Assembly (NCBI GenBank): GCA_049999805.1
Contig: JBNGIO010006336.1
Coordinates: forward strand, 1-64,000
Direction of reading: 5' to 3'
Source of the DNA: Folioceros fuciformis
Taxonomy: Eukaryota
DNA: 64,000 nt
A model generated the notes under the pieces. It saw nothing but the letters and a program-made list of their open reading frames with translations. It was not told the origin of the DNA and made no database searches. This document shows positions 1-64,000 of this stretch, one piece after another. The stretch's first letter is position 1. Each line of letters starts with the position of its first letter. The position numbers were made by a program, and so were the translations under genes.

Positions 1-1357
1 TGCACCGACTGCTCTACAGTGATGAAGAAACGACGAGTGAAGTAACTAACAAGCAGAAGGGAGGCATTCCTGCAGGAGGCACAGCACTTTCGCAACACAA
101 TATGAACCACTTCCTCGCTTCATCAGTTTGTTCCGTTGTGTACATATTTCCCGAGTTTCCGAGCTGCTCAGTGCTACGCTGCGCTTTTGGACTCTGTGTA
201 TACCCTTTGCCTAGGCTCTACGGCACCGAGGATATCAAACGCAAAACAAACGTAAAATGCCAGGGCAACTGGGCAAATACGCTAGCAACCACTCTGTGCA
301 CATATTTTGTTTGATGTTTCATAAGCAGATGGATTAGTCAGTTAACCACTTATTTCAGCAACGGTTAGCTTGTGAGTTTGAAGCCATTCTGTTTAAGGGC
401 TTAATATGGCTTGCTTTTGAATGGTTCACCCTTTCTTCTCGCGGTTGCTGGCGGCAGGGAAAGGCAGCCTCGTTGGCCCCGGCCACCAGAACTCGGCGCT
501 CGCACTTCCACTTTCTGCCTTCTGCCCGTTGCTTTATTGCGCAGTACGTTTCCCCCCTTCAGCCTGCGTGCGCGCCTCGTCCTGGCAGGGGCCGGCCCCC
601 GCGCTTCGCGGTCGCCGAGTCTGGGGATGGCCGACTCAGAGTCGCGTCTGAGCCTCAGACGCGCGGGAGCCTAGTCGGAGGCCATGCTATGAGACAGGCG
701 GGAGGCATTCCGGCTCTCTTATGTCGCCGGCAATCCAGGGAATTCGGCTTCGTTGGGGTTGCAGAGATGAGGCATTGCAGGTCATTCCCATCTGATCACC
801 GTACGGCTGATACGTCGGAGGAGCGGATTGCATTTGCCGCGGCCATGGCGCAGACTTCCACGTTTTAGAATGTGGAAGGGGACAGAGATATGCGTGTACA
901 GAGTCTGTGCCTTGTCTCTTTCAATCTCGGCTTGAATCAACACATACCTGTGGAGGATTTCGATGATGGAGCTCTGATCCTTGCTGGCTACAGCATTTGA
1001 GGTAGAAAGTCTGCAATCTCAGAATCTTCGCTTTTGAGTGTGAACTTTGCGAGAACGGCAGATCTCCAGGTTTAGGAAGGTTGTGGCGTTCCCATACCGA
1101 CCAAGCTCGTAGGCGCTATTAGGTCTCCGAGGTGTCGTCATTACTGAGCGGAGGAAGTTGGCTTAGAAAGTTGTTGCTGTGGGTTTTGTAGCTTAAATGT
1201 ACACAGGCGGAGAAACACTTGATAGTTGTTTCCAAAATCAAGTCATTAGACAAACTTAAGTGAGAATTTGCACACGGCTCGAAAAGGATGCCTGGATGAG
1301 ACGAGAATGCGTAACCGCTGCGTTTTTGGTTTTCTGCCTGCCTGGCCTTACGCAGGA

Positions 1358-4300
1358 ATGGAGAATGCTGAATGGTGGTCGCAGCAAGGGTCTCTGGAGG
1401 GCTGTAAATGGGAGGAGCAGGAGGCGAAGAAGGCTGTTGATCGAGCCACCAAGTTCATGAAGGATGAGAAGTATCAGAAGGCCATATCTTTGCTGCAAAA
1501 GGCCGAACGGCTGTTCCCTGGTGTCAAAGGTCTGGCGGAGCTTATGGCCGTAGCAGAGGTTTGCTTGGCAGCCGCATGGGAACAGTGCACATGCCAAGCA
1601 AGGCCTCAAAGTAAAACTCCGGACTGGTACCGTGTGCTCAAGGTCACCTTTACTACCCCGAGCTGAAGCAATTCCCTCCCCTTCGGCCTTGATACTGTAT
1701 TGGATGTGCAGCTGCTTATGTTGGGGCCAGTGAGAAACACGTGGACCTGTCTTGCAGGTGGATGAGAAGGCAGATACGAGCGTCATCAAGAAACGATACC
1801 GCCAGCTTGGTAAGCCTATCTTATCCTTGATTTGAGATGTCGACGGCCTTCACTTCAATTTTGTGCGCTAGGGCACCGTAGACATCAACGATGTCTGAAT
1901 CTTTAGTGGTTTGGGATTCCCGTCGTGCAGTAGGTAGACTCGGGTGGTACTTTTCTGGGGAGGTTTGTAGTGGTTGTGATGGAGGTAGGCGTTTGGATTT
2001 TGTATGGTTTTCAGTCTTAGATGTAGGAAATCCTGCTGAAACAGTATTTGGCACCGTGGTCGTCACTGAGTTTCAGTATGACGTCTTGTTGTGCTCGACC
2101 ATACAAGGTACTCATAAATGTCCATGCATCATGTAATGTTACCATGTGCCAGCTCTGTTGCTGCATCCAGATAAGAATAAGCATGTCAAAGCTGAGGCAG
2201 CATTTAAGCTTGTTTCCGAGGTAAATCTGTGGTGAGCATATATTTGCTGGGCACTTATTAGATACCTTGTGAACCGAGGTAATGTTTAAAAAGTGTGGCT
2301 GATGTCGATGCTGATTGGCAGGCATATGCTTGCCTATCGGACAAGTACAAACGTAATTTATACACACTCGGAAGGTCGAAGGCTAGGTGCAAGAGGTGTG
2401 TACTGACCAGTCGTATGCAATCACCTACTCCATCGTTTGGGTACTTTCAGGAACATCAGCAGAAAGTGTCAGTTCAACAGAAGCCACAGGCACCAGCTAT
2501 AGCAAAGCAAAGCCCTTCTGAGTGGAAATCGGATGCTGAAAAGCTGCAAATGTTCCGGGAGAGGGCAAGGGCAAGGGTATCTTCTCTGGAACACGCTTGG
2601 GACGCTAGGAATTCCAAGTGGAACGCCCGAGAAAGGGCTAAAGGGGATCGAGGTTCTATCGAGACTTGCCGAGAGCAGCGATCTGATAAAGCAGATTGCT
2701 TTTCAGACTTGAGACAACAGCTAGAACAGATGGAGAGAGACTCTAGACAGGGCATGCGAGACAACTACAATTGGAGGGCCTTAGGTAGGCAACCCCAGAG
2801 TGCAGAAGGGAAAACCGGAGATAGAACGTTCACCAACTTGAAGGAAGTAGGAAGGCAGAAGAGGAAAGAGAAACCAAATGTCTCACAGAGCTTGGATGAT
2901 TTGCTGAACATGTTGCGAGCAGAGAGCTCAGCGTATGGAAGAAGGGGCTATGTCTGTAGTCGTGTAGAATCCAGAAATGGGACGAAGGAAGACGCCATAA
3001 CACCAAGGAATCGTGATCGTGATATTACTGTCGAGACAGGATCGACTTCGCATGTGGACCAACACGGCCGTCCGACTTGGTCACCAGGCAATGGAGAGGC
3101 TCCCATTTCTGACAGTGCTGCAGCTGCTGATCTCCATGCTCGAGCCATCGACAAATTTTTGGCTGACCTGGTCCGCTCAGTTGACCGTGCAGCTATGGAA
3201 GAGGTCCCGGAGGAAGAGGGGATTTTGGAGGACCACTGCTTCCAGAGCATAGATGCATCGGACAAGAGCCAGCAATCCTCAGCCCGTTCACCATCAGCGG
3301 AATTTGCCTGTTTCACATCGGGGACTTCGCAATGGAGTAACAAAAGTCCTGGGAGTGGGGATAGCGCTACAGAGTCCCCCAAGGATGATGATATAGAGGA
3401 CTGGAGCGGATCGTACAAGCAAGAGTTCGAGGAGAACTTGGCGTCTTTCTCCGAAGAAAATGTTTGTACTTGCAGTTTGGCGAGGGGAGAGCGCTCGCAA
3501 CCATTTGGCTTCAACCCGGTTTGCTCCGAGCCCAATTTCTCAGACCGCTTTGAGAAGGAAGGAGATAATCTATTTGCGAGCAACCTTGGGGAATGCAGAA
3601 GAAGAGAAATTCTAGAAGATATGGATACCACGATTGAAGTGAACACAGCTGCCGCCGCACAGTCACCAGCAATGAACATTCCTGTGGTGCAGGATGCTGG
3701 CGAACCTGTCGCTGAGAGCCCGTTCCGGTTTGGGAGTTTTTCCAATCTGGCAAAAGAAGATACAACCGCTGCCAGCATCTCCGGCCCAACAACTTCCGGC
3801 ACAGGTCGGGCACCAGAAACATGTGAGTTTAGGGATGGAGGGGTCAGTAAGATCAGAATACCGAGTATGCATGCCGCTAATGATGGGGTGACTTCCAGAC
3901 GTGTCTTGCCTCCCTCACGTAGTTCTCTCTACTCAAAGCATCTTCCAGCTAGGACATGCGATGTATTCGATTCTCAGGCAGGTGTCCGACAATGGGAAAG
4001 TCAGTTATGTAGATCACCTGGTGTCCACACACTTGGCACTGGTCGTCTTTCGGAACCCCATGGTGCTAGTTGTCCACTGAATGGAGAGACTGAGATTGTA
4101 GATGCATTTCTTCAGAGTAATGAGTCAATTGGATTCAGAGAACCTTCACCAAGGTCTGCAGCCGGCAGTCTGCATGTCACACAGGGAAGTGAGAGGCTCC
4201 AGGAAAGCTCCGCGGAAGGCAAAATTGAGAGCCGGCAGGCTGGGAAGGATTCTTGGAACTCTTACGACCTGGACCGTGAGCAGACAATCATGAGAGAGCA

Positions 4301-4576
4301 CAAGGAGGTGTGAGTTTTCCCTGTTGCTATGTCAGCCTTGATTTGCATCATGGCGGAGTGTCGTCGTCCTCACCACACGAGCTCAAACTCAATAGTGTGT
4401 TTGTGCAGAAATCAGACCAGCTGCTTAAGACGTTGGAGCGCCTAAGAGAGGAAGCCAAGTCTGTGGCGGCGACTCTAGACAACCTCAGGCGCACTGTGGG
4501 AACAGACGCAGACGTCGGTAGCAGCAGCCATTTCGTGAACAGTTGCCATCCGGCAGCTCAGAGCCTGGTCGCCTGA
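1358..4576 (+). CDS. J-domain (DnaJ/Hsp40 type III) protein with long low-complexity middle region and C-terminal coiled coil; 5 exons (approx. 1358-1642, 1758-1809, 2153-2220, 2322-4307, 4409-4576)
   Basis: GT-AG splicing gives ...DWYRVLK|VDEKADTSVIKKRYRQL|ALLLHPDKNKHVKAEAAFKLVSE|AYACLSD..., a complete J domain with the HPD motif. The N-terminus (EAKKAVDRA...AERLFPGVKGLAELMAVAEV) is typical of plant J proteins. All exon phases are compatible. Confidence 0.9.
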
Positions 4577-5281
4577 TGTCCACTGTTCATTATCGTGCGT
4601 GCGGGCAAAGGTTGCCAGCAAATAATCAAGGCTCCTTGTACCCCGTTCCTCCTTGTCTGTAAACTTCGCACCTTGGGTTAAGCCGCCGCACAGGAGCCGA
4701 TGCACATTCCAGTTGTTGGTTTGTGTGTACAAGGGAGAAGCGGAAGAAGTCTCTCTTGTGTTTTGTGGGCCTCGTCTGAATTTTGGTTGTCGTGGACGCC
4801 TAACGAATTTACCCCAACCGCAAACTGATTGCAGACCTGGGTGTGTGGGAGAAAGACACTTGGTAAAGTTCCTTCAATTGCCCGTGGAGGAGCGCCATGT
4901 GATTTTTGAGCAAGCTTACTGTATGTAGATGGTCGAATGCAAATGCACAGAACTGCGGATGTTATGCACAAGTCCGAGCTCGTTCCTCTGCTTTCTGGGT
5001 TAAAATACAAATTTTCCATTTTCCTATTTTCGTTACACGTACCCAGTGAGAAGTCTCAATTTAAGACTGGTCGTAATATGGGATGATAGTTGAAAAACAA
5101 GTTGGCCCCTACGTCATACAAAAAAAAACCATGAACCTTGTCACCCACACTAAGCATTTGTCTCTACTCATACAAAAATGAGGCATTTGAAAGAAATCTC
5201 AAGTCAGTGCACACTGGATGGAACCAGGCAGGCGGTATCATATCCCATATAACAAGCTTCCTCCGTATCATGATTCCAGTA

Positions 5282-5400
5282 CAAGAAGCAGATGAGCGCA
5301 GAGCTCTTTCTTCAAGGAGCAAGAGGCAGATGAGCGCAGAGCTCTTTCTTCAAGGAGAAAGAGGCAGATGAGCGCAGAGCTCTTTCTTCAAGGAGCAAGA
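5282..5400. repeat. 3x tandem 38-bp repeat overlapping the stop codon of the DUF579 gene
   Basis: The unit gcagatgagcgcagagctctttcttcaaggagcaagag starts at 5288, 5326 and 5364. Confidence 0.95.
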
Positions 5401-6392
5401 TTTTTTTTTCTGTTCTTCTTCGTCTTCTTGTGGGGGTTGGCTAGCTCCTGAGCCTTCCCCGCTGAAGGGCAGAAACTGTCGCCGGTGCTGGGGTAGAGAT
5501 GGAAATGCCACAGTCTGTGCACACCGTCCACCCTGTTCTCCGCGCAAAGAAACTCCTCAGCAAAGGTCCTCTCCACGATCCGGTCCACGTCGTGTAGCAT
5601 GATATCAGTGTAATTGGCACCAGCAGTGGATGTCCTCTGCTTGGCCATAACTGCCATGGTGAAGATGGCGCCCATCCTGCCAGGAGCCTCGTTGAAGTAG
5701 CCTCTGGGAGCGTCTATCATGATGACATCCCACTGCACGTTCTGCACAACCTTGGGGAGGTTTGTGATGGTCAACCTACAGCGGGAGGAGGGAATGTGCT
5801 GCGAGGGCCTGCAAACCCCAGCCCTCTCCACCCTGGAATGCTGCAGCAAGTCGTTGCTGTTCTGCAGTTGCGTGGTGTAGTTCATGTGATAGGCCTCCAG
5901 CCCCGGATGCCTTCGCTGCATATCCGTCACCCAAGACGCCGTCTCCTCCAAGAACACGGTCCGACCGCCGTGGTTCAGCGTCTTCCACATCAAGCTGTCG
6001 TACCCCAAGCCGAAGACAAGAAAATTGCAAGGCGCCCGCGCCGCCAGGACCTTGAGCGTGATGAGAATCTCCTCCCTGCTCTGCTGCGGCATGTCTTTCG
6101 ACTTGGCGTACGACACAATCGCCATCGCAACATCTTCCGGCAGCCCGCCTACCCTCCCGGGCCCCGCAAACCCGCGGCCTAGAACCAGGTCCCGCGCCAC
6201 CCCCAATTGCCACCCGTTGGAGTACCACACCACGAACAAGATGAACACCCCAAGCAAAAATGACAGCAAGATCCGTTTCGACCTCGAACCCGCCTTGTGC
6301 AACACCCCCAGCATGTCGCGCGGTATGGCACGGCGCATCAACGACTCAACCAAACCGCTGAATCCTCCCTTCTCCACCTCCGGCCTGTCCAT
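5388..6392 (-). CDS. DUF579 polysaccharide O-methyltransferase (GXM/AGM/IRX15 family), single exon, type II membrane protein
   Basis: N-terminal TM helix (ILLSFLLGVFILFVVWY). Motifs PQQS..EI, APCNFLVFGLG..SLMW..LNHGGRTVFLEE, WDVIMIDAPRGY..EAPGRM.AIF, HDVDR.VE..F..EFLC and LWHF. First ATG is at 6392. Confidence 0.93.
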   Translation of the reverse strand: MDRPEVEKGGFSGLVESLMRRAIPRDMLGVLHKAGSRSKRILLSFLLGVFILFVVWYSNGWQLGVARDLVLGRGFAGPGRVGGLPEDVAMAIVSYAKSKDMPQQSREEILITLKVLAARAPCNFLVFGLGYDSLMWKTLNHGGRTVFLEETASWVTDMQRRHPGLEAYHMNYTTQLQNSNDLLQHSRVERAGVCRPSQHIPSSRCRLTITNLPKVVQNVQWDVIMIDAPRGYFNEAPGRMGAIFTMAVMAKQRTSTAGANYTDIMLHDVDRIVERTFAEEFLCAENRVDGVHRLWHFHLYPSTGDSFCPSAGKAQELANPHKKTKKNRKKNLAP

Positions 6393-7066
6393 CCCGCTCT
6401 GCCTCAACACTGAAGCCGGCGCCCATACACCCTGTGCACACCCCGAGAGTCACTCCCACATAACCAACCTTGCTCGCATCCTTCTCCATCGCATGCACGA
6501 ATGAACCACATCTTCCCAAACACAGCGACAGCACAAGAAAAAAAAAAAAACAAGACTGGAATCTCACGGCTCACGCCACGCACGAGCTCTCACTGCCGCG
6601 GGAAAACCAACCTGCAAACCGCCATCGCACGTGCTGTTGTTGGAACACTCCGGGGTTGGAACTCGGGCGACGTCTCCAACGCACCAATTCGCAATCCGCG
6701 TTCCCTTCCCACCACAGTCTTTTTCACATGAACAAACACTTTACACCCCGAGGTACCGGACCACTCGGAGTTTCCATTTCCCTGTCTCCCACCCACTTCA
6801 CCCAGCCCGTCAGAACGACGTTTGGACGTGCGTCAGGCGGAGCCCCGTTCCACGCAGTCCATTAGATTTACTTGTCCACTTTTCGTTGCCACCAAACAAC
6901 CTGTTAACAGCATTTAAATACCAGACCGACCCTACTGTGCTGTATACACTCTACACAGGTATCATACCTTTCCATATGCAACAACACAGCCCTATACTTC
7001 ACACCGGTGCCGTGCGGGACACGGCCCGAACCACGTCTCGAGACGTGGTTTTGCTCCCATGAATCG

Positions 7067-7153
7067 CCCGCGGCTATGGCGGCCAGTACTGGACCTTCTG
7101 CCGTGTGCTCCCGCGGCTATGGCGGCCAGTACTGAACCTTCTGCCGTGTGCTC
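7067..7153. repeat. 2x 43-bp tandem duplication
   Basis: cccgcggctatggcggccagtactg(g/a)accttctgccgtgtgct occurs at 7067 and 7110. Confidence 0.9.
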
Positions 7154-7504
7154 CTCCCGTGGAGCGCTGATCTGGACGGACAGCAGCTTGGAAAGCGTTG
7201 TGACACGGCCATCTGCCACTGCCATCTGTATCGCGCGGCGCAGTTCGCGAATGAATGCTGCGACTGCGACGGCAACTGTCAAGGATTTCAAAGCGGCAGA
7301 AGAGGCGAGGGTTCAACACATTGACAGCATGGTGAGAAGGAGAAGGACAAGAAGAGGGGAGGGTCTGAGAGATCATAGAGGCTGATATTCACGGAGGCCT
7401 GAAGAAGCATCACCTCGGGCTCCGCCCTAAAATATGACACCACGATAGATAAATGGCGTCCGGGAAAGGGACCGTCTTGCAGCCCAAATCTGCATGCCGT
7501 GGGG

Positions 7505-8959
7505 ATGAGAGTTGCCATGGCGGAGCCGAGCAGCCGCGGGAAGATGCGGAAGGCAGCAGAAGAGGTTGATGAGGTGGTGGCGTGGTGCCGGCTACCGGAT
7601 GATATCCTGACGCAGGTGCTGCTATGTCTGCCCATGCGGGACCTGCTGCGAGCTGCCGCCGTCTGCTCGCGCTGGTGCAGCATCACCAAGGCACCTGCAT
7701 TCCGCGCCTCCTGGTCGCAGATGGTGCAGCACAGGGAGACTTACTACCTGCCCTACCTAGCCTCAGCGTCTCCGCCGACTATCTGTCTGGCGTTCAGCCC
7801 TGCGGAGCAACGCTGGCTGTCCATGCCGGATCTCAGCTTCCTCTATCCTTCTGTCAGCTTCTTCTGCACCTCCACTGGTAGGGTTTGTCGTCTGTGGTTG
7901 TTGTTGTTGTTTTTTGCTGAGCGTGAGCTTGAGGTACCACAAGACCGCACTTGTTGCATCCACGCACCTCCCCTGTCGTCGGCGGCTGCGTCTTTTGATC
8001 CTGGTCCGCATGGCGATCAGGCGTGTTCGAGTCCATTCACCGAGGCCTCTTCTGCAAGTGGAACTACCTGAAGACGAGTCCGGCTTTGGTCGTATGCAAT
8101 CCTGTCACCAGGCAATGCCGCACGCTGCCTCCTCTGGAGGCGGAGAGGAATCACAAAGCCGAGTACTGCTCCACGCACCTGCGCGTGGCCGAGGATGGTA
8201 ATTCTTTTACTGTCATTGTGGTGAAGAGTTGTGGAGACACCCTACAGGTGTGGAATTTCGATTCTGTTTCCAATTCCTGGACGCTTTGGTTCTGCTCCTC
8301 CTCCGAAGGCCTCTCCTTGATCAACTATGGCAACAGCGTCTATCGAGACGGCCTCATCTATATTGTCGGACGAAACTCGAACTCGGAGTGCGCACCATAG
8401 TTGACCCCTTTTTGCTTCTCTCCGGATCCGTGTTTGTTCCAGGAGATGGGTTTTTTGCTGACCGGGTAACTCGTGCAGGAGTGACGACTGCCCAAACTAC
8501 AGCCTGTTTTCGTACAACGTGCGAGCTTGTGCGTGGAGCAAGGTCTGCGAGCTCCCTGAAGACGAGAAGCTCCCCATGTTGGTAGAGTGTGCGTCTGGGA
8601 TAATGGTGGTCACTTCCAATACCTTGGTTTACCGGAAGGGCCTGACTGTGTACAATCTCGACTCGTGGTCCGGTCACCTTGACGAGATTGCGCAGATGCC
8701 GGTTGAGTTTGACCGGTTCTGGAAGTGCTTTCACTCCGAGTACCAAATGTGCTTCCTGCATCCTGTGGGCCTGGGGGATTTGATCTGCTTCCCCACTTTC
8801 TCGTCTAAGCAGGCTTTGATATTCAACACCACGTTAGATACCTGGAGCTATTGGCCAAGCGGGCCATTTAACTGGCCTGACAGGCCTCAAGACAGGCAGA
8901 ATACTGCCACAATTCCCCCGCTGTGGTTTCCGGTGAGCTTAAGCTTTCTGAAACCCTGA
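7505..8959 (+). CDS. F-box protein with kelch/FBA-like C-terminal domain; 3 exons (7505-7877, 8021-8387, 8479-8959)
   Basis: F-box WCRLPDDILTQVLLCLPMRDLLRAAAVCSRWCSI, followed by AF.P...RW, GLFC, LVVCNPVTRQCRTLPPL and W..V.ELP motifs. Three ORFs join in phase through GT-AG introns at 7878-8020 and 8388-8478. Confidence 0.88.
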
Positions 8960-9206
8960 ATTTCATTATCTTAACGGCAGATGGACCGGAGGACTCATAT
9001 TGAGTCGTAGGGCGTTAGCAGTGTGAGTACTTTTTCTTGAAATTATAATGGTTTCTAAGTAGATTAAATATGGCTTTATACCTTATATGTAGATCAATTT
9101 AAGAAAGTGAATTAATATTAAAATACTCTACGTAATCGGCCCCACTGTTTTGCTGTGCACGTCTCATTGTGCAGGAAAGGAAGAGCTACATTATGGCGTA
9201 CCAAAC

Positions 9207-9380
9207 TGGAGGGAACACAAAACATTATGGCATTCCAAAGTGGAGGGAACACGAATGGCCCTCCAAAGTTTGGAAGGAACACGAATGGCCCTCCAAAGTT
9301 TGGAGGGAACACGAATGGCCTTCCAAAGTTTGGAGGGAACACGAATGGCCCTCCAAAGTTTGGAGGGAACACGAATGGCC
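9207..9380. repeat. 30-bp palindromic minisatellite (about 5 copies plus a degenerate copy)
   Basis: The unit tggagggaacacgaatggccctccaaagtt starts at 9241, 9271, 9301, 9331 and 9361 (partial). There are no spacers. Confidence 0.95.
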
Positions 9381-9441
9381 GCTTTGGGCCTGGGCACGAA
9401 GTTTTAGCTGTTGGAAAAAAATTCCAAACCGGCCATTCAAG

Positions 9442-9826
9442 CCTTTGCAAGGAAATATGGGTATGATTTAGTAAAACGGCCATCCGGACCTTTGCAAGGA
9501 AATATGGGTACGATCTAGTAAAACGTGAACACCAGCCAAAACCGCGAACTAGAGTCTAGCACTAGGGCCGGTGGGCACAGTTGGGATGGTTTCTGGATGA
9601 AGTGCACAGCTATGAGGTCTTGGTGAAACCATGGGCCTTGATACTGGTATATAGGTAGTATTAAACTAATGTGGGCAAGCCGAGGCCCATTCTTGGAGGT
9701 AGCGTGCTTGATGCATGTGAGCTGAAGCTAATTGTTGTAGGTAACGTGCTTGATGTGTAGGGGCTGAGGCCCATTCTAGTAGGTGGCAAGAAAGGGCTGA
9801 GGCCCATTCTAGTAGGTGGCAAGAAA
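9442..9826. repeat. Two further short direct duplications in an AT-richer intergenic block (probable TE remnant)
   Basis: cctttgcaaggaaatatgggta.gat.tagtaaaacg occurs at about 9442 and 9489. gggctgaggcccattctagtaggtggcaagaaa occurs at about 9761 and 9794. Confidence 0.75.
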
Positions 9827-10488
9827 GCAGCTAGCCATGAGGAATTCATAGCAATTGGCTGAGAAGAAACCGAGCTTTACTTGGTTTCTTTAGCAATTAA
9901 ACCCATGAGAACGAAGACTTTGCTTGATTTCTTTAGCAATGAGCACGTCCTCAGCCCAAGGTTGTTGAAAATCATATTATTTGTAAAGTGTCTTGCAAGA
10001 TGTGGTGATGACTACAAGCCTCAACCTAAACCCTAGTTATGATCGCCACAATGTGTGATGGCTGAGCCTGGCAGCGCCGGGGCCTTCTGTGATGAAGCAA
10101 CCCCAAAGAAACCCTAACCCGTCGAAGCCCGATGGATGAATGTAAAATGATATTGAATGTCTGAGAATTATCTTTAGAAAAAAAAACTCTTAAAACATAT
10201 GTGTGTTCGAGGTGATATGCTTCTGTCAATGGGTTTATATTCCTTTTAAGTTCTAGGGAAGGTGAAATTGTAAGTAGCCTGGCGGGAGGTGCAAAGCAAG
10301 ACAACAAAAACACTAAATTCCATTTGTAAATCTCTCCTATACCTGTGCCAAATCCTGTTGCAAGGCCACAAGGCCACATCCACCAATGGGGACCCATCGT
10401 AACGATTTTCCCACCTTGTAACCTCCGGTGTACGTTCAGAGAAACCTCCACGAAACGAGTGCCTTTTTTTTTAAGGTAGAAGAGTGAT

Positions 10489-12244
10489 TTACTTATGGGG
10501 TTGTTTCCTCTTCCTTCCGTTGTATGCTGCAGCATAAGTTGAGTGAACAAACGGGGAGTTCGACAGCTCCCGAGGGATGGGGGTTTTGGATGCCCTAAGA
10601 ATATCAATCAGACCTCTGAAAAGAGCCTTGTCGTCGTTGTTGATGAACGCAAATGCTGAGCCAGGCTTATTCATGCGAGACGCCCTGCCTATCTGATGTA
10701 CATATTCTTCAAGAGAATGGGGCATGTCGAACACTATTACCTGACGGACCCGGAGAAGATCCAGACCACGACCGAGAACTCCTGTTGCTACTACCAAAGG
10801 GATCTCACCATCCAGAAACGATGCGAGGCTCTTCCTCCTCTCCTGCGTCGATTTCTCCCCGTGAACAGCGGCAGTTTTCAAGCCGGTGACTGTCTGCACC
10901 GATTCTGCCAGGAGTTCTGCCCCCGGCCTGCTATGCACAAACACCACAGCTGGCGGCATGAAGTGCTTGGGGCTGGCAAGAATGTCAAACAACTTCTTCT
11001 TCTTCTGATTGGATTCTACCCAGATGATCGTCTGGTTCACAGCGCTACTTGGTAGACCAGGGTTCCCCACAGACACTACAACGGGAGAATTTAGCAGCCC
11101 ATGAGAGAGCTTTGCAATGGCTTGAGATACGGTGGCCGAGAACATGAGAATTTGAGGCTGAGACAGCGCAAGCATCAGCTGCGTGACTTGGTCCAGAAAG
11201 CCCTGTTCCAACATGCAATCCACTTCATCCAGCACAAGCATGGAGATGTCCTCTAGCTCCACCGGATGCTTGGTTAGAAGATCGACGAGTCTTCCAGGTG
11301 TTCCCACTACCAGCTCCACCCCGTTCTCGATCCTGTACACCTGCTGAGGCAGAGCATCTCCTCCAACAACCAGGGCGGTTTTAAAGCGCAAACCCTTCGC
11401 CAACACCTTAGCTTGGTCTTCCACTTGCCCGCACAGTTCTCTAGTAGGCGTAAGCACCAGAGCCAAAGGCCTATTATCGTGGCGACACAGCTTCAGCATG
11501 CGGATCCTACAGCTTCTCTCAATGATTGGCAGCAAGTACGATAATGTCTTCCCTGCTCCGGTTGCCGCAGATACAAGCAAGTCTCGCCCAAGCAAAGCCG
11601 CAGGGATAGTCTGCATCTGCACAGGAGTCGGACTCTCGTATCCTGCCCGTTCCAGGTTCGCCTGAAGCAGCGGCAGAAACCTGCAGTCGCAGAAGGCCAG
11701 AACAGGGGCCGGAACATCACTCCCTTGCACATCGATGTCGCCTGCTTTCCTGAGCAAGTTGACCTGCTCCTCGTTCACTTGACTGCGCATGTCAGGCTGC
11801 CATCGCAACTGCGCTGCCCGGATTAGCACGGGGCCGGCCTGGTCTTTAACCCTGACGCACTCGTCAGGAAGCACAATTCTCCGGCCCGGCAAACAAGGCC
11901 CCGGCTCTGGCTCGGAGACACGAGGCAGAGGCGCCAGCGGATTCTCGGCTGGCGGAGCCGATGATTCTTTCCGCAAGCGTAGAACCACCTCCTTGCACTC
12001 CAAGCTGCAAACATCATCATCCGTCTCGTCACATATGTACTCTCCATACCGCTGGCAGACAACACAGCAAGGTTCCCCTGGAGCTGGACTCCTTTGATCG
12101 GCGCTCCTTGCAACGACGCCATCTGCAGCCAAGGAGGAAGCGCAGCTTCAGGCACGGTAAGGCAGGAAATCGCTCCCGCTAGAGCCGGCGAAGTCGAGAA
12201 AAGATAAACCAACTCAATCAACCTGACGACGGGGTTGAAAGCAT
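10489..12244 (-). CDS. RH41: DEAD-box RNA helicase with N-terminal zf-HIT (RH41/DDX59-like); 22-nt first exon (12244-12223) plus long exon (12122-10489)
   Basis: CVVCQRYGEYICDETDDDVCSLEC zinc finger, Q motif PTPVQ, ATGAGKT, PTREL, TPGRL, DEVD, SAT, RGLD and QIGRASR. The ORF-track start is TTG; an ATG exon MLSTPSS joins in phase through a 100-nt GT-AG intron at 12222-12123. Confidence 0.93.
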
Positions 12245-12452
12245 CTCGCTCCAGCTAGCCGCACAAGCGTTTTAGGGCTTCTTCACGCTCTCTGCTCCCA
12301 GAATCACTCTATGAGTGATGTACAATCTTCAGTATTCATGAACTATCGAGTCTAGATATGTAACCGACGGAGCTGGCTTACGGCGGATGTGAAGGTGAGG
12401 GAGGCCGTGAAGTGCGAGACCTTGTGCTAAGCTAGCAACCAAATCTATATCA

Positions 12453-13990
12453 ATGGCGTGGCCCGTGTTAAAGAAGGGCTTGGGAAGAAGACTGTTTAGA
12501 TTTTGTTGCCTCAGTTTTATAGTAGCTCTGGTGTTGTCAGCCATATGTCTGCTGCAGTCCATGAAATTCTACTGGAGAGGAAGTAACGCCAATAGGAGCT
12601 CCTTATGGAATGGAAGCAGGAGGTCAGAGTTCGGCATCCTTGGAGTTCCTTGGTGTAGGTCTCTCTCTTCACCTCTCGAAAGCTTCATGATTTGCTCCAT
12701 TTGCGGGTTAAGCTCGCTATCAGGGCGGGGCGTGCTGCTTGTGCAGAACCAAGCGAGGGCTGCACGTGGAGTGGACGAGAGAGGACCTGTTGCAGAGTCT
12801 CAGCACGTTTGTTGCTCTGTACCAGAAGCGTCCTGTGAGGAGCAATGTCCATGGCATGCAATTCGACCACTCTTTCGGGCTTTGGTTCATGGCATCTTGG
12901 CTCAAGCCTGACCTTATCATAGAGAGTGGGGCATTGAAAGGACATTCCACATGGGTTCTCCGACAGGTATGTTATGTTGTGACTCTACAGATGTAGTGTA
13001 GCCTCTTCAAGCTGTCACTGTGATGAGGATGGTCATCAGGAAGTTGACACGCAGTTGTGTGCACTATTCGGGGTTCCAGGCCAGACCAAATGTGCCCATT
13101 GTTACAATTAGCCCTGTTCATCCGCGTAAGTATGCGAAGAAGGGCGATGGATATGTGGACTCCAACTGTCAGTATTTTTGTGGCTCGAAATTTGTGGATT
13201 TCGGGAGAATCGATTGGAATAGGGTGTTGAAGGAATATAAAATCCAAGACAAGGGAAAGGTGCTTGCCTTTTTCGACGACCACCAGAGCGAGTTGAGAAG
13301 GTGGTGTTCTTCACGTTTGTGTGTTCGCTGGAGAGAGACCACTGTCTAAGCCAGCTCACCTGCTCAAATAATTGGCATTGTTCAGAGCGAAGGAAGCACT
13401 TGCTGCAGGGTTCCAGCACCTCGTGTTCGAAGACAACTATGATACTGGCACAGGCGACCATTATTCTCTTCGCCAGATTTGTGACCAGGTTAACGTCAGA
13501 GGTAAAATGGAAATTCGTGCAACGTTTTTCCTAGCTTTGCATCCATCTTGTATGTTAAGGCTTATGTTTCTGTGCACCAGGCGTAGGGCACAACTGCCAT
13601 ACAGATGGTGATGAAGCACGCATACGAGCTATGAGGGCTGCCACATGGGAGAAAGCAGTGGAGATCAAGGAGCTGTGTGGACCGGGGGATGCATGGTGGG
13701 GAGTCAGGGGTGAGATGAGGGATAATTTCAATCACGCTTCTTCCCCTATATCAGCAGCCCAGCATCGCCACAATTCCCAGTTTTTGGAGTCAGTGCTGGA
13801 CCTGTACTGGGAGCTTCCTCCCGTGGCTGGTCCGGGTTTGACCAAGCAGACCAGATATGACCCTGCTAGGACCGGTCTGCCCCTCATTGACGACCAGGAC
13901 ATGCCTTCATTCCGACTGCATGGACTCGCCTCACTTAATCTCTCAGTTTTCAACGGCTACACACAAATGGCTTATATCAGGATATCCTGA
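12453..13990 (+). CDS. Uncharacterised membrane-anchored protein with SAM-methyltransferase-like motifs; 5 exons
   Basis: N-terminal TM helix. The exons give F...Y..RP..SN..GMQFDHSFGLWFMASWLKPDLIIESGALKGHSTWVLRQ, FFDDHQSEL.R..EAL.AGFQHLVFEDNYDTGTGDHYSL and YWELPPVAGP. GT-AG junctions are near 12658/12746, 12966/13080, 13300/13386 and 13501/13581. Confidence 0.85.
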
Positions 13991-14416
13991 AGTCCTTTCG
14001 TCATTAGAATGAGTTTGTCCATGGAACTATGGAGAACTTCCGCGTCATAGAAATGAGTCGTGGGAGCCAGTCTGATCGGCTTCGTTAAAAAAATGGTATT
14101 TTGAATATTGTGAACAAACCCAGAGGGATCTTAAACAAGGGTTCTGAGTCTCCTGACCGATCACAAGTTCTTCAAATGTCATGCATAAGCCAACGGACGG
14201 CGAGTGAGCTTTGCTCTAAGGAATAGCGGAGGAAACATGAGCATGTTACAGGACTTGGGAGCACGATAGAGAATCCGGTAATGAGAATTCCCTGAATGTA
14301 CCGCACCAAGAAAATTCCCCGAAGAAGAATATTGTTCTAGGCAATAATTCTCGAGTCCGAGAACTCTAGCTAGAACTATACAAGCACCAAACGTGCTAAC
14401 AGGTTGAAAGCACACA

Positions 14417-17400
14417 TCATCCCGGCGATTGGGCCTTCAACGTCTCCAATTGATCCAACATTGTTTTATCACCTGTCGCAACCTCCGTGAGGAAGACAAA
14501 TCGGGACGCTGGGTCTTCCACTTGGTACGATATGAGTTGCAGAAGTAAGATCTTGTGCGACCACATTCAGGATGTTAGCTTGTGTTCCACGATCCAAGGC
14601 CCATCATGTCATTCATTCTTCAAAGACAATCAACACGTTCATGCAAAGTAAACGTCTGTTTGGAGGTGTGTTTTTTATGTAGAGCAAAAGAAACGGCAAT
14701 CGAAACACACCTGCTGTGAGGGCTTCCGACGAACACTGCGTAATAAGGATTTTGCGAACTTCGTCTTGGTTATGGCATCCTCTCCCGCTGATTCCCCAAA
14801 AACGAACAGTGCAATATGATGCAACACAAGGAAAAAACTCATGGAACCAAGGTCGGCTGCTTTGTCCAGTTTCCCAAAAGTCCATGCTGACAAATACGCA
14901 TCCAGTACCTTCGTGTTTCTCTGTACCAATCGAAAACAACCTCCAGGGTTAAAACACAGTATCCCAGCTGTTACTGATGTTTCCTGAAAGATCTCAGCAA
15001 TCACAAACAGTAAATTCAGATCGACGGAGTCCAAACAACAGACCTCCACAGGATAGAGATATCCTGCTTGATTGCCACAACAGTGTCTAAGCGGAGGAAG
15101 AAGGTGCAAAACTTGAGATTCAGCCAAGTGTTCCCACATTGAAAGTCTAATTGGATCAGGAACATCACGCCGCAAGTAAAACGCTACCTGGCGTGCAAAC
15201 ACAAGGGCTCCGTAGGACTCAGCTGAAAAGTTGTCAGTCAGTGTTTCAACGAACTGTGTGTAGTTGTTATCTACAGCATATAGATCAAGAGGATCTCGAA
15301 TTGCTGAAACTTTTGAAAACCCTTCACCATGACCACCTTTGACTTGACCACACTTGACTTCTTTGAATAGAGATGATCCATCAAGCTGTAACGCATACAT
15401 CTCCTGGAGAGTGCAAATCAGACCCTGGACAGAGTCTTGTAAGAAAGTGTGACCTCCCAGCACAAACACGGTGGACAGCGCATGGACCTTTCTGGCCATA
15501 CTTGTATGAAAGGATCCAGAGTCAGCAGGCCTTCGTGCACTGTCTAACATAACTTCCACGGCCAGAAGGAAAAATAGACCAGAGCCAATGACCTCATCCA
15601 ACTGTTGAGCCTTTTGAGCACCGATACCATGTTCTACTTCCTGGCCAGTGGACCCGGAATTTCGCCTTTCGTGAAGCTTCTCCACATTCGTAGCAAGGGG
15701 GCTTTGAAACCAATACACTGGGAGTGGCAACCTTTGTCCAGCCCATTCCCTCCCCACGCTATTTACAATTTCATCTCTAACCTTGGTGTTGTCCTCGTCT
15801 ATCCTAGTTAACTTGTGGAGTGTCCCGTTCTTTTGGTCCTGAAGAGTCTTCTTGTCTTTTCTCCATTTCTGCGACAGCCAGGTCTGTGTAAAATGCTGCT
15901 GAAGAACGTCACTGATCCTTTTGACATCCAATTGTGCCACGTAGTTTACTTGATCTATGTCGTCCTGCAAGTCCTTCAATTCCGCACAAACCTTCAACGC
16001 TGATAACACACCCTTCGACACGGATGTCAGGGCTTCTTTATCCAGCAAGATAGAAGAAAGCACTTTCTTCAAAAAATCTCCCTCACCGGGCCCAGCGGTC
16101 ATGACAACGCCCAAGCCCACCTGAAATCTCCATGAAAGTTCAGTAGAAGGCTCGCATACAGTTCCGACCGAAGATTTATCCTGCTGGACAGGAACTAAGT
16201 CTTGTTCACGAGGGTTGCCCAATCCTGATGTTGTCACTAGAAGGTCCAATGCTAAAACAGCAGTTATCTTGGCTAATAAGAACCGTTTTGACCAAGTTCC
16301 TCCACCAACCGATCCCCATCCCAGTCCAATGCCAGGAGCTGGCCCTCCTCGACAATGGAACTCAATTGAACTCAAAAACGTCTGATTTAAGATGACCTCC
16401 CCTCCACAGCAATCCAGCAGATACCTCAATTCCTGTTCACCACTTACCAGAAGTCCGCGAGACAGTATCTCGTGTGCTCTCGTCTGACTTCCTGAATCCG
16501 GCTGTGGTGAGGATGCCTGTGGTCTTGCCTCTCTAATCAGATGATCAACCACAGTTACCAGGCGCACTATACCATGCAGACAGCTAGTAGCTATTATCGA
16601 AGTGTCATAATCAGATGACAATCTTAGTTTGTACAAATATCCTGCAAGACAGTGTCCTTTTCTCTCAGCAGCCCCGGGAGCGAAGTTGAGAAATTTGCCG
16701 TTCACGATTGACAGCCCAAGCTGTGGCAGAAACGTTGGCAGCCATGGAGCATACGAGTTTTGTTGACTTGCACGAGCCCAAAGGTGACCCATGTCATTAA
16801 GTGGCAATATTCTTCCACAGACTGTCGCAAGAAAATGAAGCACAGCAGCCAGTGCACCCAAGAGGGTTTGATTGCCCTCACCAGTGAGGACATCTTCAGG
16901 ACTTACCTTGTCCACGTGGACATCCTGTTTGTCCCATAGAGCAAGAAGGGTATCTAGATGGTGAGAAGATAACCAATCAAGAGCTGTCTTGACCAAAGGC
17001 ACTGCAACTGCCCACGACCAATTTGTATGTATGGAAAACTCATCACTGGAAGCCGTTCCTCCCCCATTCCAATGGAGAAGAGGAAGAGTCCTTGCTATCT
17101 TCTCCAGCAAAGTGAATGATTCGCGAGTCAGGCAAAACGCAAGAGAGTTCCCCTTACTGTTATACTCCTGTTCTGAATAGGGGGCCAGCCAAAAGCAAAG
17201 AGCCGGATAGAAATCTGAAAACAAAGAGATCCCAATCTGATGGGAAATACAAACCCTCCACAGCCGAAGAGCCTCTATCAAGGTGGGGCCTAGCCCACGG
17301 AGGTATTCTTGGCCGACTCTTGAACGAGATGGCAGAAGATAGGCCTGCTGAAACAATTCACTTTGTGCCACCTGCAAGGCGCCTGACTCAGCAAATCTGA

Positions 17401-19978
17401 CACAGTTCGACCGGCTCGCCTGGCTGAGGACCTGCCAAGGTCGCCCAGATCACATAGGGTGACAAGAAATAGAAACTCAATGACAAATATGCAAGCTTCA
17501 CATCAAACAACCCGAAGCAATGCAACGCCAGCCACACCTTCAGTAGCTGGATAGCTCTTGTCCGGGCAGGCCGGATACCAAGCACCATATTCTCATCACT
17601 TGCCAGGAACTGCTGGATGATTGTATCCATCAACCTTGGACACTTCATCACTGCTTCTGCACCTGCAGGTGAATGATGGGCTAGCGCTATAACAACGACC
17701 AGTAAGGATTCTTCCGCTGCCACATTTTTCTCCACCTGAATTCAGAGCACTAGATCATTATCTGCAACTACTAGGGAAACGTAAGCATAAACACAAAACT
17801 AGCAGTACTTTACAACAACAGCGTTGAAGGTGCAGTCACATCTACATATCCAGAAGCAGTTGAATGACCCTGTACGACGCAGTACCTCCAAAATATAACG
17901 AATTCTAGGTAAGATGCCCATCCTGATAAGGGCAGCAGCTACATCCTTCTCCGCAACTGTTTCATGATCTCCCACTGTGTCTTGCCTATCTTCGGGTAAA
18001 GACTGATTGTCTGTAGCAACAGACATCTCACTAGGCTTCACATTGTACTTCCATCGGCCACCACCCATGCAACCCTCATCTAGCTTTGTTTGCCTTCGGA
18101 AGACAGGAGCAGTATACAAAGGTCTTTCACCAAGCCAATAAGTCTACAAAGATCACCACAAGCAAGGATAAGACGCGCCACTTGCAGGTGCTTCACAGCA
18201 TGCAGGCAGAGACATGATCAAACTACCACAATTCTTGGAAGAAGGCAAGATAACCTACCTCTTGGACATCAAAAAAACTCTCATTCGCGGCACAACTCAG
18301 TAAGGCCTGTAGGGCTCTAGCACACGCAGACACAATAGTGGCATACTTGTCGTCCAAGAGGTATCTCAGAGTGAGAGTGAGTCTTGGCTCAGGCCCTACG
18401 GCGTACGTCCACACAGCCTGCCAATCAACCGAGCCACAGCTACCGGGAACCTCTGCTTGTTGCAACCCAGATAACGCGTTGCTGAGTAGAGAAGAAAGAA
18501 GACGAAGGGCCATAGTTCTCTGCCCAGGAACCTGCACAACCAAAATAATTACGATCAGTGTGACACCTTGGGCTCTTGCCTGCTCGACAAAAAAACAACA
18601 GAGTGAAAATGTGTGCTAACCGTGCTGCGAGCTAATGCAGCAGCTTCCAAAATGGTGTAGCCAACACCCGCAGGATCACCCTCAGTTCTTAGAAGGTCAC
18701 GTTCCGCCACCGTCTGCGCATCTCCCTTCAGCTCACGTATCCGATCTGTGAGAAGCAGAAACTCACAACTTCAGGACCGGATGGCCAACTAACCTCTGAA
18801 GTGTACAGCTTGGGAGACAAAAACCAAGCACAGATTAGCGATGATTACCAGGATCTTCGGGGTCATAGTTCCCGACAGCAACAACCCGCCCATCCAGATC
18901 AAATTTCAGCAGCCTCACAGCATTGACTCTCGCAGACCACGAGGTCCACAACGAAGCAGCATCGACAGTTCGGGAACTCCCTAGGTCCACAGACTTGGCA
19001 CCGACTCCAGACACGTTGGCATGCCGTATTCCTGAGCTGCCCAAGAACCCAGCTTCCGACGATCTGGGACTCCTTTGGTCACTCCCACCAGATTCCCTCC
19101 CCTCTCGCAACTTCCTCTCCTTCTCTTCACCTCGTTTTCTCAGCATTTCCAGGATCTCAGGCCGGATCCTGTCCTTCAGTTCCAGCCGAGCCTCCTCCAA
19201 TTCTGAAGCGCACATAGAGAGCACGGCGTCTCTATTCTCACGATCAATGGAGTCCAGGCTAGACTCGACAGGCACCCTTCCTAAGCCCCGTTTCAGCTCC
19301 ACTCCATCTTTCTCGCCCGTACGGTGAGAATTGACCAAACCAGGAGTATGCACAGGCTCCTTTGCAGGCTTCCCCACTTCATGCCCACCTCTCGTCACGG
19401 TCTTGACCCCTTCGTCCCCACCACGACTATCCTTGACGAATCTCCCAAAACGCGAGCTGGGGTTCTTCCGCAGCAGGGGCTGGGCGTACTTTGCATGCTC
19501 ATCTACTCCCACTTCCTCCTCATCCCTCCCCGCCTCAGGGGGCTGGTAAACCTCTTTCACGGCAGGTCGCCAGCGCTGGGAACAAAAGCCACGCCAACCC
19601 ATATGAGCTCACAAACACGGACACCGGCAACGCGACAGATGCGGGTGTCCAGTCCTGCTGCTCAACAGAAGCAACGCCAACCGTGCAACCTCAAGACCAT
19701 GAACACCAGAGTGCAACAACAGATGCAAAAAGCATTAAACAAAGCAGTGTCCAGGCCAATACCGGCCCCTCAGACCGGTGCCTGGCCTGGGGAAAAGGTA
19801 TCACTCTCGGACCAGGAGCCGCAACCGGAGAGGGCTCTGAAGCCTTCCCTTCAAACCCCTTCTCCTGAATCTTGCCCAACACCTCCAGCACCACATAGTT
19901 GCCCTCTGAAACACTTTCTTCGGTTCCAGCTTCCCCCACCCGCCCCACACTCAGCTCTTCGACATTTCCGCTCGACAT
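14417..19978 (-). CDS. IYO: MINIYO / RNA polymerase II-associated protein 1 (RPAP1), multi-exon
   Basis: G.IQEKG, PFP.ARHRS.GP, IDRENRDAVLSM...ELEEA..EL..RI.PE.LEMLRKRG (RPAP1_N), VAERDLLRTEGDPAGVGYTI.EA..L.RST..VPGQR.MAL (RPAP1_C), WKYNVKPS, GGPAPGIGLGWG..GGG.WS, EWAGQRLPLP.YW and F.AESYG...FARQV. The last exon is inferred. Confidence 0.92.
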
Positions 19979-22015
19979 GACGCTGGCATTCCCACCTCGT
20001 CCCTTCGCAGAGAGCTCAATTCCACCACTAGCAAGAGAGCTCCCTCCAGCTTACACTCTGTGTGCGATTTTCAGACGCAATGCAAAGCCGACCTTCAACG
20101 ATTCTTCCCCAAAGGAGCTCTTCGCCTCTAAAATGCCTGAGGCTCCTGCCAGCTCTCCCGTGGGCATACATGCTTAAATACGGAGCGCAAGCCGAGATCA
20201 AGGGCGGCCAAGTCTTGGCAAAGATAGAGCGGGAAGCCGAGAAATATCACATTCGTAAGGCAGATGTAAATTGGAAACCGAACGTGAAAAGCAAACCAAG
20301 CTCCAGCGACCCGGCTCTCCGCTACTCGACTCAGCTCGACCCAGACCGGCCATAGCACGGCAAAGGGAAGCAAAAATCGAGAAAGGGAGGTGGGATCGGG
20401 GAAGGGAGGTCTTCAGACACCATCGCAACGCCAGAAACAAGATGACGAACACGGCACGTGGGGCCAAAGTCTGGAGGCTAGTTTCAGCACAACAGAAAAA
20501 TCAGCCACTGGTACACGTGGCAGAGTTAGGGTTCACCGCCCCACCTGGGCTTCGTGACAGGTACATGGTGATGGTCTGAAAGTGGCTTCAAAAAATATCG
20601 TACTTTCATTCGCAGAGTTGTGCTGGAGGCAGCAACCTGTGAGAGGCCGCCATGTCGCCAACAGACTGATGCATTACGGAGGCAAGGCGAGGAATGCACG
20701 GACTACCGGTTTCAGACGCGATTGAGACGGGACGACTCTCTACCGGACCGGTCTGGGTGTGGTTGAGGTGACGACTCCTGCATCCGTCGCCCACGGTTGT
20801 TGCATTGCGTGAGCAGGAGTCAGATTGCTTGGAGGCGAGAGTAAGCTTCGCACCGAATTCTTCCTTGTTTTGGATCAAGAACTTGCTTGGCGTGCGAGCA
20901 CCGACTCTGCTACGTCGACCTGGAATTGGCACTACGTGCTATGTTGGCCAGAAGGTAACATACACAACATCCTTGATTTGAGGTTGTTTGGAAGATAGGA
21001 AGACAGCGAGAGGAAGGATGTTTGGAAGCTTGTTGTATGGACCTAAGACCTAGACGCACAGCTGAGGCATGATATACCGCACACGGATCAACCACAAGAA
21101 CAACGTAAGCGGCATGCATGCATGTTTGTGGTTGAGAATGTGAGCATTCCAGCATGGATTCTGGAAGCTGTCGTTCCTCGAGGCAGGCAGGCGGCGTTGG
21201 CGAAAGTAGGAGAGAGGGGAAGGATATGTCTTGCGGTTGGGTAGCCAACTCCCGAGGAACCAGCAGCAAGGTCGTGGCATACGACAGGTGTACTCACATG
21301 CTTCCTGGTGTTGAGTGGACTCCGCCATTTACTTCGCGAAACATTATGTTATGGCCCCCAGGTAGGTGTGTACGGGGATGCAATGTGCGGGGACTGCCAC
21401 ATCCCCGCTGGCGGCAAAGACTTCTCTTGAGGCTTGTGGAGTGCGGCTTTCTGACTGGGCATTCTGTCAGCCACTGTTGGCCTCATCACGATGATGCGTG
21501 GCGGCAACGCAGTGTTAGCCTGCAACCTGCCATCGCTACTGGTGTGGACGCCTATGTGTTCGACCTCCACTTTTTGCGTGCTGGTCCCCACTGCTAGCGG
21601 GAGACGGAAGTCTCTGGGAGCAACGCGTGGATGGATTCCTGTTCCACGATCTGTGCCTGACTTGGGAATCAAACACGGCAACCTTCCGCCCGTTTGTCTG
21701 CTTCGAGCACATAGCCTTCCTGAGATTTGCCCAGGGCACGTATGCATTTCTGGCGACTCAATCAGGGCATGGAGGATGGTATTGTGTCCACGACAGACCA
21801 GCCCACCTACTGCTCCTCATCAGCTTCACTGCATGAGACGGCGTCAGTTGCCGAACCCCTCGTCTTCCTTGGGACGTATCGAAGATGGGTAACGTCGACA
21901 GCCAGCCAACTGAAATGAAAGGAAAGGCACATGAAATGGCTAACAAACGTGTCGTAAACCTGGACCTACTGCGTTCCCGATCGGACTGCGGGAGCCAGCC
22001 CTCGTTCCTCGTCCC

Positions 22016-25000
22016 ATGCCAGCAACGTCCTCTCGGCGGACCGGGACACGCATGCTCTTCTCCTTGGCGAGGTCCTTTTCCTCCATAGCTCCGTCCTCGA
22101 GGTCCTTGTCACCGGTGCACCCTTTCTGCCAGCCCACACGCGGTCAGGGTTTTGAACTGTACCGGCATCTGAGACAGACGGCGGTGAAGCCGACCAACCG
22201 TGTGTTGGTCGCAGTCCTGAAGGCATGCGGGGGTGCAGCAGATTTGGCAGCCGGGAAGCAAGTCCATGCCGACATTCTGGGAAGATTCTTGAATCCCAGT
22301 TTGGGCGTCGGGAATGGGCTGGTGGAGATGTATGCCAAATGCGGGAGCTTGGAGGATGCCCGCAGAGTGTTTGACACATTGCCGTCCAGGAATGTGGTGA
22401 CATGGAATTTCATGATCGCAGGATATGCCAAGCATGGGCTTGGTCGGGAGGCGCTTTCTCTTTATGAGAGGATGCAACATGAGGGCATCACTCATGCCAA
22501 CGACGTTACTTTTGTCAGCCTCCTCAGAGCGTGTGCCAGCATCGGAGCATTGTGTGAGGGCAAGAAGCTTCATCTTCAGATTCGGGAAAGAGAACTGGAA
22601 GCCAATGTGATTGTAGGGAACTGCTTGGTGGACATGTACGCCAAGTGTGGGAGCGTAGAGGATGCTCGCAGGCTGTTTGACAGACTGCCCGTGAAAGATG
22701 TGGTCACATGGAACGCTATGCTGGCAGGGTATGCTCGGTACGGGCTCGGTCACGATGCGCTCACTCTCTTTGGGAGCATGCAACGGCATGGCATCGTTGT
22801 TGCTGATAAGGTTACGTTTGTGTCCCTCTTGAAAGCATGTGCCAGTGTGGCAGCTTTAAGCGAAGGGAAGGACCTGCATTTTCAGATTCAAGAACGAGGA
22901 CTTGAGGCTGACGTGGTCGTGGGTAGCAGTCTGGTGGACATGTATGCAAAGTGCAGCAGCTTGGGAGAAGCCCGAAAGGTGTTTGACAGTTTGCACGCAA
23001 AGAATCTGGTGACATGGAATGCAATGCTCGCAGGGTATGTTCAGCATGGGCTTGCTGAGGAAGCGCTTGCTCTGTATGCAAACATGCAACAAGAGGAGGA
23101 TACGCGGGCAGCACCAGATCATGTTACGTTTGTGTGCCTCTTGAAAGCATGCGCAAGTGTGCGGGCCCTCCATGAGGGCAAACAGTTTCATCTGCAAATT
23201 CGAAACCGAGGGCTTGAATCCGACCTAGTTGTGGGCAGCAGCCTTCTGGACATGTATACGAAGTGTGGGAGCCTGGAGGACGCCCGCAGAGTGTTTGACC
23301 GACTGCCAGTAAAGAATGTGGTGACGTGGAATGCCATGATCGCAGGCTATGCCCAGCAAGGCCTCGTTCGAGAAGGTCTCATACTGTACAAACGGATGCA
23401 ACAAGAAGGCATTTTTTCAGCTGATTATGGTCCGCTTCTGAGTCTCCTGAAAGCATGTTCGAGGGATGGAGGAGGACTGGGTGACGCCAGGCACCTGCAC
23501 ACCTTTGTCCAGGAAACAGGGCTGGATGTCGACGTTGTTGTTGGCAGGAGTTTGGTGGACATGTATGCAAAGTGTGGCAGCGTACAGGATGCACGCAAAG
23601 TCTTTGACCAGATGCCATCGAGAGATGTGGTGGCATGGACTGTCATGATTGCAGCATATGCTCAGCATGGGCTCGGTGCAGAAGCTCTCAACCTTTATTC
23701 TCGCATGCAGCTAGAAGGTATCAGTCTGGCTGATAATGTAACGTTTGTGTGTCTCCTGAAAGCATGTGCCAGCATTGGCCCTTCAGCCTTACATGAGGGG
23801 CAACAGTTACATTTGCAGATTCAAGAGAGAGGGTTTGACGCATACGTAGCTGTGGGCAGCTCTTTGGTGGACATGTATGCCAAATGTGGCAGTTTACGTG
23901 ATGCTCGAAGGGTATTTGATGGATTGCTGGGAAAAGATGTGGTGACGTGGAATGCCATGATTGCAGGATACGTGCAGCATGGCATCGGCCAAGAAGCCCT
24001 TGCTCTGTATGCAAATACGCAGCGGGAGGGCATTGATCTGGCTGACAATGTTTCATTTGTGTTGCTCCTGAAGGCATGTGCCAGTCTTGGTGCTGTGGGG
24101 TTATGCAAGGGTAAGGAGCTTCATGACAAGATTCGAGAAAGGGGACTGGAAGCTAATGCTGTCATTTCCAGTGCCCTGGTGGATATGTTTGCAAAGTGTG
24201 GCAGCGTGCAAGAAGCCCGCACCATGTTTGATAAAGTTCGTGCAAGACACGGAGTGACATGGAATACCATGCTTGCAGCCTACGCTCACCATGGCCTTGT
24301 TAACGAAGCTATGGCACTGTACACAGAAATGCCACAGGATTGTGTTGGCCTATCAACGTTCGCATGCCTCCTGAAAGCATGTGGCAGTGCCGGAGCCATT
24401 CATCAGGGAAGGCAGCTCCATTTGCAGCTCCAACACAGAGGACTGGATGATGACCTAGTAGCTGTTACTGCCTTGGTGGACATGTATGCAAAATGTGGAG
24501 CTTTGGATCATGCCCGCAGAGTGTTTGACAAGCTACCATCAAAGAGTGTGGCGGTGTGGAATGCCATGATTTCTGGCTGCGTCCAGTATGGGAACGGACA
24601 AGAGGCCCTTCTTCTCTTCTCAAGAATGCAACAGGAAGGCATTTGTCTGGCCGATATTGCTTCATTTGCTCAGCTCCTTAACGTATGTGCTAGCCTTGGA
24701 GCCCTGAGCAAAGGCAGGGAGCTTCACTGCACAATTCAAGAACGAGGACTGGAGAGCGATGGGATTATTGGCAGCAGCTTGGTGGATATGTATGCAAAAT
24801 GTGGCGCCTTGGATGAAGCTCGCTCTGTATTTGACAGATTGCCAAGCAAGGATCTTGTAACCTGGACGGCCATGATCTCGGGATACGATCAGCAAGACCT
24901 TGGTCACGATGCTCTTCGTCTTTTCAGCCGTATGTGTGTGGATGGCATTCATCCAACCGACCATGTGGCATTCATCTGCCTCCTGAGAGCCTGCGCCAGC

Positions 25001-26074
25001 ACTGGAGCTCTGCATCAGGGGAGGCAGCTTCATTCTCTGATCCAGGACGAAGGACTTGAAGCCAACGTTTTGGTCGGCAGCAGCCTTGTCGACATGTATG
25101 CAAAGTGTGGCAGCATGGAGGATGCGCAGGAACTGTTCGACAGACTGCCGACGAGAGATGTGGTGACTTGGACTGCTATGCTGAATGGTTATGGGCAGCA
25201 AAATGACGTGGAAGCTGCAATCCAGTGTTTCAAAGCGATGCAGCACCACGGAGTTGAGCCCAACGGTGCCACTTTCCTGTGCCTTCTCGTGGCCTGCAGC
25301 CACGCGGGTCTCGTGAAAGAGGGTCAGCAGTATTTCAAGATGATGGAAGAGGCTCACGGCATCACACCGTCTGTTCATCACTATAATTCCATGGTCGATC
25401 TTCTCGGCCGATCAGGAAACCTTGACGAAGCAGAAAACATGCTGGAGAGTATTCCTATCAAGGACAACGATGTTGGGTGGACATCTTTGCTCAGTGCGTG
25501 TAAAGCCCATGGTGATGTAGGGCGAGGAGAGAGATGTTTCAACCGGCTTGTGGAAATGGGACCTGGAAACGCACCCGCTTATGCACTCTTGGCTAGCATC
25601 TACTCCCATGCTGGGATGTGGGGTGATGTAGAAAGGATAGAAAGCCTGAGGAAAAGTGCAGGAGCTTACAAAGTGCCTGCAAGGGCTTGCATTGAGATCA
25701 ACAGCACAGTGCACAAGTTTATTGTTGGGGGTGGTAGAGACGACACGTCCTCAAAGCTTAAGAGTGTTAACTCAAGGTTGAAGGAGGGAGAGGGCCATGC
25801 ACCTCAAACACAACTGCTTGCCAAGCCAGAGTCTGACACAAGGAACGAGGATACCTTATGTGGCCATGCTGAGAAACTAGCTCTGGCCTTCGGACTCCTC
25901 AACACTGCAGAAGGCACCTCCTTGCTGGTGACAAAGAACCTTCGAATGTGCGATGACTGCCACAACGGCACCAAGATCATGTCCAAGCTCGAGAAGCGAG
26001 AGATCGTCGTAAGAGATGCCCACCGGGTGCACCATTTTGTAGATGGCTTGTGCTCTTGTGGGGATCGTCACTGA
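22016..26074 (+). CDS. PLS-class pentatricopeptide repeat protein with E1/E2 and variant DYW (DYW:KP, 'DRH' terminus) domain; organellar RNA-editing factor
   Basis: Uninterrupted 1352-aa ORF with 10 S motifs (LV[DE]MY.KC) in P-L-S triplets, then P2-L2-S2-E1-E2. The C-terminus is KVPARACIE...HAEKLALAFG...LLVTKNLRMCDDCH...HHFVDGLCSCGDRH. The Ser/Arg-rich N-terminus resembles a targeting peptide. Confidence 0.97.
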   Translation: MPATSSRRTGTRMLFSLARSFSSIAPSSRSLSPVHPFCQPTRGQGFELYRHLRQTAVKPTNRVLVAVLKACGGAADLAAGKQVHADILGRFLNPSLGVGNGLVEMYAKCGSLEDARRVFDTLPSRNVVTWNFMIAGYAKHGLGREALSLYERMQHEGITHANDVTFVSLLRACASIGALCEGKKLHLQIRERELEANVIVGNCLVDMYAKCGSVEDARRLFDRLPVKDVVTWNAMLAGYARYGLGHDALTLFGSMQRHGIVVADKVTFVSLLKACASVAALSEGKDLHFQIQERGLEADVVVGSSLVDMYAKCSSLGEARKVFDSLHAKNLVTWNAMLAGYVQHGLAEEALALYANMQQEEDTRAAPDHVTFVCLLKACASVRALHEGKQFHLQIRNRGLESDLVVGSSLLDMYTKCGSLEDARRVFDRLPVKNVVTWNAMIAGYAQQGLVREGLILYKRMQQEGIFSADYGPLLSLLKACSRDGGGLGDARHLHTFVQETGLDVDVVVGRSLVDMYAKCGSVQDARKVFDQMPSRDVVAWTVMIAAYAQHGLGAEALNLYSRMQLEGISLADNVTFVCLLKACASIGPSALHEGQQLHLQIQERGFDAYVAVGSSLVDMYAKCGSLRDARRVFDGLLGKDVVTWNAMIAGYVQHGIGQEALALYANTQREGIDLADNVSFVLLLKACASLGAVGLCKGKELHDKIRERGLEANAVISSALVDMFAKCGSVQEARTMFDKVRARHGVTWNTMLAAYAHHGLVNEAMALYTEMPQDCVGLSTFACLLKACGSAGAIHQGRQLHLQLQHRGLDDDLVAVTALVDMYAKCGALDHARRVFDKLPSKSVAVWNAMISGCVQYGNGQEALLLFSRMQQEGICLADIASFAQLLNVCASLGALSKGRELHCTIQERGLESDGIIGSSLVDMYAKCGALDEARSVFDRLPSKDLVTWTAMISGYDQQDLGHDALRLFSRMCVDGIHPTDHVAFICLLRACASTGALHQGRQLHSLIQDEGLEANVLVGSSLVDMYAKCGSMEDAQELFDRLPTRDVVTWTAMLNGYGQQNDVEAAIQCFKAMQHHGVEPNGATFLCLLVACSHAGLVKEGQQYFKMMEEAHGITPSVHHYNSMVDLLGRSGNLDEAENMLESIPIKDNDVGWTSLLSACKAHGDVGRGERCFNRLVEMGPGNAPAYALLASIYSHAGMWGDVERIESLRKSAGAYKVPARACIEINSTVHKFIVGGGRDDTSSKLKSVNSRLKEGEGHAPQTQLLAKPESDTRNEDTLCGHAEKLALAFGLLNTAEGTSLLVTKNLRMCDDCHNGTKIMSKLEKREIVVRDAHRVHHFVDGLCSCGDRH

Positions 26075-27996
26075 TCAGCTTCTGATGATAGAAAGGTCCA
26101 CAAAAATCTCTAGAGCCTCCCTTGCGTCCCGCCATAGAGTAATTTGCCACGCCGTAAAAGAAATGTCTTCACAGACGTGGGGCCTCGTTTCGCTGCCATT
26201 GCCAGCCTGGCCTGAAAGTCTTTACAGCCTTTCCTCCTTTTTTGCTCTGCCTTTGAAGAAAGTCTTTCAGCCTCAGCCATTCCCTTTCTCGCCCGCCTCC
26301 TTTTCCTCTCCTCGCCAAGCTTCCCCTCGCAGACCAAAGCGATGCTGTGCTGTGATCCTATATTCCGTTGCCGAGAACTTCACAGGGAGCCTGCGTAGTT
26401 AAACTCATGTTGGCTATCTGCTTGGCCCCTTCATCTCCCAACGTGTCTGGCAACACCAGCCTTTCTCCTCTGTTGTGGAGGTTTTGTTGTCACCGACACA
26501 GTTGGGTGATGAAGCTGCTAAACAGCTATTTGACATGACGAGCACCTCGACCAGACGTGCCAGACGCTCCCCAGCTCCTTGCAGCTGGTTTCGCATCCTC
26601 GCATCTGTGGTGAAGTTCGGTGTCTGCGCTCTGATCCATCAAACGTTAGTCCGCATCTTGAGAAGGTGTTGTCGGTTCGTCAGAGACTGTTTCCACGAAA
26701 TTCCTACAGGGACTTGTTGTAGCCACCCTGCCATCTCACTGCAACTGCTTCTTCTGTGCAGGATTTGCTACCTGCGATCAACTCAATCGTGCGAGGCTCA
26801 CGCTTTTCAGGCTTGGTCAGGGCAGGACGCACCTTCAATAAAGCGCTGTCGTTTTAAGATCTGCACTGTTTGGTGTGGTTCTTAGGTTCTCTGCAGAATT
26901 CTCAGACGTTTGCAGAGCACAGATTGTTTGGTTGGCAAGCATGTAACAACAAGCTTGCATGGTGTTTTGGGCGAACATAATCTGCGTCACAAGCCCGAGC
27001 ATGATGCATCTCGTGGCCTTTCTGTGAATCCCGTTCCTACAATCTAAAGCAGGGAACAGCGGAAGCTCCCCAATACAACACAATCCTCACACGAATTCGC
27101 GTACTGCTGAATCCGAAAACAATAATATCGGGAATGGAAAACTCCTTTCAACGAGGCTGTGTCGGCCAAAATAGAGACCTGGGGGACCTGTGTAGGCAGG
27201 GCAGCGTGAGAAGGGAGACAATTCAAATATTTACGGACTTGTATGGATCAGCCGCAATCCCAAAGGCAAGATTGTCGAAGCCACGCGAATAAGCGGGACT
27301 TTGGAAAGCAGGGCAAGCAGAGCAGGACATGGCGCGGAGAGCTACCAGTGATGAGGTGAGTACTTACAATGATGGCGGAGGAAGGTGGGAATCGCAGCCT
27401 CGATTACAAAATGGAAGTACGCCATGCGAGGTATCATTCTTTGCCAGAGTTCAGTAAACCAACCTAAGTAAAAGCACCGTCCCTCGACCAACTCCCACCC
27501 GCTGTCCAAGCATTTGGTAGCAAAAAGGTTGAATGTAAGCAAATCGCAAGCATGGCAAGGAGAGGGAAGGGAAGCGAGGTGCGGAACGCGAGCAGGTAGA
27601 GCCTAAGAGCAGGGTTATGCCTTGTCTAATATATCTTTGTCTTCTTCAACCCGGTACATACTGTATTCTGAGCCATTGGCGGCTGCAATAAAGCCTTACT
27701 GAGTTCCTTGTTGCCATTTGGCTCTCTCTCAGCGGAAGGAAGCTCGCAGCCTCAGCTTCGCAGCTTTCTAAGAAGCTTCCATTCTGGTGCTCCTGCGTCC
27801 TCTCGCTGGTCCATGCTCGTCCTGTACCAGTCGCGTCGTCGGAGAATCTTCTGCATGCTGCGCTCTGTTTGCCAATTGCTTTCTGCCGAGAAAAGCACGT
27901 CGCTTCATTTGCGTCATCACCAAGAGAAAGGAAAACAGAGCAAGCCAAGCCACGCAGAGCAGAGCAGACAAAGAGCAGCGCTGAGCGGAGAAGAAG

Positions 27997-28413
27997 ATGA
28001 AGAAGCTGGCAAGAGCGAAAGGCAAGGACAGGCAGGCCAGCAGCTCAGCTACTGGAAGCATCCAAGATCCCGATTCTCACGAGGATGACACCTCCACCTC
28101 CGCTCAGGTGACTGGCATACCCGCCAATTCGATCTCCATGTACGCGCGCTTTCACTTGGCGCCTTGCTTGGAGCTTCCTGTGTTGCATTTTTCACAATTC
28201 TGCAAGCTTCTTCTAACAAGACCGCAACTCCGGCTTGTGCAGACGAGAGCATGCGCGCCGCATAATTCCAACTCGCATTTGGTGCACTACTCGGACAGAA
28301 GCGAGTTGAGGCGCATCTGCGTGGTCTGCAGCAAGCGGCAACACTTCTACTGTCCGTCGTGCAACAGCTTCATGTGCCTCGGCCCCTGCTTTGTCAAGCA
28401 TCACTCCGGATGA
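27997..28413 (+). CDS. Small Cys/His zinc-finger protein resembling the piggyBac transposase C-terminal Cys-rich domain, copy 1; exons 27997-28107 and 28243-28413 (93 aa)
   Basis: HL...RRICVVC-x7-CPSC-x4-CLGPCFVKHH. The exons are near-identical in protein to copy 2 while the GT-AG-bounded interval between them is unrelated. Confidence 0.82.
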   Translation: MKKLARAKGKDRQASSSATGSIQDPDSHEDDTSTSAQVTGIPANSISMYARFHLAPCLELPVLHFSQFCKLLLTRPQLRLVQTRACAPHNSNSHLVHYSDRSELRRICVVCSKRQHFYCPSCNSFMCLGPCFVKHHSG

Positions 28414-30375
28414 GCTGAGGATTCAGGCTGTTAGCGGCCAATGCATCCGATTCTTTCCTCTTCCGCGTCCTCCTCCTGGCACTGCCTGATCAGCGAGGCT
28501 AGGCACTGGACGCCCGCCCCGAGCATCGGCGCATAGCAATTTTGGGTACGCATTCAATTTCTATCCAATCTTCTGGAGAGGGAGGAGCATCCAGAGAAGC
28601 ATTCGAAATGTAAAAGTCAGTATACCTTAGAGCCACCATTCCCGCCTCGTGCAGGCTCAGGCGTCCTGGCCTTCAATCCGTCGGAGTAGGACAGCACGAA
28701 TCATCCTGTTCAGCAGCTGGTACCAGTGCTGGAAATGGTGCGTCCTCATCCACAACCTTGTCCTGTACATTCATTCCTCCACTCTCGATGCTTCATATTA
28801 CGAAGAAGCAGTAGGCCGTCCACCTCAAGCGCAGCAGTGCAACACTTTCTTTTAGCTCAAGATTGTCAGATTTTATTTCGTTCGTGGTGAACTTGTGACA
28901 TTCGTATCTCGATTCTGTTGTCTTGGCAATGCCTTCCTCTACACAAGGGCCATGGCAGTTGTCTCTGAGTTGCGATCTGGCATTGGTTACTATTATTTTT
29001 TGTCCTGAGGACTCAGGACGGTGTGGCTCACGACACTCGCATTCACAGCTGCTCGCTGTGTCCACACAAATCGCGAGCACTCCTTGTCATCTTTGGACAC
29101 ATGTTGGCACTGCCAATTATCTACAATATACTGTCCCCTCCTGGATACGAGTCTATCCATGCCACCAGCTGTTGTAACAGCGTGCAAAATATGCAAAAAC
29201 CAAAGGTGGTAAGGTAACGCATGCACTTGGGGGCTATACAAAGGGTAGGTGTCCAATCGGGCAGCGGCGGGCATTGATGAAGACGAGAATATTATGTTTT
29301 GGCTAAATTTATAATAAGCAGGGCTGATGCTGAGCTTGTGGGATGGCAGCCTGTAAGTGGCCGCTGGCAAAAGAAGAGGCAAAGGGCAATCATCACGCTG
29401 CTCCGTTCACGTTTGCTCTTAGCGCCTCTCGGCCTTGGTACGCGCCCTCATTAATTGTATTGTGGTCCCAGGCCCCTTAATTGTGCATGATTATCCTGCG
29501 GGCTTCCTTAAAGCCCTGCACATGTCTGCCAACAAACACCAACTCTTGTGTGTGTATCCAGATGCCATAGGAGAGCCCACTCAAGGTAATGTTTTGCTGT
29601 TGTAACTTCCTTCCCCGATAATCCAATTTGGGAGCTGTTCTTGATGTGTCAATGGCTGATTCTTGCAGGTAAGGTATGGCAAGCCGAGGACTCTTATTCA
29701 CTTTGCTCACACTAATGACAGAGACTTAAAATTGAGTGACTCAAATTGAGTGGCTTGAGTGGCGAGTGGTGGAATGGAAGGCAGGGGGGTTGGGGTGATA
29801 ACCGAGGCCCAGGCTTTAATGAGCACGCAACGGCATTTAGTGCAAGCAGGCTAAATATACATACGTATAAAGAGGAAGCATTCAGCGGTGCCGCTAATCC
29901 TGCTGATATTGTGGCAGCGGGAGGCAGCCCGAATCGGGACGCGGCCCAGTTTGGGCCGCGTTTCCGCCCACCTGCATCTGTCGTATGCGTGGGAATGGCA
30001 AGCAATGATGCAGCAATCCAGGGAGCGGGGTCACATGCGCAGCGGTGGGCTCGGCCCACAGTTGGCCGCGCCTGGACGCAACCAGTTTCCCTTCCACGGA
30101 CTGCCACTCGCTCGCTCGATCACTCATTCGAGGTAAGGTGGATTGTATACAGCCCCGCGTGTACCCGACTCACATTCGCCCTGCCCCCTTTGCCCACATC
30201 AATTCCCGCACCACATGTTTCTGCCGCGCGCTCCACCCTGCGCTTTTCGCACTATTGCACCCTCGCCCGCTGCACTTGCCTAATAACCAGCCCTCCCTGC
30301 CTTTGGCCCTGCTATGTCACTCTCTCGCCGGTACATGAGGCCCCTCCCTGGTAACCACCACCGTCTCTTTCCGAA

Positions 30376-30420
30376 CCACACCACACCACACCACACCACA
30401 CCACACCACACCACACCACA
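30376..30420. repeat. (CACAC)n microsatellite
   Basis: About 9 tandem ccaca units. Confidence 0.95.
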
Positions 30421-30859
30421 TCGCCCGGCAAGGATCATAACACCAACTTAATCTGAAGCCGAACGAACCCTGAATGCCTATTTAACCACTCCGATTATGA
30501 ATGAGATAATGGCTTGGAAAGTGACGACCAAAAAGAGGAAGAAAGAGAGATTTATTTTTGGAGAGATACACTTTTTGGAGACATAAGGTTTCTCATCTTA
30601 ATAATTATTTAGAAGGCTATCACATTTGTCTAATAAGAACTCCATTATTTAGTAAGTGTGTTTGTCAGTGAACTCATGAAGCAAAATGATCTTATAATCT
30701 CCTTTGATAGATGCTACTCAGGAAGAATGATAGATTACAAAATCCACAATACTTCAAGACCTAATTCGATGTGTGGACAGATGAAGACAAGCAACTTTGT
30801 AGAGGGTTTTTGTTGTTGTCTGGTGGTGTTGTTGTTGTTGCTTCTTTGTTTGAAATCAA

Positions 30860-30996
30860 GCTTACAAAGAGCAGAACCGGAATTGGATGTTGCTTTAACT
30901 ATTGTTGTTGCTTCTTTGTTTGAGATCGAGCTTACAAAGATCAGAGCGGAATTGGACGTTGAGCTTACAAAGATCAGAGCAGAATTGGATGTTGCT
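30860..30996. repeat. About 33-bp motif in 3 copies within an AT-rich block
   Basis: agcttacaaaga(t)cagagc.gaattgga.gtt occurs at about 30860, 30929 and 30962. Confidence 0.8.
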
Positions 30997-31528
30997 TGAA
31001 CTATTCTTGTCACAGCCCCGTTTCAATCATTCTTCAAGGCACACTCGTGCTACTACTATGTAGTGGACAAGTGGAAGGATGACAAGTTACTTAGTGGCCT
31101 AGTATTAGTGTCTGTACTATTGTTGCCGCACATTCATAGTCTGTGAGTGGAAGGATAACAAGCTCCTAGGAGGCCTTGCATTGGCGTTGTTGTTTCTATC
31201 CTTGTGTCTCCTAGTACAAGATTGTGGAAACAGAAGTTGTTGTGTTGATTGTTTTTGTCATTGCCTTGCTTCCATTGCCTCTAAAGCATCCTTCCAAGCA
31301 TACTATAGCTTCTCAATCACATCCAAAATTACAGTCCAAGCTGGTCTTGCCTCACAACACAAGGGTTGCTAAAATGTGAGTTGAAAAAACAATCCGTGTC
31401 ACAAGTTGTATAGAAGACGCATAAACAGTGGAGACGTAAGGAAGGAAGGATGGGGTTGGAATGTGTCCTACTTCATGGAGCTTCGTGTGTGTTGAGGTGC
31501 GCGGCCTGGTGGCTGGCTGGTCGGTGAG

Positions 31529-31612
31529 CAGGGACAGGGACAGGGACAGGGACAGGAACACGGACGGGGACAGGGAAAGGGAAAGGGAAAGCGAAAGGGG
31601 AAAGGGAAGGGG
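31529..31612. repeat. (GGGACA/GGGAAA)n purine-rich microsatellite
   Basis: Hexamer run read directly from the sequence. Confidence 0.9.
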
Positions 31613-32445
31613 ATGCATGGATATCATACTTGCGGAATATATATGTACATGTGTGTGTGGATCGCTGGATCTGCGGGTGAGCAGCCTGGCCAGTGAGCAT
31701 TTGGCTCTGCGCTCTGCCTCCAATCCGGTAAAATTGTTTGCAAGCATTGAATGGCATAGTTTCCGGCGCCGCCGGACGAGGGTTGCCGGCTGGCCTGGCC
31801 TGGCCTGGCCTGAGGAGGCCCTGGGACCTGGATGCCTGCCGCCTCGAGGTCGAGGTCGAGGTCGAGCGCGGGATCGGGCTCGGGCTCGGCCAGCCGCCTC
31901 GGGCATACCCAAAGACGGCGCGGGTGGGCCCTCCTGGTTCCGTTAGCGGCAATCGGGGGCTGGCCGGGGGCTCCGGCTCTGCGTCTCTGACAGCCACGCG
32001 GCGCTCGCCTCCCCTCCCCTCCACTCTACTCTCGAGATGTGTCTCGGTTGACCTGCCTACCATCCATCCATACATCCATACATGCATGCACATCCCCTTC
32101 CTTCCCTAAACCCACTACATATCTCCCTCGTACGGCACATGAAGCCTCCAGGAGAGCCAGCCACACTATGAGCATAAAACTCACATAACAATAATAATAT
32201 TATAATGGGCCTATTTAACCGGAGCGCGGCGGTTGAGATGGCCCGTACGTCGTGTCACGGGGCAACGGTATTCGTACCTGGGTTTTGGTTTTGTTCGCAG
32301 CCCAAACCGGGATGCCCGGCTGCCCCCTGCCCTCCTTCCTCTTCCTTCCGTTCCGTCAGAAAAACATCCACTCGGTCGTGAAGAAAAAGGAAGGAAGGAA
32401 GTAAGTAAGGTAGCAAGGCCTGATACATGACAATAGCAGCCCAAG

Positions 32446-32491
<46 letters not shown>
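32446..32491. repeat. (CCAG)n microsatellite
   Basis: About 11 gcca units. Confidence 0.95.
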
Positions 32492-33187
32492 TTCCCGCTT
32501 CTTGGTGCCGCCACACAGGCTCTCTCTTTGTGTCCCTCTGAGCCAGCACGCCGTTCCGTTTGCCTGTGGCTGCTGGCTGTGCTGTGCTGTGGTGGAGCAG
32601 AATGGCCGTACGCGCTCCTGCCTGCTTCACGACGGGCCGGTGGGTGTGAAGCGCTTCGGGGGAGGCCTGTCATGCCCACAGTACCATTCTGCATTTCAAT
32701 ACGCGGCGGCTCATTTAAGACGAACTCAGCTCTTCGGCGGGTCGCGCGGGGCGTTGGAACTCGCTACGGCCTCCAACATCTTCTTCTTATTTACAACTTA
32801 CGCTCGCTACCTCCCCTCGCTCGCTGCCTTCACGCTCCGCGGCCCCCGCCACCGCTCGCCACCCCCAGCCAGCCAGCCAGCCAACTCCCTGCTGCGCCTC
32901 GCCTCTCTCGGAGAGCCGCCGCCCTGGGCTCCGCTGCCGCCCGCTCCCGCAGCCTCGCCTCGCCTCGGTCTGCTCTGCTCTGCTCTGCTCTGCCCTGTTG
33001 CTGCGCCTGCTCCTCACATGCTTCACGCTACTCATTCCTGACGCCACGCCACGCCTGCTGGCTTCCCCCTCGCGACGCCGCCGGCTTATCGGAATTGGCG
33101 CCGCTTCTTGCGCCCGCGCTCCACCTCTCCTCTGCACCAGCTCCTCCTCCAGCTCTGAAGTTGCTGCTGCCTCCAGAGTCTAGGAGG

Positions 33188-33583
33188 ATGAAGAAGTTGG
33201 CCAGAGCCAAGGCCAAGGACAGGCAAGCTACCAGCTCCGCCACAGGCAGCATACAGGACCACGACTCGCACGATGACGACTCCTCCACTCACGAATCCGC
33301 TCCGGTGATGTCTCAGTCTGCTCTGCTCTGCTTTGCCCTGCCCTGCTCTTTGTACCTCCGCTCTGCCGCGCTGCTCTCTTCTCATAATTCTCGCTCCGCT
33401 CGCCCTGCGCAGATGAGGACGTGCGGCCCGCACAACGTGAACCCGCATTTGGTGCACTACTCCGACAGAAGTGAGCTGAGGCGGATTTGCGTCGTGTGCA
33501 GCAAGAGGCAGCATTTCTACTGCCCCTCTTGCAACAGCTTTATGTGCCTCGGCCCCTGCTTCGTCAAGCATCACTCCTCCTGA
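33188..33583 (+). CDS. Small Cys/His zinc-finger protein resembling the piggyBac C-terminal Cys-rich domain, copy 2; exons 33188-33304 and 33413-33583 (95 aa)
   Basis: MKKLARAKAKDRQATSSATGSIQD... plus a zinc-finger exon identical to copy 1 over 44 aa. Homology to copy 1 starts exactly at this ATG. Confidence 0.82.
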   Translation: MKKLARAKAKDRQATSSATGSIQDHDSHDDDSSTHESAPVMSQSALLCFALPCSLYLRSAALLSSHNSRSARPAQMRTCGPHNVNPHLVHYSDRSELRRICVVCSKRQHFYCPSCNSFMCLGPCFVKHHSS

Positions 33584-35834
33584 CCGGCTGTCGCCTCATT
33601 TGGCTCTATCACATTTGCTGTGCCCCCGGCCCTGGAGGGGGGAAATCTCCGTGATCCAGACCCTGCGTATCCGTTCTCCCTCGAACATTTTGACAAGGGA
33701 GAGCAAGTGTTTACAGCTTTTGTCGCGGAATCTTGGTGCCGTTCCTCCTCCCCTATGAGGAGTTCTCCTTTGGACCGGTGTCGGCGCGGGGAGCGGGATT
33801 AAGGTCCACATTTCATTTTTTTTTTTGTAACGGATGTGGCTTATAGGAGGCTTCTGCCTTTCCGAAGAGAAGTAGTAGACACAGGACGAGAGCACAAGTG
33901 TGCCGAGTTGAGAGGTTCAGACATGCCTCCACATGCATCTTCTGAATCGTACTTCCAGCATTGCACTTAGGATACATGTACATACAACTTCCAACTCGGA
34001 GCTTAGTAACAGCAGCAGGAAACAACGAAATTGAAACTGCGTGGTTGTCCACATCTCTTTTCATTTGCTTTCAAATTCGTCGCACCGTGTGTCTCGCAAC
34101 GAATTTCCTTCCAGGCCCTCTTCCATTCCTTTCTTGCTGCTGTCTGCGAGATGCTTGCGATCTCAGCTTCCGACGACCACAGTCCCAGAGTCATCGGATG
34201 TTACACACACTCGATTGGGGGCCAGCCGACTGCGTGGGATCCCTCAACCGTCACCACATACTTTGGAGGTGACTTATCTTCTGTACTTTCCATGACTGAT
34301 GGGGACTCACTACTTCCATGGACTCGGCGAGGACAGTCAGTCAGCACAACAATTATAGCATGATATCAGCCTTTGTGTGCATCTTCACGCCCCTGCGTGT
34401 GTGGATTCGCAGCAACGGCAAAGGATATGCGGTCACTTGTAGACAGGCTGCTGTTCCTCGCCCTTGTCTGCCTTTCATCATCAGCTGCACCCAGCTTTGC
34501 TATGCGCTGCGCTGCTCAGTCTGCCATGGAGGAAGTGTAGCAGTACCGCAGCACGCGGGTAAGCAGCAAGGCACGACAACAGACATGATTCTTCTCAATC
34601 GTGGCCTCCACCCGATATATGTCGGCAGCAGGAAGCCCAATTTGATGCAGCGACGCAGGCTTCATTCAGCCTCGGATGCTTCCCTGGTACGTAGCAGGAA
34701 CACGTAATGATGGCGACGACGCGCAACGCTCCAGCCAGCGCCGCGCCGCCTCCTGTCGGGATGACGGAGATGGAGAAGGCAGGACTCAAGTTCCCCGTGA
34801 GCGCAAACAGGTCCTGCCGGATACGTTTGGACTCTTGTGCGTGCTTCAACAGCACCACCTCTAATTTCCTTTTTCCATGCATCACCTGTGCGATTGGTGT
34901 GCTGCCAGATCCTTGCTGCGCCGGAAGCCATTGGAAGCGCAGCGCGGCGCATGCATTCATCACGTCTTTCCGCCTTTTTGTCGGTTGTCCTTTCTCCACA
35001 CTCCTCCTCCACAGGCGTATGCCAGATGTATCCCGCTGGACTGCAGGCTGTAATCGCTGCCTCCGGCTCCGACCTTTCTATCATATGTTGTGGCTTCGCA
35101 CAGGCGCTCTCATTGATTGCATGCGCTTCATCATGCAGGTGTGTTTTCCAAGTTCCTCCTTCAACCCTCAACAAATCAGGGTCTCGTTTAACACTGGGTA
35201 TCGGATCGGATACCCTCAACACTCCTCAAACTACTTACTCCACGGGGAGGAATCATTAGTCGTAAGAAGTTGGAACCTGGTGCGTTGCAAGTCTTGTATG
35301 CATAACCTTCTGTTTTGCGTCTTTCCATGTGTCATAAATTACCCGGATGGCGTGGGTACTACGGTTGAAATCAACCCCTTGTTTCTCATTGCTGCTTACA
35401 AGAAGGTGGTCTATCTGAAACCAGGTTTGCCTAAGTAAGCGTGTGAGTGAGTAGTGGCCAATCTTCTTCTTGAGGTCTGTGGCTTTCACAGGATCCTGTC
35501 TCGTGAGCCCTCTGCTCATTGTTCGAAGATGCAAGCCCTGATGGATCGCCCCTCCCACCCTGCAGTCCGGTAAATTTTCAACCTGAAAGCAAAATGCAGC
35601 ACCTTGCCTTGGGTTTCAACTTGAACAGGACTGTTCCGCTTGGCACAGAAAATACGAGGTGCACACTCTTCATGCGCTATCTGAAATTCCACCCTGCTTT
35701 TGTGAATGCTCCTGTCACCACTTATTGCCAGGCAAGGTCGGGGCAACGAGGAATCCTAGCGCCTCGAAAGTATCAAGCCTAGACATTTAAGCCCTTACTT
35801 TAAGTTTTTGCCACGTTGGATTGTGTTACAGGAT

Positions 35835-38800
35835 ATGGCCACTTCAGCAACCATGCGAGTATGGACTTGGAAGCAGACCGTGACTGCAGACTGCAACCCC
35901 GTCAGATTAAAGACTTGTGCAAGCACAAACTAGCGAGCTTGTGGCAGTATCACTAACTCCAATCCCTTGTTGGCCAGCTTCTGTGAATGCCCGCCCCCCG
36001 GCATCTTGTAGATGAACTTTTGTGGGAAGCGATGCGAGCACTCGCGGGGGATGGAGAGCGGCCGATACCCATCGCTTTTCACGCTCCGCAAGGACTGGAT
36101 GTTGGTCAGGGTTGATTGCGCCCAGGCTCGTGGTTCAGGGACTGCAGTGCAATCCCCTGTAGAGTCCAGCTACGAACAGGTATGTTGACATTACATCTTG
36201 GCATCTTGATAACTTGTGCCGGAATGTCTGCTTCTGCATCTAATTTTATTATGTGGGGTTGCAGAGGGATATAGGCAGGCAGTTGGTTGTGGTCGGAGGT
36301 GGAGCAGCTGGCATATTTGCTGCTCTGAGAGCGAAACAAGTGTCTCCCGAGTTGAAAGTCCTGGTGCTCGAAAAGGGACAGCCTCTTTCCAAGGTTGCTG
36401 AATAACACTCCCGTCAGCTACCTTTGCCTCCGTATGATCCAAAAATTCAGTTAAAAATTCGTGTCACAGGTGAGAATCTCGGGTGGTGGTCGCTGCAATG
36501 TAACCACGGGCTTGTTCGTCGATCCCCTGGTAAGTAACCTTAGTCCTTGCTGTACCGGCATGGCCGTATCTTCCTCGTTGGTTGCTGGGGATTGGGGCAA
36601 GGTTCAATGACCTTTGCTTAGATGGCCTCTCTTCCATCAGCCTTTGTCAGAACATTATCCAAGAGGCCACAAGGAGCTCAGGGGGTCCTTCTTTCGCACT
36701 CACGGGCCCAGGGAAACAGCAGCTTGGTTTGCTGAACATGGAGTACGACTGAAGGTATGAAGTGCTGAATCCATGTTGTCGGCTTCGTTTCTTAGCCACC
36801 CCGGGAGATGATAGTTGGTGGTGAAAAAAGCAGATTGAGGAGGATGGTCGCATGTTCCCAGTTAGCAACAGCTCAGCCACCATAGTGGATTGCCTTCTAA
36901 CAGAGGTTCAACGACTTGGAGGTATTTGCTGAGAGCAAATCTTCCTGTGTTGTGTTCTCTCAGTGCTCACTTTGCATTGAGGTGTCCTTGGTTTGCTGCT
37001 GCTGATGCCTCTGCACTCTTCCTCTTGCAGTATGCTTGCAAACAAGCACATCTGTAACTGGTATGCACTTGAGGAACAGCAACAGATTTTCACTTGAGAC
37101 TGGCAGTCTCCTACGACGTAAGGAGATGATCTCAGCTGATTTTGTCCTTCTAGCAACGGGGAGCTCCCCTCAGGTACTTCGAAGCACACAGACAGCAGTT
37201 CCTGCATGTACAGCAAAATTTGTCGTCTGCACAGCTGATGATTTTATCTCATCTGAATCAAGGCAAGGTGGACGATTTCAGGCTCACTGACCTGTGTTGG
37301 AACTTCAGCCTCTTGGTGACTTGCTAACCTTAGAGTTCTGACCTCAGGGGTATCGCTTGGCGAAACAGCTAGGGCATTCTATCGTAGATCCTGTTCCCAG
37401 TTTGTTCACATTCAAAATTGCAGACCCTGCTTTGCATGAGCTTGCTGGGGTAATGCTCTTCCAACCTGTCTTTACTGAATTCTGCGCCATGCAAAGCGTA
37501 GTGCTTCTGAGAATTGTGTCACAAGAATCATCCTATTTGGTTTGTGTTGTTTCTGAACAGATCAGTTTTGCACAAGTGAGGGCAGAACTTCAAGTCTCTG
37601 GAATCGAACATTCCAGCCCAAAATGGACCCAAGTAAGCCAGTGGCTTTGATGTTTACAGATGCAGGCTTGCTTTTGTTGGTGGGATCTTTTCTGGCCATC
37701 ATCCCCCGCCCTGCATAATCTAAGGACAAGGAACTTGTTGTCACCTAGGCTGGTCCACTTCTGATAACGCACTGGGGACTCAGTGGCCCAATTGTGCTCC
37801 GCCTCTCAGCCTGGGCTGCTCGTCAGCTTTTCTCATCTGACTACCAAGGTACCAGCTTTGGCTGCTATCCAAGTGTGAGGACCGGCTTGTCAGAGGTCTG
37901 ACGACGTTCACTTGGTACCTAGGTGTCTTGTGGGTTGACTTTATGCCTCACGTAAACTCTGAGAGTGCCTTGGACAGCTTCTTGAAGCACAAAGAGTCAT
38001 TCATGGTACGTCCACAACTGGCCCCGTCACCTGCTGCAGATAGAACATCGATATTCCATTTGGTGATCTTTTCGCTTCTGTAGGTTTGAGTAGAGTGTGG
38101 CTACCGTCTTCCTATACACGATGCCAGGTGATGGTCTGTACAGAATCGTAAAGTAGGTAGCCTGGCTCCAGTTAGTCTTGCGATAGTTCGACGAGCGTGG
38201 CAATATCTCCTCAAGAAACAGGTCTTGCCGGCTCTCTTTTTATCCTCAATTTTCTTAGTCGAAGTTCGTGGACATTCTGCACTTGCCGTGTTAAACGCTA
38301 AAGCTCTCGTGTTTTTGCCCAAGGGTCTTGATGCAGATATGTTGTGGGCAGCACTACCGAAAAAGAGCATCACTCAGCTAGTGTCCATGATAAAGAAATG
38401 CCCATTTCACATTTCTGCTAAGGCAAGTTGATGACATACACCATGGATGGCAATTGAACCGCAGTGTTTATGCAACTAAGGGTACGCCCTCGCTTGGAAT
38501 TCAGGGAGAGTTCAAGGATGAGTTCGTGACAGCAGGAGGGGTGCCATTGACTGAGGTCTTTCAAATGCCTTACTTCCGATACGCTTACATTTACGCTGGT
38601 ATCTAGCTTACAAGGCTGTCTGCGCAGGTGAACCTGAAGACCATGGAGAGCAAAGCCTGCGAACGACTCTTCCTCGCCGGCGAGGTAGGCCTTCCCGGTT
38701 CTCCACCATGGTCTCGTTCAACGTGTGACAGGAAAGGTAGCGTCGCTGAGTATCGAGCTTTGGTCGGTGCTCGTCAGATTTTAGACGTGGATGGCTTGAC

Positions 38801-39023
38801 AGGTGGCTTCAACTTTCAGGTACCGTTTATTTATTTATTTATATGTTTGTCGTTTTCTTTAAGAACTTGCAATCTCCGTATTTTCAATGACTATATTTTC
38901 GATTGGGGTTTCTAGATATGGTTTTGAACCTTCCCGCCCTTAACCCTGCAGAACGCCTGGACCGGTGGTTTCATCGCAGGTTCCACCATCGGCCAATTGG
39001 CAGCCCTAGAAACCGATTATTGA
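35835..39023 (+). CDS. HI0933/YhiN-family FAD/NAD(P)-dependent flavoprotein; many short exons, 5' end uncertain (35835 or 36012)
   Basis: Spliced exons give VVVGGGAAG (Rossmann), [88 protein letters not shown]...[29 protein letters not shown]. The stop is at 39021-39023. Confidence 0.93.
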
Positions 39024-39255
39024 AGCCTTCGCTATGTCGTACCTCATCATCTTGTACTTCTCTACATCGTATGTATGTACACTGTGGTCACAACCACCTC
39101 TTCCACTTCCTGACCGTATGCCCTTAAGTCCTTGGAAATTACTTGGAACACGTGGACGGCTAGCTTCACCCGCAATAATAGGCGTTGGTATCTACTTCCA
39201 TGCCACATTTGCCGCATTCTAGTTCGAATGGTAGAGGTGCAGGCACCTCGTATCC

Positions 39256-41480
39256 ATGGCGCTTTCAGGATCTTGGGTTCGTAATTGTTGGACTGAGTCT
39301 GCTCTCAAGTTCGACAGTGAGCTTTCTTGCAGGAGCCGTCGGGATTGTTTGCCGGCGCCATCTCGGAGACGCGCGTCTTATTTAGCAAGCCATCGTATCG
39401 ACCATGCGGAGCTTCTTCATGGGTGGCCAGTTCGTTGGGCGAAACCGAAGGGGAACAGTTTCAGTGTTCACAGGAGGAATACAGTATTCTGCATTGTCAC
39501 AAGACCTGACACAGTGGCGGATGACGAGGCGGAAGCGGAACGCTTAGCAAAAGGGGAAGCCGATTATGTTAGCAATGCACAGCCTCTCTCTCCCAGGCTG
39601 ATTCCCACCTGGAGGCGGGCGGGCAACCTTGCGTCCCGATGGCGGGAGATCGCAGGCGAGAACAATTGGGAGGGGCTGCTGACACCATTGGATCCCGATC
39701 TCAAGAGAGAAATCATGAAGTGCGGGGACTTCATCTGGCCTGGCTACGATGCTATGGATGACATTCCTGAGTCCAGGTACAGGGGCAGCGCTCTCTATCA
39801 CCCTTCCAAGCTCTTGGATAAGGTGAGACTGCATGGTACAGGCTACCAGGTGACCAGGTACTTGTATATGCTTTCGGATGTGAGTTGGGTCGACCGGTTT
39901 GCACCATATTTCCAGCTTCCCGTGAGTGGTCAGGATGGTGAGCTCTGGGCCAAGGACAGCAACTGGGTGGGACTGGTTGCTGTGGCAACCGATGAGGAAG
40001 CGCAACGTTTGGGAAGAAGAGACATCATTGTCTCGTTCCGGGGTACGCATACAGCCAAGGAGTGGGTGATGAACGTTTATGATTGGCTGGTTCCGGCGCA
40101 GGAAGCCGATCCCAGCGTGCCCTGGCCGGACGTGGTGAAGGTGGAAGCGGGATTTTGGGCGATGTTCACTGGAAAATCGGAAGACACAGTATTCAACAAG
40201 CTCAGCGCCGCGGAGCAAGTCCGTGAGGAGGTCATCCGGTTGATCAACAAGTACAAGGGGGAGGAATTGAGCATCTCGGTGACTGGTCACAGTCTCGGGG
40301 CCGCCCTAGCAGTGCTGTGTGCGTACGACATTGCTTACAACAGAGCCAATCAAATTCCAGAATCGGACCCATCTGATGTGGGTGCATTCAATGTAAGTAG
40401 AAATACCCTCTCAGCTTCATAGGCTGCGCGATGAATTTCAGTGTTCTGATATTTTGATCCTCTGCACAGACTCCAACAGGAGGGAAAACGGTGGCTGGAA
40501 AAGTAATTAAAGAGTTCGTGCAAACTGTTCAAACAATAGTTCCAGGTGAGTCCAAGCAAGTCAGGACTAAACTCCGCTCCACCATCCTCGTAGCCCATAT
40601 GCAAGCTCCTGAGACGAACGTGTTCTTTGCAGGTCTCACAGCCGAGAAGAAAAACATTCCGAAGGGGTTTTTACCTGGAACAGTGCCCATCACAGTATAC
40701 ACATTCGGGTGCCCCCGTGTTGGAAACGACGACTTTCGAGAAACCATCCATGGCCTTGGTGTAAAGGTATCACTAGTCTCTCAGCACCCCGCTCACACCA
40801 TTACCAAGAGTTTCGATTGCAATGAACTTGTCAGCACCTCGTCACGCTCATACGCGCACGTCTTTTTGCAGATTCTCCGTGTAGAAGGAGAGGGTGACAT
40901 CGTGACCCGGTTCCCTGGCGTGTTTTTCAATGAGTGGATTTTGGATTGGGCCGATAACTGGTTGGGTCTCTTCTTTGACAGCTTGCCTTGGACTTACACA
41001 CATGTTGGTGTTGCGCTGAAAGTCAACTACAAGGACTCGCCTTATCTGAAACCCAAAACGAAGTTCATGGATGTGCACGATTTACAGGTTAACCTCCATC
41101 TGATTGATGGCCTCGGCGAGGTACGCTACAGTTGTATTTCTACACACTTATCTGATTACTGAAACGTTTTGGGTTCCAAAACGTCAGAGAGACGAGTGTG
41201 AGGAACTTACATGGACAATACTTGTGTTGTGACCCAAACGGTGTACTTGCAGCCGCCAAATCTGGAGAGATTTCACGGCAGCTATGACGAGAATCGGAGG
41301 GACGTTGCGCTTGTGAACAAGTACATTGGTTTGCTGGACCCTAAATACAGAATTCCCGAGGGATGGTTTCAGCTGGAGAACAAGGGCCTCGCCTTCAACA
41401 AAGGGACCGGTCGGTGGGAAGTCCCCACTCGTGACTCGATTGATGAGCCAGTCAACTGTGTCGGGCCCATTGACGCATAG
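39256..41480 (+). CDS. Phospholipase A1 (DAD1-like, lipase class 3), probably plastid-targeted; 5 exons
   Basis: WREIAGENNWEGLL.PLD..L..EI, YQVTRYLY, SNW.G.VAV, RRDI.VSFRGT, GHSLG nucleophile, YTFGCPRVGN, D.VT..PG, Y.HVGV.L, HDLQ..LHLIDG, RDVALVNK and W.Q.ENKGL. Confidence 0.93.
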
Positions 41481-41731
41481 AAGCGCAGATGTAACTTGAG
41501 ATGCCGCAGATAAGAAAATGTACTTCACGAACTTTCACGCGCAATGAAAGAAACATGACCTTCAACACATTCCAGCATTCCTGACAAAAATGTCTGGCGA
41601 ACTTTAAGAGTAAGTGAGGCCGAACCCCACCAGAAAGTGGGCAAGTGCAGTGCAACTGGGTAGCTCTATTTGTACAGAAATACCCAGCCTGCTGACCCAA
41701 ACCTGGATTGCTTCCAACCTTACCCTTCCCG

Positions 41732-43374
41732 TTAGTAAGTGTAAATGCGTGCATCCGGCCTGAGCCTCCAGTCCTTGAGTGACTGGGCAGTTAGCCACCT
41801 CCAAGTGTCCTCAGGCATATCAACATCGCTGCAGAAGAGAGTGCAAGCCGGCAGAGTTGTCGTATCGATACTAGAGACGTTCACCTCGGCGGTCCCTTTC
41901 TTGCATCGTTGCCGGGGGTCGGTGAACACAACGGGTTCGAAAAGTGGACCTTGGTCGCAAAGCTGTTCCTGTGAAGGGTTTTTCACCAGCCCTGTGTTTT
42001 CGATTATGCTTTCATATGTGCTCATGAGCACGGCGAGCGAGAGGAGATGGCCCTCCGCGCTACACATCCACTCCAACTCGTCATATGCACGGTCAGCCAT
42101 GGCTTCCATTTCCGCGTCATGTTGTTGCATGTATTCGATTTTTTCAAGCAGGTCAGTGAAACTGAAAGAAAACGACACACACAGGCAGAATTTCAGTCAC
42201 TTGGGATGCATCCAAAAGTCAAGAGAGATGCAGCAAAGCCAGGAAAGTGAACGTACTAGTGAGAAGTCTCCGCAAAATGCCTCATGGGCCTTCTGAGAGG
42301 CGCGTAAAAGCTGTAGTAAGGGGTCTCTTGCTGTATCAGGATGCGCTTACTGTTAATGGCATCACAGAAGAGCGAGCTGCTGTTGAAGCCTCCATCCAGA
42401 AAAAGCTCGTACTTGTATTTCAGCTTGTCTGTGAAGTTCAGAGGTGCAGCAACCTCGATGCCTTGCTCTTCAAGCTCCGCCCGGTGCTTGTCATTCACAT
42501 GATTCCAAGAGTCGACCCGGGCATCAAGCAAGGCCGGATGGAAGTCGGTTAGCCTATGCAGCCTCCATTGAGGTGTGGCCTCCAAGCTCCCCGTCCGCCA
42601 GTGGTAGACCGCAGACGGTCCTCTGAAAACCGCCCTAGCCTCCTTCTCTCTCCAGGAAATTTCGGGTGCATCCGGCAGACTCATCCCGAGGAGAAGGGGA
42701 TCTGGAAGCGGCACATCTAAGTTCACCGTGGTGGTGAAGGTGGTGAAGATGAGGAAGCCTGCGTAGTTGATCGTCAAGCTGCTGTCTGATGACAAAGGAA
42801 AGTCGCAAGTGTTGAACAGCAGCTCCACCCGAAGGTCCTTCATATTGTATCTATCCACCATAGCCTCCAACGCCAGCACCATACCATTGGCGCGTGCCAG
42901 CTGATGCGCATTGCCGGTAAACCCGCCGTATCTGAAATACACTCTCCCGCTCACAATGCGGATATGGACACAACACTCCATAAACCTGGACTGCGTAGCC
43001 GCTCCCCGCACCGCCTGGACCTTCCAGGTCCCCCGGCTACCGAATCCTTGTTTAATATTCGGGATAGGCATCCAGCTCCCGAAGTAGAACCGCGCCAGCT
43101 TCAACAGACTCACAATCCTGGGATCCGACAAGTCCACCGTCTCCGGATCCATCCTTAGAGCGTCCCATGCTTCCCTGGGAACACTCTCGAAATGCACAGC
43201 CTGCCAAAACTCCTCTCCCCGGCTCACCACCTGCCCTGCCTCCTCCTCCTCGACCGGAAAGCGGTCTACAGGCGCAAAGAAGACAACCGCGAGAACCGTG
43301 AAAAGCGTGAACATGATGATGAGCGAGCTCGGAGGCCATGGCCGCAGCACCGGGCAAAGCCACCGGCTTGGCAT
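41732..43374 (-). CDS. Glycosyltransferase family 90 (CAP10/POGLUT-like), type II membrane protein; 2 exons with an intron at approx. 42256-42162
   Basis: N-terminal TM helix and motifs VELLFNTCDFP, W.EK..RAVFRG, LDA, KYKY.L.LDG, Q...YY.FY..L.P..H and FTDLLEKIEY.QQHD. The apparent stop after ETSH is removed by a cacta|gtacgt...ttcag|t junction. Confidence 0.85.
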
Positions 43375-43744
43375 CCTTCCAGCAAAGCTCTCGTGCAGAA
43401 ACGCAAGCTTCTGATTCACCTTGGCAGCAGCAGTGTCTCACTCGGCACGCGCGTGCTATCTCAAGCCACTATGCCCGTCTTTCAGGCCTACGCTGGTCAG
43501 TTCAGTTATCGGACCACAGGAGATAGCTCCCTCGCTGCCGGCCTCATCCACGGGCGGGGCACGAGAAGCGTTTTTCTTCAAGCTCCTGCACACGAAGTCT
43601 ACGCACGAGCTTCACATGGACCGAGCAACGCACCGATATGAAAGCTCGAACGGGGTTCACGACCCCGTTCCGTAAAAACCACCCTTGTCCGTTCTACCTG
43701 CAAGCCCTGGCCACCGAAGGCCAGCCTATGGAGAATTGTAGACT

Positions 43745-44976
43745 ATGGGAAGCTTTGGCGCCACGGGCCCCTGCCATCGCTGCGGCAGGGGCTTCCACCT
43801 GGCTCGAGATTGTTCCCACCACACGTGCTTCCGCTGCAATGCGTGCGTTTCTCGCAACATCCATGTCTTATTCCGCTGAGCTTAAGCTGACGGCCACATT
43901 GGTTGGTTTTGTTGATTAGGAGAGGGCACATGGCCTGGGAGTGTGTGGAGGGGCTCACTTGCAGCAGATGTGGGGGCAAAGGTCACTTCCAGCGGAATTG
44001 CAAGGATGTGTCGTGTCACAGGTCTACCTCTTCTCCTCTCACCTTTGCCCCCCTTTGTGTTTGTCGTCGTGTTGGCTTGTCACAAGTTTGATGGACGCAA
44101 GTGACTATATGGTCTGGGATTTTCTCGCTTTTTTTTTTTTCGAGCTCATGGTTTGATGCAGGTGTGGTCGAAGGGGGCATATAGCAAAGTTTTGCAAGGA
44201 TCCATTTGCAAAGGTATGAATGTCATTTTGTTCACACACTGTTCGTGGGGCTTGCCAGGAGTTTGAGTAGGCGGAAATAAGAGTGAGTCATGTGCAGATT
44301 TGTGCGTGACACGAGAGTGTTGTAGGTGGGTTAACCTATCTGGTGGCAGGCTGCAGAGATGGAAAAGCAGGAGGAACAGCAGGCTTTGTGTCACGTGCCC
44401 AGGGCTGGTGGATCTCCTGGTTCTCGTTTCGTGGGAAACAATGGCAGGATTTCAACTGTTGGGAGCAGGGGAGCACTGAAACCTGTAAAGCAGAAGGAAG
44501 CACCTAGTCCCTGGGACAATCTGGGAGTGATGAGGGATACGAGTAGTGAAGGGAAGGAGGAACACTGCCGAGGTTTGAAGGCTTCTGATTTCACTACTGC
44601 TGAACGAGTTACTGTCTTAAGTACGAAAAGAAAGGGTGCTGTATCTGGATCGAGACCGCCACTGATGAAGAAGCGCCGTGCTAACGGTGCCAACCTTGAC
44701 CCAGCCCCAAAACAATTCGTGCCGGCATCTGTTTGTCATCTGGAGATGGGGCAGCCAGGGCACAACACTGGTGATGAGTGGCAAGGTTTGGTTGGTTATG
44801 AGAGCGAAGATAACGAGACTGAAGCCGAATTTGTTACACAGCAGGAACTTGCGGACCGTGGTGAGGTTGGAACGACTGTTCGCATGGAGAGTCTTGCCCA
44901 GACCCCTTATGGCCCTGCCGAAGAGTTTCATCTGTATAATTCAGGTTCAGCAAAGGATGAGTACAGCAACTGGTGA
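43745..44976 (+). CDS. Zinc-knuckle (4x CCHC) nucleic-acid-binding protein with disordered C-terminus; 4 exons
   Basis: Splicing gives CHRCGRGFHLARDC, CFRCNARGHMAWEC, CSRCGGKGHFQRNC and CHRCGRRGHIAKFC. The tail carries an NLS-like MKKRR and an LVGYESED motif. Confidence 0.85.
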
Positions 44977-47900
44977 ACTTGTTCTGTGATGTCCCAGGGA
45001 ATGTTTTGGAAGCTTGAAAGTTGAGCATCAGATGTGATTAGATACTGCAGAATCCCATGATGAAAATGAAGTGTTCGAGGTCGCTGATCGTGCTGCCTCA
45101 ACGTGCTTCACGAAGGTTGTTTGCAGGTGCGTTTCGCAAGCCGCTTGGTGGCTGATGCATATGGAATATGCCGTGCAATTCGGAAGTCATAGTTGCATGG
45201 AGAGCGTTGTATGGAGTACTCACTTTCTGAGGCTGATGATGGGGACTTCTGAAGATCTGCAGGACCACGGTATCTGATGACTTCCTGTTCTTGCCACCAG
45301 ACATGGCTTCTCTACTTTAAGGCCCTGTCATGGCTTGGGCTTTGCTGATGACCACTCGAGCTGTGAGTTTCTTTCCCTTGTCCGGGTAACGACTCAATTA
45401 TCTCATTTCTAGTCGTTCCAATTCACTGAGTGGTATAAGAATTGTGATAAGTCCAATTGTTGTGTGCCAGGTGTGTACTTAGTGGACGCATAGTATTATT
45501 TACACCTGACTCAAACTGAGGAAAGGGGTCAGAGTCATAAAGGCATCAGAAGGCATCTCATTCCAATGCAACATCAATTTACCAGCACGTGTCTTTTTTG
45601 AACGATCTTTCGAACGATCCATTTCTCTTCCATGTAATTGGGCTGTGGTTGTCAAGAGTGTTGCGCATTGTTACGGTGTGGAGGGGTTCGATTAATAGGG
45701 TTCGATACGATGTAGTTTCCACCGTCGAACTGGCTTAGGCATGGTGAATTGTTCAGAATCCTGCGCATGGATTATATTTCTCTAGAATTTGTTCCTCAAC
45801 GAACGTGGTGGGCTGAGAAGTCTACAATGAACAGTGCTTTGCCTCTGAACAGACGACGTTCAAAGGCATGACTGTTATTGTCCAGATCTGTGCTACAGGT
45901 ATCTCTTTTGCAACGCTTGATTGTAAACTGTGGGCACTGCGAATTTCGTTCTCCCTGTGTAGTGGCCACGCGACTGGAGGATGGTCTTGGCATTACCCTC
46001 GTTGAGCAGGAAACCTTACCCCTTGACACCCGTAAACCAGTGAAAGGGTTGATGTCGTGGATCAACTCTTCGTGAGAAGCAGAAGGCGCTAACAGCCATA
46101 CAGTCACGAAGGTCCTCGATGGCACCATCGCAGAAGGGCTGAGAGCGACCAACAACAGCTGTTGCTGCTCCTGTCACATCTGCATCATTGTCCCCATCTT
46201 GTCAGACAACTTGCAAGGTCAAGTTGACACTGCATTTCTCTGTCTAGGAATTATTGAACGTCAAACACATTGTACAAAATGGACAGGACAGGACCACATC
46301 CATAGAACTCAAGTTTGCACACGAACATCATACAAGCATACTCACCCAGTGATCGAGAGCTTCTAGTTCTCCTGCCACATGTAGGCCTGTCATTAGCCAC
46401 GAAAGGTCAGTTAGGGCCAACAGCAATGCGTCGTGCTTTTACCTGCCTTGGTCAAGTCATTTCCTTCGCTCACACAGGCATTTGCATTTGCACGTTGGGA
46501 AATCCAAGGTACTTGCAGAGTCTTTAAACAGAAGATTCGGGAAAGTAATTTTGTTGCTGAAGCAAAACGTAGGCAGGGAGGCTGCCTGCAATGCAAGTGT
46601 TTGTTCCTGCTAGAAAAACCGCTTGTTTGTCAACGATGACACCATCGTCTGCCAGTGGCAAGAGTCGACAGAGACAGAAAAGTACAAAATCCTGTTAAAC
46701 AACGTCATTCGAAATGTCCTCTAGACATGGAACTCGATGGTGCGCCTAGTGTCGATGTCTGTCAGACTTTCTCCTCCTCATACAGGTCACAACCCATTTC
46801 TTGTCGGCCACCACCAATGATGTCTATCCAGCTGAGTAGGGACGCTTCCAGGGACGTCAGCTGGTTTCAAAATAGCTGGCCCCATTTCCACTCCGACCTG
46901 ATGCTAAGGTGAAAAGTGCTTTTCTCGCAGTACACCAAAATGTCCATTGGCAACCGAACAGCTTGCATAAGAAGCAAGCTTCTTCGAAGTTTTACAGCGA
47001 GAAAACCTGACCATGAGAGTCTTCTGCATCCATGACAGATATCATGTAAATCAACAGACTGTATTCATTCAAGCAGGGTCCAGCGAGGACCTACTTCCCC
47101 TTCACTCCACAGTGGTAAGAATGTGCATTCGAGATTCTCGTGTGTCAACAACTTGAGCCACAAACCGGATCTCACTGTCACACACCTACCAAAATTACAC
47201 TACAAGAATAGCAATCAGCTCGAGGAGAAAAAGAGATCGCATCAGACAAACAACCTCTGGATCACGACCTTGCCAACGACAACCGCCACTCATTCCGTGC
47301 CTAGCACGCCTACCAAGTCCCAAGTTACGATCAAAAACGTTTACGGCTTGTGCTTCTGCTAACTTCGGCTCCAAGCCAGGAACATGCTGTCCAGTTTACA
47401 CTTCCAACCATCCACCCACCCATCCACCGTCAACCAAAGTCATAACCCTCATCAAGGCGCACAGCTCTTCACAAGTTCATCATGTAAAATTCTTCCCCAC
47501 GCTGAAAGAGCAACTCATTGTTCCGCCCTGCACTGCCTGCTCACAGCCACGTCTGCCTCAGATTCCACAGCCAAGACCACCAAGAATCGTACAACGACCG
47601 TAAACTCAGGTAGGATCTGCCTGGGCCCTTTATCCACGGACCCCACCCAGGGTTAATTTGGAAGCATGAAAATAGAGGCCGACAGCGATGCGCATCGCTA
47701 CCGCAGCCATGAAGCTCAGCGTCGTATGCGTGAGGAAATGCACGAGGACAGCTTGGGTCCACGGACAGGTAATGCGCCGCTCTTAGATGCCCATCGTGTC
47801 TCCAACTAATTAGCTAAGCTCAGGTAAATCTCAATTCCGTTAACCTTCCAGAATTACTTCACCCAAACGGACAAGGTGATCCCATGTCGCCTGGCCCCAA

Positions 47901-48363
47901 GCTGGAACATGGGTTTTTCTCGTAGAGCAAGATAATTATTTTTTTATTTTTTTCTTTTTGCGGATCCATAAGAATTTAATACCGGCGAGACCTGGGTTGG
48001 CACCAAAAATTTGTTCTATAACACTAACATCTCAGTTTCTAGAGAACTTGGGAAAAGGGGTAGATTCTACTAGCTGAAGGTCAATGGAGCTGTGCTCACT
48101 GTCCAGCATCCTATCTTGATCTCAAACCATTTTCACCTAGGACCATTTGCTCCCATAAACAGATGCAGAAAAATCCTTCACACACACCTCACCTCCACTT
48201 GTATTGTATGCTGTGAAGACCAGTTGGGAAGACCAAGCCTTCAAAGCTTTTTGACTCCTCCTGCACCTCGCTTCACTGCCGTGTCTCAATAAAGTTGATC
48301 GACTGCACCTTGACACTCCAGTGCATAGGTGCAAGTCAAGAATGTTAGAAAAAATGTTAATCC

Positions 48364-49406
48364 TATGGGCAAGCGGGTATGGTACCTCTACCAAGCACTT
48401 GCTCACATGTATCATGACCACATCAATCCCACGGTCGTTGTAGACTTCCCCGGAATCGCTCCCTTTCGAGCCTGGTCAACTCTCTCCAACTATGTTTATC
48501 ATTCACCTACGACATTCAACCTTCCCTAGCGCGTACCTTCAACATGTCCAGTTAGTAGGAAGGCACCATTCCTTTACTTGGAAGGACCCCAGTACCTCAA
48601 CCTACCGATTTCTAACTGCCTACACCCAATACCCCTTTCCTCACAAGTCTCCTTAAAACACCTTCCACAACGATCCAACAACTCGTCTTCCTACAATCAA
48701 TGACCAACAAGTTTTTCCTTGGGCCGGTTGTTGTGTGTTTGTGCCTGTTAGCGAGAACTTTAAGGGAGTCTTTCCCTAGAGTCTACCCTCAAGCCAACTG
48801 TCAAACAGGTATTGCCACACACCTACAACAGCACAACAACCTCATTATTGGAATTATTGGGATCCATCTTCTCTTGGATCCACGAGCTTCCATTGTACCT
48901 TTCTCTGTGTGGATCTCTTGGGATATTCCTTCACCACCACCTACAGGTTCAGTAGGGAAGGGATCCACTTGTTCCTCAACTTGAGGCTCCTTCCCTACGG
49001 AGGGTGAGGATGTCCCCTTCGTAGGTAGGTTCCCTATTGCTCCCTTCGTAGGTAGGTTTCCTACCATTCCCACCCATTGTCGTAGGTAGGCTGCCTACCC
49101 CATTGCCGTAGGTGGGGTGTCTACCGTATAAGTACCTTCCCTACCTAAGTAGGTATCTTCCATTTTCCCCATGCAAGTACTCTCTCTACGTATGTAGGTA
49201 GACATCCTACTACTTAGGTATCTTCTTATCCTAACCTACCAGAATAGAACTAAAAAATCCATAAAAACCTTCACCAACCGCTCACTACCTACCATGGGCA
49301 CTTGCCCAGAAATCTACCTTCCACATTCCTCCCTTCGAACTGTTCAGAACAAAAAGAAACCAAGTTAGACTTTCCTAGGCCAATTACCAAACTTTTCCGT
49401 TCCACA
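48364..49406 (-). mobile_element. Solo LTR (family A) inserted into the copia 3' LTR; TSD AATCC
   Basis: It is the reverse-complement homologue of 59937-61259. AATCC lies at 48359-48363 and 49407-49411. The termini are t(a)tgggcaag...ttccaca. Confidence 0.9.
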
Positions 49407-49631
49407 AATCCCAAAATAGGCCTTAGTTCAGTACATCTAGATTGACAGTCCATGCGTACATATATAGCCTTCAAGCATGACTATAACTCGATAAAGGGTA
49501 AATATTATTTCGATCGTGGTTCTATTCTATATACCTTGGGGTATAATCTCTAGACTCTAATATAGATATGTTGCACAAACCCCATATGTTTCTAACACTC
49601 CCACTCAACACATCTACAGTCTATTCAAGAC

Positions 49632-52005
49632 TTACTCGGTTATCCCTAGCATCTTATTAAACTTCGTATGCTTCTGTGAATCTAAGCCTTTAGTAAGAAC
49701 ATCAACGGGCATGTCCTTAGTAGGATAATAAACTAAAGGTATTTTCTTGGTTTGGACTTTCTCCCTGATGAAGTGATGCCTAACTTCGATGTGCTTAGTC
49801 CTTGCGTGGAAAATAGCACTCTTAGCCAAATAAATACAGCCCTGATTGTCGTTGAAGATGGGCGTTGCACCTTGTTGCTTGTACCCTATTTCTTCGAACA
49901 ATCGCCTAAGCCATATAGCTTCCACGATTGCGACTGAGGCTGCCATATACTCAACCTCTATAGAGGATAGTGCCACTGTAGGCTAGCGCCAACTACTCTA
50001 TGAAATGGCTCCCCCAAATAGCATGAAGGCATACCTTGTCATAGACCTATGAGTGTCGACATTTCTGGCCCAATCTACGTCGCAAAATCACATAATACGG
50101 GCTTCTTCGTCCTTCTTCTTCCGGTAGGTCAATGTCCAATGTTTTGTGCCCTACAAGTTTCTGAGTATTCTCTTGACGGCTTGATAATGCTGAGGTTGGG
50201 GGTTGACCAGGAATTGGCTCACAACTTCCATTGCCTCTACGATGTCTGGCGTGGTGCTTGTCGCCAAGTAAGTAAGGCAGCCAACAACACACTAGTAGAG
50301 ATTCTTATGTACTTGTTCCTTCACATTAGAATCCGCCTCCTGTGATAACTTCTCATTGCGGATCATTGGAATTTGTGTTGGTTTGCAATCGTGCATCCCA
50401 AAACGCTCTAGTATACTCCGCACATATGTCTGCTGACTTAGGGAGATTGCCCTATTGGTCCTATCTCTGTCGACCTTTATACCTAGGAAATAATTCAGCT
50501 CCTCAAGGTCTCGTACAACAAAGCTTTCACTAAGGCCTCGCTTTGCTAAGGTCAGAAGCTCATGATCATTGCTAACGATGATTAAATCGTCCACATATAC
50601 GGCAATGATGACGACAAAAGCTCCCACTCGCTTCACGTAAATATTCCGATTAGCATTGGTCTTCTTGAAACCCCTAGATTGGAAATGATCATCAAGTTTA
50701 CAATACCAAGTAAGGGTAGATTGCTTAAGACCGTAAATGGCCTTTTGTAGCTTACATATCTCGCCCTCACATCTAGGTACCACGTAGCCTTTGGGTTGCT
50801 CCATGTAGATCTCTTCGTTTAGATCTCCATTTAGAAAAGCAGTTTGGACATCCATATGATGTATCTCCATATCCAAAGCAGCGGCGATAGAAGGGAGTGC
50901 TCAGATAGAGGCTATCTTTGCAACAGAAGAGAAGGTATTTGTGTAGTCCACACCCCGAATCTGCGTATACCCTTTCCCCACCAGCCTTGCCTTGCAGCGC
51001 TGTATGCTCTTGTTGGCCTTCCGCTTGATCTTGAAAGTCCACTTTGATCCTATGCACTTCCTTTCAGGAGTCGGAGGAGTAATAATCCATGTTTTGCTGG
51101 CAATGAGGGAGCTATACTCACTGTCCACAGCTTCTCTCCATTCTTTTGCCTTTGGGCCTACAAATGCCTCCGTTAAGCTGAGGGGTTCTCCAACATCTGT
51201 AAACACATCTCCTCACTAACACATCCATTAAGAGATTCTATGAGCTTCCGTGACGGCTTTCGCAACCTGGTAGATCTGCGTAACGCCGGTTGCGGTTCTG
51301 TAACTCGATAGTCTTCTTCTACTTCTTCAGTAACATCAGGAGTTTCTCTCTCTCCTCCCTCGATGTTGCATTCTGCACCTGTGGCTTGGGGTAAGACTCC
51401 AACTACGTCTTCAACCAGAGTAACATCAGGAGTGTCTCTCCCTCCCCCCTTATGTTGCAAGGTTGAGAGGAGTTGACAGGAATTGAAGCGGAAATCACAC
51501 CGTAGTCTTCGGCAGACCTGGAGGGAGCCAGCAAGGGAGGAGATGAAGCTCCCACTCTAGTTGTAGCCTCGGCAACCTCTTGAAAAACAACATCCCTACT
51601 AAAAATGACCTTCGTAGTAAGATTGTATAATTGATAACCTTTCACTGCATCAAAATAGCCAAAGTATGAGACACTTTGTACCATTAGGATCCCATTTGGT
51701 CCATCTCGCCTTCGAAACACGAGCATAGACCATGGAACCGAAAACCCTAAAATGTCGAATATTGGGTTTGATACCAGACCATGCTTCTTGTAGCATCATA
51801 CCGGGTACGGCCTTCGTCGGAACTTTATTCAACACGTAGGTTGCTATCACGACAGCCTCTCCCCAAAAACTGACCTGCAAGCCACTAAGAAACAACATGC
51901 ACTTGGCTGCTTCCACAAGGCTTCGTATCTTCTGCTTTGCCACTCCATTTTGCTGCGGAGTGTGCGGAATCGTGGGTTGCCATTGAATTCCATTCTCCTT
52001 ACAAA
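49632..52005 (-). pseudogene. Copia pol relic (integrase core/C-terminus, RT, RNase H) with stops and frameshifts
   Basis: TPQQNGVA, FWGEAV..A.YVLN, RRSTR.RK, CKARLVGKGYTQ..GVDY..TFS, MDVQTAFLNG.L.EEIYM.QP, YVDDL, ALSS.E.EY, DNQG.I and RTKHIEVRHHFIRE. Confidence 0.95.
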
Positions 52006-54467
52006 AAACTTGGCTCTAATACCATGTTAGAAAAACAGAGAATCCCAAGATAAGGCTCAGCTCAGTACATCTAGATTGACAGTCCATGCGTACATATGTA
52101 GCCTTCAAGCATGACTATAACTCAATAAAGGGTAGACATTACCTTGATCGTGGTTCTATTCTATATACCTTGGGGTATAATCTCTAGACTCCAATGTAGA
52201 TATGTTGCACAAACCCCATAGGTTTCTAACAAAGAAGTTATCAAGCATAACCTTGTACGAGTAGCCCTCGCCTTTGTCCATTGCCAATTCGTCAGCCTGA
52301 GCTCACTTCCACATGTCCACCACTGAAACCCCTGACAATTTATTAGGCTAAGTACTGCAACTGAACCACCAGGCTCACGTTCTCCACAACTGCAATTCTA
52401 CCTGGCCCGATGTAGATGTATGCAGCTGCAGAGGGATTAGGGGTAATTAGGAACTGGCAAGGCTACTGAATGCTAATAGATGGCAGAGTGTGACTGCAGA
52501 GCAGAGCTTACCAGGAAGGATCGACAGGGGGACAGTAGACATCCGTATACTTTACTCATAGTTTTCATGAAATCTTAACTAAAGATCCGCGGTTCAAGCA
52601 TATTCCATATCTGCATGACCTAGAATCTTCAAACCTGGGTCCTCCTGATTGGCCTTTAGTACTCTGTAAACAGACAACAGTTATATACTGGACAACAATA
52701 GTTCTAGGTCAAAGTAACTTGGGTCCGGATTGTCTACTCTACGTTTTGGGACACAGAGGAGAACTTCAGGTCACAACAAGCCCGATTAGAATGACATGTT
52801 GCCCAGTTGCAGTTAGCCTGAGCAAACCGTTCTCCATCTAGTCCAGAGCGAAAGCACGATAGACAAGAGCACTTGCTTTCTTTATCTGAAGGTGGTTCAC
52901 CCTACTGCAAGCAAATTGCAGTTCACCGGAATATACATACTTAGACCGTCTCAAACTGTTAAACCATAGGTGTCAAGTTGTGCGAGTCCATGAGCACAAC
53001 AATTTTTCAGTTGCATTCCTGACAAAGATGCTATTCCTGACCAGCACGAGATACACAGACTTCACTGATCCAGGAGGAAGAGTCACTCTTGTTGCAGAGA
53101 GTCAAATGCATGGCTTCTATTTCTCGAGCAGCCCTTCTGAGCGGTTCCTTGCCTCCTCTCACTGTGCAAGCCCGTATCCCTTGCAGATGCGTGCATTGTG
53201 ATGAGTTGTAGACACGTTACTATTTTCAGTCTTCCAGTAGGTACCCTAGGCATGTCCAGCAATCCATGCTCAATCAGAAAATTACCAAACACCAAGCACC
53301 AAACATAGACAATTCGCCACAGAGCGCGCAAATTTTTGTTAGCAGCAGGCACACAATCGATTCAGGCTCCATCTTCTCCAAAGATGAATCGAGCGACTCC
53401 CTTGGGCAACTCCAGATCCTGGTCAGACTAACCCATAACTAGTTCGATGCATATAGCCAATGTAGACAAACCAGACAGGCTGACAAGTATGAAGGATTAT
53501 GTAGACCTGTAAAGTGTGGTCTCATGACCGATGTACCCGCTGAATGTGCTAGCCTTCACCAATCTCAACAGTTTTGATGGAACATCTTGATAAAATCAGT
53601 TGGACGACGTCGCCATGGCGAACGGAGGTCCCTGATTCACAAGTAAACAACTACGATGACGAACACATTTGTGTCCTAATCCAAGGAACAACAATTGCAT
53701 TTGACGTATCACTGGACTTTGCTGGCTCCAATGCGAACGGGCGAGATGCGACTGAACTTGAAGGTGCCGATTGCAGACTGCTCAACAGCTGTTGTGAAGA
53801 GGTACAATGGCAAGCTTGCATTACCCATCCCCACACTGCTGAGCGTCAGAGCCAGTAAATGCAGAGATAGCTGCGAAATCATTTGCAGCTACTGGTTAGA
53901 AGTGGTTAACTACACAGTTTTCTCCGAATCTCACAGGTTGTTGGGACTGTACTAAAAGGTGCATTTCTCTGGCTAGAAGACACTCTGCTGGCTGTGAGCA
54001 GTGCTCGCGTACAAATTGCAATCAGTACACACGTGGGCGAAAAGAATTGACTGATTGTACAGTAGTGTGTATGGAATACAGATAGGGAGAGTGGCTGGAC
54101 ACATTTTTTTCCAAATACGTACTTCATACGAGAATATACCTCAAAATCTAGTATAGATGACTATATTATACATAGCCACGTGGCCACTCATGGTACACCA
54201 TATTATTGTTTCCTAAATGCATCAAGGTTGTGGACCGGTGGGGACACATAAGGTTTTTTTAGGGTTATGCACGACATCGAAATGTTTTTAAGTACGAGTT
54301 ACACATAGGAAAAAAACCACCGCCGTCCTTGCATCGCCAAGGGTTTAGGGTTCATCGCGGGCACATCGCATCGAAGGGTGATTAGTTAGGAGTAGGACAT
54401 CAGGAAGGAGGAGGAGGAGCCCTACACAAATGACAAGCCTGCCATGCAGTCATGGGCTGTGAAATAG

Positions 54468-54636
54468 TGTCATGCTAAAACAGTGTTAGCTAAAAGTGCC
54501 CTTGACATTAGGCAACCAAAATTGTACTCGAATGAAAACCTAACCTCACACTCTCTGAGAAGGTTGCTATGAACATGACTGTAAGGAAAATGAGAAAATG
54601 AGCAAGGAGGAACGGGATCTTGGTAAGTCCTTATCA
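54468..54636 (-). repeat. About 169-bp LTR-like repeat, copy 1 (TG...CA)
   Basis: Homologous to 56006-56174 (ctaaaagtgcccttgacattaggcaaccaaaattgta...ggtaagtccttatc). Confidence 0.8.
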
Positions 54637-56005
54637 AAACCACGCGAGAGCAACACTGTCACGTTGCAAGGAGCGGTGATGTATCTTTTCACTCAATACT
54701 AGTGTTTGAGAAAAATAGCACATAGTGAACCATCGTAGTGCAATCCCAATTTCACAACACCCATGGGCGAAGCCCAGCCATATCACCCAACTCGAAACAC
54801 CAGCAAACCCTCAAATCCACGCCTCTAGCAATCACGATATAAATCTCTTTGCTTGGCAACGCCGCAACGAGAGCCCCGAGTCTGCAAATCCTCAATGGAA
54901 GGTCACGGAAGCTTGCCTAGCTCGGACACTTAGCGTTAGACCCAGCTTGCACTCACACCACATCGTCGCACGCGCAAGCTGACCGGCAGCCCCAGCTCGA
55001 TGAGTCTCTGCGATGCCCCCGATTCACAGCCCGCGCCCCGTTGATTTCATGCACAAGCTCCAGAGCCCGGTCCGCTACCTCGTGCAACTGGAACCCAGCA
55101 CCTCGGCAATCTTTGATTCGGGTGAGCCCAGCTTTGTAATTTCGCTCAGCATCTCGTGCCTTGCAACCCCGCAGCTAGAAAACACCAGGTGAGGGTTCGC
55201 AAAGGAACCGCCACGCCCTCAGCACTACAACCCCGTCTCTGTATCGCCCACAAACAACGATCCCCCTGGTACAAGCCACGAAGTGAGCTTCTACCCTACG
55301 CGATCCCGGACAGTTGACATGAAAGCCACGCGAAGCACTCCAGTCCGATTCGCCCAAAATTCACAGAACTAGCTCAAGTTTACAGGTGAGTCCCGTGTTG
55401 GGCTCGCGATGGGAGCCCCCTTCTCTCGACTACAGTCCACCAGCCCCATCCTTGCAATCTGGTTCACCCTCAAACACACTGCCCTAGCAAACCAGATTAT
55501 GTGAGTTGCAGTAACTCCCTAGCCCAACATCAACACGACACACTTAGACCACACACGACATGACGCCCATGACTTGCTTTGATTCCTGAGAAGTCACAAA
55601 GCATATCACATGTCCCCTAGCTAGCTACACGGGAAGGTCCAAGTTGCGCAACGCAGCAGGCTGCTACCTAAGAACTTCTAACAACTACCTAGCTAAGCCC
55701 CGCAGTCTGGTACTCATTTGTGCCACTCTTGCTCCTGGCCGTTGCCCGTGGTCTCACTCCACACCGTCGGCGCCATGCCGCCCACGCTCGCAACCTCACA
55801 GCCATCTTGCGCAATGATGCCCAAGCTACCCAGTCACTCACGTTCGCTTCCAACATCACATGTTTGCCCTTCACGCCTCACTCCCGAGCCCTAAACGAAC
55901 CCACATGTTTCATGCCTAGCTAATTCTGGCTGGTTATCTAATGATCAGCCTAATTACATATGTTCATTAATTAACTAGCCTAATTAATCAACATAGCCTG
56001 ACAGC

Positions 56006-56174
56006 TATCGTGCTGAAACAAAGTCAACTAAAAGTGCCCTTGACATTAGGCAACCAAAATTGTATGCGAACAAAAAACCTAACCTTGCAGTCTCTGAGAA
56101 GGTTGCTATGAACGTGAGTGTAAGGAAAATGAGAAAATGACCAGGGAGGAATGGGATCCTGGTAAGTCCTTATC
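56006..56174 (-). repeat. About 169-bp probable 3' LTR of the PHD-gypsy element, preceded by a poly-G PPT (56174-56185)
   Basis: It lies immediately downstream of the integrase-PHD ORF and a G12 run on the minus strand, with a second copy at 54468-54636. Confidence 0.75.
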
Positions 56175-56264
56175 CCCCCCCCCCCACGAGTGTGGTGCTA
56201 CAAGCCACCAAAACTGCAAGCAAGCTCTATCAGATGCCAAAGAAAAATCCAAGAGTTCACCTAA

Positions 56265-56815
56265 TCAACTGTTACTAGTGTCTCTAGCTCGGCAAAGGGG
56301 ACAATACCACAAATTCTCTGGCACCTCAGTTAGTGGTGGCTGAAGACAAAATAAGTGGTAGCCTCCATTACAACCATCACACAACAACATGAACTTTGGA
56401 TCATCAATCCTCCTGCACACCTGACATGGATAATCAGCCGGAGGGACCCAATTTGTTGTGACTAGCGTGGGGTCCAAGTTGGGTAGATGGCGTGGGGCAC
56501 AATTTTTCATGTGGTCTGTTGTAACCCGCCCATCAGACCCTTCTAGCAGCAGCACTCTATTCCTACGCACCTCTCACACACGTAACACATGTTTGCTGGT
56601 GCTAGGCTCCAAAGTATCCTGTGTTTGCCGCTGTAGATAGACATAGTCCTCTGGCTGAAATTTCCTGCCCTTAGGATGAAAACTCCCACTCCTAGTATGA
56701 GCATACCTGAGTGTATCACGATGCTGAGCTATCTTGAGATTGGCCATAGCCATTGGCATCACATGTCTGAATAAGGCTGCACTTTTTCTAGTAGCCTTGG
56801 CCCATGCTACCGGGT
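56265..56815 (-). pseudogene. Ty3/gypsy integrase C-terminal relic with fused PHD finger
   Basis: A.ANLKIAQHRD..RY...R...F...DYVYL (GPY/F-type region), then after a frameshift near 56572 CQVC-x8-LLCDGCNGGYHLFCL.PPL..VP...WYCPLC, a canonical C4HC3 PHD. Confidence 0.88.
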
Positions 56816-56819
56816 ATGG

Positions 56820-59016
56820 AATGCAGGTTTTTGGCAAGTACCCGCAATAGGTAGTAATCGGCTAACAACGGTTTCGATTTTGTTTGGCCTTGGTTTGGTA
56901 GGTTAGATGAGTGGCAATAATAAGGGGTAGTATTGTAAAGAAGTTACCTTCTTTGGGATGGCTACCTATAGGGAAGTATGTCCACATAGGGAGGATAGGT
57001 ATCTATGTAGGAGGTAGTACCTAAATAAGAAATATAGTTGCGAAGGGCAAGCTACCTACAGAAAAGGGACACTTGTCTAGGGTATCTACTAAGGGCGGTT
57101 ACTACATATAGAAGTATACCTATGACAAGAGGGTATTTAAAGGGGGATCTCTACCTAAGGTGTCCCATCAACGAAGAGTGCTCACCTCCACGTAGTGAAC
57201 TACAGCTACCTACATAGAGAGCGAGCACAGTATCTCCTCAAGGATGGTGAACAAAGGCAAGAACTGGAGAAGTTGACCTAGCAGGTGACCACGTTGCAGA
57301 CTTTCTAACAAGGTTTATCACATGAGGTCATTGCATGTCAAAGGGACCTCGCCCAATCTGAGGAAACTAGGAAGCTGGTGGAGGAACAGCTACGGGAACA
57401 AGTCTACCTTGCAAAGGATTTACAAGGCAAGCTAGATGAGTTGGAGACATAGAGTGCTAAAGCGAACCAGGAACTCCAGCAAAGCCTTGAAGCAGGGCAA
57501 CATGAGCGAGTGGAGAGGGAACAATTGACCATCCAATTAGAAGACCTGCGGCAGGAGAAAGCACAACAAGTAGTTGAGCACCAAGCCAAGATTCACAGGA
57601 TGCTGGTGGTTCGAGCTCGTAGGTTTCGTGCTAACTATGCCTACTTAACGGGGTGCATGACCAAGCTTCATGCATCTCATCTATAAAACCTTGACCTACA
57701 GTTGAAGGTAGGGGCAATCGAGGCTGAACGGGATATCTACAAGAGTAGATGCGAGGGTGGGCATTGGGTTGTTGACATGGATACCATGGATCTAGCTCAA
57801 CAAAATCGCAACCTCCACCTACATCAACGTCTACTCGGTCGACACAAGGAACTGGTAGCGTTGGCAAGGCGAAGGTATCTTGGGCCACATGATGACGATC
57901 ATGAGGCCCTGGAGGCACTGCCCCTTCCAACGGACTTTCAAGAGGACAACAGTATGGACCTAGAGAGCTCGCAATGGGAACCTGAGGAGTTGCTCTGGGA
58001 TAAGAAGAGCATGCAACAAGGGGGACCTACTCCCGTAGGGAACCTACCTACGAGACAAGGGGTATGGAACCTACCTACGAAGGAAGCAATAGGGACCCTA
58101 CCTACGAAGGGGACATTCTCACCCTACATAGGGAAGGAACCTCAAGTGGAAGAACAAGTGAATCCCTTCCCTACCAAACCTATAGGCGGTGGTGAAGGGA
58201 TATCCCAAGAGATCCACATAGAGGAAAGTACAGTGGAAGTTTGTTGATCCAAGAGAAGATGAATCCCAAAAATGGAGGGGGGCCCAGTAGCTCAACCTTC
58301 AAAGCTTGCCTCCCTTCAGGAGCAGTCCTAGCCACACCTTGTTGGAGAGAGGGTCAACGATTCTTCTATGGCAGCGCCGACAGTCCTAATCTTCATCGGC
58401 GTGCACTGCCCTAGCAACTATTGGTAGGTCTTAGCCTCTTGGTAGGTGTGTGTAGTTAAAGCTAGCGGCGGCTAGTGGTAGGTAGGAAGCCATCTGCCAT
58501 CCTATATAAGTAGAATGAAGGACTTGAGTAGGGACCGTTTTTTTTGGATTGTAAGTTGTTTCGTGACGAGTAGTGAACCAACTTTCGTAAGCCTGCGTGG
58601 ACATCCTGGCGGAAGGGGGAGTTGCGAGTGCCCTTTCTATTGCTGATCTCAAGGTTCTTGTGGTGTTTGGTTGGGAGTGTTGAATATAGGGAGACGAGCA
58701 GTTGGATTGTTGTGGAACGTGTTGTAAGGAGACTTGTGAGGAAAGTGGTATTGAGTGTAGGTAGTTAGAAATTGGTAGGGGGAGGTAATGGGGCCCTTCC
58801 AAGTGAAGGAATGGTGCCTTCCTACTGACTGGACGTATTGAGGGTACGCGCTAAGGAAGGTTGAATGTCGTAGGTGAACGATAAACATAGTTGGAGGGAG
58901 CTGACCAGGCTCGGAGGGGAGCAATTTCGGGGAAGCCTACAATGACCGTGGGATTGATGTGGCCACGATACATGTGAGCGGTTGCCTGGTAAGGGTACCA
59001 TACCCGCTTGCCCACA
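56820..59016 (+). mobile_element. Long variant of LTR family A (5' LTR, slightly truncated) followed by a PBS-like sequence
   Basis: 58030-59016 is homologous to 60290-61259, and 56825-56910 resembles 60028-60115. It ends cccaca followed by ttttagcatcgttgtcgggga, resembling the Athila-type PBS tggcgccgttgccgggga. Confidence 0.75.
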
Positions 59017-59936
59017 TTTTTAGCATCGTTGTCGGGGAGCCAACGGTCAGCTAGAGAGGTTGTTCATTGAATTAGAAGTGAGGTTGGGTGGATGCATGAG
59101 GGAAGTGAGGCAAAACATGAGGACATCAAAACACCACCTACTGCAAGGAGTCTTCGTGCAACACTAAGGGAACGAATGAAGGAGCTTCAAGAGAGTGAGT
59201 GATGAACAGCTTCAACGACTCGATCTACTCAGGGAGGGCGAGTGGTGTCCTCTCTTTTGGATAAAGATGAACGTTGAAAGCGTGGGGAGGTTGTGGGAAT
59301 CATTGACAGCTCATCTCCGTTGAACGTTTCCCATCTCACTGGGAGGTTTGTCGGAACCTCATCGACGCAGGAAGGTGTGGTTGTTAAAGTTGTGCTACCC
59401 ATTCACACCTCGCCTCAAGAAAAATCTACTATGAGTGGGGGAGGGGTGAGCCCTTTGGCTGGTGGGCTGCCACAACCTCATACATGACTTTAAACCTTTT
59501 AGCAAGACTGTAACGTAGCGAGCCCTAAATTACCTTATGAGAAGTGTTGAGCCTTAAAGAATATAATGAGAAGTAGCGCAACCTAGACTTGTGTAGTCTA
59601 TATACATTGAAAAAAGTAATAGTTTTAAGACAAGCTATTTGCTCTACTTGCCTATAAGTCATAAATTTCTATAGTGGGTCCTCAATGACATCTAATACCA
59701 AACCCATTGATTGGAAAATGCCATTACAATTAAGTGTTGCTAAGTGGCTCCAAAGAGTAGTAGAGAAGAAGTAACGTAGATTATGATGCACTTGAATAAT
59801 AAGGAAGCTAAAGAGAAAATAAATCAATGTGGGGAAACTCACATTATGTAAACGTAGTGAACTCAAATAATGAGGAAGCTAGAGAGGAAACATGTCACCA
59901 TGGTTCACTCGAATAATAAGGAAGCTAAAGAGGAAA

Positions 59937-61259
59937 TGTGAAACGGAAAAGTTTGGTAATCGGTCTAGGAAAGTCTTACTTGGTTTCTTTTTATTCAAAA
60001 CAGTTCGAAGGGAGACATGTGGAAGGTAGGTTTTTGGGCAAGTGCCCATGGTAGGTAGTGAGCGGTTGGTGAAGGTTTTTAAGGATTTTTTTAGTTCTAT
60101 TCTGGTAGGTTAGGGTAAGAAGATACCTATGTAGTAGGATGTTTACCTACATACGTAGAGAGAGTACCTACGTAGGGAAAATGGAAGATACCTACGTAGG
60201 TAGGGAAGGTACTTATACGGTAGACACCCCACCTACAGCAGTGGGGTAGACATCCTACCTACGACAATGAGTGGGAATGGTAGAGAGAGTACCTACGAGA
60301 GGAGGGGTAGGGAACCTACCTACGAGGGAAGCAATAGGGACCCTACCTGCGAAGGGGACATCCTCACCCTGCGTAGGGAAAGAGCCTCAAGTTGAGGAAT
60401 AAGTGGATTCCTTCCCTACTCAACCTATAGGTGGTGGTGAAGGGATATCCCAAGAGATTCATAAAGAAGAAGGTACAGTGGAAGCTCGTGGATCCAAGAG
60501 AAGATGGATCCCAAAAATGAAGGGGGGCCAATAGCTCAACCTTCAGACTCTGCCTCCCTTCAGGAGCAATCCTAGCCACACCTTTTTGGAGAGAGGGTCA
60601 ACGAATCTTCTATGGCGGTGCCGACAGTCCTAATCTTCATCGGCGCGCACTGCCCTAGCAACTATTGGTAGGTCTTAGCCTCTTGGTAGGTGTGCATAGT
60701 TAAAGCTAGCGGCGGCTAGTGGTAGGTAGGAAGCCGTCTGCCATCCTATATAAGTAGAACGAAGAACTTGAGCAGGGACCGTTTTTTGGATTGTAAGTGT
60801 TTCATGACGAGTAGTGAACCAACTTTCGTAAGCCTGCGTGGACATCCTGGCATAAGGGGTACCTGCAAGTGCCCTTTCTATTGCCGATCGCAAGAGTTCT
60901 TGTGGTGTCTGGTTGGGAGTGTTGAACGTATAGAGACAAGCAGTCGGATTGTTGTGGAAGGTGTTGAAAGGCGACTGGAGAGGAAAGGGGTATTGGGTGT
61001 AGATAGCTAGAAATCGATAAGGGGAGGTATTGGGGCCCTTTCAAGTGAAGGAATGGTGCCTTCCTACTGACTGAACGTGTTGAAGGTACATGCTAATGAA
61101 ACGTTGAATGCCATAGGTGAACGATAGACACAATTGGAGGGAGGTAACCAGGCTTGGAGGGGAGCGATTCCGAGGAAGCCTACAACGACCGTGGGATTGA
61201 TGTGGCCAGGATACATGTGAGCGGGTGCCTGGTAGGGGTACCATACCTGCTTGCCCACA
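59937..61259 (+). mobile_element. Solo LTR (family A), 1323 bp; TSD GGAAA
   Basis: Termini tgtg...caca, with GGAAA at 59932-59936 and 61260-61264. Two homologues occur in this window. Confidence 0.92.
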
Positions 61260-61456
61260 GGAAACAAATCAACCACTGGAGAAGTGGCTAAAGTCATATA
61301 TGATGAGAATCATAGACTAGGTCTAGTGTTGTGTAGTTCATTAATAGTAGAAAGTACATACCTTTGTAGGAAAGGTTGTTGTGACCATAAAATGATTATA
61401 ACTAAGAAAATAATTGAACACCTACTTAAGGAATCCACCTAGTACTCTCGGTGCCC

Positions 61457-61631
61457 TAGTGAAGTGTGCCCTAATAATAAGTTATTTTATGAATATCAAG
61501 CAAGAACACAACCCTTGGATTAGGTTCTTAGCTCACACAAAGCCTTAGTGAAGCGTGCCCTAATAATAAGTTATTTTATGAATATCGAGCAAGAACAAAA
61601 CCCTTGGATTGGGTTCTTAGCTCGCACAAAG
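61457..61631. repeat. 2x 89-bp tandem duplication
   Basis: tagtgaag.gtgccctaataataagttattttatg... starts at 61457 and 61546. Confidence 0.9.
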
Positions 61632-61837
61632 ATGTTCATGTGTAAAATTTGATGGAAGTAAGGAAAGGAAGAAAGCAGGGGAAGGATAGTGTATGCAAAT
61701 GGTACAATAACATAACTCACATGCAGCATTGTCCCATGGACAATGTTACTCTAAAGGCCTATGCGGCGCCAACAATGGAAGCAATATAAAAAAATACCTA
61801 AGTGACCGTTGGCGGTAGCACAACTTGGTGTGAGCAT

Positions 61838-61937
61838 NNNNNNNNNNNNNNNNNNNNNNNNNNNNNNNNNNNNNNNNNNNNNNNNNNNNNNNNNNNNNNN
61901 NNNNNNNNNNNNNNNNNNNNNNNNNNNNNNNNNNNNN
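61838..61937. other. Assembly gap (100 N)
   Basis: A run of N. Confidence 1.
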
Positions 61938-62800
61938 GTATGGAATACCGATGCGGACAGTGACTACATACATACTCATGTTTTTTTATTGGAATACGTA
62001 TTTTATACACAAATATATCATGGCATCTAAGGAATATTCGTCTACTCTACCTTGCCACATCATCCAACCCTACATATAGACATATAGACCGTAGAGTAAA
62101 TTTTTTTAATTATCTCTAACTGCTTTGTGCATCGAAAGGGACACAATCTTTGAAGAATCGTCTCGGGACGATTCTTTAACGAGCAGCGCATCTCGCGTAG
62201 GGACCCCCGCTATGGAGTAGATTCCGATGGTGGGTGTGCCTTCGTTGCATGGATTGTGCTCTTCTCCCTTGCTTTTCCACCCTGCCGCCTTCCAGAACCA
62301 GAAATGCAGCGTTAGGTTGCTTCCGGGACCTCAGTTTTGCTTTGGTATGCTTGGTTTGGCTGCAAGCAACCGTGGCGTTCAGAGGTTTCGAGTTGCCAAT
62401 GCGCGGAATTTGATGTCCGGGTGCTTGGTAACAGGCTAACACCGAAGCGTGGTTCTACAATCATGAGGGAGTGAGGACCAGACCACCTGGCATCAATTCC
62501 GCCCCAACCGGCCGGTTTCTGCCGAGCACTTGCAAGGTGATGATTTTCCCCCTCCTGGGCAGGCTTGGATCTCGGGGATGAGATTTGCAGCGGGAATGCT
62601 AGGGATTATGCCCAAGCTTTTGTTCTTGATGCGGTTTCGTGGCACCCTTTCCTGCAGCGCTGGAAATTCTCCTCTGGAAGCTAGACGCAGACACTTATTT
62701 GGACAACCCGGTGCTAGAGAGGATAAAAAAGGAGTGCGGGTACAAGCACTGGGTAAGTTGGAAGTGACAAGTTCGTGTTGTGCAGCATTGGAGCTTTCGG

Positions 62801-62940
62801 GATCTCCTCATCCGCTCTCGGCATCGATTTGAAAAATCAAGGGAGATTCCGAGATCTCCTCATTCGCTCTCGGCATCGGTTTGAAAAATCAAGGGAGCTT
62901 CCGAGATCTCCTCATCCGCTCTCTTTGGAAAAATCAAGGA
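62801..62940. repeat. About 50-bp tandem repeat, 3 copies
   Basis: gatctcctcat.cgctctcggcatcg.tttgaaaaatcaaggga is repeated. Confidence 0.85.
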
Positions 62941-63039
62941 GCAGGGCAGCCAGCTTAAAGACAGCCTTCTGTCGCTCATGTCAGGGATGGCCGATGGCAT
63001 GCCATGACCTGGATCACTTGGAGACGAGATGGACCGCGA

Positions 63040-63191
63040 CCGCGAGGAATAAAACACCTACTTTGTGCCCTATGACTGAAGGAGGCACAAGCATTATGTC
63101 CGTTATATTTGCACCGCGAGGAATAAAACACCTACTTTTTGTGCCCCATGACTGAAGGGGGCACAAGCATTATGTCCGTTATATTTGCACC
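63040..63191. repeat. 2x about 75-bp tandem duplication
   Basis: cgcgaggaataaaacacctacttt...gcacaagcattatgtccgttatatttgcac occurs twice. Confidence 0.9.
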
Positions 63192-64000
63192 ATATACCAC
63201 CGACCTAAAACTTCTATGAAAGAACCCCGTCCGTATCGATATTCCAGATTTGTGTCCCAGGCTAATTGTTGATTAAAATGTGTTGGAGAAGACGGGAGGG
63301 GCACAGGATGGGACAAGACGTAGACGGCACTGCACGGGAACGGAAAGGGACGGGCAAGGGTTCATGGGAGGGTTGGATTGGGGGGTTTCGGTTTGCATTA
63401 TCATGCATTTCGTGTCGCCTGCAGCGATCACCGCTGAACTGAGAGAGCTCTGGGAGGGTTGGATCGGGGGGTTCGGGTTTGCTGTATCACGCATGTCGTG
63501 TCACCTTCAGCAAGGTTTCGGACCTTTTTTTTCATGGACGATGGAGCATGTCCGTTGTGGGATTTTCCTTTGAACAACAACCATCTATTCGTCTTATGCG
63601 CCACAACGGCCATGTGTGGTGTGTTAAGAAAGAATTGACACCTCTCCTCTGTCCTCTGTGATATGCCATAGTGCTAACAAGTACATGGTCACAGATTTCC
63701 TCTGTCAAGTGTGATCACACGTAGCTCTAATACAACCAAAACAGAGAAAGCCTAAAAGTCGAGAGTTGATTGGCTTGCACGCACCTACACACAGCCCGAA
63801 AGTTGAGAAGTGTGACTGCCCCAGTTTCTTTACTTGATCAAGAGGTGCTCATTACCTGGTACGAGCTGTCTGCATTCAGCAACATAAAATGCACTCAACT
63901 CTGTTCTCAGAGAGTTGTACCTTTCACTTGCAACCTCCCGCTTCCGTGGTAGCCTCCCGCTTGACCAGTAACCTCCCTTTACCTTTAAATTGCCCTCCCT

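Follow-up and report, generated by a model that had tools for sequence, protein, structure and literature searches.

Does a long PPR gene of Folioceros fuciformis, carrying an unusual C-terminal DYW domain, encode a native enzyme that converts U to C in RNA? The gene lies in the window analysed here, the whole 64-kb stretch of contig JBNGIO010006336.1 from position 1 to 64,000, and its variant domain had been proposed in the initial annotation as a candidate U-to-C editor of the DYW:KP subclass. No natural process other than U-to-C editing is known to replace U by C in RNA, and efforts to make a base-editing tool of it are under way. Lineages with organellar U-to-C editing are hornworts, lycophytes, and ferns. 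The primary description of DYW:KP is said to be that of Gutmann in 2020, and the hornwort DRH and GRP subgroups were reportedly first described by Gerke et al. in 2020.

Designer KP2, KP3, and KP6 proteins edit U to C, an activity that was lost in HAA and AxxA mutants and that required Lys88 in all three (PMC9478123 section 7; PMC11845758 section 4). The amino donor of the reaction had been given as unresolved in the initial annotation, a statement now partly outdated by the proposal that the conserved active-site Lys88 serves as nitrogen donor via a Schiff-base crosslink (excerpts of PMC11332814, PMC11713852, and PMC11845758). For KP2 and KP6, an adduct of ~319 Da is reported. The KP enzymes assayed so far were synthetic consensus proteins that stalled as RNA-protein crosslinks, with the DRH design inactive. 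The activity of natural KP proteins was stated as unknown in the introduction of PMC11845758, and a search of the literature outside subscription journals found no paper assaying a natural KP or DRH protein.

Gene and protein architecture

The gene comprises a single open frame with a preceding stop codon, after which no earlier in-frame start codon occurs (Table 1). The 1352-aa product matched the Pfam PPR family (E=2.1e-149) and showed the PLS-class architecture, with P, L, and S motifs in alternation ahead of P2-L2-S2-E1-E2, as read from the Pfam PPR families, E_motif, and the motif table. The order within the PPR tract was L1, nine S1-P1-L1 triplets, and S1-P2-L2-S2. The triplets measured 99-104 aa with 46-67% protein identity to triplet 5. 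At the DNA level TRF detected no tandem repeat within the gene, and a recent origin of the triplets by internal duplication was therefore rejected. The Pfam E_motif match (residues 1165-1226; E=1.9e-13) overlapped E1, and the P2-L2-S2-E1-E2 module was similar by eye to the designer-KP consensus, in which E2 likewise has 34 aa and ends in '...GA.K' (excerpt of PMC9478123 supplement 2). The first 46 residues contained no acidic, six basic, and 14 Ser/Thr residues, a composition that suggests organelle targeting.

A second PPR/DYW gene or fragment within the window was also considered and rejected, all tblastn matches falling inside 22307-26071. Antisense ORFs across the PPR tract (e.g., 226 aa and 239 aa) were regarded as incidental to the long sense frame.

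Table 1. Positions of the gene, its protein motifs, and the diagnostic residues of the DYW domain within the window
Feature	Position	Strand	Remarks and basis
Complete intronless ORF, PLS-class PPR-E1-E2-DYW:KP protein	22016..26074	+	1352 aa, stop included; ORF list and translation
N-terminal 46 residues, organelle transit-peptide-like composition	22016..22153	+	Residue counts
PPR tract, 33 motifs, residues 61-1151	22196..25468	+	Segmentation anchored on conserved motif residues
E1 motif, residues 1152-1185	25469..25570	+	Segmentation; by-eye reading against the designer-KP E1 consensus (excerpt of PMC9478123 supplement 2)
E2 motif, residues 1186-1219, 34 aa, last residue K	25571..25672	+	Motif segmentation
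DYW:KP domain, DRH subgroup, 133 aa (V1 to H133)	25673..26071	+	PF14432, PDB sequence matches, tree, profiles, AF2 model
Variant 'PG box' V1-P2-A3-R4-A5-C6-I7-E8	25673..25696	+	V occupies the K1 position; A3, not G
Gating-domain equivalent H14-G64, 51 aa	25712..25864	+	Deletion at xHP site; one-residue insertion K37
H65-A66-E67	25865..25873	+	Zinc-binding His, KP-specific Ala, catalytic Glu
Lys88, equivalent of OTP86 K915	25934..25936	+	Sequence; numbering checked against KP6
M92-C93-D94-D95-C96-H97	25946..25963	+	KP-type Met and CxxC zinc ligands
C-terminal D131-R132-H133 in place of D-Y-W	26063..26071	+	GDRH, then stop 26072-26074

Sequence and predicted structure of the DYW domain

The DYW domain matched Pfam DYW_deaminase (PF14432; E=3.3e-32) and, by phmmer, DYW chains of the PDB (E=5.4e-42 to 8.4e-28); as sequence similarities, the Pfam and PDB matches of the E/DYW region are far beyond chance. 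Its start was placed by analogy with the designer KP proteins, in which a 34-aa E2 precedes a 133-aa DYW domain (excerpt of PMC9478123 supplement 2). In the interval 25660..26074 initially assigned to the feature, the reading frame begins at 25661 rather than 25660, and the DYW domain proper spans only the positions given in Table 1. KP numbering was checked on six KP6 residues named in PMC11845758, and the same residues recur in the fern-like sister clade.

All five traits on which the domain had been singled out are present in the translation, including LLVTKNLRMCDDCH. The PG box is replaced, with K-VPARACIE where PG-type domains carry K-xPGxSWIE; 95% of KP-clade members have A at position 3, where the PG group has G throughout (100%). 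The eponymous Lys-Pro pair retains P2 and has V at position 1, which is K in 18 of 22 KP-clade members and L, L, M, or T in the other four; the nearby K of 'KVP' belongs to E2, as its final residue. The catalytic motif reads GHAEKLA instead of HSEKLA, and replacement of the Ser between His and Glu by Ala (or Cys) is a KP trait (excerpts of PMC11845758 and PMC11332814). At position 66, 91% of KP-clade members have A, and all 84 PG-group domains (100%) have S. Around the zinc ligands the sequence is LLVTK88NLRM92CDDCH. M92 is common to all KP-clade members (100%) and corresponds to PG V95 (PMC9478123 discussion), a position at which 63% of the PG group have V. PG-type domains conserve Lys88 to the same degree, so the residue does not discriminate KP from PG; its OTP86 counterpart, K915, ion-pairs with E894 (excerpt of PMC7611903). 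The gating region is indeed short, at 51 aa compared to the 55 aa of the OTP86 gating domain H837-G891 (excerpt of PMC7611903), with a 4-residue gap at the 'xHP' site in the phmmer alignments against 9kfx and 7o4e (OTP86). In KP domains the loss of xHP is a deletion of 3-4 residues, which shortens them from 136 to 132-133 aa. The whole domain has 133 aa here, as compared to 132-133 aa in 18 of 22 KP-clade members and mostly 136 aa in the PG group. The frame closes as proposed on DRH, the terminus that names a hornwort KP subgroup (PMC9478123 section 6).

Across 112 domains (22 KP clade, 6 sister, and 84 PG/HSE), the HxE(x)nCxxC signature is kept, with E67, C93, and C96 invariant and H65 at least 90% conserved. 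All columns with at least 90% residue conservation are likewise kept, including H65, E67, C93, C96, H97, H120, C127, and C129, the sole departure being the extra K37 where at least 90% of the domains have a gap. The AF2 model of the domain (pLDDT 83.1, pTM 0.77) was matched by Foldseek to the 9kfx_A DYW domain (E=1.1e-14, TMq 0.87, rmsd 1.9 A) and reached a TM of 0.77 against OTP86; the predicted beta-finger part of the gating region was of low confidence (pLDDT 51-69).

Classification as DYW:KP

Grouping with KP rather than PG domains had been set beforehand as the decisive test of the KP classification, and both tree and profiles placed the domain with KP. A tree built from 156 DYW domains placed it in a set of 29 rows (SH-aLRT 96), 28 of which are without a PG box and with H[ACV]E, and within this in a 23-row clade (support 75) containing five DRH termini, this domain included, and four GRP termini; these groups, as those of the profiles, were defined by motif and tree among unnamed sequences rather than by curated labels. 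Profiles, all built without the studied domain, scored 221.2 bits for the KP DRH/GRP clade (22 sequences) versus 157.1 bits for PG+HSE (84 sequences), with 174.0 bits for the KP sister clade (6) and 165.8 bits for the remaining unassigned domains (43). The KP residue was found at 10 of 11 diagnostic positions, the only miss being the eponymous K, and in place of the canonical DYW:PG traits the domain has VPARAC, HAE, RMC, 133 aa, and DRH. The best match among the searched databases had 66-67% identity in this region of the protein. These sequence comparisons support assignment to the DRH subgroup of DYW:KP, not to the PG type.

The hornwort DRH and GRP subgroups are already described, and this gene is another member with V replacing the eponymous K. 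As hundreds of such domains are available from hornwort transcriptomes (301 DRH-type in KP1 alone), it adds an example and not a new kind.

Expression and conservation

The gene is transcribed, as RNA-derived contigs contain it. Sequencing run X1 contained 0.99 of the gene's sampled words, and its pieces covered 21813-22650, 23933-25122, and 25096-25975 with no mismatches. X1 is not on record as RNA and its RNA nature was inferred from a contig that splices a neighbouring gene at a GT..AG joint with no mismatches. The intergenic interval 27216-31000 had a depth of 0-3.9 in X1 versus 6-11 in the DNA run X2. In the mapping of the runs, PPR family members cross-mapped heavily on the PPR tract.

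An ortholog from another organism (organism B; run X4) covered 25378-26213 with 76 differences in 837 letters (approximately 91% identity). All its listed indels lay 3' of the stop codon, and the coding part compared was free of indels and kept the frame. The gene had been taken to be intact, and this view is borne out by the complete ORF, the retained residues of at least 90% conservation, the RNA-derived contigs, and the ortholog.

Proposed function and alternative readings

The best explanation of the locus is a nuclear, intronless, transcribed gene whose product, a PLS-class PPR protein targeted to an organelle and belonging to DYW:KP (DRH subgroup), acts as a native U-to-C RNA editor, a joint reading that is held to be probable with moderate confidence. 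In the proposed mechanism, the 33 PPR motifs would recognise one organellar transcript over some 31-35 nt. With S2 aligned to position -4, a uridine would come to lie in the C-terminal domain's active site, where the zinc centre (H65, C93, and C96), Glu67, and Lys88 would convert it to C. The bases contacted by PPR motifs can be read with the 5th/last-residue code. Applied to the P and S motifs only, with L motifs ignored, it predicted the upstream element 5'-YYnUUnAUnAUnnGnGUnn(Y)n(A)UnGGnGAnY-3', ending at -4.

The alternative that bears most directly on direction is a KP-type protein deaminating C to U in vivo, alone or besides U to C, via the zinc/glutamate hydrolytic mechanism, for which every residue needed for canonical deamination is present. 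KP6 is active in both directions in human cells and edits C to U in vitro (PMC11845758 and PMC11332814, in excerpt), and eight positions are reported to bias its direction (PMC11845758). The KP6 variants E64G, L113V, and F133H are C-to-U-only enzymes (PMC11845758), and the studied domain has all three C-to-U-favouring residues, H133 as well as G64 and V113, the latter two as in most clade members. Against this, it also carries C6, A116, and V119, which make KP6 U-to-C-only, and Lys88, which restrains C-to-U editing in KP6 (PMC11845758), while KP domains are reported only in lineages with U-to-C editing (excerpts of PMC11845758 and PMC10030945, citing Gerke 2020 and Gutmann 2020). The editing direction is unreadable from the sequence because both U-to-C- and C-to-U-favouring residues are present, and C-to-U deamination in vivo is considered unlikely.

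A second alternative is that DRH-type proteins are not self-sufficient, acting as site-recognition factors that need a partner, a cofactor, or the organellar environment, or having lost catalysis with RNA binding kept. KP1, whose design was based mainly on DRH sequences (301 DYW domains; PMC9478123), gave 0% editing of C and U targets in three replicates each in both Rosetta2 (E. coli) and HEK293T (PMC9478123 supplement 6), and co-expression with MORF2 or MORF9 also gave 0% (at least one replicate each among those listed; excerpt of PMC9478123 supplement 6). In the same direction, attempts to reproduce KP6 U-to-C editing in vitro failed, and the synthetic enzymes do not get past the crosslink, according to an excerpt of PMC11332814. 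Such results have to be set against the possibility that consensus designs fail for unrelated reasons, a point raised for KP2, KP3, and KP6 (excerpt of PMC11332814), and against the retention of all catalytic and zinc-binding residues and of the ortholog's frame, expected under selection on an enzyme. A lack of self-sufficiency is accordingly given a low probability.

The inert DRH consensus enzyme together with the mixed KP6 direction residues suggests that DRH-type proteins may differ functionally from GRP- and fern-type KP proteins, either as the form that carries the reaction through to free cytidine, provided that a partner or cofactor from the organelle is present, or by being bidirectional with the direction set by context, an idea regarded as rather doubtful. 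A remnant without function, left over from a very large gene family and open by chance, would be conceivable in view of the more than 1400 PPR proteins reported in hornworts (excerpt of PMC10030945) and the cross-mapping noted above, but is very improbable given a frame open for 4059 nt, the conserved residues all kept, RNA-derived contigs without mismatches, and an ortholog without indels in the coding part compared.

Native U-to-C editing by the protein remains the preferred reading, and as an intact, expressed, native DRH gene, the locus is a usable test object for how the natural enzymes finish the reaction.

Comparison with known systems

The closest known relatives are the hornwort DRH subgroup and its consensus design KP1, with which the studied protein shares the 133-aa domain, the xPAxAC box, HAE, K88, M92, and the DRH terminus, the likeness to KP1 being drawn from the DRH subgroup traits and the P2-E2 consensus. 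The domain clusters with DRH- and GRP-ending proteins and differs from most of them in having V1 where 18 of 22 clade members have K1, and in the extra residue at position 37.

The hornwort GRP-type KP2 and KP3 and the fern-type KP6 have HAE, Lys88, M92, the missing xHP, and a non-DYW terminus in common with it, and GRP-ending and fern-like sequences occur in the same 29-row clade. Their termini are GRP or xxF compared to DRH here, and KP6 and the fern-like sister clade have E64, L113, and F133 in contrast to G64, V113, and H133. U-to-C activity has been demonstrated for no KP domains other than KP2, KP3, and KP6, which are synthetic consensus sequences, whereas the gene described here is native.

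The canonical DYW:PG C-to-U editing proteins (A. thaliana OTP86 7o4e/7o4f, DYW1 7w86, and the synthetic PPR-DYW 9kfx) have the same fold as that predicted for the domain (TM 0.71-0.87) and share its HxE...CxxC zinc site, the second zinc-site residues, the K915-equivalent Lys, and the PLS-E1-E2 architecture. In contrast to them, the studied domain is without a PG box, has Ala instead of Ser in HxE and Met instead of Val before CxxC, possesses a gating region four residues shorter than that of OTP86, ends in DRH instead of DYW, and scores 64 bits lower with the PG profile than with the KP profile.

Gene architecture and genomic context

The stretch flagged by the initial annotation formed the 3' end of a single open reading frame requiring no intron, for which segmentation gave 33 PPR motifs in the order L1-(S1-P1-L1)x9-S1-P2-L2-S2, followed by E1, E2, and DYW domains. 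The PLS triplets spanned 99-104 aa and shared 46-67% protein identity with triplet 5; TRF detected no DNA-level tandem repeat in the gene, and no further PPR or DYW sequence was present elsewhere in the 64-kb window. Triplet 7 (residues 715-813) was short at 99 aa and carried the unusual specificity residues S/H and N/G. The N-terminal 46 residues (no acidic, six basic, and 14 Ser/Thr) resemble a transit peptide and may direct the protein to an organelle. The neighbors were ordinary plant nuclear genes.

Genes, open reading frames, and protein domains in the window
Feature	Position	Strand	Length	Evidence
ORF	2295-4313	+	672 aa	no Pfam match at E<=0.001
IRX15/GXM family	5391-6410	-		
DEAD-box helicase with N-terminal zf-HIT	10492-12132	-		
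RPAP1-like gene	12274-19575	-		Pfam RPAP1_N, TPR_RPAP1 on ORFs 14678-17377, 18838-19602
RPAP1-like exon joints	12963/13077 (GT..AG); 13298/13579; 14551/15044; 17429/18849			run X1
PPR-E1-E2-DYW:KP gene	22016-26074	+	1352 codons	single ORF
PPR repeats				PF01535 E=2.1e-149; PF13041 E=5.8e-138
E motif	residues 1165-1226			Pfam E=1.9e-13
E1			34 aa	segmentation
E2			34 aa	segmentation
DYW domain	25673-26071	+	133 aa	segmentation
DYW_deaminase PF14432	residues 1260-1350			Pfam E=3.3e-32
ORF	32528-33583	+	351 aa	no Pfam match at E<=0.001
Class 3 lipase	39256-40419	+		
GT90 (glycosyltransferase family 90) protein	42259-43419	-		

Classification of the DYW domain

The traits listed in the initial annotation were all present, including K-VPARACIE at the PG box, GHAEKLA, LLVTKNLRMCDDCH, and, directly before the stop codon, GDRH. 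The gating region was also shorter as claimed, with H14-G64 spanning 51 aa compared to 55 aa for H837-G891 of OTP86 (PMC7611903) and a four-residue gap at the "xHP" site in phmmer alignments to 9kfx and 7o4e; loss of three to four residues at xHP is counted as a KP trait (PMC9478123; PMC11332814). In the designer KP proteins, which are synthetic consensus sequences, E2 has 34 aa and ends in K (PMC9478123, supplement 2), and by this E2/DYW boundary the eponymous K is assigned to E2 and position 1 is V. Domain numbering matched that of PMC11845758, as the six KP6 residues named there (L6, E64, L113, D116, I119, and F133) recurred at the same columns in a fern-like sister clade. Every residue at columns at least 90% conserved across the three tallied groups was kept, the sole departure being a one-residue insertion, K37.

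The protein set (n=182, including the window's) combined 37 proteins from a word-indexed search with the best 150 of 2338 HMMER matches (27 at E<=1e-30), six proteins being common to both searches; the 156 near-complete domains were used and 26 partial ones left out. The tree was computed with IQ-TREE (LG+G4, quick search) over 140 columns and placed the window's domain in a set of 29 rows (SH-aLRT 96), 28 of which lacked the PG box and carried H[A/C/V]E while one had KKPG with HAE. Within it, a 23-row clade (support 75) held the window's domain and included the termini DRH (five, with the window's), GRP (four), DHH (two), DAH, DRP, and VDH; its six-row sister clade had E-HAEK and D-x-F termini. 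Support was 8 at the nearest fork and 91 for the domain's four-row clade. Profile HMMs built without the window's domain, for groups set by motif and tree from sequences without curated labels, scored it at 221.2 bits for the DRH/GRP KP clade (22 sequences), 174.0 for the sister clade, 165.8 for the 43 domains in neither the KP nor PG group, and 157.1 for PG-box/HSE (84 domains). The KP residue was found at 10 of 11 diagnostic columns (KP-clade consensus >=75%, same residue <=15% in the PG group), missing only K1. Tree and profiles thus back the KP membership proposed initially, and the protein almost certainly belongs to the KP/DRH group.

An AlphaFold2 model of the domain (46-row alignment) reached pLDDT 83.1 and pTM 0.77, low confidence being confined to the gating region's beta-finger. 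Foldseek returned eight PDB matches at E<=0.001, comprising six PG-type DYW-domain chains and two chains of a bacterial cytidine-deaminase toxin. The DYW chains came from OTP86 (four), DYW1, and 9kfx_A, the last of which matched at E=1.1e-14 with TMq 0.87 and an rmsd of 1.9 A. The PDB sequence search gave only three distinct sequences, with PG-type motifs in the alignments shown, and no KP-type structure was among the matches of either search.

Expression and orthology

A 6865-nt contig of run X1 spliced together five blocks of the RPAP1-like gene with no mismatches, its joints giving the exon structure, and DNA run X2 was unbroken across them; X1 was therefore RNA-derived. X1 contained 0.99 of the PPR gene's sampled words, and its pieces matched 21813-22650, 23933-25122, and 25096-25975 without mismatch. 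These pieces, together with low X1 depth in intergenic 27216-31000 (0-3.9 vs. 6-11 in X2), were read as evidence that the gene is transcribed and that its 5' UTR extends over 203 nt or more. X1 depth was zero at 29118-31000, and a repeat was flagged at 30366-30430 where reads were apparently cut. A piece from organism B (run X4) over 25378-26213 showed 76 differences over 837 letters (approximately 91% identity), and since all five listed indels lay 3' of the stop codon, this ortholog keeps the DYW:KP frame. Over the PPR tract (22144-25313), summed contig depth reached approximately 1760-3940 in the three runs, with hundreds of joints and loose ends linking different triplets and many chimeric joints in every run; this points to a PLS gene family with very many similar members, which breaks short-read assemblies here.

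Predicted editing activity and comparison with known DYW:KP proteins

The protein would be imported into an organelle and bind one transcript at the element 5'-YYnUUnAUnAUnnGnGUnn(Y)n(A)UnGGnGAnY-3', predicted from its P and S motifs by the 5th/last-residue PPR recognition code. S2 would lie at position -4, a register from PMC9478123, and U-to-C conversion would depend on Lys88, Glu67, and zinc. Lys88 is required for U-to-C editing (PMC11845758). Native U-to-C editing is the leading reading and is moderately probable.

Exclusive C-to-U or dual activity is unlikely. In KP6, L6C, V17T, D47E, D116A, and I119V favor U-to-C editing while E64G, L113V, and F133H give C-to-U-only enzymes (PMC11845758); the window's domain has C6, A116, and V119 from the former set, G64, V113, and H133 from the latter, and I17 and Q47 fitting neither, such that direction is unreadable from sequence in this hornwort-type domain. 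It is equally unlikely that the protein cannot edit by itself or has lost catalysis. Hornwort DYW:KP proteins fall into DRH and GRP subgroups, and KP1 was designed from DRH and KP2/KP3 from GRP sequences (PMC9478123). Among the designers, only KP2, KP3, and KP6 (fern) edited U to C. Editing was 0% throughout the KP1 rows listed from the source table (30 of its 42 occurrences), which cover C and U targets with three replicates each in Rosetta2 and in HEK293T as well as entries for supplementary figures. Synthetic KP enzymes stall as crosslinks (PMC11332814). That the gene is a relic is highly improbable, as the initial description of it as intact was borne out by the open frame, retained conserved residues, and in-frame ortholog: the PLS-E1-E2-DYW:KP(DRH) gene is complete, its active site is conserved, and RNA-derived contigs contain it.

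The activity of natural KP proteins is stated as unknown in PMC11845758, and searches of the non-subscription literature turned up no paper assaying one. This gene would therefore have some value as a native test object, limited by the hundreds of such genes known already. The DYW:KP family, its DRH subgroup, and the U-to-C link are already in print. The nine P1 motifs (22397-24961) comprised seven of 36 aa, one of 38 aa, and one of 33 aa; compared to the 35-aa P1 consensus of the designer proteins (PMC9478123, supplement 2), the 36-aa motifs have one additional residue in the loop preceding L1.
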